Assembly (NCBI GenBank): GCA_964422625.1
Contig: CAYRBN010000001.1
Coordinates: 1-47,226, forward strand
Direction: 5' to 3'
Length of the DNA stretch: 47,226 bases
Source of the DNA: an uncultured bacterium
GTDB lineage: Bacteria > Hydrothermota > UBA3073
Shown: positions 1-47,226 of the stretch, piece by piece
How positions within the stretch are numbered: the first letter of the stretch is position 1
Layout of the letters: each line of letters opens with the position of its first letter
Position numbers and translations under genes: made by a program
Notes under the pieces: model-generated
Told to the model about the DNA's origin: nothing
Seen by the model: only the letters and a program-made list of their open reading frames with translations
Databases searched by the model: none

Positions 1-67
1 GAAGGGCAAAAAAACCATCAATATATGCTTCCCATACTTTCTTCATTCTCTTAAAGTTATCTGTCAT
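1..67 (-). CDS. 5' end of an unidentified ORF running off the window (MTDNFKRMKKVWEAYIDGFFAL...)
   Basis: ATG at 67 lies 17 nt downstream of the zinc-ribbon ORF stop on the same strand. Only 22 codons are visible and nothing is recognisable. Confidence 0.2.
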   Translation of the reverse strand, partial: MTDNFKRMKKVWEAYIDGFFAL

Positions 68-84
68 TTCAAGAACTTCGTAAC

Positions 85-315
85 CTATAATAAATCCTGT
101 GCTATTGAAACAATTTCATCAAAATCATATTCATCAAGATCAGTGTAACATTTTGAACATTTAAAATAGTTTGTTTCCCCGTCATCGGGATAAGCAGTAT
201 CTCTCTTTCTCACAATCCCATCCTCAATTTCGAAAATAGTATTTCTCCGTTCCGATAGACTAAAACAAAAATCTCTACTCCCGCACTTTTTACAGACATA
301 TTCTACCTTATTCAT
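85..315 (-). CDS. small zinc-ribbon protein (two CxxC pairs), third gene of the R-M-like operon
   Basis: CKKC...CSKC pairs in 76 aa. ATG at 315 is 2 nt after the Mrr-like stop (318-320), with GGAGG inside the last codons of the upstream gene. Confidence 0.55.
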   Translation of the reverse strand: MNKVEYVCKKCGSRDFCFSLSERRNTIFEIEDGIVRKRDTAYPDDGETNYFKCSKCYTDLDEYDFDEIVSIAQDLL

Positions 316-317
316 AA

Positions 318-1334
318 TTACCTCCGTTTAGGTCTCAATCTATCTAAGGGTAATTCTTCGCCTGTCTTTAGATCCTTATACTTCCAAAAACGCCACCCAT
401 TAACAGGTAAACCATTCTGCACAGCCCTACCCGCTCCAGAAGGTGAGCGAAAAACTTGATTATTATATATTACTTTATTCGGCGAAAAATAAACAGCATA
501 GTATAATTTACCTTTATAGTGAGCAAATATCTCTATCCCTTCACTTTCATCAAAAATTTCTCTGGAAGGAATGGCTTTAATTAAATCCTCAGGTGAAATT
601 CTTAAAAGAGCAATTTCATCTTTTATAACCCCTATTCCATTTTCACACATTAATTCAACAAGTTCCTTCCCATTCATTAGCGAAATAGGAGCTTTGTATA
701 GGTCACTTGCTTCTTCTTGGGCAGGATTAGAAAAATCTGAAGTTGTAATTATTAGTCCTTGTTCGTGAGGGCCTAAACTTCCTCGTAATTGAGCAATAGT
801 CGAACTTTGGACATTATTACGCCACCGTTTTACCTGTATGCAGACTTTTGTTCTAATAACATCCCCAACAACGAGTTCACCCTTTACATCTATTCCTCCA
901 TCTCCTGTTCTTCCCACAATCTCAACATTTTCGAAACCTAAATTTCTTAACACTTCACCAGTTAATTCCTCGAATTTTGTTGGATCGATAGAGAGCAAAA
1001 TTTCTAAAAGCTGGCTTTTAACTTGGTTGTTTTTATTCCTAATATCCGCAAATATTCCCTTGGGCTCAAACTCAGTTAAAGAATAATACCCCTTACCGTA
1101 AGAAATAAATCTAGACTCTTCTCCTGTCCTTCGGGTTTTTCTTATTTCAGAATTTATTACAGATGATAGGTTGCCCGCTGTTATCAAATCATTAGAGTCT
1201 AATAATCCTTCTTCAAATGCTTTATTTGCAATTTCTCTGTAATCCATGGGTTTTTTATCACTAAATTCCTTTAGAATTTTATAGGCAATCTCAACATAAC
1301 TCAGAGCATTCAGTTTGTGGTGATTTTCATTCAT
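318..1334 (-). CDS. Mrr-family restriction endonuclease with N-terminal winged-helix (HARE-HTH/Mrr_N-like) and C-terminal RAMA/DUF4357-like domain
   Basis: Mrr_cat signature (FEELTGEVLRNLGF...GDGGIDVKG...IQVKRW...GLIITTSDFS). C-terminal motif SPSGAGRAVQNGLPVNGWRFWKY. Start moved to ATG 1334 (MNENHH), which overlaps the methylase stop by 8 nt (ATGAATGA) and follows GGGAGGA. Confidence 0.8.
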   Translation of the reverse strand: MNENHHKLNALSYVEIAYKILKEFSDKKPMDYREIANKAFEEGLLDSNDLITAGNLSSVINSEIRKTRRTGEESRFISYGKGYYSLTEFEPKGIFADIRNKNNQVKSQLLEILLSIDPTKFEELTGEVLRNLGFENVEIVGRTGDGGIDVKGELVVGDVIRTKVCIQVKRWRNNVQSSTIAQLRGSLGPHEQGLIITTSDFSNPAQEEASDLYKAPISLMNGKELVELMCENGIGVIKDEIALLRISPEDLIKAIPSREIFDESEGIEIFAHYKGKLYYAVYFSPNKVIYNNQVFRSPSGAGRAVQNGLPVNGWRFWKYKDLKTGEELPLDRLRPKRR

Positions 1335-2649
1335 TGAGTCCTCCCATCTCATGACCCAAATCATTTTTTTCAAGTTTACTAACAGAATCAAAAGTTTTTA
1401 TCCTATTACTCTCTTTTTTCTTATTCTTTATAAAAAGCAATATCGGATAAACCGAGATATTTTTGAAAATTTCAAGGTTTGAAATGTCCACTATTTCCTC
1501 AATACTGAAATTGTCCAGGATACATTTCCTTAACCATCTTGCTGATTTCAAAACTTGAACCTTATTTGGAATAATATATCCAAACATACCAGTTGCATTT
1601 AGTAAATCCAATGCCATTTTAATAAAACAAAAATATAGATCAAACGCTCCCTTTGCAACTTCAGGAAAGTTTTCTCTACATACTTTTTTCAACTCACCGG
1701 GCATCTTCTTTGCCTCTAAATACGGAGGATTTCCAATAACAAAATCAAATCCACCTTTGAATTCTCGCATCTTATTTTTTAGGCAGAATACGGTTTCATT
1801 ATCACTGGAGTCTCTTTTGTTCACCGAGTTAGTCAAAAATAAATTAAATCCTTTAGTCTTAAATGTCGGATTGGTTTTCTTGATCTCTTCTAATATGTCA
1901 AAAGTAGCCAATAGCAGATTTAATTCAGATAGTTTAAGTGAAAATGGATTTATATCTAACCCCCATATATTGTTCTGCAGTATCTCAAAAATGGAAGAAT
2001 AACTATATTTTTTTCTTTTTAGATTTTTAATTAAAATGTTAGCTGCTCGTAAAATAAATGCACCACTACCACAAGAGATGTCTATTATTTTTTTATTCTT
2101 TAAATCAGCACTTATGGTATATCCTACACGAGTCAAAATATAATCTATAATTTCATCTGGAGTATAAACTTGCCCAAGCAATATTCTTTCTTCTTTGCTA
2201 ATAAATTGCTCATAAAGTTTTCCTATCAAATCAGTATCTACATCTCTAAAATCGTATTTATTAAGTAAATCTAATAGTTGCAACTCAAGATGTCGTGGTG
2301 GGACATAATAGGTATATACCTCATCGTTAGCAAGATTGAAATACCTATCTTCAAAGTGTTCATAAAATTCATTCATAGACTCATATAAATCATTTTTTAA
2401 TGGAACAGATAGAAAATCATTATCGATGCAATACTTCATAAAAATTGCTTTACCAAAATAAAGAATAATTGCTTCCAACATAAATTTGTTCCTGTCAGTT
2501 ATTCCTGTGGTTTCCAAAAATATTTGGGTATTGGATGATTTTTGGGCGTTATCTATAAATGTTTTTAATAAGTCATGGAATTCTTTCAAAATTATATTGA
2601 AAACTTGCTTATCAGAAAAATTAATTTTGTGTTTAAATAAATACGCCAT
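1327..2649 (-). CDS. gamma-class N6-adenine DNA methyltransferase (Eco57I/TaqI-like catalytic core)
   Basis: Motif I DISCGSGAFIL lies upstream of motif IV VIGNPPY. Only about 130 aa follow NPPY, so no obvious TRD. Confidence 0.85.
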   Translation of the reverse strand: MAYLFKHKINFSDKQVFNIILKEFHDLLKTFIDNAQKSSNTQIFLETTGITDRNKFMLEAIILYFGKAIFMKYCIDNDFLSVPLKNDLYESMNEFYEHFEDRYFNLANDEVYTYYVPPRHLELQLLDLLNKYDFRDVDTDLIGKLYEQFISKEERILLGQVYTPDEIIDYILTRVGYTISADLKNKKIIDISCGSGAFILRAANILIKNLKRKKYSYSSIFEILQNNIWGLDINPFSLKLSELNLLLATFDILEEIKKTNPTFKTKGFNLFLTNSVNKRDSSDNETVFCLKNKMREFKGGFDFVIGNPPYLEAKKMPGELKKVCRENFPEVAKGAFDLYFCFIKMALDLLNATGMFGYIIPNKVQVLKSARWLRKCILDNFSIEEIVDISNLEIFKNISVYPILLFIKNKKKESNRIKTFDSVSKLEKNDLGHEMGGLNE

Positions 2650-3002
2650 TTTTCACATTCTCCTTCTTATACATAGCGACTTCTGTATAAGATTTACATT
2701 CAACACTAATTCTAAATTTGAGACTCAAGAATAGCCCCTTTATATTTGGACTGAATCTCTTTAACGCTTAACATCTTTCTGCCTCCTTAATTTTTTGCAC
2801 CATTATGGCGTCTAACTTCTTGTATTCACGAAGTCCAACTCTCTAAGCCTCTTTATGAGAATAGGACCTTCCGCCCCCTCACCCTTTGCAACTACTATTA
2901 TGCAACCTGCATACAGCATAGAGGGCTGGATTTTGTGATTACAACATTTCAAAGTCTGTTCCTGACAGGCTCAGGAATGAAAACCTGTTCCTGACAGAAC
3001 CT

Positions 3003-3022
3003 GCCCCGGCGAAAGCCGGGGC
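3003..3022. repeat. GC-rich hairpin GCCCCGGC-GAAA-GCCGGGGC (8-bp stem, GNRA loop)
   Basis: Perfect inverted repeat read directly from the sequence. No flanking T-run on either strand. Confidence 0.6.
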
Positions 3023-3066
3023 TCAGAAATTGCGAAGTGCAAATTTACAACCTTAACCGCATTGGA

Positions 3067-3126
3067 GGTCTGCGGACAGGGACAAGCCCTGTCCCTACAA
3101 TGTCCGCAGGGTTATTTTTGCACAGC
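3067..3126 (+). repeat. GGACA-family compound hairpin (short variant of the element at 25868-25948)
   Basis: Outer stem CTGCGGACA/TGTCCGCAG encloses GGGACA-agccc-TGTCCC. Flanks ggt... and ...gggttatttttgcacagc are shared with the 25868 copy. Confidence 0.7.
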
Positions 3127-3179
3127 CTCAGTAGCTTGCTACTGCTTGCATTACCAAGGTAATGCACTCCATTGAAACT

Positions 3180-3345
3180 GACACCTGACCAAAGACGGTT
3201 ATCAGTTATCGGTTATCGGTAAAGACCAACATCAAAGACAGTTATTAGTTATTGGTTATTAGGGCAATGGGGTACTTCATCCTTTTTCCTTTATCCCCCT
3301 ACCACCTGCCACCTAACAAACTAACTAACCAACTAACTACCTGCC
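3180..3345 (-). repeat. concatenated tandem-heptamer arrays downstream of acs
   Basis: Read on the minus strand: gttagtt-type, ggataaa-type, aataacc-type (ctaataaccaataactaataac), ccgataa-type and caggtgt-type units, each in 2-4 degenerate copies. Confidence 0.85.
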
Positions 3346-3352
3346 ACCTGAA

Positions 3353-5344
3353 CTACCCCTCCCTACCTGCAATCAAGGAATCCACTACTGATGGGTCTGC
3401 TAATGTAGAGGTATCACCTATGGCAGAAATCTCGCCCTCGGCTATCTTTCTCAAGATTCTACGCATTATCTTGCCAGAACGGGTCTTTGGTAGGGCATCA
3501 GTAAACTGTATCCTGTCCGGGGTTACAATAGGCCCCAGCTCCGTTCTAATATGTTTAATAAGGGTCTTTTTAAGGTCATCCGATGGCTCCATACCCTGCT
3601 TCAGGGTAACATAACAGTAGATACCCTGTCCCTTAATCTCGTGTGGGAAACCTGCTACTGCTGCCTCTGTTACTGATGGATGGGAGACAAGCGCACTCTC
3701 TACCTCAGCAGTGCTGATTCTATGACCAGAGACATTCATCACATCATCAATCCGCCCCAAGATCCAGTGGAACCCATCTTTATCTATCCGACATCCGTCA
3801 GCACTCCAATATTTGCCCGGGTACATTGAGAAGTAGACCTTCTTTATAAGCTCGTTCTTTTTGTCACCATATACCCCACGAAGCATGCCAGGCCAGGGAC
3901 CCGTAATTACCAGAGACCCCCCTTCATCTATATCTGCAACTGTTCCATCAGTCCTTAAGACCTCGGTTTTCACCCCAAAGAAAGGCATTCCTGCTGAGCC
4001 TGGTTTGGTTGGGATAGCACCTGGAAGTGATGTGAGCATATGTCCACCGGTCTCAGTCTGCCACCAGGTATCCATTATCGGACATCGCTCCTTCCCAATC
4101 ACTCTATAATACCAGATCCATGCCTCTGGATTGATGGGCTCTCCAACCGTTCCAAGAACTCTGAGGCTTGAGAGATTATGCCTATCAGGCCATTCCTCCC
4201 CATATCTCATAAGCGCCCTTATGGCTGTGGGTGCCGTATAGAAGATATTGACCTTATAATTCTCAACTATGTTCCAGAATCTGTCAGGCTCAGGCCAGTC
4301 AGGCACACCCTCAAACATAAGGGATGTTGTCCCGTTTGACAGGGGACCATAGACAATGTATGAATGCCCTGTTATCCAGCCAATATCTGCTGTGCACCAG
4401 AAGATATCGTCATCCTTAATATCAAATACCAATTTAGTGGTAAGGTGTGTATATAGAAGATACCCAGCAGTTGTATGCAAGACCCCTTTTGGCTTACCAG
4501 TTGTACCACTGGTATAGAGAATAAAGAGAGGGTCTTCTGATGACATCTCTTCACACTGACAGGTGTTCTCAATATCATCCGCCTTTATCTCATCATTCCA
4601 CCAAAGGTCTCGCCCTGCTGTCATATTCGGGCTGGTATTCCCTCTGTTATAGACAATGACCTTCTCCACATCAGGACACCCCTGTAGGGCAGAATCTACC
4701 TTACCCTTAATATCTATCGCCTTTCCTCTACGGGACCCTGCATCTGCTGTTATAACAAATTTAGAGTCAGAGTCGAGTATTCGGCTCTTTAATGCCTCTG
4801 CACTGAATGCAGAGAAGACAACAGAGTGTATGGCTCCAATCCTTGCACAGGCTAAAAGGGCAATAGCCAACTCAGGAATCATAGGCAGAAAGATAGTCAC
4901 CACATCCCCTTTTTTTACCCCAGATTTTTTTAACAGATTGGCAAATCTACAGACCTCTGTGTGCAGCTCTTGATAGGTGAGCCTCCTTTTCTCATCCTCT
5001 TTTTCTCCCTGCCAGAGGATTGCTACCTTATCTTTTTTAGACGAAAGATGTCTATCGAGGCAGTTATAGGAGACATTGAGTCGTGCCCCAGAGAAGAATT
5101 TGAGATAAGGTTCCTCAACCTCCCCTATCTTTGAAAAGTCGTGCTCCATCACCTTATCCCATTTCTTAAACCAGACAAGGTTCTCATCTGCCTGTCTTGC
5201 CCAGAATTTTTCAGGAGCATCTATGGACTCCTTATAGAGTCTCTTGTACTCCTCCATACTCCTGATATGTGCCTTCTCACTTATCTCTTTGGGAGGATAA
5301 AATATCCTATCCTCTTTCATCATAGCTTTCATTCCCTTTGCCAT
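3353..5344 (-). CDS. acs: acetyl-CoA synthetase
   Basis: 663 aa with AMP-binding motif [11 protein letters not shown] and Acs-typical length and termini. RBS CAGGAGGGAGAA precedes ATG 5344. Confidence 0.95.
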
Positions 5345-5504
5345 TTCTCCCTCCTGGTATAGTACTCATAGACAGTTTTATTACCTATGAGTATTGGTTA
5401 AGTAAGTAAGTCAAATACCCTAATAATTTACTGATCTATACAGATGTCAAAAAGCAATCGTTCTTTGTAGAATAGAAAAGGTGGTTTGGCAGAGCCTCTC
5501 TGTT

Positions 5505-6689
5505 CTATTGAAGACTACCAAACGGTGAGATTGCTCTCAGTTTTTGAACAATCCGTGGCAAAACCTCCATAACATAGTCTATATCCTCTTCTGTATTATC
5601 CTTGCCAAAGCTGAATCTGATAGACCCCTGGGCTATCTCCGGTGAAATTCCAAGAGACAGAAGAACAGGGGAAGGCTCTAATGAGTCAGATGAGCAGGCA
5701 CTTCCACTGGATACTGCAATACCTTCATAATCCAGATTGAGTACCATTGACTCTCCCTCTACATATCTGACACAGATACTTAATGTCCCACCAAGTCTCT
5801 TTTCTGGATGCCCATTTATTAAACAGTCATCTATCTTCTCTACAATAGCCTGCTCTAATCTATCTCTCAAAGCCTTCAGTCTTTCCTCATCCTGTTTTTG
5901 CATAGCAATTTCACAAGCCCGACCTAATCCAACAATGCCAGGTATATTCTCGGTCCCTGCTCTTCTCCCCCTCTCGTGATGCCCCCCGTGTATGAGGCTC
6001 TCAATCTCTGTTCCCTTTCGGATAAAGAGAGCTCCAATTCCCTTTGGACCATAAAATTTGTGAGAGGATAGTGACAGGAGGTCAACTCCAAGGTCTCTCA
6101 CATCTGTATTAAGTTTTCCAACTGTCTGAACTGCATCAGTATGAAAATAGATCCCTGGTCTGTTCTTCGTTCTTCTATCTTCGTTCACTTTCTGAAGGAG
6201 TTCGCCAATTTCCTTGATGGGTTGGATCGTTCCTATCACATTATTTGCATGCATAATAGTGACTAAGACTGTCTTATCAGTAATAGCGTCTCTAAGGGCA
6301 TCCAGATCCACAATCCCATATTTATCAACACCGATGTATGTTAGATTAAATCCCTGTCTCTCAAGCCACTTACAGGTATTAACCGCTGCAGGATGTTCTA
6401 TTCTGGAGCTTATTATATGATTGCCTCTCTCTCTAACAGCAACCCCTTTGATTGCAAGATTGATTGCCTCTGTGCCTCCTGATGTGAAAAAGATCTCTTC
6501 TGGTTTGGCATTGAGGATTTTTGCAACCTTCTCTCGTGCCTGTTCTCGTGCCTCCTGTGCCTGTTGTGCGAATTGATAGATACTTGAAGGGTTACCATAC
6601 AACTCATTGAAATACGGGGTCATTGCCCTTACTACATCTGGGTCTGTGGGAGTGGTTGCGTTATGGTCCAGATATATAAACTTTCTCAT
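5505..6689 (-). CDS. nifS: cysteine desulfurase (NifS/IscS class V aminotransferase)
   Basis: PLP-lysine context SSHKFYGPKGIGAL and active-site loop SGSACSS. 394 aa. Confidence 0.9.
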   Translation of the reverse strand: MRKFIYLDHNATTPTDPDVVRAMTPYFNELYGNPSSIYQFAQQAQEAREQAREKVAKILNAKPEEIFFTSGGTEAINLAIKGVAVRERGNHIISSRIEHPAAVNTCKWLERQGFNLTYIGVDKYGIVDLDALRDAITDKTVLVTIMHANNVIGTIQPIKEIGELLQKVNEDRRTKNRPGIYFHTDAVQTVGKLNTDVRDLGVDLLSLSSHKFYGPKGIGALFIRKGTEIESLIHGGHHERGRRAGTENIPGIVGLGRACEIAMQKQDEERLKALRDRLEQAIVEKIDDCLINGHPEKRLGGTLSICVRYVEGESMVLNLDYEGIAVSSGSACSSDSLEPSPVLLSLGISPEIAQGSIRFSFGKDNTEEDIDYVMEVLPRIVQKLRAISPFGSLQ

Positions 6690-6779
6690 AGTCCACCTCC
6701 TGTTAACGGTTTGCGTGTTTGCGAAATTAAAGAAACTTAATAATCTACGAAAACCTGCGTCCTAAAAAGAGAGCATTTT

Positions 6780-7865
6780 TCAATTTTCATTTTTCATTTT
6801 GCATTGAGCAATGGTCCCTCCCCCCACCACTATTTCACCATCATAAAAGACTATTGCCTGCCCTGGAGTGATCGCCATCTGTGGTTCTACGAATTTTACC
6901 AGAATATTCTTTCCATCAAGAGGTGAAATCTCTGCGGGGATCTCTTTGTGACGATATCGTATCTTTGCCTTTAATTTAACTGGCGCTTTTAATTCTTTTA
7001 TAGCTATCCAGTTCAGATCAGAGGCTATAAGCTCATCTCCAAATAAATCCTCTCTTTTGCCCACCATAATAGCATTTCGCAGATAATTCATAGCAATCAC
7101 ATATAATCGCTCTATTGATTTTGATAGATTTAGCCCTTTACGTTGTCCTATAGTATAAAATGGGATTCCCCGGTGTTCACCAATAATCTTGCCCTCTTTA
7201 TCCAATATAGGTCCTGGCTTGGACGCAAAAAACTGGGAATAACCTCCAGCAATGAAATCCTGACTCTCCTGTCTCTCATCAACACCAAGCCCGAGGTCTT
7301 TTGCTATTTTCCTTGTCTCTTCTTTGGTGTAAATGCCCAGAGGAAAAAGAGAGAATCCAAGCTGCTCCTGAGATAAGGAGTAAAGGAAATAAGACTGGTC
7401 TTTGTTTTCATCCACACCCTTTTTTAGGAGATGTCCATCTCCTGTTTTATTCTGTTCTATTCGGGCATAATGACCTGTCGCGAAATAATCAAACGAACCC
7501 TTGAGCCTTTCAATCAAAGCACCAAATTTCACCAAGCAGTTACACCTGATGCAAGGGTTAGGAGTTCTTCCTATGAGGTATTCCTTATAGAAATAGTCCA
7601 AAACATAGCTCTTATACTCCTGTTTCATATCAATTATATTGAGTGGGATATCTAATCTCTCTGCCACCTTTCTGGCATCTAATATATCTTCTCTCTCTCC
7701 TGGTCCATAGCATGCATGCCGAAGCCCTTCCTTGCAAGTGCTCTCCCCATCCCATATCTTCATTGTTACTCCGGAGAGTTGATACCCCTCTTCTTTAAGT
7801 AGAGCGGCGGCAACGGATGAATCCACGCCTCCACTCATTGCTATGACAACCCGCAATTTAGACAT
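6780..7865 (-). CDS. mnmA: tRNA 2-thiouridine(34) synthase
   Basis: PP-loop VVIAMSGGVDSSVAA, the CIRCN cysteine and the MnmA C-terminal barrel region. 361 aa. Confidence 0.9.
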   Translation of the reverse strand: MSKLRVVIAMSGGVDSSVAAALLKEEGYQLSGVTMKIWDGESTCKEGLRHACYGPGEREDILDARKVAERLDIPLNIIDMKQEYKSYVLDYFYKEYLIGRTPNPCIRCNCLVKFGALIERLKGSFDYFATGHYARIEQNKTGDGHLLKKGVDENKDQSYFLYSLSQEQLGFSLFPLGIYTKEETRKIAKDLGLGVDERQESQDFIAGGYSQFFASKPGPILDKEGKIIGEHRGIPFYTIGQRKGLNLSKSIERLYVIAMNYLRNAIMVGKREDLFGDELIASDLNWIAIKELKAPVKLKAKIRYRHKEIPAEISPLDGKNILVKFVEPQMAITPGQAIVFYDGEIVVGGGTIAQCKMKNEN

Positions 7866-8062
7866 ACTTAGTTATAGTGAAAAAATGCTAAAACCACAAT
7901 CAATATGGATATTCCTTTTTGGGGCGGATCTAAAGATCCGCTACTACATTAGCTTTGGATATCCATCCCGTGTAGTAGCGTAGCTTTAGCTACGCAAAAA
8001 CGAATTATTCACCGGTAACTACTTAGTTATAGTGAAAAAGTTGAAAATCACTTGGAATTTGT
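7866..8062. repeat. structured spacer bounded by a 19-nt direct repeat, containing two hairpins
   Basis: acttagttatagtgaaaaa occurs at 7866-7884 and 8021-8039. Hairpins are GCGGATC-taaa-GATCCGC+tactac (7923-7946) and gtagta+GCGTAGC-ttt-AGCTACGC (7972-7995). Confidence 0.8.
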
Positions 8063-8959
8063 TCATAAATTGAGCATTCTGTTTAATGCCCTTTGGGCAG
8101 AGTTAATGGTCTCCTCTGGTAGCTCTATTGCATAATGTTCCTCTTTCAGGGCAAGATATACATCATACAAGGTGGTTATCTTCATCTGTAGGCATGACCT
8201 GGCTATGCCTGCGGTATAAAACTCCTTCATGGGGTTCTCCCTCTTCAGTCTATAGATAAGTCCCTCTTCTGTTCCTATGAGAAACCTCTTATTGGATGAT
8301 TTCCTAGCATAGTTCAGCATACCACTGGTTGAGAGGACCTCATCAGCAAGGTCGACAACAGAGGGGACACACTCTGGATGGACAAGTAGAAGGGCATCTG
8401 GAAGCCTTTCTTTTGCAAGAACAACCTCTTCCTCTCTTATCCTTGCATGGACATAGCAGAAACCATCCCAGGGAATTATCTCTTTGTCTACGAATCTCTG
8501 GCAGTATGATGCAAGATTTCTATCAGGGATGAAAATAATCCTGTCCGCAGAAATACTCTTCGTCACCTGTATTGCATTTGCTGATGTACAGCAGACATCG
8601 GATTCACTCTTCACATCTGCGTTGGTATTTACATAAGAGACCACCTTGGCATCAGAATATCTCTTTTTCAGCTTTAGTAACCCTTCTTTATTTACCATAT
8701 CCGCCATTGGACAGCTTGCTTCTTTTTTCGGAAGGAGAACAGTTTTATTAGGCGAGAGTATTTTCGCCGTCTCTGCCATAAACCGAACACCGCAGAATAC
8801 TATTATCCGTGCATCTATGTTTACTGACTTTTTCGCCAGCTCAAGTGAATCACCCCAGAAATCTGCAATGTTCTGCACCTCTGGGATCTGATAGTTGTGA
8901 ACCAGAATGATGGCATTTTTTTCTCTCTTTAACCTCTCAACCTCCGCTATAAGAGTCAT
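8063..8959 (-). CDS. nadA: quinolinate synthase
   Basis: 298 aa. N-terminal KREKNAIILVHNYQ and overall NadA pattern with conserved Cys positions. Confidence 0.9.
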   Translation of the reverse strand: MTLIAEVERLKREKNAIILVHNYQIPEVQNIADFWGDSLELAKKSVNIDARIIVFCGVRFMAETAKILSPNKTVLLPKKEASCPMADMVNKEGLLKLKKRYSDAKVVSYVNTNADVKSESDVCCTSANAIQVTKSISADRIIFIPDRNLASYCQRFVDKEIIPWDGFCYVHARIREEEVVLAKERLPDALLLVHPECVPSVVDLADEVLSTSGMLNYARKSSNKRFLIGTEEGLIYRLKRENPMKEFYTAGIARSCLQMKITTLYDVYLALKEEHYAIELPEETINSAQRALNRMLNL

Positions 8960-9052
8960 GTTAAAGTCCGAAGTCCAATGTTAACCCTGTGAAGCATCTT
9001 GCTCCACACTGATGCAAGGTGCCTCACCTATTTCTATGAAAATATTAAAAAT

Positions 9053-9640
9053 TTACTTGACAAGATCTTTGCAATATTCTTCTCCCAGTCTAATGATTTT
9101 CTCTGTAACCTCTACTGCGGACCTACCAATCAAGACCGATATGGGCTCTTTGCCAACTGCGCCAGTTCCATAAGCAATATCAGGGACCCGTCCGCCTACA
9201 GAGATTATTACCGTAGCCGCTTTCCATGCCATAGAATTGCCTTCTCTCCCTCTCTTCTCCTCGGGTTCCTTTGATCTATCTGTGCAAGCAAGGAGGAGAT
9301 TATTTTTAGCACAGTATTCCTTGAGCCATCTCCCGAACTGCTCATTATGGATAAAATTAATTCCAGCCCTCATTTCTGGGTTCGTCTTCATTATCTCAAT
9401 GATAAATCGTGCCATATGGGATGATGCACCGAATTTAGGGAATCCAGAGGCTCTGGGGAATCCATTTACTACCGTTATTCTACCCTCTATTCCAGCCACA
9501 TCTTCCCTTGATTTTGCGTATGGAAGGGCATATACCATGTTTGTCCTCACCTCGGGGATGAGGTGGGCAAACGGGCTGAAACTCTCAAGCAGGGTTATTG
9601 CCTTGAGCATATTTCCCAGAACCCCATCTTTCTCATTCAT
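9053..9640 (-). CDS. thiN: ThiN-type thiamine-phosphate synthase domain protein
   Basis: PEVRTNMVYALPYA...GIEGRITVV...FGASSHMAR pattern typical of ThiN (COG1992-like). Start set to ATG 9640, preceded by AGGAG at 9648-9652. Confidence 0.6.
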   Translation of the reverse strand: MNEKDGVLGNMLKAITLLESFSPFAHLIPEVRTNMVYALPYAKSREDVAGIEGRITVVNGFPRASGFPKFGASSHMARFIIEIMKTNPEMRAGINFIHNEQFGRWLKEYCAKNNLLLACTDRSKEPEEKRGREGNSMAWKAATVIISVGGRVPDIAYGTGAVGKEPISVLIGRSAVEVTEKIIRLGEEYCKDLVK

Positions 9641-9671
9641 ATTTAGTCTCCTATAAATACAGTTTCCTCTC

Positions 9672-10649
9672 CTATCCACCCCAGATATTGGGGCAATCCT
9701 CGCTCAACCTTGTATGAGCTACTCCCTTACATTCTATCCTCACTTTTACCATGCCAGAATTGCAATCACTATATCTTGCACAGATTGATGCAGCAGTTCT
9801 GATATCTTTCTTCTTGTAAGTTCCCTTCAATATTGTTAGGGGACTACCAAATCCAATTACTTCCATCAACAGATCATTCTGTTCTGCAAGTCTATTAAGT
9901 ATTCCATTCTCCTCCTCATTTCTACCAACTACTACCTTGGCACCACTATCTAATCTAATATGCCTTCCATATCTTAAAAGATGTATATGCTGGACACTAT
10001 CTTCGTTATACTCAAATGCCTCTCTAATCCTTTTTGCAAACTGTGGATCGGTTAATCTACAACCACCTGCCGGGGAGGCATAATCTCTTATGCCCAGTTC
10101 TTCTGCTAACCTCATCTGGGGCTTTCTCGACCGTCCTTCTATTCCGAGCAGTTTCTCCCTATCTATCAATCCTTTTTTCTCTGGGACCGTTGGTGGAAGA
10201 AATTGGCTAGAGAGTGGCCTCAGTATCAATCCTTCTAATTCAGCCTCTTTTTCTATAAGCATCATCGCCTCTCTTCTTTGGGACATTGGACGCTGGCCCA
10301 GGACCTCTCCTGTGAACAGAAAAGATGCCCCCACTTCTTCCATATATTCGCTTGCTTTTTTCAACATGTATATCTTGCAATCTATGCATGGGTTCATATT
10401 CTTCCCATAACCATGCTTTGGGTTCTTTATTATCTTGATGTAATCTTCAGCCCCAACAACCACTTTTATCTCAACTCCAATCTTCTTTGCTATCAGAGTT
10501 GCGGAATGCGGACAACCATTTTTTGTGCAGGAGAAGAAAGGCGTGATAAGATTAAAGAGCATCACTTCAATGCCCTGTTTCAGCATTAATTCTACTGCTA
10601 ATATGCTGTCCAGTCCACCAGATAGTAAGCCAATAGCCTTTGTCATCAC
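9672..10649 (-). CDS. PP-loop ATP pyrophosphatase, ThiI/MnmA-like tRNA sulfurtransferase without THUMP domain
   Basis: LLSGGLDSILA PP-loop, CIDCK cysteines and a ThiI-like GEVLGQRPMSQ motif. Confidence 0.6.
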   Translation of the reverse strand: MMTKAIGLLSGGLDSILAVELMLKQGIEVMLFNLITPFFSCTKNGCPHSATLIAKKIGVEIKVVVGAEDYIKIIKNPKHGYGKNMNPCIDCKIYMLKKASEYMEEVGASFLFTGEVLGQRPMSQRREAMMLIEKEAELEGLILRPLSSQFLPPTVPEKKGLIDREKLLGIEGRSRKPQMRLAEELGIRDYASPAGGCRLTDPQFAKRIREAFEYNEDSVQHIHLLRYGRHIRLDSGAKVVVGRNEEENGILNRLAEQNDLLMEVIGFGSPLTILKGTYKKKDIRTAASICARYSDCNSGMVKVRIECKGVAHTRLSEDCPNIWGG

Positions 10650-10878
10650 TTATCCCCTCAAGCGATTCTCTGTATTGTCAAAAAACTGATAATAGGCTAC
10701 TAGTGCCCTGTATACTAATGTGTGCAACATTTCTATTACAAAACTGTAGGGGGGGCTCTCCCCGATAATATTGTCGGAACTGAAAAGCCCCTTCTACAAA
10801 ATCTACATTTAGCCCCCAAAAAGGTACAGATGTTTATTAACACAGCACCAGACTGAAGATAAGGGAAAAAACATGAGA

Positions 10879-11226
10879 TTAACGACACCTGGGTCCCCGC
10901 TCTTTAGCCTCATCGTCGCAGTCACATGTGCATGCATCATCTCTGTACTTCCCTTCATCGCAGTCATATGTGCATTCAGCGTCTTTGAATTTCTCTTCAT
11001 ACCTTGCTGCGTATTCCTGGATCAGTTTGACTACATCAGGGTTATTCGATGTAATCTTGATGAGAACACCGTTTTCAACATCGCTGATATCAACTTCTAC
11101 ATCCTTTATCCATTCCGGATGTCTGCGATGTCTGTCCTGACACCTACATTCTTCATTATGTGTAGCAGTTAGAAATACGACTCCGACAACGCATGCTAGC
11201 ATAGGCACTATCAAGAATTTATGCAT
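10879..11226 (-). CDS. small secreted Cys/Asp-rich protein, function unknown
   Basis: ATG 11226 follows GGAGGTGA. Hydrophobic signal-like N-terminus (FLIVPMLACVVGVVFL). C-terminus is CTYDCDEG...CTCDCDD. Confidence 0.45.
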   Translation of the reverse strand: MHKFLIVPMLACVVGVVFLTATHNEECRCQDRHRRHPEWIKDVEVDISDVENGVLIKITSNNPDVVKLIQEYAARYEEKFKDAECTYDCDEGKYRDDACTCDCDDEAKERGPRCR

Positions 11227-11241
11227 CTCCCTCACCTCCTT

Positions 11242-11658
11242 TCAATCTTCCAATCTATATGTATATCTTATCTCAGACCCTTTCTCAAGCATTGCTGATA
11301 TACAGCAGTACTTCTCTTTTGAAAGTCGAATAGCCTTTTGAACATTCTCCTCAATAATCTTCTCCCCTTTCAGTATGTATTTTATCTCTATTAATCTGTA
11401 AACCTTTGGGTCCGTTTCTTCTCTCTCGCCTCTCAGCTCAATCTCAAACAGATCTATTCTACTCCCCATTTTCAAAAGGATAGAGACTATATCCATCCCT
11501 GTACAGCCACCGAGAGCGGCAAGAAGAACCTCTATCGGCGTAGGTGCGGCCCCCTTGCCTCCAAACTTCGGCATGGCATCCATAGTTACCGGGTGTTCAC
11601 TATCAATTGCCCCTATAAACTCCATACCACCTTGCCATCTCACTTTTGTCTCAATCAT
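11242..11658 (-). CDS. OsmC/Ohr family peroxiredoxin-like protein
   Basis: GGKGAAPTPIEVLLAALGGCTGMD motif. Start set to ATG 11658, with GGAGG at 11664-11668. Confidence 0.8.
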   Translation of the reverse strand: MIETKVRWQGGMEFIGAIDSEHPVTMDAMPKFGGKGAAPTPIEVLLAALGGCTGMDIVSILLKMGSRIDLFEIELRGEREETDPKVYRLIEIKYILKGEKIIEENVQKAIRLSKEKYCCISAMLEKGSEIRYTYRLED

Positions 11659-11769
11659 GCCCGCCTCCTTTACAGGTGTTATATGTCGGGGTAACTCACA
11701 ATTCCCACTTATTATAACAGATATAAGATATTTTGTCAAGAAAAAAAAAATAAATCCTGTTAATCCTGT

Positions 11770-13752
11770 CTAAAAATCCTGGATATGCTCCCCTATGTTT
11801 GAGGCATGGAAATTTATCCGCTCAAGGTCTGAAATAAGGTCAAGATGCACGGTGCTGGTCTCTATCGATTCCGGAATCCTCTTCCTCAAGCGATCAAGAT
11901 GTCTATCATGGTATTTTGATAAAAGTTTCCTTCCCTCTCTGCCTCTTTTGACAACCTCCATAGCTAAAGCAGTGTCAGATGTAGCAAGTGCATTTATTGC
12001 CATTCCAAGCGTCTCTTTTGAAAACTCTGTAAATTCCTCTAACTCCATGAACCCCTTTTCTGAAAACAGAAACCCCTTTTTTATCTTCTTTTCCGCGTAG
12101 ATCATAAGACTCTTGGAGACAATATCCCCTATATGTTCAAACTGGTCCACTATATGGAGTAATTTTGCACTTCTCTTTGAAAGTTCCAGCGATACCTCCT
12201 CTTGTGACATCTTGATGAGATAGAGGGTTATATTCTCCTCCATGGCATCAACCCTATCATCATCCTTAACAAGCCTTGCCCTCTCGGTCTCCTCGTCTGT
12301 TCTGATCACTTCTATAGAGCGGGAAAGCATTGAGTGAACAATATCTGCCATTCTCAATATCTCCCTCAGTGCCTGTGCAATTGCGATTGTTGGTGATGAG
12401 AGTAGTGTATAATCAAGATAACGGGGTTGAAACTCGGTCTTTTTCTTGGGGATAAGTCGCTTTATCAATCTTGCATAAGGCATGAGCAGTGGTAAGAACA
12501 ATAAAGCAGAGAAGAGATTGAAGAGCGTATGTGCATTTGCAACCTGTCTTGGAGCAGAGCCAGGTATGTATCCCACAAGGGTGGCAAACTGGGGTATAAA
12601 TGGGAGGAAGATAGCCGCCATAATAACCCTGAATAGTATATGTGCAATGGCTACTCGCTTTGCCTCCACGCTTCTGCCGAGAGAGGCAAGTAAGGCTGTT
12701 ATTGATGTTCCTATATTTGCACCCAATATGATTGCTATAGCAGTTTGAAGATTTATCAACCCCTCAAATGAGAGTGCAAGGACAATTGCCATCGTAGCTC
12801 CTGATGCCTGGATTACGGCACTGAATAGGCTTGAGAGAACAAGCAGGGAAATATGATATTCTCCGATGCTCATAAGCTTATCAGTAACTCCGGGGAGGAA
12901 TGTGAGTGGATGAATTGCATCTGTCATAAGCTTCATGCCAAAGAATATGAGCCCAAATGAGAATATAACCCTGCCTGCATAGTGAATCCTTTTACCCTTT
13001 CCAAGTATCATCATAAAAAAACCGCCCGCAATAATGAGAAGTGCTATATCAAACACCTTAAATGCAATCAGTTGCACAGTCAATGTGGTTCCTATCCCTG
13101 CTCCAAGAATAACGCCAAGTGTCTGGACAAAATTTACAAGCCCTGCCTCGGCAAATGAGACAAGCATAACCGTTGTCGCTGAACTTGACTGCGTAAGTAT
13201 CGTGATGAATATACCAACAGCCACCCCAACAACAGGATTCTTTGTCATCCTCCACAGAAGCTCCCTTAACTTACCACCTGCTATTCTTGTGAGTGCCTTG
13301 CCACCAAAGTTGAGCCCATACATAAACAGAGCAAAGCCCCCTAACAGGCCAATTATTAGAAAGAAGAGAAAACCAGACCTCATCGCAATGTAGGAAAGCC
13401 TGACACCCTCCTCTGATAGAGGAGAGGTTGCAGAAAGCCAGTATTCACCCTCCATGTCTCCAGCCCCAAGAGAGAATATTGCATAGCCTCTTGAGTCTGT
13501 TGTTGCAGTGAAGATGGTGTTCAGGTATCCCTTATCTACCCCAGGCGGAGCAGATATAATTCTCAGGCTTACAGGAACTTCCTTCTGGGGAACACCCTCG
13601 TTATCTGTCACCTCAATAATCATAGGAGAGGGAAGTTTCGCACCCACGGTTGCCACCATCCCATCTCCTGATATATCATCTCCTCTTGCATCCCTTGCCC
13701 TTGTAAGGTAGAAAGGGTGAAGAAGAAGTATTATACATAGAAGACCGCTCAT
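11770..13752 (-). CDS. Na/Pi cotransporter family protein with C-terminal PhoU-like domains and an N-terminal Ig-like extension
   Basis: Multi-TM NaPi core (QSSSATT...) plus a PhoU-like helical tail. Start moved to ATG 13752 (MSGLLC...) because the track's TTG start lies on top of a consensus promoter. Confidence 0.85.
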   Translation of the reverse strand: MSGLLCIILLLHPFYLTRARDARGDDISGDGMVATVGAKLPSPMIIEVTDNEGVPQKEVPVSLRIISAPPGVDKGYLNTIFTATTDSRGYAIFSLGAGDMEGEYWLSATSPLSEEGVRLSYIAMRSGFLFFLIIGLLGGFALFMYGLNFGGKALTRIAGGKLRELLWRMTKNPVVGVAVGIFITILTQSSSATTVMLVSFAEAGLVNFVQTLGVILGAGIGTTLTVQLIAFKVFDIALLIIAGGFFMMILGKGKRIHYAGRVIFSFGLIFFGMKLMTDAIHPLTFLPGVTDKLMSIGEYHISLLVLSSLFSAVIQASGATMAIVLALSFEGLINLQTAIAIILGANIGTSITALLASLGRSVEAKRVAIAHILFRVIMAAIFLPFIPQFATLVGYIPGSAPRQVANAHTLFNLFSALLFLPLLMPYARLIKRLIPKKKTEFQPRYLDYTLLSSPTIAIAQALREILRMADIVHSMLSRSIEVIRTDEETERARLVKDDDRVDAMEENITLYLIKMSQEEVSLELSKRSAKLLHIVDQFEHIGDIVSKSLMIYAEKKIKKGFLFSEKGFMELEEFTEFSKETLGMAINALATSDTALAMEVVKRGREGRKLLSKYHDRHLDRLRKRIPESIETSTVHLDLISDLERINFHASNIGEHIQDF

Positions 13753-13762
13753 AGAGGCTCTT

Positions 13763-13791
13763 ATTATACTATACCTTTCCTGATATGTCAA
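13763..13791 (-). promoter_or_regulatory. sigma70-type promoter TTGACA-17-TATAAT, 10 nt before the Na/Pi ATG (near-leaderless)
   Basis: -35 at 13786-13791 and -10 at 13763-13768, read on the minus strand. No SD between -10 and the ATG. Confidence 0.7.
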
Positions 13792-13848
13792 GGGATTTTT
13801 AATTAGATTAGTCAACAGGTGGAGTGGCTTGCTCCATCTGTTATTGCT

Positions 13849-13985
13849 AATATTAGCACACAGATTTACACAGATAAAACTGATTTACACAAATATAATT
13901 CATTATAAAGATTTTTTTAAATCTGTGCCTATCTATTCAATCTGTGTAAATCTGTGTGCTTCTCCTCTTTTTTCCTTGACTTTTT
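13849..13985 (+). repeat. palindromic MITE-like element, copy 1, carrying an outward TTGACT box
   Basis: Perfect 21-nt terminal inverted repeats AGCACACAGATTTACACAGAT (13855-13875 / 13940-13960). About 137 bp near-identical to 24753-24891, including ...cttgacttttt. Confidence 0.85.
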
Positions 13986-14004
13986 ATAAAGAATGTGTTA
14001 AAAT
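13976..14004 (+). promoter_or_regulatory. promoter TTGACT-17-TAAAAT facing the DegT gene
   Basis: -35 at 13976-13981 (inside the repeat element) and -10 at 13999-14004. The CDS starts about 480 nt downstream, with a MITE in between. Confidence 0.55.
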
Positions 14005-14104
14005 AAGTTGTAACTTGAGGGGTAGAGAAAGAGAAGATGCTTCCGATGAATACCGGGACAGAGGCTGTAGAGACCGCAAGAAAATGGGGATACCTTATAA
14101 AAGG

Positions 14105-14386
14105 GGTTCTTCGCGCTTTTAGTTGGTTCAAATGCCGACCAAATGCTATAGGGATTTGAGAATATGGCTTATTGTATTTAAGAGGTAATACCTTTTTCGT
14201 TTTATAAGTAGGAGCTTTCTAAAAAACGGCTTTCAAAAATGTAGGCACGATTTCAAATCGTGCTAGCACAAATTGAATTTGTGCCTACAAATGCTCTAGG
14301 TGAACAGTCTTATATACAAATATGCAAAGAGCGCAAATTCAAGGAGGTTTGTCCATATATTCTACCAACTAAAAGAGCGAAGAACC
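14105..14386. mobile_element. non-autonomous MITE: 23-bp TIRs and 8-bp target-site duplication
   Basis: GGTTCTTCGCGCTTTTAGTTGGT (14105-14127) matches the reverse complement of 14364-14386 at 22/23. ATAAAAGG occurs directly on both sides (14097-14104 and 14387-14394). No ORF inside. Confidence 0.85.
14240..14289 (+). repeat. 50-nt double-hairpin element (copy inside the MITE)
   Basis: TGTAGG-[GCACGATTtcaaATCGTGC]-ta-[GCACAAATTgAATTTGTGC]-CTACA. A reverse-complement copy lies at 36067-36116. Confidence 0.85.
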
Positions 14387-14489
14387 ATAAAAGGAAAGAG
14401 GAGGAAGAGATAGGTGGATAACCTGAAGACTGCCTAACAGTCTATTATCAGTTTTTTTAACAATACTGATTATTAGAAAAGGGGAGAAT

Positions 14490-15578
14490 ATGATAAGATT
14501 GATAGACCTGTGTGAAGAGTATGAGGTGATAAAAGAGGAGATAGATGAGGGTATACGAGAGATAGTCACAAACCAACAGTTCATTGATGGAGGGCATATT
14601 GGAGGATTTGAGAAGGAGTTTGCAGACTATCTCGGTGTTAAACACTGTATTGGGGTAGGGTCCGGGTCTTGTGCCCTTGACCTTGCACTCCTTGCCCTCG
14701 GTATTGGTGACGGTGATGAGGTGATAGTCCCAAGCTTTACATTCATCGCGACTGCTGAGGCGGTCTCACATATCGGGGCAAAACCAGTATTTATTGATTC
14801 AGACTACAAAACCCAGAACATAGATGTTGATAAGATAAAATCTCTTATGACCACTAAAACAAAGGCTGTTATCCCTGTCCATCTCTATGGAAACCCCTGT
14901 GATATGGATAATCTTATCAGGGTTACAGAAGAGAATGGGCTCAAGATTGTAGAAGATTCTGCCCAGGCACAGGGAGCCGTATATAATGGGAAAAAGGTAT
15001 CCACAATTGGTGATGTGGGTGCTTTCAGTTTCTACCCTGCCAAAAATCTTGGGGCTTATGGACACGCAGGAGCTGTGGTAACAGATGACGATGAGATTGC
15101 CGAGAGGATAAGACTTCTTGCAAATCATGGTAGAACAACCCACTATGCCCATATGATACCAGGATACAATTACAGAATGGATTCTATTCAGGCAAAGGTT
15201 CTCTCTATAAAACTTCAGCACCTGAATGAATGGAATAGAAGAAGAAGAGAGATTGCAGATATCTACTCATCTGCTCTTAATGACCTACCTATTCAACTGC
15301 CAGAGGATAATGGTTCTGTATATCATCTTTATGTTATAAGAACAGAAAAGAGAGAGGAACTTGCAGACTGGCTCAAAGAGAAGGGTATAGAAACGAGAAT
15401 TCACTATCCTCTTCCTCTACATCTGCAACCTGCATATAGAGACCTCGGGTATAAGGAGGGAGATCTTCCGGTCTCAGAAAGGCTTGCAAAAGAGGTTCTA
15501 TCTCTACCTCTCTATCCATATCTTAAGAAGGATAGGGTCTGGACAGTGATAGAGAGAGTGAAGGAGTTCTTCTCATAG
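14490..15578 (+). CDS. DegT/DnrJ/EryC1/StrS family sugar aminotransferase
   Basis: 362 aa with family-typical FE.EFA.YLG, IVPSFTFIAT and FYPAKNLGA motifs. RBS is GGGGAG. Confidence 0.9.
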   Translation: MIRLIDLCEEYEVIKEEIDEGIREIVTNQQFIDGGHIGGFEKEFADYLGVKHCIGVGSGSCALDLALLALGIGDGDEVIVPSFTFIATAEAVSHIGAKPVFIDSDYKTQNIDVDKIKSLMTTKTKAVIPVHLYGNPCDMDNLIRVTEENGLKIVEDSAQAQGAVYNGKKVSTIGDVGAFSFYPAKNLGAYGHAGAVVTDDDEIAERIRLLANHGRTTHYAHMIPGYNYRMDSIQAKVLSIKLQHLNEWNRRRREIADIYSSALNDLPIQLPEDNGSVYHLYVIRTEKREELADWLKEKGIETRIHYPLPLHLQPAYRDLGYKEGDLPVSERLAKEVLSLPLYPYLKKDRVWTVIERVKEFFS

Positions 15579-16388
15579 GGGGGTGTTCAGGAACTCCTTA
15601 AGTCCTTGAGGGAGAGCGAAAGCCCCTGTGTGGATTTCAGAAGTGTAATATTTTAAGAGGGGTGGCGGGGGTCTAAATATGGCGGGGGATCTCTGTGATG
15701 CTATGAGAAAAGACCATATCCCCCCTGGATATGTTGGTATTGGAGCAAGGTAGAGTTGGACAGATCTAAATAGCGATCTGAGAGTCTTTATCTGGTTTTT
15801 TATAAACTCTCTATCGTAGAATGGAGACTGGGATTGTGCAATAAATATTCCCCTATCTCCCAGAACCTCTTTACATCTTGAAAGGAACTCTTTTTTTGCA
15901 AGAGAGAGAGCCGAACCTTCCGGGTCTGTTGAATCAACAAAGATAATATCTGCCTTATCAGTTTTCTTTATCCATTTTGCACCATCCTCATAGTAGATTT
16001 TCACCCTTGGGTCAGAAAGCCAGGGACATCCAAATATCTTTCTTGAGACCGCAGTAACCCTTTCATCTATCTCTACAAGAGAGACCCTGTCCACATCATA
16101 TTTTAGGACCTCACGAACTGAAAATCCATCTCCACCACCTATTATAACTATATCCTTTGGAGAGGAATGAGAGAGCATAGCGGGATGAATCAACATCTCA
16201 TGGTATATATACTCATCTCTTTCCGTGAGCATAACCTTGCCCGAAAGAAGCAATACCTTATCAAACTCATAAGTATCAATAACCTCTATCTCCTGAAATC
16301 CACTTTTCTCCCTGTGGAGCAGGCCCTTCACCCGCATAACAATCCCTACATTAGGTGTATGAGGTTCTATAAAGAGAAATCCCTCCAT
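15573..16388 (-). CDS. speE: spermidine synthase (polyamine aminopropyltransferase)
   Basis: IIGGGDGFSVREVLKY and VDSTDPEG motifs. Start set to ATG 16388. Confidence 0.9.
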   Translation of the reverse strand: MEGFLFIEPHTPNVGIVMRVKGLLHREKSGFQEIEVIDTYEFDKVLLLSGKVMLTERDEYIYHEMLIHPAMLSHSSPKDIVIIGGGDGFSVREVLKYDVDRVSLVEIDERVTAVSRKIFGCPWLSDPRVKIYYEDGAKWIKKTDKADIIFVDSTDPEGSALSLAKKEFLSRCKEVLGDRGIFIAQSQSPFYDREFIKNQIKTLRSLFRSVQLYLAPIPTYPGGIWSFLIASQRSPAIFRPPPPLLKYYTSEIHTGAFALPQGLKEFLNTPL

Positions 16389-16389
16389 T

Positions 16390-16415
16390 CTACTCACTAC
16401 TCACTACTCGCTACT
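16390..16415 (-). repeat. gtgagta heptamer array spanning the speD stop and the speD-speE spacer
   Basis: Minus strand reads agtagcgagtagtgagtagtgagtag. It encodes the last speD codons (..SSE) and the stop. Confidence 0.85.
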
Positions 16416-16769
16416 CATATCCACAACCCCTCTCTTAATGAAGGATATTTTGACATGCTCTGGCCGAAATGTGGTTTTCAAATGTTCTATAGCGATGTCT
16501 ACATCAATACTATCACTGCACGAGAAAAAATCTATTGCAGCATAGTTGTGCTCTGGCCAGGTGTGCACCGAGAAGTGAGATTCTGCTATTATTACAACGC
16601 CTGATACACCATAAGGTTTGAAATGATGAAATCTGGAGGTTATTACTCTGGCATGAGATAGGCAGGCTGCTTCAAGAAATGCCTCCTCTACTTTTCCTGA
16701 GTCAGAAATTAGAGATGGCAAACACCCATAGAACTCTATAATGGTATGTCTCCCTAATATCTTTTCCAC
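16404..16769 (-). CDS. speD: S-adenosylmethionine decarboxylase proenzyme (small bacterial/archaeal type)
   Basis: Self-cleavage and active-site context IIAESHFSVHTWPE. 121 aa, GTG start. Confidence 0.85.
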   Translation of the reverse strand: MEKILGRHTIIEFYGCLPSLISDSGKVEEAFLEAACLSHARVITSRFHHFKPYGVSGVVIIAESHFSVHTWPEHNYAAIDFFSCSDSIDVDIAIEHLKTTFRPEHVKISFIKRGVVDMSSE

Positions 16770-16829
16770 TCTCTATTATCTGTTGACTGTCAGGGTCATC
16801 ACCCATAAAAAGCCTCCATAAGTTATCTT

Positions 16830-16858
16830 ATTGTAACAGAAAAATTCTTTTTTGTCAA
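16830..16858 (-). promoter_or_regulatory. promoter TTGACA-17-TACAAT for speD-speE
   Basis: -35 at 16853-16858 and -10 at 16830-16835 on the minus strand, preceded by the T-run tttttttc. Confidence 0.65.
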
Positions 16859-16929
16859 GAAAAAAATTCGCTAACTATACGAATAGAAATCAATAGAAAT
16901 TTAGTGAGATTAGTGGACGCACTTTTTTC

Positions 16930-16957
16930 TTGACTTTCTCTATTTCTGTGTTATAAT
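16930..16957 (+). promoter_or_regulatory. promoter TTGACT-16-TATAAT for sppA (divergent from the speD promoter)
   Basis: -35 at 16930-16935 and -10 at 16952-16957. The upstream block agtgagattagtggacgcacttttttc resembles the one at 34870-34903. Confidence 0.65.
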
Positions 16958-17123
16958 CAGAAGGAGTGGTGAGTTGAGCAATTGCGTATAAAAGGGGTAT
17001 AATGTTCAAAACAGAGAAGTTTAGCATTTGGATATTGTCTGTAATTTGGTGCTTGAGATTTGGAATTTAGAGTATGAGGGTATTTAAGGAGGTATTTTTG
17101 ACAATCTTTGACCAGGAGGTTGT

Positions 17124-19325
17124 ATGTACATCGTACTACTAAGCCTGGTCACATTCCTGTTTGATGGGGGTGTGGCAACAGTAGGGAGGTCTTATGCCCC
17201 GTTCGTAAATCCAGCAGGCATTGCAATATCGCCGGGGTTGGAGACCTCATATCTATTAGGTATAAATGGAGGGGAGGCGACCCATACCATTGGTCTATCT
17301 ATGGGAGGTATCGGGTTCGGAACAGAGATTAGAGGCGCAGAACGGAATTTTATCTTATCAAGTGGGCTTCGGATAAAAGACTGGATATATTTTGGTTCAG
17401 GATATAGATTTGGCGACATTGGGGGATATAACATTGGGACTATCATAAGACCGCACAGGTTTCTCTCCATTGGAGTGGTGGGAGATAAGATTGATGATAG
17501 ATATCTGGTCTCATCAGGGATTGGGGTGAGACCAGGGACAGACAGGATAACCCTCACCATTGATGGTGTCCTTGAACAGGATAAGGTGCCTGATTATAGA
17601 TTTGGGGCGAGGCTTGAACCAGTTGATGGAATATTTATAGAGGGCTATTGGGATGAAGACATCTGGAGGGCAGGTATCTCCCTATCTCTTGGCAATATTG
17701 GATTTGGTGGTAACATTGACGGAGCAGACAATTATAACGCGGGTATGGTGTTTTCAAGAGAGAGACACCCTACATTCAAAAAACCTGCCACAAGGTTTGC
17801 CGAGCTCATACTAAAGGGCTCTTATCCAGAACTTGAGAGGAGTGGTATCTTCTTTGAGAAGGTAACTGCACCTTTCTATAAACTACTTTCAAGGATAGAA
17901 GAGCTATCAAAAGAGGATGCCTGTAATGGCATACTTCTAGAACTGAAAGGTGCCCGGATGCGTATGAGCCAGTGGGAGGAGCTAAGAGACGCACTCGTTG
18001 ATTTCAAGGCAGAGGGCAAAAAGGTATATATCTATGGAACCCATTATGGATTTGGCTCTCTCTATCTCGCATCTGTGGCAGATTCAGTATTCCTTCATCC
18101 AGCAGGAATGGTCTTTATTCCGGGGATCCAGGCAAGGATGATATACATAAAAGGGACGATGGAGAAACTTGGAATAGAGGCACAGATAGAGAGGATTGGG
18201 AGGTTCAAATCCGCATCAGAACCATTTGAGAGAGAAGATATGTCAGAAGAGGATAGTCTCCAGCTTATGGAGTATCTCAGGGACATATACTATCCAACAA
18301 TAGAGACAATTGCAGAGGCAAGGGATATCTCACCAGACAGTCTAAAGAGACTGATAAACGAGGGGATCTTCTTTACAGGAGAGTCTGCACGAGAAGCAGG
18401 ACTCATAGATGCAGTCTGGGAGAAGAATAGAGTTGATTCCCTTGTTTTTGGAGAAAAGAGAGATAGATTCAGGAAAGAGAGGGAAGTGAAGAGAGGATGG
18501 AGAGAAGATAAAGAGAAGGAGAAGATAGCACTGATAATTGCAGAAGGGGGTATCATAGAGGGCAGATCATCAGACGGGTGGATAGGCTCAGATGATATGG
18601 TGAAGACACTTGAAAAGGTGAGGGATGATAAGAGCATAAAGGCGGTTGTGTTCAGAGTGAACTCTGGAGGAGGTTCTGCCATTGCATCAGAGATGATTGG
18701 CAAGGCGCTCAAGGATGTAGCAGGAGAGAAACCTGTTGTTGTCTCTATGGGGAGTGTTGCTGCTTCTGGTGGATATTATATATCTGCTTATGGAGACAAG
18801 ATATACGCAAATAACTCTACACTCACAGGTTCAATCGGGGTGATATGGGCTGGCTTTCTTTTCAAGGGGCTTTATGACAAGATTGGGATCTCCTGGGACA
18901 TAGTAAAATTGGGTAGGCATGCTGATATACTCTCTGACATCCGTGAGTGGGATGACTATGAACGGGAAAAGATAAGGGGAGCTACGGAGTGGTTCTATGA
19001 TAGATTCACATCTACGGTTGCGGATGGAAGAGATACGACAGCTGAATACATACACTCGATTGGAGAGGGAAGGATATGGAGCGGAGTGGATGCAAAGGAG
19101 ATTGGACTGGTTGATGAGATAGGCGGGATGTTTGCCGCACTGAAATCTGCTCAAGAGATGGCAGATATTGAAGAGAGAGATGTTGTGATATACCCAAAAC
19201 CAGAAAGGGGGTTCCGCTTTGACCCTACATTTGGGATCAGTAGTTCTCTATCATCTATCAAATCTCTTCTCTCATCAGAATATCTCTACATTATGCCATA
19301 TAAGATAGATGTGGAGGTGAGGTGA
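17124..19325 (+). CDS. sppA: signal peptide peptidase SppA (67K type, two S49 domains) with about 230-aa beta-rich N-terminal extension
   Basis: VVFRVNSGGGSAIASE and SMGSVAASGGYYIS motifs. RBS context is GGAGGTTGTATG. Confidence 0.85.
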   Translation: MYIVLLSLVTFLFDGGVATVGRSYAPFVNPAGIAISPGLETSYLLGINGGEATHTIGLSMGGIGFGTEIRGAERNFILSSGLRIKDWIYFGSGYRFGDIGGYNIGTIIRPHRFLSIGVVGDKIDDRYLVSSGIGVRPGTDRITLTIDGVLEQDKVPDYRFGARLEPVDGIFIEGYWDEDIWRAGISLSLGNIGFGGNIDGADNYNAGMVFSRERHPTFKKPATRFAELILKGSYPELERSGIFFEKVTAPFYKLLSRIEELSKEDACNGILLELKGARMRMSQWEELRDALVDFKAEGKKVYIYGTHYGFGSLYLASVADSVFLHPAGMVFIPGIQARMIYIKGTMEKLGIEAQIERIGRFKSASEPFEREDMSEEDSLQLMEYLRDIYYPTIETIAEARDISPDSLKRLINEGIFFTGESAREAGLIDAVWEKNRVDSLVFGEKRDRFRKEREVKRGWREDKEKEKIALIIAEGGIIEGRSSDGWIGSDDMVKTLEKVRDDKSIKAVVFRVNSGGGSAIASEMIGKALKDVAGEKPVVVSMGSVAASGGYYISAYGDKIYANNSTLTGSIGVIWAGFLFKGLYDKIGISWDIVKLGRHADILSDIREWDDYEREKIRGATEWFYDRFTSTVADGRDTTAEYIHSIGEGRIWSGVDAKEIGLVDEIGGMFAALKSAQEMADIEERDVVIYPKPERGFRFDPTFGISSSLSSIKSLLSSEYLYIMPYKIDVEVR

Positions 19326-19500
19326 AGGGAAAAGGAAAAAGGATAAAGGATAAAGGATAAAGGATGAAGGAGTGAGGCGTAGGGCGTAGGGCGTAAGGAG
19401 TAGGGCGTAATTGATAATCAGTTCCCTGACACCTAACACCTGACACCTGATTTGACCTAATAACCAATAACTAATAACAAATAACCAAGCTTACTGCTTA
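19326..19500 (+). repeat. concatenated tandem-heptamer arrays downstream of sppA
   Basis: Successive blocks: ggataaa x4, gcgtagg x4, acacctg x3-4, aataacc x4 (ctaataaccaataactaataac, identical to the acs-side copy) and cttactg x2. Confidence 0.9.
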
Positions 19501-19520
19501 CTGATAAAGGGGGGGGTTGT

Positions 19521-19742
19521 ATGGAAGAGGCAAGAATAAAAAGTGCAATAGGCAAAATAAGACCAGCAATCCAGAGAGATGGAGGAGATGTGAAGTTTCT
19601 CTCCTTTGATGGCGAAACGGTCAAGGTCAAGCTTATCGGTGCCTGCTCATGCTGTCCAATGGCTGGAATGACCCTGAAGAATACAATAGAAAAAGCGATA
19701 AAGAGTGAAGTGCCATCTGTGAAGAAGGTTGTTGCGGTATAG
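19521..19742 (+). CDS. NifU C-terminal-domain (Nfu-type) Fe-S cluster carrier
   Basis: 73 aa with IRPAIQRDGGDV...GACSCCPMAGMTLK. RBS is a G8 run. Confidence 0.8.
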   Translation: MEEARIKSAIGKIRPAIQRDGGDVKFLSFDGETVKVKLIGACSCCPMAGMTLKNTIEKAIKSEVPSVKKVVAV

Positions 19743-19859
19743 GAAGGTCAAAAAGTCAAAAGATCTAAAGGTCATCCTTAATGACATGGTAACCCATTAA
19801 CCTGATTACTGATAACCGATTACTGATAACTGGTTACTAACTACTGCTTACTGATAGGG
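19743..19859 (+). repeat. tandem-heptamer arrays between nfu and tRNA-Ala
   Basis: gtcaaaa-type units are followed by eight units of gattact/gataacc/ggttact/gcttact. Confidence 0.85.
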
Positions 19860-19935
<76 letters not shown>

Positions 19936-20282
19936 TAATGAATTTGTTATAATACAGCGAACAGTCTGGAATATCATAAGATAGGCTTTCTAATCTTGAA
20001 GGTATGACCTTTCATACTATTACGAAAATTGAGGAAGGGGTCCCACCAGACTAAAGAATTGAGACCATTAAAAAAAAACAGGTTATTCTCCAATTTAGTT
20101 ATGGACTCTGCGAGTTGGTTTAAACAGTAACCTTTATACTGGATAGTTCTAATAATATAGCTTTTTGTATTTAAGAAGTAATCTATTTTCGGAGAATAAG
20201 CATAATTATTTAAGACAATAGGGGATAAAGTAGATTTTAAGTCCACTGTGTCTACCTATTCCATCATCTTGGCACATGGGTC

Positions 20283-21958
20283 TCATCTCAAAATAACTAT
20301 CTTTTGAGTCATTGCTTCTGTTCCCGTAGTCAATTTTACAAAGTATACTCCCGTAGCTATATCTTTCACACTCCATATCACACTCTCTTCACCTGCAGGT
20401 AACCTTCCATTTATAAGTTCTGTAACCATCTGCCCCAACAGATTATAGATTCTGAGTGAGACATCAGCCTCTTCTTTTAGCATAAACGAAATCCGGGCAT
20501 TATCTTTGATTGGCTTTTCTATCTCTAAGATAGAAAAGGTATAGCTATATTCTTCCACCCCAACAGTGATGATGTCTCCCAGGTCTCCGGGCAGGATCTG
20601 ATAACTACCATCATAAGGTGGTTCATTATCGTTCTGGTCTAAAATTCCTACTACACTTATGGGCCAGGAGGGTTCTTCACTGCCATCTATATTTGTGTTA
20701 TTATATATCCTTAATGTAACGGTATCTATTCCATCTTCATCTGTTATAAGTATGTTGGCACTCACCCCTGAAGGGGGCCAGGGTGTGGCATCCGCCCTGT
20801 TCACACTGTCAACCCTGATGAGTCTCCCCTCATAGGTTTCCTCAAAGTCTGATAGGAGAATCAAGGATGGTGAGGGAACACGGTTAGAGCCTAATCTTTT
20901 TAGCCTTTCTATACCCCTTATCTGGGTCATTCCAAAAGACTGATATACTTCTCCTGCAACCCTTATTGAATCCCCCCTCCATATCTCTGGGTCATATCTT
21001 GGGATCCATACCATAATCCCGGCTTCTCCATCCTGGAGGAAAATGCTGTGTGGTGATACAATATACCATTCAACAGTCGCAACCCCCTCAATCATTACCA
21101 TCTCACCCTTCTTATCGGGAATAAAGTCAGCATCTCCATCAACTTTTACGGAGGAAATCGTGGATATATCTCCCCAGAACCAGGCAGTATCAGTAATCAT
21201 AAGATTACCAGCAAGGTCATTTAATCCAGAGACAACAAGTCTATAGAAGAGATTAGATTGTGGGGATGTAGTGAGATGAACAAGCATAGGATCAACTGGA
21301 TCAAGTTGAGCAGATGTTATGCTTATTCCCTGGTCAATGCTATAATTGGCTGTGTCCTCTGCAGAGGCCTTGATTAATGGCTCATTGAATCTGATATTTA
21401 CAGAATCCTCTCCCCAGGAGAAAGCAGTTATTATGTAAGGTGGGGTAATATCTGGACCACCTGTAACGAATGCGGAATCTACATAGACACTGGCAGAGAT
21501 AATAGTATCCCCCCAGTCTACATCATATACCCTTATCTCTACATGCACGGTCTCGGCCTCTAAAGGGGCAAGCGCAGATAGGGCTAATCCCTGCCAATCT
21601 GTGCTATCAACGGAATAATCTGTATTATCGTTTGATATCCAACTGCCATCACCCCTAAACCACCTCACGGTGCCTCTCACTCTCCCGTAAGGGTCATTAT
21701 CATATACCCAGAAAGTATATGCATAGATTGCGGCAGCAGTGGCAGGAAGTTTCTGGTATATCCAGCGTGTAGGCGTTGTAGCCCACAGGAGTTTGCAGGC
21801 ATATATTCCTGTGTAGATTATACTATCTTCTTGCTCTGCTGTGAGGCCCGGACCTGATGTGCTCCAGTCATCCAGTACCCCGGCTGTCCATTCCTCAGGT
21901 GGTTTTGTCCACTGGTAACTCCCGAAAGGAGAGATAGAATCAATATCAGCTCACACAT
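20283..21958 (-). pseudogene. T9SS-sorted surface protein (Ig-like/SbsA-type domain plus Por C-terminal domain) with a frame break after the signal peptide
   Basis: GGAGG+ATG 21958 gives signal peptide MCELILILSLLSGVTSGQ in one frame, which stops at 21818. The mature region is open in the -1 frame from 21950 to 20283 with no start before GTG 21680. The C-terminus VSLRIYNLLGQ...GVYFVKL is a T9SS CTD. Confidence 0.6.
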
Positions 21959-22100
21959 ACAACCTCCAGGTTTAGATTGAAGATAACAGATGGAACATCT
22001 TACTCTATTTTTTCATACTCTTTTTATGATAACATATCAACCGGAAATTTGCAAGTAAAAAATTGTTAAGATTTTATTAAGGGTGAACCATTTTTTACTC

Positions 22101-22129
22101 TTGACATTTTGGGATTTATGCAGTATAAT
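22101..22129 (+). promoter_or_regulatory. consensus promoter TTGACA-17-TATAAT, 9 nt before the nfo ATG (near-leaderless)
   Basis: -35 at 22101-22106 and -10 at 22124-22129. No SD before ATG 22139. Confidence 0.7.
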
Positions 22130-22138
22130 AGATATGAG

Positions 22139-22981
22139 ATGCGATTTGGATTTCATATATCCATAGCAGGTGGATTTGGGAGGGTTACAGATAGGGCAGA
22201 GAAGAAGGGATGTGAGACCCTCCAACTATTCTCCCGTAACCCGAGAGGGTGGCATTGTCCCCCACTTAACGATATAGATGTGGCAAAGTTCAGAGAGGAT
22301 ATAAAGCAAGCAGGGATATCTCCTGTATTCGTTCATCTTCCCTACTTGCCAAACCTTGCCTCGCCCAAAGACGACCTCTTGAGCACTTCAATATCCTCCC
22401 TTGAGGAGGAACTTCATCGGGCAGAGATACTTGGTGCAGATTTTGTGATAGCACATATGGGTAAAAGAATTGACTCTCCTCTCCAGGATGCAATAGAGAG
22501 AATGGCTTTTTCAATAAACACTGCTCTTGGTAATGTGAAGAATGATACAATTCTTCTTCTTGAAAATACAGCAGGACAGGGCTCTGAGATAGGAGATAAG
22601 TTCTCGGTGATAGGATATGTTATAGATAGGATTGTTGAAAAAAGTAGGTTAGGTGTCTGCCTTGATACAGCACATGCGTTTGAGGCTGGATACGATATAT
22701 CAAAAAAAGATGGGATTGATCATATCCTGAAAGAGATCCAGAATATAATAGGATTGGAAAGACTCTACCTGCTACATCTGAACGATTCAAAAACTCCACT
22801 CGGTTCCCACATAGACCGTCACTGGCATATAGGAGAGGGGTATATAGGGCTTTCTGGTTTTGAGACTATAATAAACCATCCACTCCTATGCCATCTACCC
22901 AGTATTATGGAGACCCCAAGAAAGGCTGATGAGGATGATACAGGGAATATGGAGGTGATAAGGAGACTGGTAAAGAAATGA
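22139..22981 (+). CDS. nfo: endonuclease IV (AP endonuclease)
   Basis: MRFGFHISIAGG..., HLNDSK and DRHWHIGEG motifs. The track start 22109 overlaps the promoter, so ATG 22139 is used. Confidence 0.9.
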   Translation: MRFGFHISIAGGFGRVTDRAEKKGCETLQLFSRNPRGWHCPPLNDIDVAKFREDIKQAGISPVFVHLPYLPNLASPKDDLLSTSISSLEEELHRAEILGADFVIAHMGKRIDSPLQDAIERMAFSINTALGNVKNDTILLLENTAGQGSEIGDKFSVIGYVIDRIVEKSRLGVCLDTAHAFEAGYDISKKDGIDHILKEIQNIIGLERLYLLHLNDSKTPLGSHIDRHWHIGEGYIGLSGFETIINHPLLCHLPSIMETPRKADEDDTGNMEVIRRLVKK

Positions 22982-23134
22982 CAAAAAACTTTAATCACGA
23001 AGGCACAAAGACACGAAATGCAGGTGATCAGTTATCGGTGGTCGGTAATCTGAAATCTTGGTGCCTCTGCCTTATGTAATAACAATCTGTGATTCATATT
23101 ACACAGGGTGAATGTCCTGGCGGTGAATAAAAAC

Positions 23135-23176
23135 ATTTGCAATTTGCATTTTACAATTTGCAATTTGCATTTTACA
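23135..23176 (+). repeat. exact 2 x 21-bp tandem repeat (atttgcaatttgcattttaca)
   Basis: Units at 23135-23155 and 23156-23176 are identical. Confidence 0.9.
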
Positions 23177-23178
23177 AT
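23150..23178 (+). promoter_or_regulatory. candidate promoter TTTACA-17-TACAAT generated by the 21-bp duplication
   Basis: -35 (23150-23155) comes from unit 1 and -10 (23173-23178) from unit 2. It sits about 25 nt before ATG 23203, which has a GGGGG RBS. Confidence 0.45.
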
Positions 23179-23202
23179 GGAGCGAAGCGACCTGGGGGTT
23201 AT

Positions 23203-24606
23203 ATGGAATATATCTCTCCACAACCAAAAGAGAAGAGCCGAAAGTTGATTGAGAGGGATAGAAGGTTGATGTTTTCTGCACATACACGTTCAGATGAGCT
23301 TCCTCTTGCAGTAGATTATGCAAAGGGGGTCAGGATATGGGACATTGATGGAGATAGCTATCTTGACTTTACTGCGGGATATGCTGTCTGTGCAACAGGA
23401 CACTGCAATGAGGAGATTATCAGGGCTGTGGAAGAACAGACCCGTAGGCTGATTCATATCGGGGGTAGCGACTTCTACTATGAACCCCAGGTTACTCTTG
23501 CAGAAAAACTGATAGAGATTACTCCTGGTTCTTATGATAAGAGGATCTATTTTGGAAACTCTGGGGCAGAGTCCCTGGAAGCAGCTCTAAAGATAGCAAG
23601 ATATTTCACAAGACGACCACAAGTTATCTCATTCTTCGATGGGTTTCACGGAAGAACATATGTTGGAATGTCACTTTCAGGAAGTAAAAAAGTTCAAAAA
23701 GCACACTTCTCTCCCCTTATCCCAGAGGTTACCCATACATTCTATCCATACTGTTATAGATGTCCACTCAATCTTACATATCCAGGATGTATTAAGGAAG
23801 AATTTGAGGGGGTTCCACTTATCTCTTGTGTGGACTTTCTTCTGAATACAATATTTAAACAGATCTGTGACCCTGAAGATGTTGGGGCAATATTTGTTGA
23901 ACCTATCCAGGGAGCGGGAGGATATATAGTTCCACCAGAGGAGTTTCTTTTACTCCTCTCTATGATAGCAAAAAAATGGGGTATTATTCTTGTTATGGAC
24001 GAGATACAATCAGGGCTTGGAAGGACAGGAAAGTGGTTTGCCTCTGACCATTTTGGGGTTGAGCCTGATATAGTATGTATAGCAAAGGCATTGGGAGCAG
24101 GGTTGCCAATATCTGCAACGGTTGGACGGGCAGATCTTATGGATGCGGCTGTGGATAAGAGGGCATGGGTTAAAGGTTCTCACGGTTCCACATTTGGAGG
24201 CAATCCGGTTGCTTGTGCAGCAGGCATAAAGACACTTGAACTGCTTGAGGGAGGAGTGATGGAGAATGCAGGCTCTGTGGGCAGTTTCATAATGGAGAGA
24301 TTAAAAGAGATAAAAGAGAAACATAGGATTATAGGGGAAGTGAGGGGCAAGGGACTTATGATAGGGATAGAACTGGTGAAGGATAAGAAGACAAAGGAGA
24401 GGTTCCCAGAAAATCTTACAGGTGATGGAAAGGGGATAAAAGAGGTTGTGATTGGTTCCTGTTTCAAGAAGGGCTTATTCGTTCTTGGATGTGGCAGAGA
24501 TACAATAAGGTTCTCACCACCGCTCGTATTAAGAGAAGAAGAGGCAGAGGAAGGACTTTCAATATTTGAGAGCGCGATTGAAGAGATAGAGGGATTAGTT
24601 GGTTAG
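23203..24606 (+). CDS. class-III (ArgD/GabT-like) PLP aminotransferase
   Basis: GNSGAESLEAALK, DEIQSGLGRTGKWFA and STFGGNP motifs. Start set at MEYISPQ. Confidence 0.85.
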   Translation: MEYISPQPKEKSRKLIERDRRLMFSAHTRSDELPLAVDYAKGVRIWDIDGDSYLDFTAGYAVCATGHCNEEIIRAVEEQTRRLIHIGGSDFYYEPQVTLAEKLIEITPGSYDKRIYFGNSGAESLEAALKIARYFTRRPQVISFFDGFHGRTYVGMSLSGSKKVQKAHFSPLIPEVTHTFYPYCYRCPLNLTYPGCIKEEFEGVPLISCVDFLLNTIFKQICDPEDVGAIFVEPIQGAGGYIVPPEEFLLLLSMIAKKWGIILVMDEIQSGLGRTGKWFASDHFGVEPDIVCIAKALGAGLPISATVGRADLMDAAVDKRAWVKGSHGSTFGGNPVACAAGIKTLELLEGGVMENAGSVGSFIMERLKEIKEKHRIIGEVRGKGLMIGIELVKDKKTKERFPENLTGDGKGIKEVVIGSCFKKGLFVLGCGRDTIRFSPPLVLREEEAEEGLSIFESAIEEIEGLVG

Positions 24607-24690
24607 GTAGTTAGTTTGTTAGTTGGTTAGTCAGTTACAAGTTACAAGTTACGAGTAACAAGTCAAACAAGAAACTCGTTACTTGTTACT
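24595..24690 (+). repeat. tandem-heptamer arrays (gttagtt-type, then gttacaa-type) starting inside the last codons of the aminotransferase
   Basis: ttagttggttaggtagttagtttgttagttggttag is followed by gttacaagttacaagttacgagtaacaagt. Confidence 0.85.
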
Positions 24691-24752
24691 GTTCGTATTG
24701 TGGGAGGCATCTCCTGATGCCGATGGTCAAGGTCAGGAGACCTTTCCCACAT

Positions 24753-24891
24753 AATATTAGCACACAGATTTTCACAGATAAAACTGATTTACACAAATAT
24801 AATTCATTATAAAGATTTTTTTTGAAATCTGTGCCTATCTATTCAATCTGTGAAATCTGTGTGCTTTTCCTCTTTTTTTTCTTGACTTTTT
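24753..24891 (+). repeat. palindromic MITE-like element, copy 2, carrying the holA -35 box
   Basis: TIRs are AGCACACAGATTTTCACAGAT (24759-24779) and ATCTGTGAAATCTGTGTGCT (24846-24865). The interior is near-identical to copy 1. Confidence 0.85.
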
Positions 24892-24909
24892 GACTTTATT
24901 TATTATAAT
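24882..24909 (+). promoter_or_regulatory. promoter TTGACT-16-TATAAT, 6 nt before the holA ATG (leaderless)
   Basis: -35 at 24882-24887, -10 at 24904-24909 and ATG at 24916. There is no room for an SD. Confidence 0.7.
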
Positions 24910-24915
24910 ATAAGT

Positions 24916-25866
24916 ATGGGGAGTATAGACTACCTGAAGGCAAAAAAAGAGATAGAGAGGGGAGTTATCAAAAATAGTTACCTTCTTGCCGGAGAGAACG
25001 AGTTTCTTAAAGAGGAGATTATAACTCTCCTTGAGGAAACTCTTATAAATAAGAAGACAAGGCTATTTGACAGGACAAAGTTTTATGGGGATGAACTTCC
25101 AGACAATCTCCACAGGCAGATAACTTCTCTACCTATCTCCTCTAAAAGGCACCTGAGTATAATTCGGAGTGTAGATAAGATAAAGAAAGAGAAAGGGAAA
25201 AAGGAGATAAAAAAACTTCTAAAGTTGTCCTCTCCATACCTGTGTATTGTTCTGACAGATGGAAAACAGAAGAAAAAAAGATCTCAGTTTTTGAACTGGC
25301 TCCTTTCTAATACAGAAACTGTTTGGTGCAAGAATTTTTCAGAAGATGCTATCAAGAGATGGGTGTCTGATAAGGTGAAAGACCGAGGAAGAGATATTTC
25401 CAGGGATGCAGTCTCGCTATTGGTTGATTTTGTTGGTGATGATATGTATTCACTCTCATCAGAGATAAGAAAACTTCTCTCATTTAAGTCAGAAGGAAGA
25501 GTTGATAGAGAAGATATTGAAAAGATTGTAGGAATAGATAGATTGTCCTCTGTTTATGAACTTGAATCCGCTATTTGCAGGAAGAATATTAAGAAAGGGA
25601 TGAAGGCACTAAACAACCTTCTCCTCTGGGGCGAAAAGCCAGGGGCTATACTTTACAGACTCGGGAAATGGCTGATGGCATCATCTTCAGGTAGACCATG
25701 GAAGAACGGACTTGAGTTCAGAGATGCTGCAATTGGTCTCTCTACACTGACAGAAATAGAGGTAGAGATAAGAGAGGGACGAATAGACGACAGGTTTGCA
25801 GTTGAGGAATTTGTATATAAACTTTGCAAAACCGAGTGCAAAAAGTCAGTTTACCCTGTTAAATAG
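24916..25866 (+). CDS. holA: DNA polymerase III delta subunit
   Basis: 316 aa. N-terminal NSYLLAGENEFLKEEI and C-terminal LLLWGEKPGAILYRLGKW match the HolA pattern. Confidence 0.75.
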   Translation: MGSIDYLKAKKEIERGVIKNSYLLAGENEFLKEEIITLLEETLINKKTRLFDRTKFYGDELPDNLHRQITSLPISSKRHLSIIRSVDKIKKEKGKKEIKKLLKLSSPYLCIVLTDGKQKKKRSQFLNWLLSNTETVWCKNFSEDAIKRWVSDKVKDRGRDISRDAVSLLVDFVGDDMYSLSSEIRKLLSFKSEGRVDREDIEKIVGIDRLSSVYELESAICRKNIKKGMKALNNLLLWGEKPGAILYRLGKWLMASSSGRPWKNGLEFRDAAIGLSTLTEIEVEIREGRIDDRFAVEEFVYKLCKTECKKSVYPVK

Positions 25867-25867
25867 A

Positions 25868-25948
25868 GGTCTGCGGACAGGGATAAATCCTGTCCCTACA
25901 TTGTAGGGACAACCCTTGTGGTTGTCCGCAGGGTTGTTTTTGCGCAGC
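25868..25948 (+). terminator. GGACA-family multi-hairpin followed by a T-run; candidate intrinsic terminator of holA
   Basis: Outer stem CTGCGGACA/TGTCCGCAG encloses GGACAGG-gataaat-CCTGTCC and GGACAACC-cttgt-GGTTGTCC. It is followed by ggttgttttt. Confidence 0.5.
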
Positions 25949-26001
25949 TTCTTACGCTGGTTCAATAAAAAGGAAAAAGGATAAAGGATAATGAGGAGCT
26001 T

Positions 26002-28098
26002 ATGATTTTTCTTTATTTAGTCATTTTAGCCATCCCTGTATGGTCTACTGATACCTGGGATGGAGGAGGGGGACAGTTCATCTGGAATGATACAAGTATG
26101 TATCTATATTCAGAGGGGTTATGTGGAGGAAGATTCCATGGCAAGATTGTACTCTATACCCCTTACCTTTCAGAACCACATTTTGTCAATCTTGAGGGAC
26201 TGAAGGAACTACATGTCATTATCCAATTACCTGATGGGAGGATACTTATAGCAGGGGAAAAGAATAATAGCGGAGTTATATATCTGAGTGAGGATGGAGG
26301 ATATACATGGAGTGAAGCAGTGCTACCCCCAGATATTCTCTCTGTCAGATCTCTAACTTATTATGATGGAAAATTTATTGCAGGAGTTACAGATATTCAT
26401 AATCGGGGATATATACTCCTTTCAGATAATGGGATAAGCTGGACACTAGAGAGTGGACATATGGAACATTCTATTTTGTCTCTCCTTGTAAGGGCGGATG
26501 GATACGGGTTTGCAGGAACAGGAAATCGCGGATGGCTGTACTGGACAAATTTTGCAAAGGATTGGAGTGGGCTAACAGTGATAGGATTATTAGGTATCAG
26601 AACCATAAACCATCTTTACCAGACATCCTCTGGCAGGATATATGCGGCAACAAGATCTACAACCAATGAGGGAAGGGTGTTCTATTCTGATATTGGTGGA
26701 ACAGGTGGATGGGAACTTATCCCTTCTATATTTGGACAGTCTGCATACTCTATAGCAGAGGATGATAAAGGGAATCTATATGTGGGAACAGGAGATTTTG
26801 ATGGAAGGGTATTTGTGATACGGGAAGATATTGTGAGTGGGACCCCTGCGACCGGAACCCAGAGGGTCAATTCTGTCCTCTCTGATTTTGATGGAGATAT
26901 ATACATTGGAGCAACCTCTTTTGAGGGTGGAGTCAATGTTGGAAGAATCCTCGTCTTCTCTAATGGTGACTGGGTCCACTCGGTCAAGGTGGACACATTG
27001 AGAGCAATAAGGGTTATTTTCATCACCCAGGATGGGAAGTTGGTCTTTGGTGGTGAAGGTAGCTATATCGGGGTTTACGGACATAGGAGAGAGGGTTTTC
27101 TGGTCTCTTCAATCTATGATGTTGGCACTGATAATGGGAGTGTCCGATACCGCTATATTGATTGGGATGGTACCCTAAACGGTGGAGCGATCACGGTAAG
27201 GGTAAGGACAGGAACATCCACTGATACATCCCAATATCTCCCCTGGGAATACTGCCCCCCACTGGAGAAAGGACAGTTCCTTGAGGGTGTAAATGGTATC
27301 AATCCTGGGGATAGATATATCCAGTACAGAGTGGACATCTCATCGCCCTCATCTGCCCTGACACCGCTATTTCATAATATTAGGGTATTTTACACGATAG
27401 ATACTGTTGGTCCTATAATTACGAGTACGGAAGTATTTATGGAACCAGAATCATATCCATATATAGATTCTTTAGACCTTGTATTCAGTGAACCGACAAA
27501 CCGTCCTGATATATATATAGGAAACATTGACAGGGTTCTATCTCTCTCAAATAATCACTCATGGCTTTCAAGTGATGGGTTTATAGGAGGGATTGGCTGG
27601 GTCTCTGATGAGAGACTCCGAATAAGGCTTCTCTTCTTTGGTGACACGCCTGCAACAGTGCGTATTGGGGATATGATATATCCCGACTCATCCACAATAA
27701 GGGATGAATATGAAAATCCAAGTGTTAGGCCTGTTGCTATTAAACAGATCGGTATAGAAGAGAGAGAAAAATTAAGAATTACGAATTATGAATTAAGAAT
27801 TTATCCAAATCCGTTCAGAGGCTTCGTGCGTATAGCGTATAGCGTAATGCGTAATGCGTCAGAGAAACACTCTACGCCTAACGCTCTACGCCCTACGCCT
27901 TACGCTTTACGCATCTACGACCTCTCAGCCCGCCTCATCCGCACCATACCGATTACCGAACACCGATTACCGATTACCGAAGTAACCTGGGATGGCAGGG
28001 ATAAACAGGGAAACGAGGTAAAGTCAGGGGTATATTTTATAAGATTGGAGGGGACCTCTTTCCAGGAGATAACAGAAAAGGTTATACTGATCCGATAA
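26002..28098 (+). CDS. secreted BNR/beta-propeller protein with T9SS C-terminal sorting domain
   Basis: Signal peptide, BNR motifs (SEDGGYTWS, SDNGISWT) and a C-terminus IYPNPF...LRIYDL...VTWDGRDKQGNEVKSGVYFIRL. Confidence 0.8.
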   Translation: MIFLYLVILAIPVWSTDTWDGGGGQFIWNDTSMYLYSEGLCGGRFHGKIVLYTPYLSEPHFVNLEGLKELHVIIQLPDGRILIAGEKNNSGVIYLSEDGGYTWSEAVLPPDILSVRSLTYYDGKFIAGVTDIHNRGYILLSDNGISWTLESGHMEHSILSLLVRADGYGFAGTGNRGWLYWTNFAKDWSGLTVIGLLGIRTINHLYQTSSGRIYAATRSTTNEGRVFYSDIGGTGGWELIPSIFGQSAYSIAEDDKGNLYVGTGDFDGRVFVIREDIVSGTPATGTQRVNSVLSDFDGDIYIGATSFEGGVNVGRILVFSNGDWVHSVKVDTLRAIRVIFITQDGKLVFGGEGSYIGVYGHRREGFLVSSIYDVGTDNGSVRYRYIDWDGTLNGGAITVRVRTGTSTDTSQYLPWEYCPPLEKGQFLEGVNGINPGDRYIQYRVDISSPSSALTPLFHNIRVFYTIDTVGPIITSTEVFMEPESYPYIDSLDLVFSEPTNRPDIYIGNIDRVLSLSNNHSWLSSDGFIGGIGWVSDERLRIRLLFFGDTPATVRIGDMIYPDSSTIRDEYENPSVRPVAIKQIGIEEREKLRITNYELRIYPNPFRGFVRIAYSVMRNASEKHSTPNALRPTPYALRIYDLSARLIRTIPITEHRLPITEVTWDGRDKQGNEVKSGVYFIRLEGTSFQEITEKVILIR
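27769..27980 (+). repeat. four heptamer arrays embedded in-frame inside the T9SS CTD coding region
   Basis: aattaag x4 (27769-27802), gcgtata/gcgtaat x4 (27828-27859), the inverse word ctacgcc x5-6 (27872-27912) and ccgatta x4 (27949-27980). Confidence 0.85.
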
Positions 28099-28121
28099 CA
28101 GGTGGAGCATCTTGCTCCACA
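28097..28121 (+). repeat. 25-nt hairpin repeat aacagGTGGAGCAtcttGCTCCACa
   Basis: Identical 25-mer at 36122-36146. Degenerate copies at 13815-13841 and 8989-9007. It begins inside the stop codon of the upstream gene and has no T-run. Confidence 0.8.
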
Positions 28122-28149
28122 GAAAGGAAAGTTGATAAGAGGAGCCATT

Positions 28150-29571
28150 ATGAAATTTAGACAGATTGATAATATCAGATGGGAACTGGAGAAATCTGGC
28201 GGTATGAGGGTGGCAGGTCTTATATATGCGGACAGGGAGCCTCTCGGGCATATTGAGGAAGAGAATGTGGCAGAACAGGTTGCAAAGGTTGCACACCTTC
28301 CAGGTATTGTTGGCTATTCACTTGGAATGCCTGATATCCACTGGGGATACGGATTTCCCATAGGAGGGGTCGCTGGAACGAGAATGAGTGATGGCGTCAT
28401 CTCCCCTGGAGGTGTTGGTTATGATATAAACTGTGGAGTGAGATTGCTGAGAACAGGGCTTACAGAGGATGATGTCAGACCAAGACTTGGACAGCTTCTT
28501 GATATGATATATAACAATATCCCCTGTGGAGTCGGTTCAAAAGGCAAACTGAGATTGACACAGGGAGAACTTGAATCTGTCCTGATGCTGGGCGCAAGAT
28601 GGATGGTGGAGAACGGTTTTGGAAAGAAGGATGACTTGCTTGTATTAGAGGAGGAAGGATGCCTGAAATATGCAGACACCGCGAAAGTGAGCAAGAGGGC
28701 ACTTGAGAGGGGAAGACCACAGCTTGGCACACTCGGTGCTGGCAACCATTTTCTTGAAGTTCAGGTAGTTGATAAAATCTATAATCCAGCAGTTGCAGAT
28801 CTGTTCGGGCTCATTGAAGGTGAGATAACTTGTATGATTCACACAGGTTCAAGGGGATTTGGGCATCAGGTATGTGATGACTATCTCAGGGTCTGTGAGT
28901 CTGCGGTGAAGAAGTATCATATAAACCTTCCTGATAAGGAACTCTCCTGCGCTCCCATAGATTCAAAAGAGGGAAGGGACTATCTTGCTGCTATGGGCTG
29001 TGCTGCAAACTTTGCATGGGCAAATCGGCAGTGCATAACCCACTGGATAAGAGAGTCATTTATTAGTTTATTTAGAAATGTCCAACTGGATATAATATAT
29101 GATCTTGCCCATAATATAGCAAAAATTGAGAAACATAAAGTGGATGGAAAAACTTATGAGATCTGCGTGCATCGTAAAGGGGCTACAAGGGCGTTTCCAA
29201 AGGGACATAAAGATATCCCAGAGATATATAGAGATGTTGGTCAGCCAGTTCTTATCCCTGGTGATATGGGGACACACTCTTATATACTGGTAGGGACTGA
29301 TATCGCAATGGAAGAAACATTCGGTTCCACCTGTCACGGTGCAGGGAGAAAAATGTCAAGACATAAGGCAGTAAAACTGTCAAAAGGAAGGAAGATTGAC
29401 AAAGAACTTAAAGAGAAGGGAATTCTGGTGCGCGCAAAGTCCTATAGGACACTTATGGAAGAGATGTCTGATGCCTATAAAGATATAAATAGGGTGGTAG
29501 ATGTTGTGGAGCGTGCAGGAATTTCAAGAAAGATTGCCAGGATGAGTCCCATAGGAGTTGTAAAGGGATGA
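28150..29571 (+). CDS. rtcB: RNA-splicing ligase RtcB
   Basis: GYDINCGVR, HTGSRGFGHQV and CHGAGR motifs. Start at MKFRQID, preceded by AGAGGAG. Confidence 0.95.
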   Translation: MKFRQIDNIRWELEKSGGMRVAGLIYADREPLGHIEEENVAEQVAKVAHLPGIVGYSLGMPDIHWGYGFPIGGVAGTRMSDGVISPGGVGYDINCGVRLLRTGLTEDDVRPRLGQLLDMIYNNIPCGVGSKGKLRLTQGELESVLMLGARWMVENGFGKKDDLLVLEEEGCLKYADTAKVSKRALERGRPQLGTLGAGNHFLEVQVVDKIYNPAVADLFGLIEGEITCMIHTGSRGFGHQVCDDYLRVCESAVKKYHINLPDKELSCAPIDSKEGRDYLAAMGCAANFAWANRQCITHWIRESFISLFRNVQLDIIYDLAHNIAKIEKHKVDGKTYEICVHRKGATRAFPKGHKDIPEIYRDVGQPVLIPGDMGTHSYILVGTDIAMEETFGSTCHGAGRKMSRHKAVKLSKGRKIDKELKEKGILVRAKSYRTLMEEMSDAYKDINRVVDVVERAGISRKIARMSPIGVVKG

Positions 29572-29576
29572 ATATA

Positions 29577-29615
29577 GTAGTGAGTAGTGAGTAGCGAGTA
29601 GTGAGTAGTGAGTAG
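29577..29615 (+). repeat. gtgagta heptamer array just after the rtcB stop
   Basis: The sequence reads gtagtgagtagtgagtagcgagtagtgagtagtgagtag. Confidence 0.9.
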
Positions 29616-29655
29616 GGCTAACCCTTGCGGTTACCCAAAGAGTAGAGAGTTTAGT

Positions 29656-30618
29656 ATGCTTAAGATTGGTATAACAGGGATACCAGGTAGTGGCAAGAGC
29701 ACGATATTTACCGCCATTACCGGCAAGGAGGCTACATATAGCTCAACACCAGATGTTTCGGTGGTACCGATACCAGATGAGAGACTGGACTATCTTGCGC
29801 ATAGCCTAAAAAAAGAGAGAATCGTTTACGAGACTATGGAGTTTGTAGATGTGAAGAGGGAGAGTAACCTTTTGAAATCAATGGATGTTCTACTTCTGGT
29901 TATTCCATTGTTTTTAGGGTCTGGCTCTCTTGAAGGATACATAAAAAATATTGAAGATGAATTTATTCTTGGAGATATGGTTCTGTGTGAGGAGAGATGT
30001 AAGAGGATTGAAAAGACTAAAAAAGAGGAGATAAAGGGAGAGATGGCACTTTTAAGCAGATTGAAAACCTCCCTTGAGCGAGGCATACCGCTTCGGAATC
30101 TAAAATTGGTATCAGGTGATGCCAGGGTTATAAAAGGCTTCACATTCCTATCAATAAAACCTTGTATCTATATCCTGAACCTTGATGAAAAACAGAAAGA
30201 GCCCGAACTAAAGCCAGCGTCAGTTCATAATATCAGGGTCTATGGTGAGATTGAAAAGGAGGTTGTGCTTGCAGGGGATGAAGAGGGGATGAGAATGGAA
30301 TTCGGACTTCATGCCCCTCTGAGAAAGCGGGTCAGAGATGTTATCTATGATCTCAAAAATATAATAACATTCTATACTGTTGTAGGTAAGGAGGCAAGGG
30401 CATGGAATGTTGAAGAGGGAACGGTTGCAATTGAGGCAGCAGAAAGGATACACTCAGATATTGCACATGGTTTTATAAAGGCAGAGGTTATCTGCTATGA
30501 TGCGATAAAGGATCTGGGGGATTTTTCCCTAGCACTAAAGAAGGGTAGGGTTATACTTGAGGGAAAGGGGTACAGGATAAGAGATGGGGATGTGATAAAG
30601 TTCCGATTCAATCTATAA
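29656..30618 (+). CDS. ychF: YchF/OLA1-like P-loop ATPase (shortened)
   Basis: Walker A GIPGSGKST. YchF C-terminal domain signature RAWNVEEGTVAIEAAERIHSDIAHGFIKAEVI. Confidence 0.75.
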   Translation: MLKIGITGIPGSGKSTIFTAITGKEATYSSTPDVSVVPIPDERLDYLAHSLKKERIVYETMEFVDVKRESNLLKSMDVLLLVIPLFLGSGSLEGYIKNIEDEFILGDMVLCEERCKRIEKTKKEEIKGEMALLSRLKTSLERGIPLRNLKLVSGDARVIKGFTFLSIKPCIYILNLDEKQKEPELKPASVHNIRVYGEIEKEVVLAGDEEGMRMEFGLHAPLRKRVRDVIYDLKNIITFYTVVGKEARAWNVEEGTVAIEAAERIHSDIAHGFIKAEVICYDAIKDLGDFSLALKKGRVILEGKGYRIRDGDVIKFRFNL

Positions 30619-30695
30619 TATCATGGACCACTGTGATTCAGACAGTGGACAGTGAAATAGAAAGCAAGTTTAGAACACGAAGTGTCTGTAACATT

Positions 30696-30749
30696 GGAAT
30701 TTAGGATTTTGAAATTGTTTAGGATTTAGAGTTTAGGATTTAGAATTTG
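30696..30749 (+). repeat. gaattta/ggattta heptamer array
   Basis: The sequence reads ggaatttaggattttgaaattgtttaggatttagagtttaggatttagaatttg. Confidence 0.85.
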
Positions 30750-30772
30750 TCCTTTATACAGTGGGACTTAAT

Positions 30773-32278
30773 ATGGTAAAATGTGTCTTTTGTAGTAGCG
30801 AAATTAGGAATATATTCCTTTTTTGCCCTTATTGTGGCAAAAAACAAAAAATTTCCTGTCCAGGTTGTGGTGAAAAGATTCCCGTGGATTCTTCTGTATG
30901 TGAATTTTGTGAAATACAGGTGGGGGGGTTTGAGTCTGCAAAAGTTATATGGGACGAAACAGAAAAATTGATGGAGAGATGCGACTACGATGAGGCAAGA
31001 ATAAGGGTTGAAGAGCTTATCACCAACAAGACTTACAAAGATAAGGCAAGAAAGATGATGGATGAGATAGATAGAAGAATAAAGACATACAAAGAGAGTA
31101 TCAAAATGGGTGATAATTATCTGAAACAGGGCAGACTGGTAAGAGCAAGGGATGCCTTTAAGAATGCACTCAAGGGAAACCCCAGTGACCATCGTTCCTA
31201 TCTTAAGCTTACAGAGATAGAGAAGAGATTAAAGGGTAGAAGATTGAAGAGGGTTTTTTTGGTTATAACTATTCTGCTTCTATCTTCTATAGCCTACTAC
31301 CATCATTACAGAAACAGGCTGGATATAATAGCAATCACCCAACTTGAATCACTTCTTGATAGTGACTATGAAGATATAAGAGAGGCATCTGCACTGACAC
31401 TTGGATGGATGGGAAATAGAAGGAGTGTCCCTCTATTGAAGGAGATGCTTCACACAGATAATGAGACAAAGAAGATCTACGCCTTATCAGCCCTTGCAAT
31501 GGCAGGTGAAAGACGGGTAATCGCACCCCTTCTCATCCTGATAGATGAGGGAGAAGAACCATCCCGCATAGCGGCTCTCTATTCTATCTATAGAGCATTG
31601 GGAGACTTGAGGACTGTCTCGGTAGAGGAGGGAGATTCATTGGTTATTCTTGGCAAGGCTTTATTAAACCTATCCCTTGGAGATACGACTCAGATTGGTC
31701 TAATAAGGAGGAGCCTCATCTCAGATGATACAGAGGTATTTACAACCCTCTACCTTCTTATGCTTCTTGGAGATGCGAAGATGATATCTTCTCTTATTTC
31801 TGATATAAGTTCTCATCTTGAATCGGATGACAGAGAGATAAGAACCATTGCAGCGCTTATCTTACAGGAGGCAGGTGTCCCGGATGTACCCGAGACCAAA
31901 CGAATTCTGTGGGAATCGCTCATCACAGAGAGAGATGAATCAAAATACGGGTGTTCTGTGCGTAGACTTGCTCTCTTGCGGAATATTATATATATGCGAG
32001 GGGATGAGGAGTTTTTAGTCATGCCTGACATTGCATCCCTTCGCGAGAGGCTTCACCACTTACTCTCTATTTATGAACTTGGTAGCCTAAATAGAGAGGA
32101 TGATATTATACCACTTCTCTCAAGCACCGATATATATGATAACTTAATAGCAAATCTCTATCTGTTTATTATAGAGAGAGAAAGAGGTTCAAAGGAGGTT
32201 CTTGAAACATTCTTGAGGCATGACAACAAGAGAGTCAGGTTTGCCACTGCGAAGCTGATATTAAATTTTCTCTTATGA
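30773..32278 (+). CDS. double-zinc-ribbon / TPR-like / single-TM / HEAT-repeat protein (paralog 1)
   Basis: CVFC..CPYC..CPGC..CEFC at the N-terminus, TM segment VFLVITILLLSSIAYY, then HEAT-like repeats (DIREASALTLGWMGNRRSVPLL...). Confidence 0.6.
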   Translation: MVKCVFCSSEIRNIFLFCPYCGKKQKISCPGCGEKIPVDSSVCEFCEIQVGGFESAKVIWDETEKLMERCDYDEARIRVEELITNKTYKDKARKMMDEIDRRIKTYKESIKMGDNYLKQGRLVRARDAFKNALKGNPSDHRSYLKLTEIEKRLKGRRLKRVFLVITILLLSSIAYYHHYRNRLDIIAITQLESLLDSDYEDIREASALTLGWMGNRRSVPLLKEMLHTDNETKKIYALSALAMAGERRVIAPLLILIDEGEEPSRIAALYSIYRALGDLRTVSVEEGDSLVILGKALLNLSLGDTTQIGLIRRSLISDDTEVFTTLYLLMLLGDAKMISSLISDISSHLESDDREIRTIAALILQEAGVPDVPETKRILWESLITERDESKYGCSVRRLALLRNIIYMRGDEEFLVMPDIASLRERLHHLLSIYELGSLNREDDIIPLLSSTDIYDNLIANLYLFIIERERGSKEVLETFLRHDNKRVRFATAKLILNFLL

Positions 32279-33276
32279 TCTGCTTCTATCTGATACTGAC
32301 TATTCTCCTCTCTTCTGATACCGTTTTAGAGGACACAATAATACGAGATTTTTTTGAAATCCCCATCTCTCGTATTGCAAAGGAAGAGAGCTTTATAAGA
32401 ATGGCAATCAAGGAGGGGATAGTAAGAGATAGACCTTTAATACTTCTGAAACCAGAGGAACTCAAGCCTGTAAAATTTACGAGGGAGAGGGAGAGAGAGA
32501 GACTTATCCATCAGGACTTCTTATTAGAGGAAGAGCGAGAGGTCCCTTCTATAATTGAGGTACCAGAAAGGCATAAGATAGAGATAAGACCAACCGAGGA
32601 GCTGGTAAGGATAGAGATAGAGCCAGAGCTGAGGGATGAGGAACTTATTCTTGGTGAGGAGATAGAGGTGCTAAGAATGGATGTAATTAGGGTTTTAGAA
32701 AAGGGGAAGAGAGATTTCACCCCTCTTATCTCTACTGCCATTTCTGTCGGCACTGTCCCTGTCAAGATAAGTGCAATCAAGGCCCTGGAGTCAGAAGAGC
32801 CCAGCATTGCCATACCTATGTTGAAAGAGGCATTAAGTGACCAGGCATGGAAGGTCCGACTTGAGGCGGCAAAAGGACTTGCCAGACGGGGTGAGGAAGA
32901 TGGATACAGGGAGATGAGGGCAGCGCTTCTGATAGAAGAGCCAGAGGCAAAGAGTGAGGCGGCAAGGGTGCTTGGTGAGATTGGTGATGTCAGATCATTA
33001 CCTGAGTTGAGAAGGTATATCTCCCATCCTAACCCGGATGTGAGAAAGCAGGCGATCATCTCACTTGGGATACTGAAGGACCAAGCATCTGTCCTTCTAA
33101 TAGAGTCTGCCCTATCAGATCCAGATGTGGAGGTGAGAGGCTCAGCCGCAAGAGCGCTTGGGGAGATAGGTGATTCTACTGCCATTCCAGCTCTCAAGAG
33201 AGTTATGCTTTCTGATGAGTGTTCAGTTATCAGGGTCTTTGCTGCGGAAGCCATATTGAGAATAGAACAAAAGTAG
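32275..33276 (+). CDS. membrane-anchored Glu-rich / HEAT-repeat (PBS-lyase HEAT-like) protein (paralog 2)
   Basis: ATGA overlap with the upstream stop. N-terminal anchor and E-rich repeats. Clear HEAT units such as DPDVEVRGSAARALGEIGDSTAIPALK. Confidence 0.6.
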   Translation: MICFYLILTILLSSDTVLEDTIIRDFFEIPISRIAKEESFIRMAIKEGIVRDRPLILLKPEELKPVKFTRERERERLIHQDFLLEEEREVPSIIEVPERHKIEIRPTEELVRIEIEPELRDEELILGEEIEVLRMDVIRVLEKGKRDFTPLISTAISVGTVPVKISAIKALESEEPSIAIPMLKEALSDQAWKVRLEAAKGLARRGEEDGYREMRAALLIEEPEAKSEAARVLGEIGDVRSLPELRRYISHPNPDVRKQAIISLGILKDQASVLLIESALSDPDVEVRGSAARALGEIGDSTAIPALKRVMLSDECSVIRVFAAEAILRIEQK

Positions 33277-33305
33277 AGAGTAGAGAGTTAAACAGGAGGC
33301 GTTAG

Positions 33306-34130
33306 ATGGTCTGTCCACAATGTAGAAACGCTATTGAACAAAATTGGTTCTTCTGCGCATGGTGCGGAGTAAACATTGTATATTATCATAAAGCGCTAGA
33401 GTACATAGACCATGGAAAACATCTTGAGGAGATATATAGATACGATGAGGCACTCACATCTTATCAGAAAGCAGTTTCATTTGGTATAGCATCAGATACT
33501 GTCGATCCTTTACTGGAAAAAGTATCTAAATTGCTTGATAGGTTTATCTATCTGAGTGACAAAGGTAGATCACTGAAAAGGAAGGGAAAGTGGAGAGCTG
33601 CTTATCTATCACTCAGGAAGGCATCTTTATTAAATCCGATAGATGATTCGATCAAAAGAGATTTAACTTTTCTTAAGGACAAGTTACAGAAAAGGTTACG
33701 GAGAAAGATTATATATATAGTAACAATTTTCACTCTTCTTGTTGTTGGAGGAACTAGTTATCTCTGGTATATCAATACTCCACAGTATTTAGCAAGAAAG
33801 ACACTGATAAAATCCACATATTCTACAAATGCAGTTGTCCGCAGGAGAGCAATTGAGGCAATGGGCAATGTGGGGGACAGGAGATTCCTTCCGATTATAA
33901 GAGAGTACCTTGCGGATTCGGATACCTATGTAAGACAAGAGGCAATAAGGGCTTTGTTCAAGATTGAAGATACTGCAAGTGTGGAGTATATAAGACCCCT
34001 TATGAAGGACGATGATGAGAGAGTGAGGATAACCGCTGCAAAACTACTCGCAGATATGGGTGATTCCTCTGCAATGAACTATTTGAGAAGATTCGTGAAT
34101 AGAGGAGAGAGAAGTGAGAGTAGTGAGTAG
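33306..34130 (+). CDS. zinc-ribbon / TPR-like / single-TM / HEAT-repeat protein (paralog 3)
   Basis: CPQC...CAWC, TM segment IIYIVTIFTLLVVGG and HEAT units (VRRRAIEAMGNVGDRRFLPII..., DERVRITAAKLLADMGD). RBS is AGGAGG. Confidence 0.6.
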   Translation: MVCPQCRNAIEQNWFFCAWCGVNIVYYHKALEYIDHGKHLEEIYRYDEALTSYQKAVSFGIASDTVDPLLEKVSKLLDRFIYLSDKGRSLKRKGKWRAAYLSLRKASLLNPIDDSIKRDLTFLKDKLQKRLRRKIIYIVTIFTLLVVGGTSYLWYINTPQYLARKTLIKSTYSTNAVVRRRAIEAMGNVGDRRFLPIIREYLADSDTYVRQEAIRALFKIEDTASVEYIRPLMKDDDERVRITAAKLLADMGDSSAMNYLRRFVNRGERSESSE

Positions 34131-34350
34131 TGAGTAGTGAGTAGAGCGTAAGGCGTAGAGCGTAGGAAGTAGAGCGTAGGGCGTAATCGGTTATCAGTAA
34201 TCGGTAAAAACCAGACCTCCCTCAGTCATTAATCTTGACCTTTGACTTTTAGACTTTTACACCTGGCACCTGACACCTGGCACCTATAACTTATTTGAAT
34301 TTGTGATTTGGAATTTGTTTGTGATTTGTGATTTGAAATTTGGAATTTGT
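34113..34350 (+). repeat. long concatenation of heptamer arrays (six or more words)
   Basis: In order: gtgagta, gcgtaga/gcgtagg, cggttat/cagtaat, cttgacc/tttgact, acacctg/gcacctg and gaatttg/tgatttg blocks. The first block encodes the last codons of the upstream ORF. Confidence 0.9.
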
Positions 34351-34367
34351 CTTAACCAGGGGGTATT

Positions 34368-34730
34368 ATGGAGTTTCTCTTGCTCGGAGGCATGATACTA
34401 TTGATGGGACTTACTGATAAGGTGAAAGCCTTTAAGAGCGCTAACAAGGCACTTATAGGCTTAAAGATTCCAATAGGTATAGTTGTATTCCTGGTCGGTG
34501 TTGTTCTCCTCACCACAGGTGGGATATATATACAGAGTATTAGCAGGGCAAGACTTGTATTTCCTGGACTTATGGGGATGATAGCTGGGGTCTTTCTTAT
34601 TATTGACTTGTTTAAGCTTATCCCACAGGCACAGGAGTCAATAGACAGAGTGACAAACGGCATAAATGCATTTCAGATCCCTATTGGAATCATAACAATA
34701 ATAGCTGCGATTACGGGGATGTTCCAATAA
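34368..34730 (+). CDS. small integral membrane protein (3-4 predicted TM helices)
   Basis: 120 aa, strongly hydrophobic segments, RBS GGGGGT. Confidence 0.5.
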   Translation: MEFLLLGGMILLMGLTDKVKAFKSANKALIGLKIPIGIVVFLVGVVLLTTGGIYIQSISRARLVFPGLMGMIAGVFLIIDLFKLIPQAQESIDRVTNGINAFQIPIGIITIIAAITGMFQ

Positions 34731-34903
34731 GTTCCCGGTCAAGAAAAATCTCTCTCGCCCCAGTTAAATAAAAACCAAAGACATTTAACGGGGTAAACAA
34801 AGACGCAAAGTCGCAAAGAAGTCTAAACCAGTACTGTCAGGAGGTAACTCCTGACACCACAGTATTCGTGTAGATTAGTGAAATTCGTGGACGCATTTCT
34901 TTC

Positions 34904-34932
34904 TTGACAAAATCTCTTTTAAGGAGTATAAT
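34904..34932 (+). promoter_or_regulatory. orphan consensus promoter TTGACA-17-TATAAT
   Basis: -35 at 34904-34909 and -10 at 34927-34932, followed by aaaaATGTAA. The next plausible ORF is the decayed PIN gene about 310 nt downstream. Confidence 0.6.
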
Positions 34933-35247
34933 AAAAATGTAACAGCTCTTCCTTGCAATTTCTATTTGCATGTTATTTGAAAGGGAGAGAGCGGACTCCC
35001 TGTAAAGTGGAAGAAGGAGTATTATGCTGATCCATATAAGACCACTTCATCAATACGAATGCGGCACAGAAGCCGTTTATAAACAATGGCCTGGACGCGC
35101 TCTTGCCACGCTTTCCTGAGCATCTTATATTGCAAACTATCCATGACGGGGTATTATATGGATCCACATAATCATTGTTAGGTGCTTGCAAATAGAGGAA
35201 GTGCATGTAGATCGAAATAAGTTGTATTCCGAAAGGGGAATATAAAC

Positions 35248-35511
35248 ATGTTTACAATTGACACTAATATTCTGATTTATGCACACAATGAGGATTCTGA
35301 ATTTAACAAAAAAGCCTCTGAATTTATGGAAAACGTAATGAATGAGAGGGATGAAAGCGGCAATCTATTAGTTTGTATACTGCCACAAGTTTTAATGGAA
35401 TTTGTAAATGTCATTACTCGCCAAAACATAGATAAACCCCTTTCACTTTCAGATGCGATAAATGTTGTTCATGATTATTTAGAAACAGGCATATCGGAAA
35501 AAGATATTTGA
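35248..35511 (+). pseudogene. decayed PIN-domain (VapC-like) toxin gene
   Basis: PIN N-terminus MFTIDTNILIYA. The ORF stops after 87 aa. The next frame reads FDVALAATLKDT, which resembles the third acidic PIN motif (D..AA). No intact antitoxin ORF lies upstream. Confidence 0.55.
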
Positions 35512-35572
35512 TGTAGCGCTTGCCGCCACACTTAAAGATACTTGACATTAAGCAATTATCCCAGAATATGCG

Positions 35573-35739
35573 TTAGCCACAGAACTTCATTCACCCCGCA
35601 CCTATGCATAGGTGCGGGGCAGGAAAAAACACAGAAATAGATTAAATCTTTGAAAAATCTATTTTCACCCAAAAGGTGAAGGATGGCTTTTTATGTACAT
35701 CTATGATATTTCAGTGAAATTCTGTGTTATTCTGTGGCT
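35573..35739. repeat. inverted-repeat-bounded element with internal 26-nt perfect palindrome
   Basis: AGCCACAGAA (35575-35584) pairs with TTCTGTGGCT (35730-35739). CCCCGCACCTATGCATAGGTGCGGGG lies at 35594-35619. It sits directly after the PIN remnant. Confidence 0.55.
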
Positions 35740-36066
35740 TTATGCATTATTTGGGATTATCAAATGATGTTGTTTTGAAGAGATGATATCTTTTGATGTT
35801 TAGATAATTATCTAAATGTCTAAATGAAGAAATAAAGCCCAGAAAGAAATGTTTGACAATTCTATAATTCTAACATTCTAGAATGATCGAATGATGCAGT
35901 TGTAGTCTTGGAATATGCATTATTGAAAGGGTAGAATCTATGCTAAAAAACAGGCACCCTGCCAACAGGATGCCTGTCTTCTCAAAAAAGCCTTCTGTTC
36001 TCATTGCATCTTACCAGTTTTCTAAATAGAATATCCTCTGCTAATCAACATCTATCATTCCTTACC

Positions 36067-36116
36067 TGTAGGCACAAATTCAATTTGTGCTGGTACGATT
36101 TGAAATCGTGCCTACA
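36067..36116 (-). repeat. 50-nt double-hairpin element (inverted copy)
   Basis: Reverse complement of 14240-14289 with 2 mismatches. Confidence 0.85.
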
Positions 36117-36121
36117 TTCCT

Positions 36122-36146
36122 AACAGGTGGAGCATCTTGCTCCACA
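36122..36146 (+). repeat. 25-nt hairpin repeat (identical to 28097-28121)
   Basis: The sequence is aacaggtggagcatcttgctccaca. Confidence 0.85.
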
Positions 36147-36190
36147 ACCTTAACCGTGGAAAAGGTCTCCTGACCTTGAATAGTAGCAGG

Positions 36191-36296
36191 GTAGGGACAA
36201 CCCTTGTGGTTGTCCGTCTATCGGACAGGAACAAGCCCTCTCTCGACAATGGTTGTCGATCGGACAGGGATAAACCCTGTCCCTACATATCGAGGG
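36191..36296. repeat. cluster of GGACA-family hairpins
   Basis: GGACAACC-cttgt-GGTTGTCC, CGACAA-tgg-TTGTCG and GGACAGGG-ataaa-CCCTGTCC occur in series. Confidence 0.8.
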
Positions 36297-36340
36297 CAGG
36301 AGGTTTCTCCCACAATGGAGATACCTCCCACATTCGCTAA

Positions 36341-36391
36341 TCAGTTATCAGTAACCGGTAAAGACCAACTAACAAACTAACCAACTAATTA
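36341..36391 (-). repeat. heptamer arrays downstream of the M23 peptidase gene
   Basis: accaactaacaaactaaccaactaatt is identical over 27 nt to 46591-46617 at the gmk 3' end. Confidence 0.85.
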
Positions 36392-36420
36392 CCTGTTAAT
36401 CCTGTCTGAAAGCTGATTTA

Positions 36421-37302
36421 TCAGTATAGGACTTTACCAAACAGTATATAATTGATGGGGTTTAAATCCCTCCCATACTTTTGTACTATGTAGTGAAGAT
36501 GTGGGCCTGTTGACCTACCTGTTGATCCCATATATCCTATTATATCTCTTCTCTCTACTCTATCATAAAGTTCCACAGCGAAACTTTTAAGATGTCCATA
36601 AAGTGTTGTATAGCCATAACCATGATTAATTTTTACAGTGAGTCCAAGACGTCCCATCCTGCCTACATAAACCACCTCACCCGATGCAGTAGCAATCACA
36701 GGTGTCCCCGCTCTGTTGGCTATATCTAGCCCGTTATGGAATGCTCTCCTGCCTGTAAAAGGATCGTTTCTCCAGCCAAAGCCTGAGGTTATCCTTCCCC
36801 ATGTGGGCATAATAGAGGGAATATGCTTTAACTGTTTTCGGGAGCTCCTAAGATTATAGTCAACTTCAGCCAGACTCTCTTCAGTTTTTGCTACCCCTCT
36901 TTTTATCAGTTCAAGTCTCTTATTTAGTGCACCCCCTTTACTCTCCAGAATTCTGCCACCTTTACTCGGATGATATCTCCCTCCAGTTCCGAACATTTTT
37001 ATATCATCACTTTGGGGAATATTCAAAGTCAGTCTCATCGTTTCATCAAGCCTAAATATTCTCGAATGTCTTCTCTCAACCTCGTTGATCAGGCGATTAA
37101 TCTCTGTGAGCTCTCTCATGTAGAATCTCTTTTCTCTGTACACCCGAGATCTGTTTATGTTGATTATAGCGGAATGTATGATCTCTCCATAAGAGTAGAT
37201 GGAGAAAGAGAGAACACAAAAGACTGGTAGGAGCAGGAGAAAGGCCTGCAATTTAGATATAGTGAAGTCCCTTTTACCTATGATAATTGTCCACTTTTGC
37301 AT
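36421..37302 (-). CDS. M23 family metallopeptidase (murein endopeptidase-like) with N-terminal TM anchor
   Basis: FHNGLDIA, GHLKSF and GSTGRSTGPHLHY motifs. Start moved to ATG 37302 (MQKWTI) because the track start overlaps the promoter. Confidence 0.85.
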   Translation of the reverse strand: MQKWTIIIGKRDFTISKLQAFLLLLPVFCVLSFSIYSYGEIIHSAIININRSRVYREKRFYMRELTEINRLINEVERRHSRIFRLDETMRLTLNIPQSDDIKMFGTGGRYHPSKGGRILESKGGALNKRLELIKRGVAKTEESLAEVDYNLRSSRKQLKHIPSIMPTWGRITSGFGWRNDPFTGRRAFHNGLDIANRAGTPVIATASGEVVYVGRMGRLGLTVKINHGYGYTTLYGHLKSFAVELYDRVERRDIIGYMGSTGRSTGPHLHYIVQKYGRDLNPINYILFGKVLY

Positions 37303-37309
37303 AGAAATT

Positions 37310-37338
37310 ATTATACACCAAAAAATTGTTTTTGTCAA
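37310..37338 (-). promoter_or_regulatory. consensus promoter TTGACA-17-TATAAT, 7 nt before the M23 ATG (leaderless)
   Basis: -35 at 37333-37338 and -10 at 37310-37315 on the minus strand. ATG at 37302. Confidence 0.7.
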
Positions 37339-37346
37339 GAAAAAAA

Positions 37347-38075
37347 TTAAGTTCTACCCAACTTCAGAAAGTATTGCACCATAGGATTGTCTATGGTCTT
37401 TACCTCTGTAGGTGTTCCCTCAAACAGAATTTTTCCATCATGGAGCATTGCAATCCTATCAGCAACATAGAATGCGCTCTCCATATCGTGTGTAACAATA
37501 ATTGTTGTTATTCCGAGTCTCTTTTTTAGACGCAGGATGAGCTCATTTATGGTGCTTGCAGTTATCGGGTCAAGTGCTGTAGTAGGTTCGTCATAGAGTA
37601 TATATGATGGATTACAAGCAAGCGCCCTGGCTAGCCCCACCCTTTTTTTCATACCTCCTGAAAGCTCTGATATTCTTTTATCTTCAATCCCCTCAAGATC
37701 TACCAGGGACAATTTTTCCCTTACTATCTCTCTTATCTTCTTTTCAGAGATTCTCTTATGCTCTATAAGCCCAAGGGCAACATTCCCAGCCACCGAGAGA
37801 GAGTCAAGCAAAGCAGAAGCCTGAAATAAAACGCCTATTTTAAGTCTGAGCTTATATAACTCACCCTTTGGAAGATTAGCTACATTCCCTCCATCTATCC
37901 ATATATTACCCTTATCTGGTTTCAAAAGCCCTATTAGAAGTTTCAGCAAGACACTCTTTCCACAACCACTCCTACCTATCACTGCAAGAGTTTCTCCTTT
38001 ATTAATCTCGAGAGAAATTTCATTCAATACCTTATTTCCATTAAAGGACTTATAAAGATTTTCTACCTTTATCAT
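37347..38075 (-). CDS. mlaF: ABC transporter ATP-binding protein, MlaF-like
   Basis: Walker A GRSGCGKS, signature LSGGMKKRVGLARAL, MlaF-like length and C-terminus. Confidence 0.85.
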   Translation of the reverse strand: MIKVENLYKSFNGNKVLNEISLEINKGETLAVIGRSGCGKSVLLKLLIGLLKPDKGNIWIDGGNVANLPKGELYKLRLKIGVLFQASALLDSLSVAGNVALGLIEHKRISEKKIREIVREKLSLVDLEGIEDKRISELSGGMKKRVGLARALACNPSYILYDEPTTALDPITASTINELILRLKKRLGITTIIVTHDMESAFYVADRIAMLHDGKILFEGTPTEVKTIDNPMVQYFLKLGRT

Positions 38076-38081
38076 ACTATT

Positions 38082-38822
38082 CTAAAAGACAATCCACGCT
38101 ACAAGAAGGTCAAAAAAGAGAATGAGTATGGAAGAAGAGACTACTGCATTTGTTGCGGCTCTGCCAACTCCCTCTGCCCCTCCATCTGCCATAAAGCCAT
38201 GGTATGTTCCCATAACTGCTATTACAAGTCCAAAGCAGAGTGCTTTCAGTAACCCTCCACCCAATTCATAGGGAAGATAGTTGATTCTGAGCCCTTCAAT
38301 ATAGACTATGGGGCTAATATTAGCAATAAAGATAGCATATAGACCTCCACCAAAACAGCCAACAAGCACTGATACTATTGTCAAGAGTGGGAGCGAAATT
38401 AATCCTGAAACAAATCTTGGCATCGCAAGATACCGTATTGGGTCTATTGCAAGACTCTCAAGTGCGTCTATCTGCTCTGTAATCTTCATAGTGCCTATCT
38501 CGGCGGCATACGATGAACTGATCCTTCCAGATATTATCAGTCCTGTTATAAGTGGGCAGAGTTGTATCATAAGTGTCTTTGCAACCACCATACCAAAATA
38601 GGGTTCCGGTACATAGCCACCGACCTGATGGGCTACCTGATGAGCAGTAACCATCCCCAAAAAGAGAGAGACGATTACAACGATGGGAAGGGAGTTAACT
38701 CCCGTATATAAGACCTGATCTACTATCAAACTGAACGATCTCGGAATCTGGTGTAGTTTTGCTATTATTGCCCAGAAAAAGAGACAGACCCTGCCTATAT
38801 AACCGAATATTGACTCTACCAT
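38082..38822 (-). CDS. mlaE: ABC transporter permease, MlaE-like
   Basis: MlaE-type polytopic pattern. ATG 38822 is 1 nt after the dnaB stop, with AAGGGAG inside the dnaB 3' end. Confidence 0.85.
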   Translation of the reverse strand: MVESIFGYIGRVCLFFWAIIAKLHQIPRSFSLIVDQVLYTGVNSLPIVVIVSLFLGMVTAHQVAHQVGGYVPEPYFGMVVAKTLMIQLCPLITGLIISGRISSSYAAEIGTMKITEQIDALESLAIDPIRYLAMPRFVSGLISLPLLTIVSVLVGCFGGGLYAIFIANISPIVYIEGLRINYLPYELGGGLLKALCFGLVIAVMGTYHGFMADGGAEGVGRAATNAVVSSSILILFFDLLVAWIVF

Positions 38823-38823
38823 C

Positions 38824-40146
38824 TTACTCCCTTGCACAGTCTTCAAACTTTGTATATTCTCCCAAGAATGTGAGGTTTATACTACCGCCGGAAGGCCCGT
38901 TTCGCTGTTTGCCAATCATTATCTCTGCCACACTGGCATCTTCATCCTCTCCTGCTCTATCTTTTTCATGTCTGTGTATAAATATCACCACATCTGCATC
39001 CTGCTCTATTGCCCCTGATTCTCTTAGGTCTGAGAGTATTGGTCTTCTGGATTCTCTCTTTTCTACTGCCCTTGAGAGCTGGGAGACTGCTATGATAGGA
39101 AGTCCCAGTTCTTTGGCAAGCCCTTTTAGCGACCTTGAGATTGCAGATATCTCCTGCTGTCTGTTTTCTACAGATCTGGGTCCCTGGATAAGCTGTAAGT
39201 AATCTACAAGAATCAATTGTGCATTATATTGTGCTCGCAACCTTCTTGCCTTTGCTCTCAGTTCAAGGATTGGTAACCCAGCTGTATCATCTATAAATAT
39301 ATCTGCCTCGGAGAGTGTGCCAGCTGATGTTGTAAGTCTTCTCAACTCCTCTTCTGATATATAACCTGTCCTCACTTTTCGGATTGGAACCCTTGCTTCT
39401 GTGCAGAGCATCCTTTGAACAAGCTGTTCCTTTGACATCTCAAGGCTAAATATTCCAACAGGCATCCCATGTCTTGAGGCTGCATACTGTGCAATATTGA
39501 GGGCGAAAGATGTTTTACCCGTTGCCGGTCTACCTGCAACCACTATAAAATCAGAAGCCTGGAAACCAAAAGTGAGACGGTCAAGATCTTTCCAGCCCGA
39601 AGGAACACCTGTTATATATTTCTTATTCGTAGTCATCTTATCTATAACCTCAAATCTTTCCATAACAAGGGTCCTCAAAGGGATAAACCCGGTTTTTACC
39701 CTTGCCTCTTTTATACTAAATACAAGTTGTTCTGACTTATCTAATAGTTCATCTACATCCCCAGAGGCCTCGTATCCTGCCTCAAGGATCTTACCAGCTG
39801 TCTGTATCAGTTTTCTAAGCGTTGCCTTCTCCTGAACAATCTTGGCATAATATTCTATATGGGAAGGAGTTGTTGTAAGATCTACAATCTCGGCAAGATA
39901 AGCTGCACCCCCTACCTTGTCAAGATCCTTTCTCTTTTTTAAGATTTCACTCAGAGTAACAAGGTCAACCGGTAAATTCTTGTCATAGAGAGAGACAATT
40001 GCCCTAAATATCTTCTTATGTGAATCAAAATAGAAACAGGACTCATCAATTATCTCTATCGCCCTTCCTATGGCATCTCGTTGAAGCATGATAGCGCCAA
40101 GGACATTCTGTTCTGCCTCTATTGATTGTGGCTCCTTCCTTTCCAT
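38824..40146 (-). CDS. dnaB: replicative DNA helicase
   Basis: 440 aa. N-terminal PQSIEAEQNVLGAIM and Walker A GRPATGKTSFALN. RecA-like C-terminal domain. Confidence 0.95.
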   Translation of the reverse strand: MERKEPQSIEAEQNVLGAIMLQRDAIGRAIEIIDESCFYFDSHKKIFRAIVSLYDKNLPVDLVTLSEILKKRKDLDKVGGAAYLAEIVDLTTTPSHIEYYAKIVQEKATLRKLIQTAGKILEAGYEASGDVDELLDKSEQLVFSIKEARVKTGFIPLRTLVMERFEVIDKMTTNKKYITGVPSGWKDLDRLTFGFQASDFIVVAGRPATGKTSFALNIAQYAASRHGMPVGIFSLEMSKEQLVQRMLCTEARVPIRKVRTGYISEEELRRLTTSAGTLSEADIFIDDTAGLPILELRAKARRLRAQYNAQLILVDYLQLIQGPRSVENRQQEISAISRSLKGLAKELGLPIIAVSQLSRAVEKRESRRPILSDLRESGAIEQDADVVIFIHRHEKDRAGEDEDASVAEIMIGKQRNGPSGGSINLTFLGEYTKFEDCARE

Positions 40147-40259
40147 AATACACCTCTTGTTGTTATTGGACGCAGATGGACGCTGATTAACACTGATTTT
40201 TTAATTTCGTTTTTGTATAAATTCCCTATTTATGAAATCCTTGACTCACTTTGTAATTA

Positions 40260-40502
40260 TCAGCACCTTTGAAACCGCTGTATAGGTTTTTTTATTGCAA
40301 GACTGAAATTTCTTTTTAACTCCCAGCTCTTTTCAGGATTTTTAGTATCGGCAATTATTAAGAATACTCTATTATTATCCCCAAATCTCTGAGCTCCTTG
40401 TAATTCATAAAGATATTTCTCTACTTCAACAAACAGGACTTTTGAGTAAGCTATATTTACCCCAATATCCTTTTCTCTGCAAGTTTGCAATAATCTTTGC
40501 AA
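40260..40502 (-). CDS. hypothetical ORF (possibly a gene fragment)
   Basis: TTG start immediately after an in-frame TAA and no RBS. AT-rich like the neighbouring island. Confidence 0.25.
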   Translation of the reverse strand: MQRLLQTCREKDIGVNIAYSKVLFVEVEKYLYELQGAQRFGDNNRVFLIIADTKNPEKSWELKRNFSLAIKKPIQRFQRC

Positions 40503-40575
40503 TTATCTATAAGTATAAAACTTCTATTAAGTTTTTTAGAAAATGGGAACTTTTTACTAATATGGCAGCATCTCA

Positions 40576-40746
40576 TTAATCTATTGCTTTTAGTTTCTTA
40601 AAAACAGTCTGCAACTCTTTATCTGTAATTTCAACTCCTTCCCATTTCAAGTAATCTATGATTTGCTCCTTAATAGGTCTCATCCATCCAGCAGAAATTC
40701 TACTCTCTAAATCTACAATTAGGTCTTTTAATTCTTCTTTTAACAT
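40576..40746 (-). CDS. 56-aa ORF overlapping the methylase stop (TAATG); absent from the ORF track
   Basis: Hand translation: MLKEELKDLIVDLESRISAGWMRPIKEQIIDYLKWEGVEITDKELQTVFKKLKAID, stop at 40576-40578. ATG 40746 shares one base with the methylase TAA (40746-40748). Confidence 0.4.
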   Translation of the reverse strand: MLKEELKDLIVDLESRISAGWMRPIKEQIIDYLKWEGVEITDKELQTVFKKLKAID

Positions 40747-41513
40747 TATGAGCTGCTTCCTTTCAGAGACATAGTATTACCTATCCTATCTTCTGCGATT
40801 TTGCAATATTCTTTACAATTATCGATAAGAACGAAGTTACGTCCAAGTTTCTTTGCTACAACTCCTACAGTTCCACTTCCTGCAAACATATCTAAAACTA
40901 TATTATCTTGATAGGAATAAAACTTAATTAATCTATATACAAGTTCTTCCGGAAATGGCGCAGGATGTCCTATTTTTTTTCTACTTTCTGGTGTAAAAGT
41001 CCATATACTCCTTGTATATTTCATAAATTCTTCAGATGTCAAATCACATCTATCTTTATCACCCTCTAACCTAAATTTATCTTTAGAGAATATAATAATA
41101 TATTCGTGTCTTGGCACTATATGAGGGTTGCTACAAGATTTCCAACTTCCCCAGGCACAATGTTTCGCTGCGCTATTCTTATTCCAAATTATTGTTCCTC
41201 TATATAACATTTCCAACTCTATACACTGTCGAGTAAAAGCACTATATGGTGGGTATGTTATATCTTGTCTTTTATTTTCTCCATAATTTATACACAATCT
41301 TCCACCATTTACTAAAATTCTCTTTGTTGCTTTCCATATTTGATACATCCACTCAAAATATTCATTATAGTCCTTTCTATCTTTATAATTTATGTAAGGT
41401 TTATCTAAATTGTATGGTGGTGAAGTAATAACTAAATGGATAAAATTATCAGGTACCTTCCTTAAAATTTCTAATGCATCTCCACAGATTACTTTATTCA
41501 TTTCTACCATCAT
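40746..41513 (-). CDS. beta-class DNA methyltransferase (N4-cytosine or N6-adenine; SPPY type)
   Basis: Motif IV LVITSPPYNL is N-terminal and motif I DMFAGSGTVG is C-terminal. RBS is GAGGTAG. Confidence 0.85.
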   Translation of the reverse strand: MMVEMNKVICGDALEILRKVPDNFIHLVITSPPYNLDKPYINYKDRKDYNEYFEWMYQIWKATKRILVNGGRLCINYGENKRQDITYPPYSAFTRQCIELEMLYRGTIIWNKNSAAKHCAWGSWKSCSNPHIVPRHEYIIIFSKDKFRLEGDKDRCDLTSEEFMKYTRSIWTFTPESRKKIGHPAPFPEELVYRLIKFYSYQDNIVLDMFAGSGTVGVVAKKLGRNFVLIDNCKEYCKIAEDRIGNTMSLKGSSS

Positions 41514-41523
41514 AGTGGCTACC

Positions 41524-42597
41524 TCAATAATTTGTTATCTCAAATTTTATTGTATTATTATCAATTGTGTATGTTACAAATATTGGCTTTCTTAAACTTA
41601 ATGAATAATTCTTTGCTCTTTCTATTGCTGAAGGATGTATCTCTTTTCCAATAAAAATGGGTTGTATCACATCTAAATTATTATTTGTTAAATTTTTCGA
41701 TGCCCATTTTACATATTCTTCTAATTGTATCACATCCGCTTGGGAAGGTATATTTTTTATTGAGTCTTTTTTGAGTTCTATTATTGATATTTTATATCTA
41801 ATATTTTTGTTATTCACTTTCCTGGTGTGATACACAAGAACATCTATGTTCCCACCTGCAACAGTAACAGGCACATAATTAGCAAACCATTCTATATCAT
41901 CTAAAGGCCCTAAAAATTTTTCTGTTCCCACTGACTCATCATCAATATGTTGAATCAACCATCCCTCTAAAATTTTTTCGTATTTTACACAGCTATTCTC
42001 ATCAGGCTCAAGGTCAAATTTTATAGGTTCTTTTCTAATAGGAAGATAAGGTTGGAAACTTTTGAGTTCTTGCATACCATCATTTGCTTTTAGCAAAAGT
42101 TCTATCAATTCATTCTCTTCCTCTGGAGATAAATGAGTAATACTTTTTCCTCTTTGCAATGTTTTTCTATAAAAGAGCGATCTTAATTTTATTGAGGCGA
42201 GAAGTTCGCCAAATGCTTTCATCTCTGATATGGGATTTTTCAAATACATATACGGCCTGATCTGTATCCTTGTAGGATATATTAACTGTCCTTCCACATA
42301 GTGAGGATTTTCTTTGCTTCCACAGATAAACTCATCAGAAAACGCATCAATTCCATTGAATTCTTCTTCATCAATAAACGGTTCACTTATTGCTTTATAA
42401 ATACCGTGAAATCCTACAGTTTGTTCATAGAAAAATATCTTATCATCTCTTCTGACACAACACATATCAGAACAAAGATCTGCTTTTGTTTTCTCTGACA
42501 ATTTCTTAGTTACATCTTCACCAATAATAGCTGCAATTCCCCTATCTCTTACAATAGGAAAAGTTTCTGGGGTAACAATAAAAACGTGCGCTGCCAT
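41524..42597 (-). CDS. candidate restriction nuclease: N-terminal PUA/EVE-like fold plus C-terminal NucS/PD-(D/E)xK-like nuclease
   Basis: The C-terminus has E(KILEGW)...GNIDVLVY...ISIIELKKD...QLEEY, a D..ExK arrangement. The N-terminus HVFIVTPETFP...DDKIFFYE..GFHGIYKAIS resembles a PUA-like barrel. Assignment is by motif only. Confidence 0.5.
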   Translation of the reverse strand: MAAHVFIVTPETFPIVRDRGIAAIIGEDVTKKLSEKTKADLCSDMCCVRRDDKIFFYEQTVGFHGIYKAISEPFIDEEEFNGIDAFSDEFICGSKENPHYVEGQLIYPTRIQIRPYMYLKNPISEMKAFGELLASIKLRSLFYRKTLQRGKSITHLSPEEENELIELLLKANDGMQELKSFQPYLPIRKEPIKFDLEPDENSCVKYEKILEGWLIQHIDDESVGTEKFLGPLDDIEWFANYVPVTVAGGNIDVLVYHTRKVNNKNIRYKISIIELKKDSIKNIPSQADVIQLEEYVKWASKNLTNNNLDVIQPIFIGKEIHPSAIERAKNYSLSLRKPIFVTYTIDNNTIKFEITNY

Positions 42598-42611
42598 TCT
42601 GTCCCTCCTTT

Positions 42612-42845
42612 TTAATAATTTTCCTCAATTATTTTTCTGACAGCATTGTCATTATAGAAATCTACATAATCAAAACAACCTATCAGCTTACTAGAAGAAG
42701 AATAAATTTCTATCCCAGGTATATCTCCTCTTATAACTTCAAAACTTTGTCCTGTTTCTAAATCAATACTTAATTCTCTTGTATCGATATCAAGATAATT
42801 TCTCACCCTAAATTTTTCTCCTTCATACAGAATAAATTTCTCCAT
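42612..42845 (-). CDS. 77-aa protein of unknown function, first gene of the island
   Basis: Strong RBS AAAGGGGGA 4 nt before ATG 42845. No recognisable motif. Confidence 0.45.
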   Translation of the reverse strand: MEKFILYEGEKFRVRNYLDIDTRELSIDLETGQSFEVIRGDIPGIEIYSSSSKLIGCFDYVDFYNDNAVRKIIEENY

Positions 42846-42958
42846 AAATTCCCCCTTTTATTTTTTGACACTACAATTTTATTGTTATTCTAAGCATTGC
42901 TTGATGAGAGACAGGATAGAGATACAATCCTAATTGTTCTCTAACTGTCCTTATCACC

Positions 42959-43723
42959 TCACCGGGTTTTTCTGTCTCTCTCTTTTTTGGTGTCTGTCTT
43001 GTTGCCATCTTGATTACCTCCTTTCAATATAACCTCATCATACAATCTTCTTGCAAACCTGAGGTCATCCCATGCACCATGCTTCCAGCTCTCATGATAG
43101 AGAAGAGCAGCGGGATGATATGTGGGAATTACCTTTATATTATTGTAATACAAAATATTTCCCCTTATAGAAGATAGAGAGCCGTCATAACCAAGCAAAA
43201 GATTGATGGCATGCCTGCCAAGTGCAAGTATAAGCTCAGGATTTATAATCTCTATCTGTCTTTTGAGATGCATCTTGCAAGACTCTACCTCATCTGGTTC
43301 TGGGTCTCTGTTACCAGGAGGTCTACACTTGAGAACATTGGCTATATACACATCATCCCTCGTTAATTCTATTGCCTCTAACATCTTTGTAAGCAGCTTT
43401 CCAGCCCTACCAACAAATGGCTCACCCTTTATATCCTCTTCCTCTCCCGGCGCCTCTCCAATAAGCATCATAATTGCATGTTCATCACCTTTTCCAAATA
43501 CCGTATTTTTTCTTGTCTTGTGGAGTTGGCATCGTTTACATTCCTTGCAAAGCGCTTCTAATTCCCTTAGGGAACTCACCACTTTATATGGCTTTTTTTC
43601 TTGCGTAGCTGAAGCTACGCTACTACTTGGTAAAGAAACCCTGTCAAAGAACAGAAACTCCTCTCCAAGCATCTCTATCTCTTTTAGATAGTTCAAAACA
43701 AGTGTTCTCAGGCTATCTCGCAT
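42959..43723 (-). CDS. udg: family-4 uracil-DNA glycosylase (Fe-S type) with N- and C-terminal extensions
   Basis: CKRCQL...GEAPGEEEDIKGEPFVGRAGKLL and HPAALL motifs. Confidence 0.85.
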   Translation of the reverse strand: MRDSLRTLVLNYLKEIEMLGEEFLFFDRVSLPSSSVASATQEKKPYKVVSSLRELEALCKECKRCQLHKTRKNTVFGKGDEHAIMMLIGEAPGEEEDIKGEPFVGRAGKLLTKMLEAIELTRDDVYIANVLKCRPPGNRDPEPDEVESCKMHLKRQIEIINPELILALGRHAINLLLGYDGSLSSIRGNILYYNNIKVIPTYHPAALLYHESWKHGAWDDLRFARRLYDEVILKGGNQDGNKTDTKKERDRKTR

Positions 43724-43731
43724 ACTCCATC

Positions 43732-43774
43732 CCCTTCCCTTTTTCCTTTATCCTTTTTCCTTTATCCTTTTTTT
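43732..43774 (-). repeat. ggataaa/ggaaaaa heptamer array spanning the coaBC stop and the coaBC-udg spacer
   Basis: The minus strand reads aaaaaaaggataaaggaaaaaggataaaggaaaaagggaaggg and encodes ..KKRIKEKG-stop. Confidence 0.85.
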
Positions 43775-44920
43775 ATACAACCTCTCAACTCTGTCAAGTA
43801 TTATACAGGATGCTTTTTTTTTGCTCATAAGAGGATATGTAGTCTGACTGCCATCCCTTTTTATTATAGTAAATGTTGTATCTTTTTCCCCTATCACAGA
43901 AGGTGCATTTGCTACAATCATATCAAGTGATTTTTCATAGAGCTTTTTCTTGGAGTTCTCTATAAGTTCACCGTCTTCAAGAGAAAAGCCTATCAGTATC
44001 TTCTCCCTCCCCTTTTTTCTCAATTTTTTGAGAATGTCCTCGGTTGGCTCCATCCGCAGGGTGAGAGTGCCATTTCTCCTTTCTATTTTGGTCTTACTTA
44101 TCTTTTGGGGTCTGAAGTCTGATACTGCCGCAGCCATTATAACTATATCATTATCAGGAAGAAGTTCTAAAAGTTTCTCTTCAAGCTCTTTTGCATTGTG
44201 CACCCTTATACCCCACGATATCGGAAAATCAGTTGCTCCCTTCACAAGAGTAACACTTCCCCCCCTTCTCCTTATCTCTTTTGCTATCTCATACCCCATA
44301 AGTCCCGAAGATCTGTTTGTGACAACCCTCACAGAGTCTATATTCTCCTCAGTTCGCCCTGTGGTAACCAGGATTTTCACCCCCAGGAGGGAAGAGGACT
44401 TTTTCATAATATCATAGACATATTCTACTATTGTTTCAGGCTCAGCCAGCCTTCCTTCTCCCTTATCTCCACATGCAACCTCACCCTCCTCCGGGGGTAT
44501 GATAAAATAGCCAAGATCCTTTAGTCTATTGATATTATTTTGTATTATGGGATTATTCCACATAGCAGGATTCATAGCAGGAGCAATCACCACAGGACAT
44601 CTTGCAGCGGCAACCACAGATGTCAAAAGGTCATCTGCAACACCTGCGATTATCTTACCTATTATATTGTAGCTTGCAGGGGCTATCAGTATGAGGTCAT
44701 TATGTGCAAGGCTTATATGAAGCAACTTCTCTTCTGGGATAAATGAGCCCTTAAATATTTTATGTTCTGACAATACAGAGAGTGTTAATGGGGATACAAA
44801 ATACTCCGCAGAAGAGGTGAGCACACAGAATAGATCCTCACCTTTCTTCTTAAATTCTCTCAAGATATGTATTGCCTTATAGGCAGATATACTGCCTGTT
44901 ATGCCGAGAGTGATTTTCAT
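43748..44920 (-). CDS. coaBC: bifunctional phosphopantothenoylcysteine decarboxylase/synthetase
   Basis: 390 aa. Flavoprotein N-domain (ITLGITGSISAYK) plus the CoaB C-domain. ATGA overlap with the rpoZ stop. Confidence 0.95.
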   Translation of the reverse strand: MKITLGITGSISAYKAIHILREFKKKGEDLFCVLTSSAEYFVSPLTLSVLSEHKIFKGSFIPEEKLLHISLAHNDLILIAPASYNIIGKIIAGVADDLLTSVVAAARCPVVIAPAMNPAMWNNPIIQNNINRLKDLGYFIIPPEEGEVACGDKGEGRLAEPETIVEYVYDIMKKSSSLLGVKILVTTGRTEENIDSVRVVTNRSSGLMGYEIAKEIRRRGGSVTLVKGATDFPISWGIRVHNAKELEEKLLELLPDNDIVIMAAAVSDFRPQKISKTKIERRNGTLTLRMEPTEDILKKLRKKGREKILIGFSLEDGELIENSKKKLYEKSLDMIVANAPSVIGEKDTTFTIIKRDGSQTTYPLMSKKKASCIILDRVERLYKKRIKEKG

Positions 44921-45111
44921 TTATGGGGCTCTTCATATTCAACCTCTCCACTAATAAATCTATCCAGAGCTAAAACAATGGGGCTTTTCTCGGTCTCTGG
45001 AGCAAATTGCTGTATCCTCTTTGCCTCTTTCCCAATAACGACAATTGCCTTGTATTTATTTTCTGCGATCTTCCAGACATCTTCTGTGGGTATAAGGTAT
45101 TCTCTTTCCAT
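44917..45111 (-). CDS. rpoZ: RNA polymerase omega subunit
   Basis: 64 aa with NKYKAIVVIGKEAKRIQQ (RpoZ helix pattern). RBS is GAGGGGGA. Conserved position upstream of coaBC. Confidence 0.8.
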   Translation of the reverse strand: MEREYLIPTEDVWKIAENKYKAIVVIGKEAKRIQQFAPETEKSPIVLALDRFISGEVEYEEPHK

Positions 45112-45917
45112 GTTCCCCCTCTGTTATAAGGTAAGGTATTACGAATCTCTTTGTTATTTTTAGGTTGGGTTCCACTCTTTACATTACATTCAATTCCATT
45201 ATTTCCAAAAAACTGAGTCACTACATCAGCACAATCTTCATAAAAATCTTTACTACCACTGAATTGACTTGATGGGCTACTATAGTTTAATTTTTCAAAA
45301 ATAATTTTATCCACAAAAGCAATCTCTTCTAAGATTTTTCGCAAATCTTGTTTTACTAAATTCGGTGTCGGATAAGGTTCCATACAAACCCATGTCTTCA
45401 ACCCCAGCCTATGTAAGCGGTTCAAGGCTTTTATCCTGTCCTTGTATCCCGCGGCATAAGGTTCATATCTTCTTCTGAAATCTTCGTCCAATGAGACTAA
45501 AGTGATTCCATACTGGTTATCTCTGCTGTATTCGGTTATCTCTTCTGGATAGATACCTTTTGTTAAAACCATACAAGGAATATTATTCTTATTTAATCTT
45601 TCAATTATAGTCAAGCTTAAATTTGATACTTCAGGATATTGATACATAAAAGGGTCGGTTGAAAAGCATAGATGGACAGATTTAATCTTCTGTCTGTATT
45701 TAGGAATTTCTCTCTCTAATAATTCTAATGTATTAGCCACAATTTTAGGTTCTATCCAATCTTTATAATCTTTTATGATCCCATATCTTTTTTTCATCAA
45801 CATTGCGTAGCAAGGAAATCTACATCCGTGAGCACATCCTTCTATATGATTTATGCAAAAATCAGCAGATTCAACTCTGCTCTGGTATAATAAAGTTTTA
45901 CGAACTATTGTCTTCAT
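44970..45917 (-). CDS. radical-SAM-like protein (COG1533/SplB-like) whose 3' end runs 142 nt out-of-frame into rpoZ
   Basis: GCAHGCRFPCYA cluster (CX3CX3C), LCFSTDPF and VLTKG motifs. AT-rich. ATG 45917 was chosen, with no clear RBS. Confidence 0.55.
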   Translation of the reverse strand: MKTIVRKTLLYQSRVESADFCINHIEGCAHGCRFPCYAMLMKKRYGIIKDYKDWIEPKIVANTLELLEREIPKYRQKIKSVHLCFSTDPFMYQYPEVSNLSLTIIERLNKNNIPCMVLTKGIYPEEITEYSRDNQYGITLVSLDEDFRRRYEPYAAGYKDRIKALNRLHRLGLKTWVCMEPYPTPNLVKQDLRKILEEIAFVDKIIFEKLNYSSPSSQFSGSKDFYEDCADVVTQFFGNNGIECNVKSGTQPKNNKEIRNTLPYNRGGTWKENTLYPQKMSGRSQKINTRQLSLLGKRQRGYSNLLQRPRKAPLF

Positions 45918-46005
45918 ACAGATAGAGTTCAGCGGCGGCGGATTTATCCAGCGGTCCACTGCAACGATTGGTTAGATGTCTTATTCTAACTATTGAAGTC
46001 TGTTG

Positions 46006-46386
46006 TCACTTGACCAGAGCATGAGGAATATTCGGACTCGCAGGATTTGGAGTTATAGTTTGTCTTGCGGGATCCAACACAAGATCCATATCCTCCATAG
46101 GCACAGCTCCCATTAGCACCGAATCACCAAGAACAAGAGCACCTGTAAAACATGTCCGCCCCTCAAAATTGATCTGGACTGGACCGACATACGATACCAC
46201 CATATTTCTTCCGTCAGCCGTTGTAATTTCTCGTTTCTCAATTTCCACAAGTTTGAGTTGGAGTGTAATATGTTCTGGTATGCACAAAGTTATTGCTCCT
46301 GTATCAACTAACGCATCGACCTCAACAGGTTTCAGATCAGACTCCCGAGGATTCGATAGTGCTATCTTTGCATGGATATATCCCAT
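46006..46386 (-). CDS. retropepsin-like (clan AA) aspartic protease
   Basis: ALVDTGAITLCIP (DTG active site) in a 126-aa single-lobe protein. RBS is AAGGAGGG. Confidence 0.75.
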   Translation of the reverse strand: MGYIHAKIALSNPRESDLKPVEVDALVDTGAITLCIPEHITLQLKLVEIEKREITTADGRNMVVSYVGPVQINFEGRTCFTGALVLGDSVLMGAVPMEDMDLVLDPARQTITPNPASPNIPHALVK

Positions 46387-46441
46387 TAAACCCTCCTTTT
46401 GTAATGTTAAGTATTGTGAAAAAACTTAACCACAGAGAAAA

Positions 46442-46483
46442 GAATTGAGAATTATAAATTAAGAATTGAGAATTGAAAATTGG
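46442..46483. repeat. gaattga/aaattaa heptamer array flanked by the short inverted repeat CACAGAGAAAA/TTTTCTCTGTG
   Basis: The sequence reads gaattgagaattataaattaagaattgagaattgaaaattgg. The same word family occurs inside the CDS at 27769-27802. Confidence 0.8.
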
Positions 46484-46589
46484 AGTTAGCTATTTTTCTC
46501 TGTGCACTCTTTTAGTGCAAAAATCCTCATTAAGATATACTACGACTTTTATATTAGAGAGCACAGAGAATCCTTTGAGAATCACAGAT

Positions 46590-46618
46590 AACCAACTAAC
46601 AAACTAACCAACTAATTT
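46590..46618 (-). repeat. gttagtt-type array forming the last codons and stop of gmk
   Basis: The minus strand reads aaattagttggttagtttgttagttggtt and encodes ..K-L-V-G-stop. Confidence 0.85.
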
Positions 46619-47170
46619 ACCCTGCTTCACTATTATCGCTGAAACCTCTCTTACTGCATCTTTCAGAGATTCATTTCTTACTGTCCAGTCAAATCTTCCT
46701 ATCTCATTCATTTCTCTCTCTACCTCTTTGATTCTTCTGTTTATTGTATCCATCCCATCGCCTCTCTCTATAAGTCTCTTCTTTAGCTCTTCTATGGAAG
46801 GCGGAGATAGGAAGATAGTAACTACATCCTCTCTTTTGGATTTCATAGTGAGAGCACCCTGGATATCAAGGTCAAGTATAACACTATAACCTTTATCTAA
46901 TAGCTCATCAACAGGTTCCCTGGGAGTGCCGTAGTAATCTCCGTAAACAACTGCCCACTCATAGAACCTATCTTCCTTAATCCATCTCTTAAATGTAGAA
47001 ACATCCAGAAAATAGTAGTCTCTACCGTCAAGCTCATTCTTTCTTAGTTTTCTCGTTGTAACAGATATTGAATATCTTATATCTTTGTGCAGTTTCAATA
47101 GCTCTTGCGCCACCGAGGTTTTGCCTACACCTGATGGACCTACTATAACTATCATAACTGGCTTGTTCAT
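46604..47170 (-). CDS. gmk: guanylate kinase
   Basis: GPSGVGKTS P-loop and TTRKLR...G.DYYF motif. 188 aa. Confidence 0.95.
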   Translation of the reverse strand: MNKPVMIVIVGPSGVGKTSVAQELLKLHKDIRYSISVTTRKLRKNELDGRDYYFLDVSTFKRWIKEDRFYEWAVVYGDYYGTPREPVDELLDKGYSVILDLDIQGALTMKSKREDVVTIFLSPPSIEELKKRLIERGDGMDTINRRIKEVEREMNEIGRFDWTVRNESLKDAVREVSAIIVKQGKLVG

Positions 47171-47226
47171 CCTAATTAGTTACCGGTGAAAAATTGCCAA
47201 AACTACAATCAATACCGATATTCCTT
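47171..47226 (-). repeat. about 50-nt block shared by the gmk and mnmA 5' regions
   Basis: 47176-47226 aligns with 7868-7915 at roughly 43 of 50 positions. In both cases the block abuts the start codon of a minus-strand gene. Confidence 0.7.

Follow-up and report, generated by a model that had tools for sequence, protein, structure and literature searches.

A Type IV-like nuclease and a zinc-ribbon gene have probably replaced the centre of a Type II restriction-modification operon in an uncultured bacterium

At one end of a contig from an uncultured bacterium, a gene for an adenine methylase without a target-recognition domain (TRD) is coupled to a gene for an Mrr-family nuclease and to a small zinc-ribbon gene (Table 1), which raises the question of whether these genes form a restriction-modification (R-M) system or something else. 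The original prediction favoured a working pair, in which DNA recognition would be supplied to the methylase in trans, while remarking that an Mrr-type enzyme beside a methylase is odd. The remark was apt, and the neighbouring methylase is a remnant. We consider it likely that segment 85-2649 is a wrecked AT-rich, horizontally acquired Type II R-M operon, the centre of which has been replaced by a cassette of a Type IV-like nuclease and a zinc-ribbon gene. The window, by which we mean the whole stretch of 47,226 nucleotides that was analysed, is the first 47 kb of its contig, and the contig stops 84 nt beyond the zinc-ribbon gene.

Every gene of segment 85-2649 lies on the minus strand. The methylase TGA (1329-1327) and the nuclease ATG (1334-1332) overlap by 8 nt within ATGAATGA, and the zinc-ribbon ATG stands 2 nt past the nuclease TAA, with a GGAGG inside the end of the nuclease gene; in gene order, overlap and the position of this SD sequence, the ORF coordinates agree with what was predicted. 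A possible fourth gene had been placed at 67, where an ATG does open an ORF running off the contig end, but it is an internal Met of an endonuclease remnant and not a separate gene start. The segment had also been called richer in AT than the acs side of the window, and it is: G+C is 31-36% over positions 1-3000, against 46-48% in the acs region and 41.3% in the genome. A promoter and terminator scan of the locus returned 10 promoter-like sites, with 13.2 expected by chance, and zero terminators.

Table 1. Features at the start of the window, with positions in window coordinates
Feature	Position	Strand	Description
Methylase gene	1327..2649	-	440 aa; 3'-truncated gamma-class N6-adenine methylase
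Nuclease gene	318..1334	-	338 aa; Mrr-family; HARE-HTH winged helix, Mrr_cat PD-(D/E)xK core and RAMA-like C-terminus
Zinc-ribbon gene	85..315	-	76 aa; two CxxC knuckles; second cassette gene
3' remnant of 247-aa Bpu10I-like PD-(D/E)xK endonuclease	2..103	-	residues ~184-217, cut by contig end
Remnant (20 codons) of 93-aa ORF preceding the methylase in the ancestral operon	2712..2774	-	tblastn orf93[1-19]
Left-crossover interval of the cassette-bringing recombination	1427..1504	no strand	window/L004 mismatch pattern

The methylase carries motif I (DISCGSGAF, residues 190-198) and motif IV (GNPPY, residues 306-310) in the gamma order, and it matches the Pfam families Eco57I (4e-34) and N6_Mtase (1.4e-22), with TaqI_C not found in the same profile search. 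The two motifs, the missing TRD and the end of the protein 130 aa past NPPY, which follows from the place of motif IV within 440 residues, had thus been read correctly. The closest homologues are 672-731 aa long and contain TaqI_C, and their similarity to the window protein stops at residue ~434; to P0001 (672/693-aa) it is 97% identical as far as residue 432 and unrelated beyond, and tblastn places M693[1-434] at window 2649..1348. TaqI_C is present in P0001, in P0003 and in the intact orthologue on contig L004 (L004:5283-7361), where it occupies residues 520-641. The window gene corresponds to residues 1-434 of a ~693-aa Eco57I/TaqI_C-type methylase followed by 6 junction-derived codons (MGGLNE), with the N-terminal helical domain and the catalytic domain intact and the TRD deleted. 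For the ancestral gene, profile searches show a TRD of the usual kind and membership of an ordinary type II family; in view of this, and of the further erosion of the stump in other carriers of the cassette, the idea of a TRD-less methylase serving as a working R-M partner is not supported. Judged by its sequence, the 440-aa methylase is an operon remnant and not a designed partner of the nuclease.

The intact form of the operon occupies the same site in a contig of a WOR-3 assembly (L004), which is 99.65% identical to the window over 6.5 kb (window 7935..1366) and carries there the 693-aa methylase followed by a 247-aa Bpu10I-like nuclease (R247). L004 6567-7922, comprising the TRD and ~184-186 codons of R247, is swapped for window 1365..95, an insert of about 1.27 kb holding the nuclease and the zinc-ribbon gene, and homology returns at window 94..1, which blastn aligns to L004 7923..8016 at 95.7% identity. 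R247 matches RE_Bpu10I (1.7e-5) and has its D...ECK motif upstream of the breakpoint; in the window its first ~184 codons, this catalytic motif included, have been replaced, and tblastn places R247[184-217] at the window's right edge, where the contig ends. Because the replacement takes the TRD of the one and the catalytic part of the other, the original methylase and endonuclease would both have been inactivated. The ancestral operon ran from a small ORF through the 693-aa methylase to the 247-aa endonuclease, with a second N6_N4 methylase in L002 and L003; the small ORF reaches its full 93 aa in L002 and is degenerate in both the window and L004, to each of which orf93[1-19] maps by tblastn. 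Among the remaining contigs of the window's genome there is none that overlaps the start of the window or contains the remainder of the 247-aa gene or the neighbouring methylase.

The boundary between the two alleles also records how the cassette arrived. From 7935 down to 1427 the window and L004 are mismatched only at 7503, 3329-3326, 2304 and 1504, and then fifteen mismatches fall within 1426-1376, such that the window is almost identical to L004 above the crossover and turns below it into diverged, L001-like methylase sequence. This pattern shows that the cassette reached the genome by homologous recombination, with a left crossover placed ~80-160 bp upstream of the junction. On independent contigs of other samples (L001, L005) stump and nuclease meet at the same junction, which is therefore not an assembly artefact. 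A search around the cassette for terminal repeats, target duplications and a recombinase found none, with short repeats at chance level only, and a transposon or integron mechanism is unsupported given the lack of such repeats and duplications.

Other carriers of the same cassette have kept the methylase to very different extents. By tblastn the retained portion is M[1-434] in the window, M[1-440] in L001, M[1-314] in L005 and M[1-171] in L006-8, the 314-residue stump ending just past NPPY and the 171-residue stump being without the catalytic domain. Those contigs that extend past the right end of the cassette (window, L005, L006-8) share one right-hand junction, with nuclease, zinc-ribbon gene and R247 from residue ~184-189 onward in that order, and a second methylase downstream (230 aa) is eroded to residues 209-230 in L005 and 117-230 in L006-8. 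Derived alleles are interspersed with intact ones on the methylase tree (window with P0001 at support 100/100, L001 with P0013 at 100/95), and the cassette therefore appears to move between methylase backgrounds by recombination. The stumps have dN/dS values of 0.10-0.15, as low as those of intact genes. We rejected this as a sign of stump function, since the tree and the crossover show renewal from intact alleles, and attribute the low values to recombination with those alleles, selection on the stump, for example on its N-terminal domain, being another possibility. The stump seems dispensable, as it has been cut to 440, 314 or 171 residues while purifying selection on the nuclease remains strong (dN/dS 0.075-0.098), and we infer that it has no methylase function; the window and L001 methylases, in which the whole catalytic domain survives, might still bind AdoMet or be weakly active. 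Neither displaced gene, methylase or nuclease, has a second copy in the window's genome, which is 97% complete, and the methylases that flank the nuclease at other loci have no close homologue there. Several other methylases are present in this genome.

The nuclease itself was predicted to join a winged helix, an Mrr-type PD-(D/E)xK core and a C-terminal RAMA-like module, and Pfam bears this out: HARE-HTH matches residues 12-89 (4e-10, above the gathering score), Mrr_cat residues 114-229 (3e-26, model positions 2-115 of 115) and RAMA residues 272-333 (5e-6), the last at 26.8 bits, under the gathering score of 35.2 bits, yet with all 18 aligned family members matching at E<1e-3. The catalytic residues (D145/D149 ... 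Q167-x-K169) are invariant across these 18 sequences. PADLOC reports PDC-S02 (PDLC04796, 5e-36) over residues 92-247, which is the nuclease core only, and mREase_IV (3e-19). The best PDB matches in sequence and fold are MspJI and AspBHI, which are the top Foldseek hits (7e-7 and 4e-5) at an identity to solved enzymes of ~20%; the structure model behind these hits is moderate for the whole protein (pLDDT 66, pTM 0.39) and was used for domain-level matches only. CcrM is also among the Foldseek hits, and in NCBIfam residues 301-335 align weakly (E=0.22) to the C-terminal end of the CcrM model. There are 1879 homologues, with about 60% identity across phyla, and in many genomes family members are solitary or stand amid eroded methylases, so the nuclease is evidently tolerated without a protecting methylase. 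This tolerance and the fold class together suggest modification dependence, and by these sequence-level criteria the nuclease is probably a solitary, modification-dependent (Type IV-like) restriction enzyme. HARE-HTH and RAMA have both been proposed as DNA-modification readers (PMC11037411), and here they would read modified foreign DNA.

Whether the zinc-ribbon gene belongs with the nuclease had been left to its conservation, and beside close relatives of the nuclease it is conserved, following directly in L005 (78% identity) and in L006-8 (53%), with dN/dS of 0.12-0.30. No Pfam or PADLOC family scored above threshold for the 76-aa protein. Zinc-ribbon ORFs of similar layout also follow the nuclease at Type IIG-context loci; homology of the window protein to these is not significant (HMM E=7-9). 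We regard the protein as a presumed accessory of the cassette.

Members of the same nuclease family sit among the remains of two further operon types, one Type IIG and the other a LexA-methylase arrangement with a convergent nuclease. R-M wreckage is recognisable at 19 of the 24 family loci, and the three unrelated layouts lose the same parts, each the catalytic part of its own nuclease and the 3' part of the adjacent methylase. The upstream N6_N4 methylase still has a complete Pfam domain (M1[1-256..272] of 305) at some of the Type IIG-context loci. The window and L004 show different gene sets at the same site of near-identical genomes, and the metagenome-assembled genome (MAG) G277 provides a second case, with an intact and a replaced Type IIG allele on two short, converging contigs. 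G277, holding both alleles in one MAG, is also the exception among 20 nuclease-bearing genomes, the other 19 of which lack a close intact Type IIG enzyme at any other place, a count that carries no statistical weight because it comes without a background frequency.

We propose that a promoterless two-gene cassette replaced the centre of the operon, and that homologous recombination in the remnants of the operon has spread it. The nuclease gene would use the former methylase promoter for transcription, its translation would be coupled to the stump via ATGAATGA, and this dependence on promoter and stump would be why the 5' end of the methylase is always kept. A bolder extension of this reading is that the nuclease reads the adenine methylation of the displaced R-M systems, in a DpnI/DpnII-like polymorphism that arose independently in at least three operon families, spread by recombination via the stumps and crossed between bacteria and archaea. 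If so, a genome could viably gain the nuclease only through a replacement that destroys the methylase and the resident endonuclease together; some flanking N6_N4 methylases are perhaps active beside the nuclease, which argues against its cutting the mark of the displaced methylase, and we hold this extension to be doubtful.

It is possible, if somewhat unlikely, that the anatomy is as described and its link to R-M systems incidental, decaying defence-island operons being permissive landing sites, the target modification unrelated and the remnants neutral debris. A cassette without terminal repeats or recombinase would fit this, as would the progressive erosion of remnants on both sides, the N6_N4 neighbours that may still be active (against strict incompatibility) and a genome that tolerates other methylases; it is harder to reconcile with three unrelated operon layouts hit alike, with the share of family loci (19/24) found in R-M wreckage and with the coexistence of intact and replaced alleles in near-identical genomes or one MAG. 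That the nuclease is a conventional Type II enzyme, cutting unmodified sites, with protection coming from the downstream N6_N4 or some other genomic methylase, we think very improbable, even with whole Pfam domains in some upstream N6_N4 methylases of the Type IIG context and several further methylases in the genome: the downstream methylase is down to the fragments described in L006-8 and L005, several genomes have the nuclease without any flanking methylase, the 97%-complete genome lacks a close homologue of a partner methylase, and the fold is nearest to modification-dependent enzymes. Least credible is a working R-M-like complex of TRD-less methylase and nuclease, with HARE-HTH and RAMA giving recognition and the zinc-ribbon protein as a third subunit, for although the tight gene coupling with its 8-nt overlap, the intact catalytic domain in the window and L001 and the low stump dN/dS all speak for it, the stump is part of a 693-aa enzyme whose intact form a 99.65%-identical contig has in its place, is only 314 or 171 residues long in other carriers and has a dN/dS accounted for by recombination with intact alleles, and the wider nuclease family stands beside different methylase remnants or none.

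If the operon was indeed replaced at its centre, "orphan" or "TRD-less" methylases annotated beside Mrr-type nucleases can be operon stumps, and are then neither R-M systems nor new methylase classes. A widespread and very conserved nuclease family turns up repeatedly where m6A R-M operons have lost their centre, and the long-discussed antagonism or complementarity of Type IV enzymes and methylases can be put directly to the test with a defined set of genes: the nuclease, alone or accompanied by the zinc-ribbon gene, versus the full 693-aa methylase that the sister allele encodes. Such a test would give a first functional handle on prokaryotic HARE-HTH and RAMA as modification readers; RAMA fusions are listed as still to be characterised (PMC11037411).

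Each part of the locus has counterparts among known systems. The window methylase matches Eco57I/TaqI-type enzymes (the adenine methylases 8cxz and 7lni, BseCI, TaqI) over the catalytic domain with motifs I and IV, and differs from them and from its own 693-aa orthologues in being without TaqI_C. The nuclease shares with E. coli Mrr and the MspJI/AspBHI class (Type IV / IIM) the same Mrr_cat variant (D...QxK), a winged-helix-type N-terminal DNA reader and a solitary gene without a cognate methylase; its readers are a HARE-HTH and a C-terminal RAMA-like module, unlike the wH of Mrr or the SRA-like domain of MspJI, and unlike all three enzymes it has a small zinc-ribbon gene attached.

As a locus, a close parallel is DpnI/DpnII of Streptococcus pneumoniae, where near-identical genomes carry one or the other of two restriction gene sets at a single chromosomal site (PMC3812788, PMC3573125). 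There as here, one set consists of two methylases and a nuclease for unmethylated DNA and the other of a (here probably) methyl-dependent nuclease and a small protein, exchanged by homologous recombination in shared flanks, a likeness of gene arrangement. Unlike in DpnI/DpnII, the shared flanks are truncated genes of the displaced R-M system and not neutral DNA. Gain of an Mrr-type gene can drive the loss of a resident methylase, as in the antagonism of Mrr and Type III Mod (PMC3152355), and the E. coli immigration control region varies in a cassette-like manner (Sibley & Raleigh 2004, cited in PMC12707154). Those cases involve separate loci or whole-gene swaps, whereas here the cassette physically replaces the core of an R-M operon, a replacement that related cassettes have made across three families of operon.

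The original prediction described the region accurately: ORF calls, Pfam searches and base composition confirmed the reading frames, their overlap, the domains, the absence of TaqI_C and the low G+C (31-36% over positions 1-3000 versus 41.3% for the genome, a 1.49 Mb, 97% complete MAG in which the window starts contig C1). The methylase matches Eco57I (4e-34) and N6_Mtase, with no TaqI_C found by Pfam, and ATGAATGA contains both its TGA and the ATG of the nuclease; two nucleotides separate the nuclease stop from the zinc-ribbon ATG, which has GGAGG ahead of it. The nuclease matches HARE-HTH (4e-10), Mrr_cat (3e-26) and, below threshold, RAMA (5e-6), a domain matched by 18 of 18 aligned family members; PADLOC places its core in PDC-S02 (5e-36) and mREase_IV. 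In the acs-methylase intergenic region, CTGTTCCTGACAG occurs in two direct copies with starts 29 nt apart, perhaps an operator or a repeat element; the related contig L004 has the identical sequence.

What did not survive is the proposal that a methylase without a target-recognition domain is partnered with the nuclease. Its closest homologues are 672-731 aa long and carry TaqI_C, and identity to two of them (97% to P0001, 81% to P0003) extends only to residue ~432-434, after which the window ORF ends in six unrelated codons. P0001 is encoded on L004 (WOR-3 assembly GCA_021129395.1), which shares the window's gene order (mnmA, nifS-like, acs, methylase). The window methylase is a stump of the gene that L004 keeps intact. 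By blastn, window 7935..1366 equals L004 1..6566 at 99.65%; window 1365..95, with the nuclease and zinc-ribbon genes, then stands in place of L004 6567-7922, which encodes the methylase TRD and codons 1-186 of a 247-aa gene; and window 94..1 rejoins L004 7923..8016 at 95.7% identity. The 247-aa product matches RE_Bpu10I (1.7e-5, at the gathering score) and carries D...ECK before the breakpoint, and is thus the endonuclease that the operon originally had. The frame opening at 67 is real, but its start is an internal Met of this endonuclease's C-terminal remnant, not that of a separate gene. The ancestral operon is complete on a 237-kb contig (L002): a 93-aa ORF, a 693-aa methylase, the 247-aa endonuclease and a 230-aa N6_N4 methylase. 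The window locus is therefore probably a Type II R-M operon whose centre a cassette has replaced.

Features of the window and of comparison loci ("stump", methylase residues retained)
Feature	Location	Strand	Length or extent	Context
Methylase ORF	window 2649..1327	minus	440 aa	
Nuclease ORF	window 1334..318	minus	338 aa	
Zinc-ribbon ORF	window 315..85	minus	76 aa	
Fourth ORF	window, opens at 67	minus		leaves contig end; co-oriented with the other three
Paired CTGTTCCTGACAG copies	window 2951-2997			
Second AT-rich island	window 40260-42845	minus		30-33% G+C
814-aa protein locus	G000:C10:1410-4513			
Cassette locus	window		stump 1-434	contig stops 84 nt beyond zinc-ribbon gene
Cassette locus	L001 (JGI)		stump 1-440	contig stops within nuclease gene
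Cassette locus	L005:5793-9572		stump 1-314, stops just past NPPY	between tsf and pyrH; second methylase down to residues 209-230
Cassette locus	L006:9427-11863 (also L007, L008)		stump 1-171, without catalytic domain	archaeal-looking (aIF2-gamma, TrmB); second methylase down to 117-230
LexA-methylase fusion	L015:6841-7977			
LexA-methylase fusion	L025:542-1675			
LexA-methylase fusion	L091:339-2450			
LexA-methylase fusion	L090:5001-6590			

In the window, L005 and L006-8 alike, the stump is followed by the nuclease, the zinc ribbon and the old endonuclease from residue ~184-189 onward, a common right junction that points to one original replacement, after which the left side eroded. From 7935 to 1427 the window differs from L004 only at 7503, 3329-3326, 2304 and 1504; from 1426 to 1376 there are fifteen differences, where the window agrees with the derived allele L001. 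The cassette therefore reached this lineage through homologous recombination, the donor already having the replaced allele and the left crossover falling inside the methylase gene. Upstream of that crossover, the stump is the resident allele, functional until recently; its intactness is uninformative on present function. The four derived alleles do not form one group in the methylase tree, two being paired with intact ones (window with P0001, 100/100; L001 with P0013, 100/95), and at least three state changes are forced; given the single-origin junction, recombination therefore carries the cassette into different methylase backgrounds. The same process explains why dN/dS of the stumps is low (0.10-0.15, equal to intact-intact pairs); values are 0.075-0.098 for the nuclease and 0.12-0.30 for the zinc-ribbon gene. 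On L005 the conserved rpsB-tsf-pyrH cluster is split between tsf and pyrH by the eroded island in its entirety: what is left of the 93-aa ORF, the methylase stump, the nuclease and zinc-ribbon genes and what is left of the endonuclease. On L006-8 the cassette (85% aa identity) and R-M remnants share contigs with archaeal markers, implying transfer between bacteria and archaea.

Homologues of the nuclease (n=1879) are mostly 329 aa long, ~60% identical between phyla, and span Bacteroidota, CPR, Ignavibacteriota, Acidobacteriota and others; across 18 aligned sequences mean column identity is 75% and D...QxK is invariant. We surveyed the flanks of 24 family loci in species-representative genomes. 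At 16 the nuclease lies between an N6_N4 methylase gene, of which the first 27 to 272 of 305 residues survive, and an Eco57I-like gene beginning at residues ~341-421, 473, 712 or 893 of 971. The intact counterpart is a two-gene Type IIG-like system, a 305-aa methylase (M1) followed by a 969-971-aa nuclease-methylase (RM) whose N-terminal part has a PD...ELK motif. The nuclease in two CPR genomes (L015, L025) is preceded by residues 1-355 of a 703-aa LexA-methylase; past it, on the opposite strand, a homologue (233/240 aa) of the Bpu10I-like endonuclease is represented by residues ~10-100; the intact operon pairs the LexA-methylase with a convergent nuclease. Recognisable R-M wreckage occurs at 19 of the 24 loci, including L037, where pieces of the R240 gene survive alongside fragments of an N6_N4 methylase; the other five have no remnants. 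Thus in each of three operon layouts a cassette made of the nuclease and a small ORF has taken the place of a methylase's 3' part and of the catalytic portion of the endonuclease beside it. Depending on the cassette, the small ORF encodes a 70-79-aa zinc ribbon, a protein of ~100 aa or one of 57-61 aa. One Dysgonamonadaceae MAG (G277) holds both intact and replaced Type IIG alleles, on two short contigs (L100, G277:C225; L019, G277:C121) that stop at the same position with their final 346 bp 95.7% identical, the pattern expected of strain-level polymorphism breaking the assembly. The LexA fusions themselves (~700 aa; LexA DNA-binding domain, S24 peptidase and Eco57I-type methylase, with the convergent 233/240-aa nuclease) occur in CPR and other uncultured genomes, and would be methylases with a built-in SOS-cleavable repressor module.

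MspJI and AspBHI, both modification-dependent enzymes, are the only solved relatives of the nuclease found by sequence profile, and top the fold matches (7e-7 and 4e-5; CcrM also listed) of its AlphaFold model (pLDDT 66; domains 55-90). In NCBIfam, the CcrM model matches residues 301-335 weakly by its C-terminal end (E=0.22). Among 272 genomes of the phylum the nuclease is present in G000 only, and was therefore horizontally acquired. It is intact and conserved where neighbouring methylases are all eroded or absent, which would rule out a cutter of unmodified host DNA. In the 97% complete G000, neither displaced gene (methylase or nuclease) has a further copy, and M1 and RM have no close homologue. 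The nuclease is most simply read as a solitary Type IV-like enzyme whose putative readers are HARE-HTH and RAMA. Each of these domains has so far been proposed, rather than established, as a sensor of modification, and RAMA-nuclease fusions are still listed as future work (PMC11037411). Several other methylases (25-42% identity) coexist with the nuclease in G000, and recognition must therefore be context-specific or aimed at another modification.

The second AT-rich island of the window encodes a 255-aa N6_N4 methylase (SPPY motif; Pfam 5e-49) and, upstream, ORFs of 357 and 77 aa without any Pfam family. Together they are perhaps one more small R-M system, whose endonuclease would be unclassified. 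On contig C10 of the same genome, an 814-aa protein with an Eco57I-like N-terminal and an N6_N4-like C-terminal part adjoins a 225-aa ORF, and looks like a fused double methylase in another R-M-like locus.

It is possible, if rather unlikely, that the alleles are complementary, the mark of the displaced methylase being a trigger for the new nuclease. In every replacement seen the old endonuclease is killed and the methylase truncated, the survivors expected in that case. A resident methylase can be driven out when Mrr is acquired (PMC3152355), and in S. pneumoniae DpnI (a methyl-dependent nuclease and a small ORF) and DpnII (two methylases and a nuclease) are alternative cassettes at one site (PMC3812788, PMC3573125); both fit incompatibility or complementarity. 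Against this, erosion of an orphan methylase is also expected under neutrality, and several Type IIG-context loci retain the complete M1 Pfam domain (residues 1-256 to 1-272 of 305), so that M1 may still be active beside the nuclease. Since the 5' end of the upstream methylase is kept in every variant, its ORF stopping at the nuclease ATG or a few nucleotides before, we suggest that the stump would serve the nuclease as a promoter and translational-coupling leader. As a cassette replacement, the locus joins known kinds: Type IV enzymes of the Mrr family, cassette-like variation of restriction loci, and antagonism between Mrr and methylases.

What the first reader, a model, noticed from the sequence alone, without database searches (positions are those of the whole stretch)
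13849..13985. Palindromic MITE-like element that delivers an outward-facing -35 box; its two copies keep their inverted repeats by compensatory change
Copies at 13849-13985 and 24753-24891 are near-identical.

Copy 1 has perfect 21-nt TIRs AGCACACAGATTTACACAGAT / ATCTGTGTAAATCTGTGTGCT. Copy 2 has ...GATTTTCACAGAT / ATCTGTGAAATCTG.... The TTTACA-to-TTTTCA change in the left arm is mirrored by TGTAAA-to-TGAAA in the right arm, so pairing is preserved.

Homology continues past the right TIR through ctcttttttt-cTTGACTtttt and then stops. In both places that TTGACT serves as the -35 of a promoter whose -10 lies in unique DNA (TAAAAT at 13999, TATAAT at 24904). In copy 2 this is the leaderless holA promoter.

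Shorter relatives with cacaga-type arms occur at 35573-35739 and around 46425-46520.
Basis: partly seen in the sequence, partly recalled or inferred. Interest (0 to 1): 0.62.

Follow-up and report, generated by a model that had tools for sequence, protein, structure and literature searches.

The report
Promoter-linked palindromic repeat of phased heptamers
The two copies belong to a high-copy family of about 140-bp palindromic intergenic repeats that sit directly against canonical promoters in an uncultured hydrothermal-vent bacterium, but the claimed compensatory change between the arms is not real and transposition is not shown.

Summary
13848-13985 and 24752-24891 are about 97% identical in unrelated flanks. 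Copy 1 has perfect 21-nt inverted arms. Both copies are followed by TTGACT-16/17-TA(A/T)AAT.

Metagenome contig depth rises from about 54x in the flanks to about 5,100x over the arms, which suggests tens of copies per genome. Every sampled right flank that keeps TTGAC also has a 5/6 or better -10 box at 16-17 nt (chance about 2% per site).

The "compensatory change" is not supported:
- Copy 2 has a bulge, not a restored pair.
- The double change folds no better than either single change.
- In 15 related elements that pair is unpaired in 11 of 12 sequences.
- The heptamers are conserved as sequence, while the spacers drift without compensation.

The shared T-run plus TTGAC is also this genome's generic promoter module (TTTTTTC-TTGAC). 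The element probably joins resident promoters at that module rather than supplying a -35 box to naive DNA.

No target-site duplication, transposase or empty site was found. RNA data were too sparse to map starts.

Arms built of CACAGAT heptamers spaced 9-10 nt recur in at least 9 phyla. Some of these elements enclose GxxExxY or four-helix-bundle genes.

The parts
13848..13854 (+). Copy 1, left tail TAATATT, the start of the repeated unit
   Evidence: Contig depth rises from 54x to 5,105x between 13846 and 13856. The tail is shared with copy 2.
13855..13898 (+). Copy 1, left arm: AGCA-CACAGAT-TTA-CACAGAT-AAAACTGAT-TTA-CACAAAT. The outer 21 nt form the perfect inverted repeat.
   Evidence: (I6).
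13899..13916 (+). Copy 1, A+T-rich centre (loop)
13917..13960 (+). Copy 1, right arm, with ATCTGTG heptamers at 13921, 13940 and 13950
   Evidence: (I6).
13961..13975 (+). Copy 1, linker TCTCCTC plus T-run and CC. Bases 13961-13973 are part of the repeated unit in this subfamily; depth falls from 13974.
   Evidence: Depth is about 1,040-1,110x through 13973, the same as the outer right arm.
13976..14004 (+). Copy 1, promoter-like site TTGACT-17-(TG)TAAAAT. Homology with copy 2 ends at 13985.
   Evidence: Depth falls stepwise: 411-477x at 13974-13979, 266x at 13980-13981, 164x at 13982-13985, 30x from 13986.
24752..24758 (+). Copy 2, left tail TAATATT
24759..24865 (+). Copy 2, palindrome. Left outer arm is 24759-24779 (TTTT variant). 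Right outer arm is 24846-24865 (1-nt deletion, 9-nt heptamer spacing).
24866..24881 (+). Copy 2, linker TTTCCTC plus T-run and C
24882..24909 (+). Copy 2, promoter-like site TTGACT-16-TATAAT. The holA ATG follows at 24916.
   Evidence: The promoter is conserved in the 88%-identical orthologue L114.
16900..16957 (+). Unrelated phased array (TTTAGTG / ATTAGTG, ending GTGGACGCA) that abuts TTTTTTC-TTGACT-16-TATAAT
34864..34932 (+). Unrelated phased array (ATTCGTG / ATTAGTG / ATTCGTG, ending GTGGACGCA) that abuts TTTCTTTC-TTGACA-17-TATAAT
35575..35739 (.). Palindrome of the same build with CACAGAA-type arms and an internal 13-bp perfect hairpin. No promoter follows it.
46431..46570 (.). Short CACAGAG-type inverted repeats, weak relatives in build only

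Best explanation
Each copy is one member of a high-copy family, probably tens per genome, of about 140-bp non-coding palindromic repeats in an uncultured hydrothermal-vent bacterium of the WOR-3 / Stahlbacteria lineage.

Shown:
- The arms are arrays of three CACAGAT-like heptamers spaced one helical turn apart, in inverted orientation around an A+T-rich centre.
- The heptamers are conserved as sequence. Base-pair compensation does not maintain the arms.
- The repeated unit has an asymmetric right tail (TCTCCTC plus a T-run). This tail runs straight into the lineage's canonical promoter module, TTTTTTC-TTGAC(A/T)-17-TATAAT.

Inferred:
- The heptamers are read by a protein on double-stranded DNA, either a mobilising enzyme or a host DNA-binding protein. 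They are not constrained as an RNA or DNA hairpin.
- The family spreads by a route that joins its right end to resident promoters inside the shared T-run / -35 module, for example recombination or insertion at that microhomology.
- On this reading the -10 box and the start site are the resident gene's own, and promoter geometry is always kept.
- The result is a 106-bp hairpin-capable, phased protein-binding array at about -40 to -150 of at least ten promoters, including holA. There it could insulate the promoter from upstream read-through (hairpin plus U-rich tail) or modulate it.

The copy-2 arm changes are ordinary drift at the variable spacer between heptamers.
For: A dispersed repeat:
- The two copies are 97% identical in unrelated flanks.
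- Depth is about 5,100x against 54x.
- Several distinct left and right flanks were recovered.

Sequence is conserved, not pairing:
- In alignment A2 the heptamer pairs never vary.
- Spacer pairs 12-117 and 14-115 are unpaired in 9 of 13 and 11 of 12 sequences.
- Two-sided changes are 1 and 0 in the two outer helices.
- Fold energies show no compensation.

Promoter link:
- All 9 loose-end groups that keep TTGAC, plus both window copies, have a 5/6 or better -10 box at 16-17 nt. Chance is 2.2% per site.

The module is generic:
- 8 of 11 promoter-like sites in the window carry a T-rich run ending in C directly before TTGA(C/T).
- The same module follows heptamer arrays in other genera, L024 and L030.

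Junction inside the module:
- Homology ends stepwise between 13973 and 13985.
- No flanking direct repeats.

Orthologous evidence:
- L114 (88% identical holA) has the identical stretch TTTTTTTCTTGACTTTTTGAC and the same TATAATATA, with a diverged spacer between them, behind a differently ending array.
- More distant relatives have holA directly after the upstream gene, with no palindrome.
- 4 of 5 intergenic GTG-type arrays in the window abut a promoter, against a control rate of 0.5%.
Against: - No transcription data. The one metatranscriptome from the same sample gave no contigs over either copy or its promoter.
- Other genomic copies were seen only as consensus contig ends of up to 30 nt pooled over 1-4 contigs, not as individual sequences.
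- Depth could include related elements from other community members.
- At least five copies share TTGACTTTTT rather than the commoner TTGACAAAA. This fits the rival in which the -35 box travels with the element.
- Four contig-end groups have a degenerate -35 box and no -10 box, as expected for random insertions that carried a -35 box.
- No mobilising enzyme and no binding protein were identified.
Confidence: 0.45

Rival explanations
1. A transposing MITE carries the T-run and the TTGACT -35 box in its right end. It creates hybrid promoters wherever a -10 box happens to lie 16-18 nt beyond the insertion point. Copies that form useful promoters are kept.
For: - The linker plus T-run is at the same depth as the outer right arm.
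- At least five copies share the less common TTGACTTTTT.
- Four contig-end groups show a decayed -35 box and no -10 box, as expected of unselected insertions.
- Promoter-bearing MITEs such as Correia, MITEAba12 and BrickBuilt are established (PMC10969869).
Against: - A 5/6 or better -10 box is expected at only about 2% of random sites, yet 11 of 11 flanks with an intact TTGAC have one. That would need extreme survivorship.
- No target-site duplication.
- The homology end-points vary.
- T-run-C-TTGAC is the generic promoter module, even at promoters with no element.
- Most related elements in sister genera lack it (1 of 30 and 1 of 14).
Confidence: 0.25
2. The palindrome is a host cis-regulatory module. 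It would be an operator or activator array bound by a transcription factor or nucleoid protein that recognises phased CACAGAT heptamers, and it would define a regulon of the downstream promoters. The dispersed copies would then be co-opted or duplicated regulatory DNA.
For: - The heptamers are conserved as sequence with 9-10-nt phasing.
- Fixed position just upstream of the -35 box at several promoters, also for unrelated heptamer families.
- Strictly intergenic location across phyla, 81 of 82 elements.
Against: - The non-motif loop and spacers are about 97% identical between copies. This indicates recent copying rather than independently maintained operators.
- Downstream genes are functionally unrelated: holA, and a DegT aminotransferase about 480 nt away.
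- Most related elements in other genomes are not next to promoters.
- No candidate binding protein was found.
Confidence: 0.15
3. It acts mainly at the RNA level. It would be a long hairpin plus U-rich tail that works as a repeat-borne intrinsic terminator, an insulator, or an RNase III / stability element, like pneumococcal SPRITE or transcribed Correia elements.
For: - Very stable hairpin, -40 kcal/mol, z-score -8.5, followed by UCUCCUCUUUUUU.
- Copy 2 lies after a co-directional aminotransferase gene.
- In relatives (RS_17_16), T-runs follow the hairpin on both sides.
Against: - Copy 1 has no co-directional upstream gene; it sits between divergent genes.
- The terminator scan did not call it, and a 7-nt linker separates the stem from the T-run.
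- No covariation supports a conserved RNA structure.
- No Rfam match.
- No RNA contigs cover it.
- Only 32 of 106 outward ends across phyla have a run of four or more T's.
Confidence: 0.15

Closest known systems
Correia elements (CREE / nemis) of Neisseria
   Same: Short (about 100-200 bp) high-copy intergenic palindromic repeats that lie mostly just upstream of genes. They carry sigma-70-like promoter sequences and can form long hairpins in RNA (PMC10969869; PMC3575422).
   Different: - Correia elements have defined terminal inverted repeats with a TA target duplication and an IHF site (the TA duplication is from my own knowledge).
- Here the arms are arrays of phased heptamers.
- No target duplication is seen.
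- The promoter lies outside the palindrome, in a tail that equals the host's generic promoter module.
Putative mobile promoters (Matus-Garcia, Nijveen and van Passel 2012)
   Same: Near-identical upstream regions, including the -35 area, in front of non-homologous genes within one genome. The mobilisation route is unknown (PMC3575422).
   Different: That is a purely operational class defined by BLAST identity. It says nothing about palindromic heptamer arrays or about junctions inside the -35 module.
Pneumococcal SPRITE / BOX / RUP repeats and REP / REPIN elements
   Same: Small structured intergenic repeats that cluster and insert next to one another. SPRITE looks like a rho-independent terminator (PMC10969869). 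This window also holds separate REP-like GTAG hairpins.
   Different: The CACAGAT element lacks the GTAG head and single short hairpin of REPs. No RAYT-type transposase was seen. Its arms are direct-repeat arrays.
IS-derived hybrid promoters (outward -35 box in an IS end)
   Different: No IS or transposase is involved here. The near-universal presence of a correctly spaced -10 box does not fit untargeted insertion.
Small gene cassettes encoding GxxExxY (TIGR04256) or four-helix-bundle '23S rRNA intervening sequence' proteins (TIGR02436)
   Same: In other phyla the same kind of inverted phased-heptamer arrays flank these genes. In L015 the arms are shared with cargo-less palindromes in the same locus.
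   Different: No such gene lies in the 56 kb available for this organism. I found no paper describing these flanks. The link to the window's element rests on build and heptamer motif only.

Membership tests
Prokaryotic MITE | Short, non-coding, with terminal inverted repeats | tested here: met
   About 140 bp. No ORF of 30 aa or more lies wholly inside it. No Pfam or NCBIfam hit for the spanning ORF. Perfect 21-nt arms in copy 1.
Prokaryotic MITE | Many dispersed copies in unrelated flanks | tested here: met
   Two copies in the window. Depth is about 95 times that of the flanks. Distinct left and right flanks appear in contig ends.
Prokaryotic MITE | Target-site duplication flanking the inverted repeats | tested here: not met
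   No direct repeat flanks either copy. Left flanks are ..TTATTGC / ..TTCCCACA and right flanks are unique DNA beyond TTGACTTTTT.
Prokaryotic MITE | Cognate autonomous element or transposase with the same ends | tested here: inconclusive
   None in the window plus 9 kb. No recurrent transposase among ORFs of 104 loci. The only recurrent cargo between such arms is GxxExxY or four-helix-bundle genes in other phyla.
Prokaryotic MITE | Presence/absence polymorphism (empty sites) | tested here: inconclusive
   Four samples show no clean excision joint. L121 (98% identical) has the element. L114 (88% identical holA) has a related but differently ending array at the same place. Distant relatives lack the whole region.
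Promoter-bearing MITE (Correia-like) | Functional sigma-70-type promoter contributed by the element | tested here: inconclusive
   Consensus matches of 10/12 and 11/12, and a -10 box in 11 of 11 intact copies. The T-run / -35 module is generic. No transcription start data.
Structured RNA or hairpin maintained by covariation | Compensatory base-pair changes between the arms across homologues | tested here: not met
   the outer helices have 1 and 0 pairs with two-sided change, and the disputed pair is unpaired in 11 of 12 sequences; no energetic compensation; no Rfam family.
Intrinsic terminator (SPRITE-like repeat) | G+C-rich stem followed immediately by a U-run, downstream of a co-directional gene | tested here: inconclusive
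   Strong hairpin, but a 7-nt linker precedes the T-run and the terminator scan does not call it. The position fits copy 2 only.
REP / REPIN (RAYT-mobilised) | GTAG-headed short palindromes paired as doublets, with a RAYT gene | tested here: not met
   The arms contain no GTAG head. Separate GTAG hairpins exist elsewhere in the window. No RAYT gene was seen.

The most novel reading that the evidence does not exclude
The element would be the cargo-less form of an undescribed, cross-phylum class of selfish cassettes.

- Their ends are inverted arrays of phased (9-10 nt) CACAGAT-type heptamers.
- Their gene-bearing forms carry a GxxExxY (PD-(D/E)XK-like nuclease) gene or a four-helix-bundle ('23S rRNA intervening sequence') gene.
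- That small protein, or a conserved host factor, would read the heptamer arrays and drive spread without a classical transposase and without a target duplication.
- In this WOR-3 / Stahlbacteria-lineage bacterium one subfamily has become coupled to the canonical T-run / -35 promoter module. It now marks or rewires a set of promoters.
Probability: 0.25. Interest if true: 0.8.

Novelty: new variant of a known kind. Interest (0 to 1): 0.5.

Why it matters
Small repeats that carry or capture promoters are a known route to rapid rewiring of bacterial gene expression. Here the coupling is unusually strict: every sampled copy with an intact -35 box has a correctly spaced -10 box. The arms are unusual too, being phased heptamer arrays conserved as sequence. 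The junction appears to lie inside the host's own promoter module.

If the junction model is right, it shows how a repeat family can spread among promoters without breaking them. If the cross-phylum link to GxxExxY and four-helix-bundle cassettes is right, it gives a testable role to two very common protein families of unknown function, and points to a new kind of mobile element.

It is also a caution for readers of raw sequence: two changes at the same pair of a hairpin are not compensation unless pairing is restored and the family shows covariation.

Tried and rejected
- **Metagenome scan for more copies.** The family-specific left-arm pattern gave 0 hits. A JGI contig of this organism contains it (L107), so the scanned collection does not hold that sample.
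- **Genome scan.** The organism's own MAG (GCA_021129395.1) was not among the 104 loci.
- **RNA evidence.** One metatranscriptome of the same sample holds the organism but gave no contigs over either element, promoter or leader. Transcription starts and the leaderless claim stay untested.
- **Empty site.** The closest Na/Pi-transporter relative (L121) is the same lineage with the element present. The next relatives are 67-69% identical, too distant to compare.
- **Protein coding.** The 97-aa ORF across copy 1 has no family hit and looks spurious.
- **DnaA boxes.** TTATCCACA occurs at the outer end only in three betaproteobacterial loci. Other phyla have GGAACCACA, TTAGCCACA and similar. Rejected.
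- **Pho box.** Considered because of the direct repeats at one-turn spacing and because copy 1 is next to a Na/Pi-PhoU gene. Rejected because there are tens of copies in front of unrelated genes.
- **MraZ-type or ribbon-helix-helix array binding.** This is recalled from memory only and was not tested.
- **Phage origin.** Only 1 hit in 2.9 million viral contigs, apparently by chance.
- **Recurrent neighbouring transposase.** None was found.
- **Gene-orientation bias across phyla.** 35 tandem, 8 divergent, 10 convergent, so neither terminator-like nor promoter-like.

Full report
**1. The observation**

The two stretches are as described. They align at about 97% from TAATATT (13848 / 24752) to TTGACTTTTT (13985 / 24891), and the DNA on both sides is unrelated (families D9, I6 and I8).

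Copy 1 has perfect 21-nt inverted arms at 13855-13875 and 13940-13960. Complementarity continues at 80% over 44 nt. Each arm is an array of three CACAGAT-like heptamers about 10 nt apart. CACAGAT occurs 25 times in the window against 7.2 expected, and ten of these lie in the two copies.

As single strands the copies fold at -40.1 and -36.5 kcal/mol, with z-scores of -8.5 and -6.1.

The consensus scan finds TTGACT-17-TAAAAT at 13976-14004 and TTGACT-16-TATAAT at 24882-24909. Copy 2's downstream gene is a weak but syntenic holA. Its ATG at 24916 lies 6 nt after the -10 box with no Shine-Dalgarno sequence, so a leaderless transcript is plausible.

**2. Organism and copy number**

The exact holA protein is on record in ENA scaffolds of about 56 kb, in NCBI MAG GCA_021129395.1 and in a JGI metagenome. 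The runs that hold the locus are hydrothermal-vent metagenomes. The closest named homologue, at 57% identity, is from Candidatus Stahlbacteria, and Na/Pi-transporter relatives are labelled WOR-3.

I laid the contigs of four samples on both loci.
- Single-copy flanks sit at about 54x in run X1, and the arms at about 4,400-5,700x.
- The two arms share words, so this means roughly 45-55 elements, if all of them belong to this organism.
- Short-read contigs of the organism end inside the element (L106, L108), as expected for a high-copy repeat.
- The left edge is sharp at 13848-13852, with several unrelated left flanks.
- On the right, the linker TCTCCTC plus the T-run has the same depth as the outer arm, about 1,040-1,110x. 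Depth then falls in steps: 411-477x at 13974-13979, 266x at 13980-13981, 164x at 13982-13985 and 30x from 13986.

**3. The compensatory-change claim fails**

Copy 2 differs by A->T in the spacer between the two outer left heptamers and by loss of the partner T in the right arm. The result is a bulged U, not a restored pair.

I rebuilt all four arm combinations on both backgrounds.

| Arms | Fold energy, copy-1 / copy-2 background (kcal/mol) |
|---|---|
| Perfect | -39.6 / -40.9 |
| Left change only | -34.9 / -36.2 |
| Right change only | -34.7 / -36.0 |
| Both changes | -34.7 / -36.0 |

The second change buys nothing.

A genome scan found homologous elements, 78-80% identical over about 105 nt, in WOR-3 MAGs RS_17_16 and RS_16_8 and in a few unclassified MAGs. 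In a 15-sequence alignment (A2):
- The disputed pair (columns 14-115) is A-U only in window copy 1 and unpaired in 11 of 12 sequences.
- The neighbouring spacer pair 12-117 is unpaired in 9 of 13.
- The heptamer positions never vary.
- The two outer helices have 1 and 0 pairs with changes on both sides.

T in the left spacer is the common family state, and the right-arm deletion recurs in L044. The arms are therefore kept as sequence motifs with free spacers. This points to recognition of the heptamers, most simply by a protein on duplex DNA, rather than selection for a hairpin.

**4. The promoter association is real but is probably not simple delivery of a -35 box**

Contig ends that leave the element on the right give up to 30 nt of other copies' flanks.
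- Every group that retains TTGAC reads TTGAC(A/T)-17-TA(T/A)A(A/C)(T/C). One example is TTGACATTCCAGCCAATATGAAGTATAAT, from a single contig.
- With the two window copies, that makes 11 of 11 with a 5/6 or better -10 box at 16-17 nt.
- Such a hexamer at one of three spacings is expected at 2.2% of sites in this window.
- Four groups that diverge at 13973 have a decayed -35 box and no -10 box.

However, a T-rich run ending in C directly before TTGA(C/T) is the generic promoter module of this genome. It appears at 8 of 11 promoter-like sites in the window, including sites with no element (11739, 16858, 22101, 37338). The same module follows heptamer arrays in other genera (L024: GTGG-TTGCGG-TTTTTTC-TTGACTTTTT; L030), though only at 1 of 30 and 1 of 14 arrays.

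Within the window, 4 of 5 intergenic GTG-type arrays are followed within 20 nt by a full promoter. Two of these belong to unrelated heptamer families, at 16900 and 34864. The control rate is 0.5%.

The holA orthologue at 88% identity (L114) has the identical stretch TTTTTTTCTTGACTTTTTGAC and the same TATAATATA, with a diverged spacer between them. Upstream of that it has an array ending ...ATCTGTGGC-AACGAA, next to a REP-like hairpin, instead of ...ATCTGTGTGCT-TTTCCTC. Stahlbacteria relatives have holA 13 or 100 nt after the upstream AP-endonuclease-family gene, with no aminotransferase gene, no palindrome and no heptamer arrays.

**5. Most likely mechanism**

These points are shown:
- A dispersed, recently copied palindromic repeat.
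- Motif-level rather than pairing-level conservation.
- A strict association of its right tail with complete promoters.
- Variable homology end-points inside the T-run / -35 module.
- No flanking direct repeats.

This is inferred. The family spreads by a route that joins its right end to resident promoters within the shared T-run / TTGAC microhomology. The -10 box and start site would then be the resident gene's own, and promoter geometry is preserved. The element places a phased, protein-readable and hairpin-capable array at about -40 to -150. I give this 0.45.

The rivals are:
It is favoured by the shared TTGACTTTTT and by the decayed copies. It is disfavoured by the 11 of 11 -10 boxes and the lack of a target duplication.
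- A host operator array, 0.15.
- An RNA-level terminator, insulator or RNase III role, 0.15. This is not exclusive of the others.

**6. Wider context found on the way**

The 19-base arm pattern was expected about 9 times by chance in 596 Gb (my estimate from collection size and pattern length). The hits come from WOR-3, Cloacimonadota, Calditrichia, Bacteroidota, Planctomycetota, Verrucomicrobiota, Chloroflexota, Acidobacteriota, Desulfobacterota and Beta/Gammaproteobacteria.
- In 60 loci there are 88 palindromes of one design: arms of 2-3 heptamers (CACAGAT, then CACGGAT, then CGCAGAT), spacing of 10 nt (173 cases) or 9 nt (96 cases), and a median loop of 44 nt.
- 81 of 82 are intergenic, with no orientation bias of the neighbouring genes.
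- No transposase recurs nearby.
- GxxExxY genes (TIGR04256) and four-helix-bundle genes (TIGR02436) lie between or beside such inverted arrays in eight loci.
- In L015 the gene-bearing cassette and two cargo-less palindromes share the same arms.
- Only one match, apparently by chance, exists in 2.9 million viral contigs.
- I found no paper on these arrays or cassettes in the searchable library.

**7. Comparison with known systems**

Promoter-bearing MITEs (Correia, MITEAba12, BrickBuilt, QMITE1), terminator-like SPRITE repeats and 'putative mobile promoters' are established (PMC10969869; PMC3575422). This element works like them in outcome.

As for membership, it meets the MITE criteria of size, inverted arms and dispersed copies. 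It fails the target-duplication criterion. No cognate transposase and no empty site were found. It is not a REP / REPIN, and covariation does not support a structured RNA.

**8. Verdict**

The compensatory-change claim is wrong and the MITE mechanism is unproven. I rate it a new variant of a known kind, interest 0.5. The cross-phylum cassette reading is the part that would matter most if confirmed.

Noticed in passing
window 3189-3342, 19325-19422, 24596-24660, 27823-27913, 29562-29632, 34091-34215, 43725-43772: Most intergenic regions carry tandem 7-nt repeats (GTAGTGA, GTAGGGC, GTTATCA, AAGGATA, TTAGTTGG, GTTACAA). They resemble the short tandemly repeated heptamers of cyanobacteria. Depth over 24586-24647 is about 9,600-12,300x against about 50x in the flanks.
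   Followed up: partly
window 14238-14289 and 36067-36118 (inverted, 96%); also 3065-3103, 25866-25931, 36191-36291: REP-like repeats with a GTAG head and short hairpins (for example GTAGGCACGATTTCAAATCGTGC), at about 3,700x depth. This is a second, unrelated high-copy family. One such hairpin sits inside the array upstream of holA in the sister lineage (L114).
   Followed up: partly
window 8989-9021, 13814-13836, 28097-28119, 36122-36144: A small repeated hairpin, AACAGGTGGAGCATCTTGCTCCAC. One copy lies 11 nt to the left of copy 1 of the element.
   Followed up: no
window 24699-24751: Another palindromic repeat (TGTGGGAGGCATCTCC...GGAGACCTTTCCCACA) directly abuts the left of copy 2. It is present in metatranscriptome contigs at high depth (about 270-550x), unlike the CACAGAT element.
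   Followed up: no
window promoters at 11739(-), 13791(-), 16858(-), 16930(+), 22101(+), 34904(+), 37338(-): This genome has an unusually uniform promoter pattern: T-run, C, TTGACA, AAAA..TTTT..TGG, TATAAT. Several genes (holA, and the Na/Pi transporter with its ATG at 13752) start 6-10 nt after the -10 box, which suggests frequent leaderless mRNAs.
   Followed up: partly
window 11739(-) upstream region 11745-11790; also a contig end: Phased CAGGATT repeats sit directly upstream of the T-run and -35 box of the OsmC-gene promoter. This is a further heptamer family in promoter-proximal position.
   Followed up: no
window 35248-35511: Truncated PIN / VapC-like ORF (87 aa, matching the first half of TIGR00028) about 60 nt before the CACAGAA-type palindrome at 35575-35739. 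This may be a gene interrupted or eroded at a repeat.
   Followed up: no
window 14037-14159: A 40-aa ORF downstream of copy 1's promoter reads ..MNTGTEAVETARKWGY.., which resembles the cofactor-binding region of class-III aminotransferases. Similarity to the intact gene at 23137-24606 is weak (E = 0.07) and there is no Pfam hit. It may be a relic of the gene this promoter once served.
   Followed up: partly
window 22109-30618 compared with L115-L119: Synteny with Stahlbacteria is AP-endonuclease-family gene, holA, RtcB, YchF. This genome has gained a class-III aminotransferase gene before holA and a T9SS-tailed beta-propeller gene after it, each bordered by repeats.
   Followed up: partly
L015 3821-4281; L101 1750-2215; L068 4076-4605; L032 4640-5330; L034 1700-2190; L002 1250-1690: In other phyla, GxxExxY and four-helix-bundle ('23S rRNA intervening sequence protein') genes are enclosed by inverted arrays of short phased repeats. 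The heptamer differs by genome: CACAGAT, CACGAAC, CACGGAC, GGGAAAC.
   Followed up: partly
L003 6066-7980; L027 1151-1965; L014 and L084: In some Bacteroidota (Frigoriflavimonas, Kaistella, Aquiflexum) the heptamer palindromes occur as tandem arrays every 100-400 nt. They are often nested inside outer CTTTGCG-type arrays.
   Followed up: no

Follow-up and report, generated by a model that had tools for sequence, protein, structure and literature searches.

The 5' region of a DegT-family aminotransferase gene from an uncultured WOR-3 bacterium contains 282 bp located between a promoter-like site and the start codon, which raises the question whether this piece is a mobile insertion or a structured leader belonging to the gene. 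The stretch of DNA analysed (the window, 47,226 nt) is contig C1 of genome G000, an assembly of 1.49 Mb in 154 contigs that is 97% complete and has 41% G+C. A preceding sequence-only reading had described the piece as an intact MITE with 23-nt terminal inverted repeats and an 8-bp target duplication, containing no ORF. The features that define it are as follows.

14105-14386, plus strand: non-autonomous MITE, very probably of the ISL3 type, 282 bp
14105-14127, plus strand: left terminal inverted repeat, GGTTCTTCGCGCTTTTAGTTGGT
14364-14386, minus strand: right terminal inverted repeat, one mismatch against the left one
14097-14104: left copy of the target-site duplication, ATAAAAGG, read directly in the sequence
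14387-14394: right copy of the target-site duplication, ATAAAAGG, read directly in the sequence

Re-measurement of the inverted ends gave 22 complementary positions out of 23 (96%), and the duplication, when re-read, was exact at all eight positions directly outside both ends. With up to three mismatches allowed, the end motif occurred at just these two sites in the 47-kb window and in none of 100 dinucleotide-preserving shuffles. The ORF listing contained no frame entirely within the 282 bp, in agreement with the earlier description. Three frames touch the element, namely a 53-aa frame starting with GTG (14260-14421) and two frames of 40 and 97 aa that enter from the left flank.

BLAST and end-motif searches of the own genome revealed nine MITE copies with both ends and at least eight more that have one end or are truncated. 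The two-ended copies are listed below.

C1 14105-14386: 282 bp
C6 3854-4135: 282 bp
C23 17593-17809: 217 bp
C38 2730-2946: 217 bp
C94 3731-3954: 224 bp
C5 20140-20393: 254 bp
C6 18153-18339: 187 bp
C14 47-251: 205 bp
C46 8984-9264: 281 bp

Perfect duplications (8/8) were present at four of these copies (TTAAAAAT, TAACCTAA, TTATTTTT and the window's own) and duplications matching at seven of eight positions at two others (TAACATTT/TAAAATTT and AGTTCTTA/AGTTGTTA); the remaining three have degenerate ends and no duplication. The flanks of the MITE copies are unrelated to each other, and all six copies for which neighbouring ORFs were listed lie between ORFs. With its inverted ends, an adjoining target duplication, a short body without a transposase gene and dispersed copies in unrelated flanks, the element is a MITE.

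Comparison of the ends distinguished two subtypes, GGTTCTTC-GCGCT-TTTAGTTGG and GGTTCTTC-TCCAA-TTTAGTTGG, with the same variant at both ends within each. The subtype to which the window's copy belongs (GCnCT) was seen in G000 alone out of 272 WOR-3 genomes and comprises four copies with pairwise identities of 92-99%, from which we infer a recent lineage-specific burst. The copies on C23 and C38 have a 65-bp internal deletion in common, yet each has its own site and its own perfect duplication; the deleted derivative itself thus appears to have transposed. A degenerate member of the family, truncated to its left half, is also present in the window at 20081-20200; it is of the TCCAA subtype, has a 16-nt insertion within the end and lacks the right end.

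The interior of the element carries the 50-nt double-hairpin module that had been noticed earlier, located at 14240-14289. Two features were assigned within or next to it.

14241-14288, plus strand: GTAG-tagged REP doublet, consisting of GTAG plus GCACGATTTcAAATCGTGC (14241-14263), a TA spacer, and GCACAAATTgAATTTGTGC plus CTAC (14266-14288)
14235-14263, minus strand only: intrinsic-terminator-like site, the first REP hairpin followed by CTACATTTTT

Two palindromes of different sequence make up the doublet; they are inverted relative to each other and both carry an unpaired GTAG tag on the outer side. The arms of the doublet (14240-14264 and 14265-14289) are 84% complementary. Judged by the published description of REPs (a GTAG tag next to a 20-40-nt palindrome; PMC3733652), the module has the expected unpaired tag beside a palindrome and forms an inverted doublet able to fold into one long hairpin. 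The 50-nt module recurs in the window at 36067-36116 on the minus strand with two mismatches. Genome-wide, one or both hairpins were found at about 30 loci, roughly half of them within MITE copies. Solitary doublets with sharp boundaries and unique flanks were found, for example, at C1:36068-36115, C15:3226-3273 and C58:293-340, and genomes that belong to the same class but to other families frequently contain single hairpins of 96-100% identity. The right flank of the solitary doublet at 36068-36115 (minus strand) also occurs at C17:3080-3127, which places the doublet in a second composite repeat as well. On sequence criteria, the internal module is a separate REP-type, REPIN-like repeat and not merely a feature of the MITE. 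Since MITE copies in other genera carry the doublet at the same position, it was already part of the ancestral MITE. Every internal deletion known from this MITE family ends within or next to the doublet, and several half copies start exactly at it; this fits a role of the doublet as a hairpin-prone hotspot of deletion or recombination.

The same breakpoints, together with the REP features of the doublet and its occurrence alone in unique flanks, could also be read as signs that the MITE was moved wholly or partly via the doublet by a RAYT enzyme of the single-strand Y1 type, its inverted ends being relics. A single RAYT gene was indeed identified in the genome (C53:165-497; NF047646, 112.9 bits against a cut-off of 80). 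However, the perfect 8-bp duplications that directly border the inverted ends are a hallmark of a DDE enzyme acting on the whole unit and not of Y1 activity, and no 282-bp units without duplication located 3' of a fixed tetranucleotide were seen. Moreover, inspection of the region around the RAYT gene (C53:1-800; gene of 154 aa) for the MITE's own REP was negative: a tandem GTAG-type REP of different sequence, GTAGTAGCGTAGCTTTAGCTACGC, lies downstream of the gene, and several different GTAG/CTAC hairpins lie upstream. Because RAYT is flanked by a different REP, a link between it and the MITE doublet is put forward as a possibility, and mobilisation of the MITE by RAYT is very unlikely.

A transposase of the DDE type with matching ends was found in related genomes. 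All eight genomes of the taxonomic family contain the MITE family and the end motif; a control with the reversed pattern gave no matches. Fetching of unpaired end-motif matches from the relatives recovered two full insertion sequences.

Locus L048, genome G001: full ISL3 element, 1,378 bp, ends at 101 and 1478, transposase ORF of 401 aa
Locus L052, genome G003: full ISL3 element, 1,342 bp, ends at 81 and 1422, transposase ORF of 406 aa

Both elements are bracketed by the same ends as the MITE (GGTTCTTC-N5-TTTAGTTGG). Their ORFs of 401 and 406 aa match DDE_Tnp_ISL3 (E 3e-76 and 5e-75, respectively), HTH_Tnp_ISL3 and Zn_ribbon_ISL3, and the G001 protein, the sole ORF scanned against the NCBIfam equivalog transpos_ISL3, scored 331 bits against a cut-off of 180. 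The exact match to this transposase identified G001 as candidate division WOR-3 bacterium UBA3073. Across many phyla, 204 relatives of the transposase were recovered when species-representative genomes were scanned. At 80 transposase-encoding loci that were kept, the motif GGTTC(T/A)TC-N5-TTAGTTG(G/A) was scored with up to five mismatches, and at least one match was found in 72, again from many phyla. The match is mostly located at an end of the 1.32-1.38-kb element, a few loci having internal, chance-like matches only. Perfect 8-bp AT-rich duplications flank 13 of 22 full-length ISL3 elements, and one further element has a 7/8 duplication. It is the ends and the duplication length common to the MITE and this clade that form the basis for ISL3 parentage, and the insert is very probably an ISL3-type MITE.

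Duplications of 8 bp (or 8-9 bp) and ends starting with GG are also known for IS6 and IS256, and a derivation from IS6/IS26 or IS256 instead of ISL3 would also account for these two traits. Every full-length element with the end motif, however, encodes an ISL3 transposase, and searches of the 97%-complete, 154-contig assembly revealed neither an IS6 nor an IS256 transposase. Such an origin is most improbable.

The absence of a cognate transposase from the window, reported earlier, extends to the whole assembly. Neither a PF01610 search nor tblastn with both sister transposases returned a match at E<0.1 in the own genome, a result to be read with the caveat that copies of insertion sequences are often left unassembled. 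An autonomous element with GCnCT ends was likewise absent from the 272 WOR-3 genomes and the 80 ISL3 loci. Beyond the ends of about 22 bp, the MITE has nothing in common with the ISL3 elements, as judged by eye from the end sequences, and descent by internal deletion is therefore not supported by this comparison. In G003, the autonomous ISL3 element is accompanied by a full-length MITE of 80% identity, which is the arrangement expected if MITEs of this family are mobilised in trans.

We propose that an ISL3 DDE transposase, supplied in trans, would have recognised both 23-bp inverted ends, and that the element would have been inserted at an AT-rich site, where repair of an 8-bp staggered cut would have produced the ATAAAAGG duplication. 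The GCnCT subfamily would then have spread recently in the G000 lineage, its deleted form moving too. Given that the 97%-complete assembly lacks an ISL3 transposase, the driver may since have been lost, in which case the copy would now be stranded, or it may reside within unassembled repeat sequence.

The surroundings of the insertion were analysed over the whole DegT upstream region, where the following features were assigned.

13847-13985, plus strand: repeat B, palindromic, about 135 nt, with a T-rich tract; its right end is the -35 box; outside the MITE
13976-14004, plus strand: sigma-70-type promoter-like site, TTGACT-17-TAAAAT with a TG extension, 10 of 12 matches
14037-14104, plus strand: class-III (ornithine/acetylornithine-type) aminotransferase relic, MLPMNTGTEAVETARKWGYLIK, about 22-25 codons, ending at the insertion site
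14480-14486, plus strand: Shine-Dalgarno-like AGGGGAG, ending 3 nt before the DegT ATG
14490-15578, plus strand: DegT/DnrJ/EryC1-family aminotransferase gene, 362 aa, intact; full-length PF01041 match, E 5e-125

The promoter postulated earlier at 13976-14004 is real as a consensus match (10/12) and is the sole promoter-like site on the DegT strand upstream of the gene. The MITE was inserted 100 nt past its -10 box and 103 nt before the DegT start codon. On the other side, the Na/Pi-cotransporter-PhoU gene is divergent from DegT, with a likely start at 13752 and a 12/12 promoter at 13791-13763.

The -35 box is provided by the end of repeat B, of which about 41 forward copies with 87-97% identity were found in the own genome and none, at E<=1e-8, in any of the family's seven other genomes. 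The repeat has palindromic arms of 20 nt (GCACACAGATTTxCACAGAT) and a T-rich tract, and TTGAC(A/T) forms its right end. When the copies were anchored on TTGA, TATAAT appeared 17 nt downstream with 69-86% conservation per position, against a background rate of 6% for such a -10 box; TG precedes the -10 in 60-67%, and the spacer sequence is not conserved. This promoter class, with its -35 box taken from the end of B, has about 30-43 members. The next ORF begins at a median of about 35 nt after the -10, and the window copy, with 485 nt, is an outlier. It is possible that repeat B acts as a portable promoter, or terminator-promoter, module; neither a target duplication nor a clean mobile boundary could be established for it. 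A second copy of repeat B in the window lies at 24752-24891.

The relic that ends at the insertion site corresponds to residues ~97-127 of ornithine aminotransferases in the PDB (phmmer, E 1.2e-4), and the genome holds no second copy of it. The 40-aa ORF at 14037-14159, which one public contig annotates as a gene, was rejected as a real gene, as it is the relic read through into the MITE end. In 7/7 related genomes, a HIT-family gene and a gene for a 135-aa membrane protein directly precede DegT on the same strand, and in the own genome these two genes were located on contig C147 (C147:44-917), away from DegT. The end of that contig (C147:1-60) runs into heptamer repeats. Dozens of intergenic sites, as well as contig ends, carry tandem heptamer arrays (GGCGTAG-like and GGAGACA-like). 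Because the -35 box stems from the end of B, a relic abuts the insertion and DegT belongs to a different operon in other genera, the DegT upstream region is best described as a rebuilt, repeat-derived young mosaic into which the MITE landed.

Contigs from metagenomes were used to examine the site in populations. Of nine independent contigs with an identical DegT, all carry the filled site or break inside the MITE, and MITE copy C38, examined by an identical-protein look-up with a neighbouring gene, was filled in 4/4 contigs. The junction expected of an empty site, in which CCTTATAAAAGG is directly followed by AAAGAGG, had no match in metagenome contigs when searched as an exact 27-mer, and the 20-mer gave 19 matches, all at one unrelated locus. 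No base-level empty site was readable in the seven related genomes either, as gene order upstream of DegT is not conserved. The MITE at DegT is fixed in every population sample examined. Thus, among the checks proposed with the sequence-only reading, the search for further copies succeeded in the own genome (nine two-ended copies) and in each of the seven remaining genomes of the family, that for a transposase-bearing parent succeeded in sister genomes, and an empty site was not seen. All proposed tests that could be run were favourable to a MITE, the copies having their own 8-bp duplications.

Most of the metagenome contigs break inside the element, and the gene order upstream of DegT is unlike that of related genera, as might be expected if an assembler had misjoined the Na/Pi-transporter side and the DegT side at a repeat. 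This is highly improbable, since two independent assemblies from different samples, L062 (55.9 kb) and L063 (34.2 kb), span the whole region from Na/Pi gene through B, relic and MITE to DegT at 99.7-99.9% identity.

The predicted RNA fold of the element has a free energy of -93.6 kcal/mol, with the ends paired and z = -6.8. This stability and the position between promoter and coding sequence are what a locus-specific structured DegT leader (riboswitch, attenuator or sRNA), in which the pairing only mimics inverted ends, would lead one to expect, but as an origin of the piece such a leader is already refuted by the dispersed copies at many unrelated loci with their own 8-bp duplications, and the DegT orthologues of seven related genomes, placed in a different operon, have no element; the remaining chance for it is negligible. 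The comparison with Rfam yielded no family for the element, only spurious miRNA-type hairpin matches to the neighbouring palindrome.

For the MITE, the consequence at the RNA level would be a leader in which its two ends form a long stem by pairing. Terminator prediction was negative on the plus strand, the sole terminator-like site of the element being on the minus strand. It is rather likely that the MITE is co-transcribed with DegT as part of a leader of about 480 nt starting from the B-type promoter. With regard to DegT expression, the element is by default regarded as a neutral, tolerated passenger.

A more far-reaching scenario, which we consider unlikely, is that the DegT control region was assembled wholly from mobile non-coding modules. 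DegT would have been excised from the HIT/membrane-protein/DegT operon and re-promoted by B (about 40 copies, with a T-tract and a -35 placed exactly 17 nt from TATAAT at about 30 genes), the MITE with its REP doublet would have inserted afterwards into the new leader, and the MITE stem would now serve as an element of RNA processing or stability. If true, this would mean that a small genome rewires its transcription via mobile promoter cassettes and MITEs.

Taken together, the insert is a real but ordinary MITE whose parent family can now be named as ISL3. In itself, this amounts to routine annotation of a MITE family, together with the parental ISL3 element, in WOR-3, for which metagenome-assembled genomes were the only source here. 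The insert also explains why metagenome contigs break 145-271 bp upstream of DegT, and the GCnCT subfamily offers a dated, lineage-specific marker for strain tracking. The intergenic regions of this 1.5-Mb genome are stacked from the ISL3 MITE, REP doublets plus RAYT, heptamer arrays and the promoter-linked repeat. Repeat B, which lies outside the MITE coordinates, is the most interesting by-product of the analysis.

MITEs derived from ISL3 are already on record, and the window's element is a further example: in Methanosarcina acetivorans, a 179-bp MITE with six copies, 22-bp inverted repeats and a 7-bp duplication is partnered by ISMac21 of the ISL3 family (PMC3852290). In common with ISL3 elements and the MITEs derived from them, the window's element has ends of about 22-23 bp starting with GG and an 8-bp AT-rich duplication; like these MITEs it is short, non-coding and multi-copy, and it would be mobilised in trans. 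It differs from the known ISL3-derived MITEs in its WOR-3 host, in an interior that is unrelated to the insertion sequence and in the REP doublet inside. Its GCnCT ends, moreover, have no known autonomous partner, and the transposase is absent from the genome.

Classical bacterial MITEs include Correia/NEMIS of Neisseria, which duplicates TA, and RUP of Streptococcus pneumoniae, which derives from IS630. Parent families and duplication lengths thus differ between these and the window's MITE. MITEAba12 of Acinetobacter is another classical bacterial MITE (PMC6382973). Similar to Correia/NEMIS, RUP and MITEAba12, the window's element is intergenic, has inverted ends with a duplication and would form a stable RNA stem from its ends; insertion beside promoters and co-transcription with neighbours, predicted here, are further likenesses. 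In a further difference, the window's MITE is not known to contain a promoter or an IHF site or to be processed by RNase III.

For the internal 48-nt module only, a second group of known systems is relevant. REPINs and RAYT transposases were reportedly described by Bertels and Rainey in 2011. In contrast to such REP/REPIN systems, the single RAYT gene of the genome is flanked by another REP sequence, and the module has a moderate copy number (about 30 loci), half of it being inside the MITE. GTAG-tagged REP dimers, including heterodimers with 1-2-nt spacers, have been described by Di Nocera et al. (2013, PMC3733652), and the same work reports that in Anabaena such dimers can lie within longer palindromic repeats. 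The module resembles these dimers in its unpaired GTAG, its palindrome of about 19 nt, the inverted pairing and the 2-nt spacer. Its stems differ, which makes it a heterodimer, and like REP dimers it also occurs as a solitary unit in a genome that encodes a RAYT.

Follow-up and report, generated by a model that had tools for sequence, protein, structure and literature searches.

Many intergenic spacers in this DNA contain tandem units of seven nucleotides, with several different words strung together in one spacer, and the question is what such arrays are, how they arise and why they persist. The window (the whole stretch analysed) is 47,226 nt of a 56-kb contig; contig-wide counts below cover this one contig of one genome. 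An earlier note on the sequence had described the spacers as concatenated heptamer arrays locked in orientation to the upstream gene. Tandem heptamers as such are not new, the first bacterial ones having been known since 1990. The arrays described here are a known phenomenon in a new host, since such repeats have already been described in cyanobacteria, giant sulfur bacteria, Bacteroidetes and Xanthomonas.

The host is a candidate division WOR-3 / Stahlbacteria-like bacterium. By RtcB its closest genomes are Candidatus Stahlbacteria / candidate division WOR-3 MAGs (77–79% identical), and NCBI gives candidate division WOR-3 bacterium as the source of the T9SS cargo protein. The earlier note had called the organism non-cyanobacterial and a carrier of T9SS cargo; its relatives agree with this, and a Por_Secre_tail domain is found.

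Period and placement of the arrays

A run detector found 22 period-7 arrays in the window, compared with about 0.8 in Markov-1 shuffles. The same detector run at the other periods from 3 to 13 gave 0–9 arrays, compared with about 1 in shuffles; only period 14, a multiple of 7, approached period 7, and the highest count after these was nine arrays, at period 12. A stricter score left 16 runs at period 7 and 0–1 at periods 4–12. TRF returned 75 rows for the window, 29 of period 7 and 11 of period 14, 21 or 28 (40 of the 75 together). The arrays are heptanucleotide simple-sequence repeats in the LSSR sense of Mrazek 2007, that is, head-to-tail 7-nt units beyond chance. Rfam and tRNA scans of the window gave a tRNA-Ala as sole match; the arrays match none of the known RNA families.

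All twelve intervals listed in the earlier note contain tandem heptamers by TRF and by reading of the sequence, and its picture of concatenated, multi-word, mostly intergenic, non-hairpin, polar arrays is borne out. Its list was incomplete, missing arrays at 6774–6805, 17026–17073, 23135–23178, 25967–25994 and 33272–33288, as well as four within the coding region 27770–27980 (Table 1). Its arithmetic on the words also holds: each carries TAA, TAG or TGA in sense orientation, and the reverse words TACTCAC, TTTATCC and CCTACGC are free of stops whichever cyclic frame is read. In the focal spacer (19326–19520) there are five to six units of GGATAAA, five of GCGTAGG, three to four of ACACCTG, four of AATAACC and two of CTTACTG.

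Table 1. Heptamer arrays of the window, with the genes that they adjoin (window positions; words of the 3175–3352 mosaic in sense order)
Position	Strand	Array	Context
3175–3352	-	Mosaic: CAGGTGG; GTTAGTT (period 4/8, 3313–3339); GGATAAA (3275–3297); AATAACC (3240–3263); TAACCGA/TAACTGA (3195–3223); CAGGTGT (3175–3191); the ACACCTG word is antisense here	Spacer after acetyl-CoA synthetase gene (3353–5344, minus)
6774–6805	-	AATGAAA	Over stop codon of gene 6780–7865 (tail KMKNEN-stop)
16388–16418	-	GTGAGTA	Entire speH-speE junction; gives speH stop (tail SSE-stop), ends just ahead of speE ATG
17026–17073	+	Degenerate GAATTTG/GGATTTG	sppA 5′ leader, divergent spacer; downstream of promoter-like site 16930–16957
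19326–19410	+	GGATAAA (19326–19371), then GCGTAGG (19372–19410)	Stop-proximal, after sppA; C-poor sense strand
19424–19507	+	ACACCTG (19424–19452), AATAACC (19455–19489), CTTACTG (19489–19507)	Ends at poly-G ribosome-binding site of NifU (19521–19742)
19749–19764		Weak GTCAAAA pair	Ahead of tRNA-Ala array
19800–19856	+	TTACTGA/TAACCGA/TAACTGG (TAACTGA family, forward)	3 nt short of tRNA-Ala (19860–19935)
23023–23046	+	Reverse-oriented TAACYGA copy	
23135–23178	+	ATTTGCA, 21-nt super-period	Just upstream of aminotransferase start
24595–24690	+	GTTAGTT, then GTTACAA	Gives aminotransferase stop (tail LVG-stop); short inverted copy 24673–24690
25967–25994	+	GGATAAA	10 nt upstream of T9SS cargo gene; 24-mer same as 19330–19353
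27770–27980	+	Four arrays: AATTAAG (27770–27801); GCGTATA/GCGTAAT (27828–27859); CTACGCC (antisense GCGTAGG, 27870–27919); TTACCGA (stop-free variant, 27947–27980)	Within T9SS cargo gene coding sequence (26002–28098); the first at the edge of the C-terminal sorting domain, the others in it
29574–29618	+	GTGAGTA	From 3 nt past rtcB stop codon; then REP-like hairpin
30694–30749	+	GGATTTA/GAATTTG	Just upstream of gene at 30761
33272–33288	+	GAGAGTA pair	Gives stop of HEAT-repeat gene 32275–33276
34107–34349	+	Mosaic: GTGAGTA; GCGTAGG (34141–34187); reverse TAACYGA (34182–34208); ACACCTG (34257–34286); GAATTTG (34293–34349)	Spacer after HEAT-repeat gene 33306–34130; GTGAGTA gives its stop (tail SSE-stop); up to ribosome-binding site of gene at 34368
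36337–36390	-	TAACTGA-like copy (36337–36361), GTTAGTT (36364–36390)	Downstream of M23 peptidase gene (minus), convergent spacer
43737–43773	-	GGATAAA/GGAAAAA	Over coaBC stop codon (tail KEKG-stop)
46439–46483	+	GAATTGA	Between two minus-strand genes; antisense to transcription
46589–46617	-	GTTAGTT	Gives gmk stop codon (tail LVG-stop)

That the arrays are an artefact of assembly or scaffolding is hardly conceivable. Two scaffolds do have N-gaps exactly within arrays, but independent ENA, JGI and NCBI assemblies of near-identical strains share the arrays, with clean flanks and differences of whole units, and a sequencing read is longer than any single-word array.

On the 56-kb contig, co-directional spacers total 6.1 kb and hold 27 arrays, a density of 4.4 per kb that takes up 12% of their bases; divergent spacers hold none in 1.46 kb, with 4.5 expected (P about 0.01), and convergent spacers none. 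Coding sequence holds five in 47.3 kb. The earlier note had placed the arrays at gene 3′ ends; they are also common at 5′ ends and occur inside a gene at 27770–27980, but their density in coding sequence is only 0.11 per kb. The words fall into positional classes, with GTGAGTA, GTTAGTT, GGATAAA and GCGTAGG next to stop codons and CTTACTG, ATTTGCA and GAATTTG next to start codons or the tRNA. In 10 of 45 genes, about a fifth, the stop codon is borne by an array, from which the last 2–4 residues also derive, with the same tails recurring (SSE-stop in three genes, LVG-stop in two). A filter on what a gene tolerates is directly visible in the T9SS sorting domain, where arrays are antisense, are variants lacking stops, or are phased with one frame open throughout. 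As to phase variation, in which a changed repeat number switches a gene by frameshift or by altered promoter spacing, the arrays avoid the divergent spacers that hold promoters; those in the sorting domain could frameshift by 7 nt in either direction, but the cargo protein is identical on all three contigs that carry its gene.

No transposase or other candidate protein in the window was found to be tied to the arrays. Zinc-ribbon/HEAT-repeat genes adjoin array-rich spacers, which we take as coincidence.

Orientation and RNA structure

The orientation lock proposed in the earlier note stands for five words and fails as a general rule. GTGAGTA, GCGTAGG, GTTAGTT, AATAACC and GGATAAA occur 23 times in sense and once in antisense on the 56-kb contig, and the note's 15 of 15 same-sense occurrences of these words became 16 of 16 on recount within the window; an antisense GGATAAA array lies about 5 kb past the window on the same contig. 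Other words listed in the note (ACACCTG, CGGTTAT/GATTACT and GAATTGA) are found both ways round. Sense to antisense ratios on the 56-kb contig are 4:3 for ACACCTG, 4:1 for GAATTKR and 4:1 for GGATAAA taken singly. For TAACYGA, the family covering the note's CGGTTAT and GATTACT, the ratio is 5:3 in intergenic DNA, to which a forward coding-sequence copy and the related CTTACTG array can be added. Summed over word families, 42 arrays have the majority and 8 the minority orientation (simulated P = 3e-4), counts that run too high, as the arrays of a composite block move as one and are not independent. Array polarity is not absolute (8 of 50 in the minority orientation). An unbiased spacer-versus-spacer BLAST gave 25 same and 7 opposite orientations relative to transcription.

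Polarity tracks the direction of transcription and not, as had been claimed, the upstream gene specifically, since a GAATTTG-type array lies in the sppA 5′ leader (17026–17073) and a GTTAGTT array starts 2 nt past a consensus promoter on the contig extension (L086 3797–3850). The sole window case tying polarity to the upstream gene is the convergent spacer at 36337–36390. The GAATTGA array at 46439–46483, lying between two minus-strand genes and so antisense to transcription, is a counter-example to the lock. Replication strand is ruled out as a cause of polarity, which flips with gene direction twice within 47 kb. The G-rich, C-poor sense strand that the earlier note remarked on in part mirrors a contig-wide transcript-strand skew (coding sequence is 24.3% G and 16.7% C); because coding sequence too has G>C, part of the polarity could reflect a general mutational or selective skew of the transcript strand rather than selection specific to the arrays. 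Of 14 stop-proximal arrays (within 30 nt of a stop codon) from unrelated phyla, 12 have more G than C on the sense strand.

The arrays add little structure to the RNA. GTGAGTA and GGATAAA arrays, including the coaBC array at 43737–43773, have a minimum free energy of 0 kcal/mol. Compared with shuffles, the folding z was +1.1 for the spacer 19323–19523 and +2.9 for the spacer 34128–34370; mean z was -0.5 for array-rich and -2.5 for other spacers (mononucleotide shuffles). The hairpin repeats of the window are families separate from the heptamer arrays. Intrinsic terminators were rejected as an identity for the arrays: none of the 14 terminator-like sites (hairpin plus T run) in 16300–36290 lies within an array, and their total equals the shuffle expectation.

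G-quadruplex formation, as proposed for the GGGAATC and GGGGAYT repeats of other bacteria, is largely refuted for the window, and there is practically no chance that the arrays are regulatory repeats of this kind. Some GGG tracts occur in GCGTAGG arrays, and one relative (L085) carries (GGGGTAAT)5 on the sense strand directly after the stop of its sppA orthologue; but a scan of the 56-kb contig for at least four G3 tracts found one motif, outside the arrays, and most words (GTGAGTA, GTTAGTT, AATAACC, GAATTTG) have no G tracts.

Turnover, copying and relatives

The arrays gain and lose entire 7-nt units, as in slipped-strand mispairing. One near-identical strain (L083, 99.7% identical over 7.7 kb) has a single indel of more than 1 nt, the loss of one GGATAAA unit (-7 nt). 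Another (L084) has indels of -13 and +7 nt, both in arrays, and carries an extra AATAACT unit within 19424–19507. In both strains every indel above 1 nt falls in an array. Unit number in the stop-proximal arrays 19326–19410 differs between strains, which is the polymorphism expected of LSSRs under slippage, and scaffolds break in arrays.

Arrays appear also to have been copied and not only to have grown in place: the same imperfect array turns up at more than one locus, and so does a 65-nt block. A 28-mer of GTGAGTA units is identical at 16390, at 29588 and at the prfA 3′ end, including a variant unit GAGTAGC; a GTTAGTT 27-mer is shared by 36364 and 46591 (27 of 27 nt) and a GGATAAA 24-mer by 19330 and 25968 (24 of 24 nt). 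The 65-nt multi-array block (AATAACC, then GTCTTTGATGTTGGTCTTTACC, then TAACYGA) at 3189–3263 has a counterpart of 98.5% identity in the spacer that follows prfA on this contig.

Words are not conserved in the orthologous spacers of related species. In two relatives, L005 and L006, the arrays 4–11 nt past stop codons are built from different C-free words (AATGTTR); the metagenome scan yielded one sppA relative, L085. Distribution within WOR-3 is sporadic, with no arrays in L013 and L028 and about 1 per 10 kb in L001–L003, and array-rich stretches occur also at control loci in Armatimonadota and several Desulfobacterota MAGs. A shared mobile element spreading the same words across phyla was rejected: among 2.9 million viral contigs, scrambled control heptamers formed arrays as often (18 and 56 loci) as the window words (23 and 15).

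Known heptamer systems and possible explanations

Mazel et al. are said to have described, in 1990, the STRR heptamers of heterocystous cyanobacteria, several tandem heptanucleotides dispersed in intergenic DNA. Their consensus units are CCCCAGT (STRR1), TTGGTCA (STRR2) and CAACAGT (STRR3), no tandem pair of which was found here, even with one mismatch. The BIMEs or REP mosaics of enterobacteria are intergenic too, with few short dispersed motifs at 3′ ends and between operon genes, the REP units being hairpins; Elhai reportedly described in 2008 small dispersed repeats of cyanobacteria that form intergenic mosaics from a small motif vocabulary. The window arrays resemble these in being intergenic mosaics from a small vocabulary of short motifs, but they are non-pairing direct repeats, at about 0 kcal/mol, in array-rich spacers with z near 0 or above.

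The nearest parallel named in the earlier note was the STRRs, which PMC4692102 mentions as three heptanucleotides of Calothrix PCC 7601. The likeness is fair, with several different tandem heptanucleotides between the genes of one genome, but the STRR1–3 words are absent as tandems and the host is not a cyanobacterium; the TAACTGA repeats (PMC4679880) and the G-rich heptamers (PMC4692102) are closer. As PMC4679880 sums it up, the survey of Mrazek, Guo and Shah 2007 found 7-nt units to be the commonest long SSR class, taxonomically sporadic, and proposed an origin by polymerase slippage; it is not reported to have described transcript polarity, multi-word mosaics or copying of imperfect arrays between loci.

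The TAACTGA repeats are found in marine Beggiatoaceae, some cyanobacteria and five Bacteroidetes (MacGregor 2015, PMC4679880). They are biased to the forward orientation and differ by 7-nt indels between strains; forward units stop all three frames, so that arrays overlap the stop codon of the upstream ORF, and ORF-internal copies occur only in a stop-free reading. They are interleaved with TTACTGA and mixed with other heptamers, and arrays lie directly ahead of start codons (PMC4679880). The window arrays share the intergenic tandems, 7-nt steps and mixing of words, and, for the arrays as a class, forward bias, stop overlap and stop-free ORF-internal copies. The word itself characterizes just one of at least ten families: a perfect pair, (TAACTGA)2, is found at position 48125 of the contig, some 0.9 kb past the window, and the window has copies with at most one mismatch at 3196–3223 and TTACTGA/TAACCGA/TAACTGG runs at 19800–19856. 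Two of the ten TAACYGA copies abut a ribosome-binding site or tRNA (19489–19507 and 19800–19856), the rest being mid-spacer or stop-proximal. BOGUAY has essentially one dominant word, whereas at least ten coexist here, the TAACTGA-like among the least orientation-locked. Further differences are that the arrays here are mostly stop-proximal and not start-proximal, that entire multi-array blocks are duplicated between loci, and that WOR-3 is absent from the published host list.

The G-rich heptamers, GGGAATC in Xanthomonas and GGGGAYT in Nostoc, were picked for G-quadruplex potential, with a single word studied per genome (Rehm et al. 2015, PMC4692102). They are stop-proximal and sense-strand, and are enriched where neighbouring ORFs point the same way but scarce in coding sequence and where ORFs diverge; Xanthomonas overall uses the two strands about equally, whereas Nostoc prefers the non-coding strand, and transcription was shown only with transcriptome data of Xanthomonas axonopodis pv. 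citri (PMC4692102). The window arrays likewise sit between aligned and not divergent ORFs, with stop-proximal words 23:1 in sense, but are mostly unable to form G-quadruplexes, and no tandems of GGGAATC or GGGGAYT were found here. Almost all features of the arrays have already been reported for one or other of these two systems (MacGregor 2015; Rehm 2015).

Our preferred explanation, which we consider probable, is that the arrays are heptanucleotide simple-sequence arrays of one kind with the STRRs, the TAACTGA repeats and the G-rich heptamers, generated by slippage and copying between loci, that survive as tolerated, unstructured, transcribed but untranslated spacer RNA. Specific arrays and composite blocks would have been copied between spacers to give the mosaics, as the identical imperfect copies suggest, perhaps by ectopic recombination, gene conversion or some other mobilisation. 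They are found almost solely in what should be transcribed untranslated RNA (last few codons, 3′ trailers, intercistronic spacers and 5′ leaders), presumably because they survive best there. The orientation mostly kept gives an mRNA-sense strand with little C and with stops in each of the three frames, and this strand appears unable to fold. An array landing on a gene end would let translation end within at most seven codons, and in the tolerated orientation it would add no hairpin and leave the next ribosome-binding site single-stranded. Judged from sequence, the net role is most likely that of tolerated, weakly useful spacer RNA and not of a dedicated signal: three-frame stop pads at 3′ ends and, next to start codons, a possible A/U/G-rich single-stranded landing sequence.

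The reuse of separate stop- and start-proximal word classes at many loci would also be expected from sequence-specific readers. The arrays may then be multivalent mRNA or ssDNA binding sites for such proteins (cold-shock/OB-fold proteins, ribosomal protein S1 or other RNA binders), one protein per heptamer, with words marking 3′ trailers or 5′ leaders and setting translation, coupling or mRNA stability. We regard this as unlikely, though the single-strandedness and strong polarity of words repeated at many loci, and their positional grammar, are in its favour; so are the TTACTGA/TAACYGA units that immediately precede a ribosome-binding site and a tRNA, an arrangement known from BOGUAY, for which binding of S1, Csp or Csr has been suggested (PMC4679880), and the altered reporter expression after deletion of heptamer repeats in Nostoc (bioRxiv 10.1101/2022.06.06.494920). 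Against it, related species do not keep the words in orthologous spacers, strains that are 99.7% identical differ in unit number, several words are found both ways round, at least ten words would need many readers or one very loose one, and no candidate binder was identified. Still more ambitious, and very unlikely in our estimate, is a transcript-polar heptamer vocabulary of stop- and start-proximal words, read by one or more dedicated single-strand RNA-binding factors that would organise ribosome release, re-initiation and mRNA processing or stability, and rewritten fast by copy-paste and slippage. If it were true, layers of this sort would have emerged several times over, in WOR-3, Armatimonadota, Desulfobacterota, cyanobacteria and Beggiatoaceae.

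The opposite extreme, that the arrays are functionless by-products of 7-nt slippage and ectopic recombination, with polarity passively following from transcription-associated strand asymmetry and loss of copies that disrupt genes or promoters, strikes us as quite unlikely, slightly more so than the binding sites. Fast turnover with polymorphic unit number, sporadic occurrence even within WOR-3, the contig-wide G>C skew and the ordinariness of the window words (scrambled controls form arrays equally often in viral contigs) all fit it, as does the report that, among long simple-sequence repeats, heptamers are the commonest in most of the prokaryotic genomes surveyed (Mrazek 2007, summarised in PMC4679880). 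It accounts poorly for the 12% of co-directional spacer DNA against none in divergent spacers, for identical imperfect arrays that share one reading frame at the ends of three unrelated genes, and for position-specific word classes in consistently unstructured spacers. A further reading from base composition makes the arrays insulators related to Rho: G-rich, C-poor sense RNA would resist Rho loading after the ribosome leaves and so avert polarity within operons, and the C-rich, G-free, unstructured antisense RNA would be an ideal loading site, killing antisense transcription that enters the gene. Stop-proximal words are indeed C-free in sense, G-free in antisense and unstructured, their polarity tracks transcription, and the 12:2 G>C rule extends across phyla; yet the downstream halves of the same spacers (AATAACC, ACACCTG, CTTACTG) contain C and are G-poor in sense. 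Cyanobacteria, the richest heptamer hosts, are not known to have Rho, which also counts against this improbable reading.

The present arrays add a deep-branching uncultured phylum, WOR-3, to the hosts of heptamer repeats, and with those of Armatimonadota and Desulfobacterota they argue against a cyanobacteria-centred explanation by horizontal transfer. A single 56-kb contig shows arrays to be slippage-prone and, it appears, also copied between loci, as imperfect units and as multi-array blocks. In practice short-read scaffolds break at arrays, spurious ORFs arise antisense to them, and the calling of starts and stops in MAG annotation is misled. For the organism they have consequences for gene structure: about a fifth of genes have borrowed stops, and a T9SS sorting domain tolerates four in-frame arrays.

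Heptamer arrays and their turnover

In the window (47,226 nt, 40.6% G+C) a match/mismatch run detector found 22 arrays of period 7, where Markov-1 shuffles gave 0.8; periods 3–13 gave 0–9 arrays against ∼1 in shuffles, and under a stricter score period 7 alone survived, with 16 runs. TRF returned 75 rows, 29 of period 7 and 11 of period 14, 21 or 28. The striking tandem heptamers described in the earlier note are thereby confirmed, with arrays present in every interval it listed; missing from its list were further arrays and, most important, those in a coding region (table). The 56-kb scaffold with the window was assembled independently from several samples, so that an assembly artefact is scarcely conceivable. 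N-gaps in two near-identical-strain scaffolds (L082, from NCBI, and L086) coincide exactly with GGATAAA/GCGTAGG arrays; short-read assemblies of the organism are broken by heptamer arrays.

Contig-wide counts are based on a 56,103-nt contig, rebuilt from the window and L086, which extends it. Its genes include ordinary housekeeping genes (acs, speH/speE, sppA, nifU, rtcB, ychF, dnaB, coaBC, gmk and prfA) and two for T9SS cargo proteins with Por_Secre_tail domains. RtcB is 77–79% identical to proteins of Candidatus Stahlbacteria/candidate division WOR-3 MAGs and <63% to all others, and NCBI names a candidate division WOR-3 bacterium as source of the T9SS protein. Substitutions between otherwise 99.7%-identical strains have their main hot spot in the second T9SS cargo gene. 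Three consecutive genes encoding an N-terminal zinc ribbon and HEAT/PBS-lyase-type repeats are all flanked by array-rich spacers.

The arrays slip by whole units. A JGI contig (L083) that matches the window at 99.7% identity over 7.7 kb has a sole indel >1 nt, the loss of one GGATAAA unit; another strain (L084) has indels of −13 and +7 nt, both within arrays; and an AATGTTR word after one same gene in the WOR-3 loci L005 and L006 has ∼6 and ∼12 units, respectively. Besides slipping, arrays are, as their sequences indicate, copied from one locus to another. Three gene ends carry identical copies of the imperfect 28-mer TGAGTAGCGAGTAGTGAGTAGTGAGTAG, two further array pairs are identical, and a 65-nt block (AATAACC array, GTCTTTGATGTTGGTCTTTACC, TAACYGA array) occurs at two loci, 98.5% identical and one extra unit apart. 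Junctions also recur (GTGAGTA then GCGTAGG; GCGTAGG then AATCGGTTATCAG), so that the spacers are mosaics of a few dispersed modules.

Coordinates of arrays, genes and neighbouring repeats (window positions; L086, coordinates on the extending contig)
Feature	Position	Remarks
Focal spacer	19326-19520	In order GGATAAA, GCGTAGG, ACACCTG, AATAACC, CTTACTG, poly-G ribosome-binding site of NifU gene
Arrays not listed earlier	6774-6805, 17026-17073, 23135-23178, 25967-25994, 33272-33288
T9SS cargo gene	26002-28098
Its four in-frame arrays	27770-27980	AATTAAG first, at N-terminal edge of sorting domain; GCGTATA/GCGTAAT, CTACGCC, TTACCGA within domain
Array-borne stops	6780, 16404, 19325, 24606, 33276, 34130, 43748, 46604; L086 3492, 7810
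Identical arrays	36364-36390, 46591-46617	27/27 nt
Identical arrays	19330-19353, 25968-25991	24/24 nt
N-gaps	19326-19410 (L082); L086 3506-3605
Second T9SS cargo gene	20283-21680	Strain differences clustered 20500-21530
RtcB	28102-29571
Three repeat-protein genes	30761-34130
TACTGCTTACTGATA + G run (26 nt)	19492-19517, 19842-19867	Before NifU start; before tRNA-Ala
REP-like hairpins GGTCTGCGGACAGGGAYAARYCCTGTCCCTACA; GTAGGGACAACCCTTGTGGTTGTCCG	3065-3130, 25866-25951, 29612-29637, 36191-36300
GTGGAGCA-TCTT-GCTCCAC hairpin	8989-9010, 13816-13840, 28100-28125, 36124-36150; L086 3930-3955, 6550-6575
52-nt double hairpin (GGCACGATTTCAAATCGTGC + GCACAAATTGAATTTGTGC)	14238-14289, 36067-36118; L086 5161-5185	Inverted copies, 96% complementary; third copy partial
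141-nt repeat	13848-13990, 24752-24895	95% identical

Position, polarity and structure

Arrays lie almost entirely in the untranslated parts of transcripts and at the ends of genes. Co-directional spacers (6.1 kb) hold 27, which make up 12% of their bases; the 1.46 kb of divergent spacers contain none where 4.5 are expected (P about 0.01), and convergent spacers (1.26 kb) none at the threshold used for the contig count. Coding sequence (47.3 kb) has five (0.11 per kb versus 4.4 in co-directional spacers), four of them in a single gene. The words have a grammar of position: those touching or overlapping stop codons are GTGAGTA, GTTAGTT, GGATAAA and GCGTAGG, those next to ribosome-binding sites (in one case the tRNA-Ala 5′ end) are CTTACTG/TTACTGA, ATTTGCA and GAATTTG, and ACACCTG, AATAACC and TAACYGA lie mid-spacer, between these classes. 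The G run that follows TACTGCTTACTGATA is at NifU a G8 Shine-Dalgarno sequence and at tRNA-Ala the tRNA's own 5′ end.

Ten of the 45 genes on the contig draw their stop codon from an array. The end ...AGTAGCGAG-TAG-TGAGTAG (tail SSE*) is shared by speH, prfA and a HEAT-repeat gene, and TTAGTTGGT-TAG (LVG*) by an aminotransferase gene and gmk, array-coded C-terminal tails thus being common to unrelated proteins.

Scored sense:antisense relative to transcription, GTGAGTA, GCGTAGG and GTTAGTT gave 5:0 each, AATAACC 4:0, ATTTGCA and CTTACTG 3:0, GGATAAA and GAATTKR 4:1, TAACYGA 5:3 and ACACCTG 4:3, in all 42:8 (simulated P = 3e-4), counts not fully independent because arrays travel jointly in blocks. 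In an unbiased, transcription-oriented all-versus-all spacer BLAST, 25 array-type matches had the same orientation versus seven opposite. The polar arrays of the earlier note are therefore real for most words, but its orientation lock is incomplete (TAACYGA, ACACCTG) and depends on the transcript, not specifically on the gene upstream: the sppA leader, within a divergent spacer, contains a GAATTTG-type array, and a GTTAGTT array starts 2 nt past a consensus TTGACA-17-TATAAT promoter. Within 47 kb polarity reverses twice, each time together with gene direction, and so follows transcription, not replication. Coding sequence across the contig is strongly G-loaded on the sense strand (G 24.3%, C 16.7%) and the arrays conform, so part of their polarity may mirror a general transcript-strand skew; their stop-rich sense and stop-free antisense strands are largely due to C-depletion.

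The arrays lack predicted RNA structure. Folding energy is 0 kcal/mol for GTGAGTA and GGATAAA arrays, both 19323-19523 (z = +1.1) and 34128-34370 (z = +2.9) are spacers with less structure than their dinucleotide shuffles, and mean folding z is −0.5 for array-rich spacers versus −2.5 for others, with REP-like hairpins. A terminator scan of 16300-36290 found no terminator-like sites within arrays.

Distinct repeats occur nearby. REP-like hairpin families share spacers with the arrays, in both orientations; a small hairpin with at least six copies on the contig often directly follows a stop codon; and a 52-nt double-hairpin element recurs. Inside the 141-nt repeat is an inverted repeat with many CACAGATTT words, and two unrelated genes lie downstream of the near-consensus promoter (TTGACT-16-TATAAT) with which the 141-nt repeat ends.

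In-frame arrays in a T9SS sorting domain

The arrays translated in the C-terminal part of this T9SS cargo protein use the words of the spacers. Its Por_Secre_tail match spans 96 residues against a 75-position model, about 21 longer, with a score short of the Pfam threshold (21.8 versus 27 bits); a 49%-identical orthologue lies upstream of rtcB in L005 and L006, where no period-7 arrays were detected in its region. The frame stays open in three ways: CTACGCC is GCGTAGG in antisense orientation, TTACCGA is a stop-free variant standing in for TAACTGA, and unit variants are phased, the TAG/TAA of GCGTATA ×2 + GCGTAAT ×2 falling in only two of three frames. A 7-nt slip either way would truncate the sorting domain, so that secretion of this cargo could in principle phase-vary.

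Other genomes and interpretation

RtcB was used to fetch 80 loci from diverse phyla, most of them with 0–1 period-7 arrays. Counts were higher in L005 and L006; L008 (Armatimonadota) had nine, L066 (Deltaproteobacteria) 12, and four Desulfobacterota loci (L071, L073, L059, L037) four each, and the other WOR-3 loci L013 and L028 had none. In array-bearing loci outside the window 83 arrays were intergenic versus 29 coding, although 86% of sequence is coding, and of 14 arrays lying no more than 30 nt from a stop codon 12 had G>C on the sense strand (P = 0.013). The MAG contigs L008, L066, L071 and L073 carry dense multi-word arrays, and inverted pairs (L073 1324/1369; L008 12608/12845) could form long hairpins. 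Downstream of an sppA orthologue (L085, 68% identity) lies (GGGGTAAT)5, then an AAAGGAA array. The window's words are not special: (GGATAAA)3 was seen in 23 viral contigs and (GTGAGTA)3 in 15, against 18 and 56 for scrambled controls.

TAACTGA repeats of Beggiatoaceae, cyanobacteria and Bacteroidetes are biased to forward orientation, with stops in three frames, and overlap upstream stop codons; ORF-internal copies are in reverse only, strains differ by 7-nt indels, and TTACTGA units are interleaved and other heptamers mixed in (MacGregor 2015, PMC4679880). The family given in the earlier note as CGGTTAT/GATTACT proves to be TAACYGA/TTACTGA, and the contig carries (TAACTGA)2 as an exact match. 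G-rich heptamers lie between aligned ORFs (Rehm et al. 2015, PMC4692102). As summarised in PMC4679880, Mrazek et al. (2007) reported heptamers as the most frequent class of long simple-sequence repeats, with polymerase slippage as the proposed origin. STRR1-3 words, GGGAATC and GGGGAYT were absent as tandems in a contig word search, and a literature search found no paper linking WOR-3 with tandem repeats.

We consider the arrays probably to be spacer RNA of the STRR/TAACTGA kind, unstructured, tolerated and of weak use. A filter of tolerance or selection acting on the mRNA-sense strand would determine their orientation and position: where an array lands on a gene end, translation would have to stop at once, folding be avoided and promoters stay undisturbed. 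The open-frame T9SS arrays show such a filter at work. That the arrays are sites for sequence-specific protein binding is unlikely. Purely neutral slippage debris is slightly less likely still, and Rho-related insulators are decidedly improbable. As G4 elements the arrays can practically be dismissed, a contig motif scan finding them unable to form G4. The phenomenon is already known in kind; new here are the host phylum, evidence that imperfect arrays and blocks are copied and pasted, and gene ends written by arrays together with in-frame arrays in a T9SS sorting domain.

Follow-up and report, generated by a model that had tools for sequence, protein, structure and literature searches.

We find that about one gene in seven in the genome of an uncultured Hydrothermota bacterium (GenBank assembly GCA_964422625.1) has its stop codon inside a tandem array of 7- or 8-base units, and that such an array can encode the last residues of the predicted protein as well as its stop. 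With a probability that we put at roughly three in four, these gene ends have been capped by arrays that expanded in this lineage, and the protein tails are a by-product of repeat spread and of its tolerance rather than a means of providing stops. The arrays probably replaced the original sequence by insertion, conversion, or deletion, and the tails that they left are probably neutral.

Array-Coded Gene Ends in the Window

The window, a 47,226-nt stretch of contig CAYRBN010000001.1 (positions 1–47,226, forward strand), yields 75 TRF rows. Five genes within it had been described in an initial annotation, made from the sequence alone, as ending in array words, and all five ends are as given there. 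A class-III aminotransferase gene (23203–24606, + strand; true start ATG 23203) ends in EGLVG-stop. Its PF00202 domain covers residues 29–459 of 467, the array-coded residues are located past this domain, and L-V-G-stop is encoded by ttagttggttag, the first 12 nt of an array of 5.4 GTTAGTTK units (24595–24637, +). The same word ends the guanylate kinase gene gmk (46604–47170, −; PF00625 over residues 6–181 of 188) in GKLVG-stop, here as 12 nt of a 3.4-unit array (GTTGGTTA/GTTAGTTK; 46589–46615, −). The word had been taken for a heptamer; its source array has a period of 8. The speD gene for S-adenosylmethionine decarboxylase (16404–16769, −; PF02675 complete, residues 8–114 of 121) ends in DMSSE-stop within a GTGAGTA-type heptamer array of four units (16390–16417, −), which covers the stop and the 14-nt gap to the next ATG. 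A gene for a zinc-ribbon/HEAT-repeat protein (33306–34130, +) ends in SESSE-stop; it runs into a GAGTAGT array with a GTAGRGC array behind it (34109–34185, +), and the first 22 nt of this stretch encode RSESSE-stop. In coaBC (43748–44920, −) the conserved core extends up to RLYKKR, and the predicted protein ends in RIKEKG-stop, encoded by aggataaaggaaaaaggataa; 23 nt of a 4.7-unit AAGGAWA heptamer array (43738–43770, −) provide this end, and the array continues past the stop into the spacer of 24 nt that separates coaBC from the next gene.

Two further genes of the window, absent from the initial annotation, end alike. The mnmA gene (6780–7865, −) takes CKMKNEN-stop from 26 nt of an AAAAATG-type heptamer array (6774–6805, −), and the ORF at 32275–33276 (+) has its stop codon, and only the stop, covered by a 2.4-unit AGTAGAG array (33272–33288, +). 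In the five window genes with an enzyme-domain match, the array-coded residues fall beyond the end of the Pfam domain. Rfam gives no match at the arrays, and its sole match in the window is a tRNA (19860–19932).

Genome-Wide Frequency of Array-Borne Stops

Across the 1.49-Mb, 97%-complete genome, with arrays taken from TRF and ORFs called by a simple in-house caller rather than a trained gene finder, the stop codon lies within a period-7 or period-8 array in 163 of 1,224 ORFs. Among ORFs of at least 200 aa the share rises to 15–16%, and spurious ORFs are therefore no explanation. A stricter periodicity score accepts 96–112 of 1,168 stops and, among control positions placed 150 nt inside genes, 3 of 865. 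TRF arrays number 985 at period 7 and 335 at period 8 (57 at period 6, 153 at period 9), and 74% of the period-7 array bases are outside called ORFs, though ORFs make up 82% of the genome. For example, TTAGTTGGTTAG is present in 119 copies, against 0.18 expected, and in 9 of them the end coincides with an ORF stop. Among predicted proteins, the C-terminal tripeptides SSE (23), DKG (11), LVG (9), and RKA (8) compare with 0.2–0.6 each expected from their internal frequency. TAG closes 61% of array-ended genes; the idea that TAG-rich stop usage is a consequence of the arrays was rejected, as other genes too are at 31–32% TAG. The assembly itself is marked by the repeats: an array is no more than 20 nt away from 37 of its 308 contig ends, and many contigs of independent assemblies also end at arrays.

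A unit of 7 or 8 bases is not a multiple of three, so that a TAA, TAG, or TGA within it recurs in every frame and closes all frames within 21–24 nt. The number of CDS codons inside an array is uniform over 1–7 (chi-square p = 0.38) and exceeds 7 in 11 of the 163 genes; those of the longer overlaps that were examined consist of variant units lacking a stop. The tails seen most often are as long as the words permit (VVSSE, 8; IKDKG, 5; VESSE, 4; VASSE, 4). The initial annotation had the arrays expanding or inserting across original stop codons. Of these two routes, expansion alone fails, since pure slippage adds units within an array and can overwrite none of the codons upstream of it; either replacement or insertion is required. 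We propose that a small repeat vocabulary, massively expanded in the lineage, provided the units; the same words form the arms of the PF05635 cassettes described below. An array replacing a gene end would cost the predicted protein a dispensable tail only, and the replaced end would gain at most ~5–7 fixed predicted residues, such as RIKDKG, VVSSE, (L)LVG, or RRKA. Selection would weed out only those replacements that reach into the conserved core, and only a rewriting of the junction or of the units would afterward alter a tail.

Comparison With Orthologs

In eight of nine genes compared with relatives, the tail is lineage-specific and diverges from the point where conservation stops. For these genes the earlier claim that arrays define C-termini stands; the ninth, the aminotransferase, is a weak case. 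CoaBC proteins of same-family genomes stop at LW(K/E)(K/R)R, to which the studied genome appends IKEKG; in sister lineages coaBC ends in other arrays, as RKMG-stop in GATGGGG and AMRDEG-stop in GGGATGA. Metagenomes searched for near relatives of coaBC gave none above 70% identity, and there is thus no same-genus series for this gene. The relatives of speD end in RGIVKT-stop, and those of gmk retain a longer AE(K/R)xxxKR... tail that is absent here. For speD, RG and the next ATG are 36–43 nt apart in all lineages, consistent with an in-place replacement. In metK, tpiA, prfA, ispG, and a horizontally acquired glmS, tails are replaced precisely where conservation ends. The glmS end, EVRSPKSEV-stop, is encoded by (GAAGTCC)3, and relatives that are 89–91% identical end in DLKVDE-stop, DLARGP-stop, or DLGV-stop. 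The glmS-glmL spacer is 120–236 nt long in the two relatives checked at the DNA level (P0023 and P0025); among the spacers checked, that of L118 is array-free and that of L116 has no more than a GATGAGK mini-array of 2.5 units, located at the stop. The zinc-ribbon/HEAT-repeat protein has no ortholog in five same-family genomes, and its tail was judged from the array alone.

The causality could also run the other way: native last codons that happened to resemble a word would have seeded an array by slippage or microhomology capture, leaving the C-terminus essentially ancestral. The aminotransferase would fit this account. Its array-free relatives end in EIE(S/T)(L/A)LG(Y/F)-stop, so that LVG resembles the native end, and their tta ctt gga tat tga aligns with tta gtt ggt tag here at 9 of 12 compared positions, about as expected at this divergence. 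Array-free orthologs with the same C-terminus, which the initial annotation had named as the sign of a coincidental resemblance, were thus found in part for this one gene, whose relatives end in ...LLGY; there, a chance match or an array seeded by the native end may account for the tail. The ancestral coaBC end, aaa aag aga taa in relatives, is likewise similar to a AAGGATAA unit. As a general account, however, seeding by native ends is very improbable. Identical tails are found in dozens of unrelated proteins, and the orthologs of gmk, speD, metK, tpiA, prfA, ispG, and glmS end differently. Moreover, the words are common to 30–50 loci each and are expanded only in this lineage, whereas local seeding would give locus-specific units.

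Stability Among Strains and Lineages

Variation of C-terminal length from strain to strain, also suggested by the initial annotation, is not what we observe. For each gene, 2–5 independent assemblies of strains have the same tail and the same array, and none of the strain variants found departs from the shared tail (gmk, 3; coaBC, 2; the zinc-ribbon/HEAT-repeat gene, 5; the aminotransferase, 4; glmS, 4). In this small sample of strains that are at least 98% identical, array DNA is the same across independent metagenome assemblies, and the arrays are exactly conserved while the adjoining unique spacer carries SNPs. In a regular array, a change of copy number leaves the first in-frame stop in place, and tails are therefore expected to be stable within a species; by the same sequence logic, the location of the arrays at the very end of the ORF means that gain or loss of units would not move that stop. 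Between lineages ~10% diverged, tails differ and array regions have been rewritten (speD, glmS).

This rewriting between lineages is compatible with contingency loci in which slippage of array copy number would vary C-terminal length between strains or cells and so make protein diversity, as are the many independent-assembly contigs that stop at arrays and the contig ends near arrays here (37 of 308). We nevertheless hold such loci to be exceedingly improbable, given the identity of tails and array DNA across assemblies and the unmoved first stop; the contig breaks are equally explained by 30-nt words that recur at many loci.

Repeat Vocabulary and Position

The genome employs ~150 words, and their use is position-specific. 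AAGGATA, GTGAGTA, GTTAGTTK, and GGCGTAR, each of which contains a TAA, TAG, or TGA, are stop-proximal words on the sense strand, flush with the upstream gene. Relative to the stop, the median start of stop-proximal words is −12 to +3 nt; the remaining words are located mid-spacer or near the next start. Strand preference is strong, with sense/antisense counts of 48/7 for AAAGGAT, 32/7 for AGTAGTG, and 29/2 for AGGGCGT. The expansion is confined to this lineage: AAGGATAAAGGATAA has 85 copies here, and none of 30 relatives exceeds 11; GTGAGTAGTGAGTAG has 50 copies, with no more than 4 in relatives; and even within the family the vocabulary changes from genus to genus.

A selected function would make the stop-proximal arrays a genome-wide, stop-anchored 3′-end signal, with stop-bearing words favored because they would allow the signal to adjoin coding ends or run into them. 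In variants of this idea, the arrays may be universal or backup stop cassettes or 3′ UTR binding sites for proteins or RNases, or the tails may serve as tags. The word-specific positions, the strand lock, and the constancy of arrays among strains beside SNP-bearing spacer are all in line with it. The sense strand also has a higher stop content, 63% of words against 51% of letter-shuffled ones, with no excess on the antisense strand; this enrichment is only modest, and it is overstated because words are not independent samples. Stop-bearing words are, however, no commoner to any telling degree in arrays just after a stop (61–65%) than in distant ones (55–59%), and their 85% share in stop-overlapping arrays is forced by definition. 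The earlier proposal that the words act as ready-made stops, taken as a selected role, is accordingly not supported. Furthermore, the vocabulary varies between genera, unlike a conserved signal, and the uniform distribution of tail length over 1–7 codons is as random entry predicts. Reading of the GGA-rich AAGGAT arrays by CsrA was dropped, as there is no CsrA gene in the 97%-complete genome. On balance, we regard a selected signal as unlikely. Passive tolerance still does not explain why word and position are so strictly tied or why the arrays are so tightly anchored to stops, and a function could lie behind both.

PF05635 Cassettes and Inverted Partners

The genome contains 10 PF05635 (“23S rRNA intervening-sequence protein”) ORFs, which sit between protein-coding genes, none at the five reported gene ends. 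All 10 are flanked by complementary heptamer arms (inverted score 12–28, against 7–10 in controls), and the arms are arrays of gene-end words (GTGAGTA, GGCGTWR, AAGGATA, and GGTAATC). At three of these loci (C139, C49 with ppdK, and C37) the 5′ arm gives the upstream gene its stop and tail. Among gene-end arrays in general, 9–13 of 149 have a complementary partner within 900 nt, against 1–5 in controls. When partners are sought by consensus unit, 121 of 1,271 arrays have an inverted one, against 60 ± 11 expected, which is a real excess formed by a minority of arrays. The five arrays first reported in the window have no complementary partner within 900 nt (scores 6–8, the same as controls), and a hairpin or terminator reading of them was rejected. 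The sole paired arm near these genes belongs to a second array 3′ of the aminotransferase gene (24633–24690, +), in which 4.4 units of AGTTACA (24633–24663) and a short inverted copy (24674–24690) form a small hairpin.

Solo arrays may have descended from PF05635 cassettes, although a partner is present at only 9–13 of the 149 gene-end arrays. It is also conceivable, if rather doubtful, that the arrays are a stop-anchored 3′-end “punctuation” tied to the cassettes, of which the ~1,000 solo arrays would be mobilized or recognized derivatives, and that the word syntax directs RNA processing or termination. Were this true, it would provide a mechanism for the long-unexplained bacterial heptamer repeats and for the IVS protein. 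The co-occurrence of ten PF05635 cassettes with the arrays suggests a connection of heptamer arrays with IVS-type elements that can be tested.

Implications for Gene Ends and Annotation

If gene ends have been capped by arrays that spread and were tolerated, as we favor, then a selfish or neutral repeat family is able to rewrite C-termini across a large part of the proteome with no harm that is visible. Genes of essential enzymes are among those affected (valS, prfA, tpiA, metK, ispG, murF, coaBC, gmk, and ppdK). The genome also illustrates, cleanly and in numbers, why stop-carrying units of 7–8 nt are tolerated at gene ends. When WOR-3 genomes and other metagenome-assembled genomes of this sort are annotated, the SSE, DKG, and LVG tails that proteins have in common should not be taken for motifs, and there are two further hazards, in that ORF callers read through stop-free antisense arrays and contigs break at arrays.

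Comparison With Known Repeat Systems

Cyanobacterial STRR heptamers and small mobile repeats (of the REP, Correia, and RPE types), which insert at or within gene ends, are dispersed intergenic repeat families that are occasionally part of reading frames and alter protein ends. We know of no report in which STRR repeats define C-termini on any considerable scale. MITE-like elements, for their part, consist of one palindromic unit and not of tandem 7-mers. Phase-variable contingency loci differ as well, since the arrays here display no copy-number differences among the few strains compared and, by the logic of the sequence, would not switch the product.

The closest parallel to the cassettes is the IVS of Coxiella burnetii, a selfish hairpin element with an S23p/PF05635 four-helix-bundle ORF, terminal inverted repeats, and tandem heptamers (GACAGAT) adjoining the ORF (Warrier et al., 2016, PMC4990558). 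The 10 PF05635 ORFs with complementary heptamer arms are like it. Unlike IVS-type cassettes, which are inserted in 23S rRNA and excised by RNase III, the cassettes here are located between protein-coding genes, and more than 90% of the gene-end arrays, including the five first reported, have neither an ORF nor a partner arm.

In Xanthomonas and Nostoc, G-rich heptamers (GGGAATC and GGGGA(C/T)T) are enriched between co-oriented ORFs (Rehm et al., 2015, PMC4692102). The arrays here share this placement. The Xanthomonas and Nostoc words, however, form G4 structures and occur preferentially in four copies, whereas those described here are purine- and AT-rich.

Direct repeats of the heptamer TAACTGA are known from marine Beggiatoaceae and also from some cyanobacteria and Bacteroidetes; in forward orientation they carry stops in all three frames, overlap CDS ends by no more than 18 nt, and cover the stop of 13 upstream ORFs (MacGregor, 2015, PMC4679880). 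The repeats studied here are of the same kind as these arrays, being tandem 7-nt units that are mostly intergenic and strand-oriented with all-frame stops, and they are not of the same word family. The overlap limit of ~18–21 nt in the TAACTGA class is matched by the 1–7 codons found here, with 11 of 163 overlaps longer. In contrast to Beggiatoaceae, where one dominant word lies mostly 1 nt upstream of starts, there are ~150 position-specific words here, and those that donate stops are stop-proximal and other than TAACTGA, itself a minor word of this genome (7 arrays, at a median of 18 nt from the next start). The number of ORFs with overlapped stops is 163, compared with 13–14 in the Beggiatoaceae system. 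Repeats overlapping stop codons have thus already been published (MacGregor, 2015; Rehm et al., 2015), and the genome described here is an unusually dense and extreme example.

Gene ends encoded by repeat arrays

Five genes in the window had been proposed to end within tandem arrays of short repeat words, and reading the DNA confirmed each of these ends. The class-III aminotransferase (23203-24606) ends ...EGLVG-stop and guanylate kinase (gmk) ends ...GKLVG-stop, both encoded by ttagttggttag; the others are speD (...DMSSE-stop), ORF 33306-34130 (...SESSE-stop) and coaBC (...RIKEKG-stop). The initial annotation described the words as heptamers. A repeat word does encode LVG-stop, but its array has period 8 (GTTAGTTK) rather than 7. 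Two more window genes, mnmA (6780-7865) and ORF 32275-33276, have their stop inside an array. At the other end of the aminotransferase, the array LQFAFYNLQFAFYN (23137-23202) precedes the true start, ATG 23203, and a longer TTG ORF passes through it. Where an array before a true start is antisense or lacks stops, it leaves some frames open, and ORF callers therefore lengthen N-termini.

The genome assembly that contains the window as its contig C1 (1.49 Mb, 154 contigs, 41% GC) holds 985 arrays of period 7 and 335 of period 8, with 57 of period 6 and 153 of period 9 (Tandem Repeats Finder). Using our own simple caller (at least 90 aa, greedy by length), we obtained 1,224 ORFs, which together take up 82% of the genome; among these self-called ORFs 163 stops lie inside a period-7 or period-8 array. 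The share is 13.7% for ORFs of at least 100 aa and 15-16% at minimum lengths of 200-300 aa; because it is higher among longer ORFs, spurious short ORFs are not its cause. A stricter score for self-periodicity through the stop recovered 96-112 of 1,168 stops, versus 3 of 865 control positions 150 nt inside genes. The word TTAGTTGGTTAG has 119 genome copies, versus 0.18 expected, and ends exactly at an ORF stop in nine cases. Unrelated proteins also have C-terminal tripeptides in common (SSE 23, DKG 11, LVG 9, RKA 8), each expected 0.2-0.6 times from internal frequencies. Stop usage across the genome is near even (TAA 403, TAG 389, TGA 376). The TAG share is unusually high for a genome of 41% GC; it is 61% in array-ended genes, but reaches about 31% in the other genes too.

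Most array-encoded tails compared depart from those of relatives

We compared these ends with the nearest relatives, seven genomes of the same family with 58-81% amino-acid identity. The conserved core of coaBC ends ...LW(E/K)(E/K)R; genus g3 stops there and our genome adds IKEKG, while genus g2 and two metagenome relatives have other array ends (RKMG-stop from GATGGGG, AMRDEG-stop from GGGATGA, and RGKSDE-stop). SpeD ends ...RGVVDMSSE-stop versus ...RGIVKT-stop in relatives, and guanylate kinase ends ...AIIVKQGKLVG-stop where relatives read ...AII(I/V)AE(K/R)xxxKR plus 6-12 further residues. GTTAGTTK also lies behind gmk in two genus g2 relatives that are 59-65% identical (loci L004 and L005), where it begins 3-10 nt past the stop and an inverted copy of it comes next, so that the two make a hairpin. 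On other contigs, the tails of metK, tpiA, prfA and ispG diverge from those of relatives exactly at the end of conservation, at similar total length. In the five window genes that have an enzyme-domain match, the array-coded residues fall past the end of the Pfam domain.

A closer comparison was available for glmS, a gene of 52% GC (genome 41%) whose nearest named matches are in Bipolaricaulota/Acetothermia. It ends ...DLEVRSPKSEV-stop from (GAAGTCC)3, and relatives 89-91% identical end ...DLKVDE-stop, ...DLARGP-stop or ...DLGV-stop. The glmS-glmL spacer is 6 nt versus 120-236 nt in the two relatives read as DNA (P0023 at locus L116 and P0025 at L118); the L118 spacer is without an array, and in L116 a mini-array of 2.5 GATGAGK units spans the stop of glmS itself. 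Arrays would replace sequence at gene ends, a mechanism that we infer.

The proposal that arrays define C-termini is thus supported for coaBC, speD and gmk, whose tails depart from those of relatives, but is weak for the aminotransferase, whose array-free relatives end similarly, with EIE(S/T)(L/A)LG(Y/F)-stop. Here the divergence (tta ctt gga tat tga in relatives versus tta gtt ggt tag) is not above that of the rest of the gene, and a native end that already looked like the word may have captured it or been converted into it. The sole clear change is a stop where relatives carry Y or F.

Tail length and time scale of change

A stop triplet in a repeated unit of 7 nt reaches each reading frame within 21 nt, and one in an 8-nt unit within 24 nt. 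The longest possible tail from (AAGGATA)n is R-I-K-D-K-G, and that from GTGAGTA is V-V-S-S-E because this unit holds both TGA and TAG. Genome-wide, the most frequent final pentapeptides of proteins are VVSSE (8), IKDKG (5), VESSE (4) and VASSE (4). Numbers of genes with 1 to 7 coding codons in the array, stop included, are uniform (26, 17, 22, 30, 19, 17 and 21; chi-square p = 0.38), the pattern expected from an array boundary at random phase and use of the array's first in-frame stop. Eleven cases exceed seven codons, and the longer ones examined have stop-free variant units.

Gain or loss of units in a regular array leaves the first in-frame stop in place, so slippage cannot alter the tail. 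The suggested strain-to-strain variation in C-terminal length was not borne out in a small sample of strain variants (at least 98% identical, from independent assemblies of other samples): tails are identical in every variant of gmk (3), coaBC (2), ORF 33306-34130 (5), the aminotransferase (4) and glmS (4), and so are the arrays wherever the DNA reaches past the stop. The 240-nt multi-array spacer after ORF 33306-34130 differs among strains by just two substitutions, both outside arrays. In a sister lineage, speD is about 92% identical but ends ...RGIVESRA-stop, encoded in units of GTAGAGA-GTAGGGC-GTAGAGT; flanking identity is about 90%, while the array itself is rewritten and differs by a 4-nt indel. 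The repeat vocabulary is lineage-specific: AAGGATAAAGGATAA has 85 copies in our genome versus at most 11 in each of 30 relatives, and GTGAGTAGTGAGTAG has 50 versus at most 4. Together with the identical strain tails, albeit from a small sample, the rewritten speD array and these words place turnover between species rather than strains.

Word position and the question of function

Some words keep to the upstream stop, with median starts from -12 to +3 nt (AAAGGAT, AGTAGTG, AGTTGGTT, AGGGCGT, AAGGCGT), others to mid-spacer (AACTAAT, AACCAAT, AACCGAT) or to the next start (ACTGCTT, ATTTTTC, AGGATTT). The words had been suggested to serve as ready-made stops. On the sense strand, 63% of arrays carry stop-containing words versus 51% after letter shuffling, words not being independent samples; the antisense strand gives 40% in both. 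The stop-bearing fraction is 61-65% in arrays 0-20 nt past a stop, about that of distant arrays (55-59%), and the higher value of overlapping arrays (85%) follows from how these are defined. Selection for stops finds no support; the only filter seen is that stop-bearing words alone can overlap a gene end harmlessly. The genome has no CsrA gene. Because this leaves the strict positional syntax and strand lock unexplained, a functional reading is retained, with a low probability.

Cassettes and other repeats

The genome encodes ten PF05635 ORFs (“23S rRNA intervening-sequence” four-helix-bundle proteins; contigs C139, C43, C49, C88, C6, C67, C28, C53, C37 and C7, loci L120-L127), all situated between protein-coding genes. 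The C67 ORF has an internal TAG. All ten are flanked by complementary heptamer arms (inverted-alignment scores 12-28 versus 7-10 for reversed controls) built of the array vocabulary, including GTGAGTA, GGCGTWR, AAGGATA, GGTAATC and GGAGACA. In three cassettes the 5' arm gives the upstream gene its stop and tail (C139 ...KCKCK-stop, C49 ppdK ...LSVRR-stop, C37 ...KLKDKG-stop), so here an identifiable inserted element does donate stops. A complementary partner within 900 nt was found for 9-13 of 149 gene-end arrays (controls 1-5), and for none of the five arrays initially annotated. Near those five, the one paired case is the second array after the aminotransferase, which makes a small hairpin.

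Array words also occur in frame inside ORF 26002-28098 (+), at 27769-27985: AATTAAG and TGCGTAA, then the complementary CTCTACG/CGCCTTA, then TACCGAT. In translation this region reads as a sorting domain of the T9SS C-terminal type; the PF18962 match (residues 600-695) covers 74 model positions, exceeds them in length by about 22 residues and, at 21.8 bits, falls short of the 27-bit cut-off. A hairpin with heptamer arms seems to have been taken up into the domain. Similarly, valS (C6:15533-18133, minus strand) contains the array-word peptides ...KKEKGKRIKDKGQTAG... and ...QNAKCKMQNG..., so that arrays appear to have entered the coding sequence of a housekeeping enzyme in frame as well.

A composite of (AATGMAA)n then AAAATGCTCTTTTTTAGGACGCAGATTTTCG recurs behind several genes (window 6740-6805; contigs C106, C79 and C78), and its core TTTAGGACGCAG has 72 genome copies. 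Further small palindromic repeat families lie at 24706-24756 and 29617-29640; GTGGGAGGCATCTCC...CAGGAGACCTTTCCCAC has 22-25 copies and GGGTAACCCTTGCGGTTACCC has 46. Arrays contribute to the fragmentation of assemblies: among the 308 contig ends here, 37 lie at most 20 nt from an array, and contigs of other metagenomes (L108, L111, L114, L115) break off in or right behind arrays.

Relation to known systems

In an earlier description, TAACTGA repeats extend across the stops of 13 upstream ORFs; that paper already made the argument from stops in all frames and gave the limit of 18 nt (MacGregor, 2015, PMC4679880). Heptamers overlapping stops or within 50 bp of them are reported from Xanthomonas and Nostoc (Rehm et al., 2015, PMC4692102), and a Coxiella IVS with heptamers and inverted arms has been described (Warrier et al., 2016, PMC4990558). 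The present genome adds a new host to a kind already known and is unusually dense in such ends, with about 1 ORF in 7 affected and many housekeeping enzymes among them.
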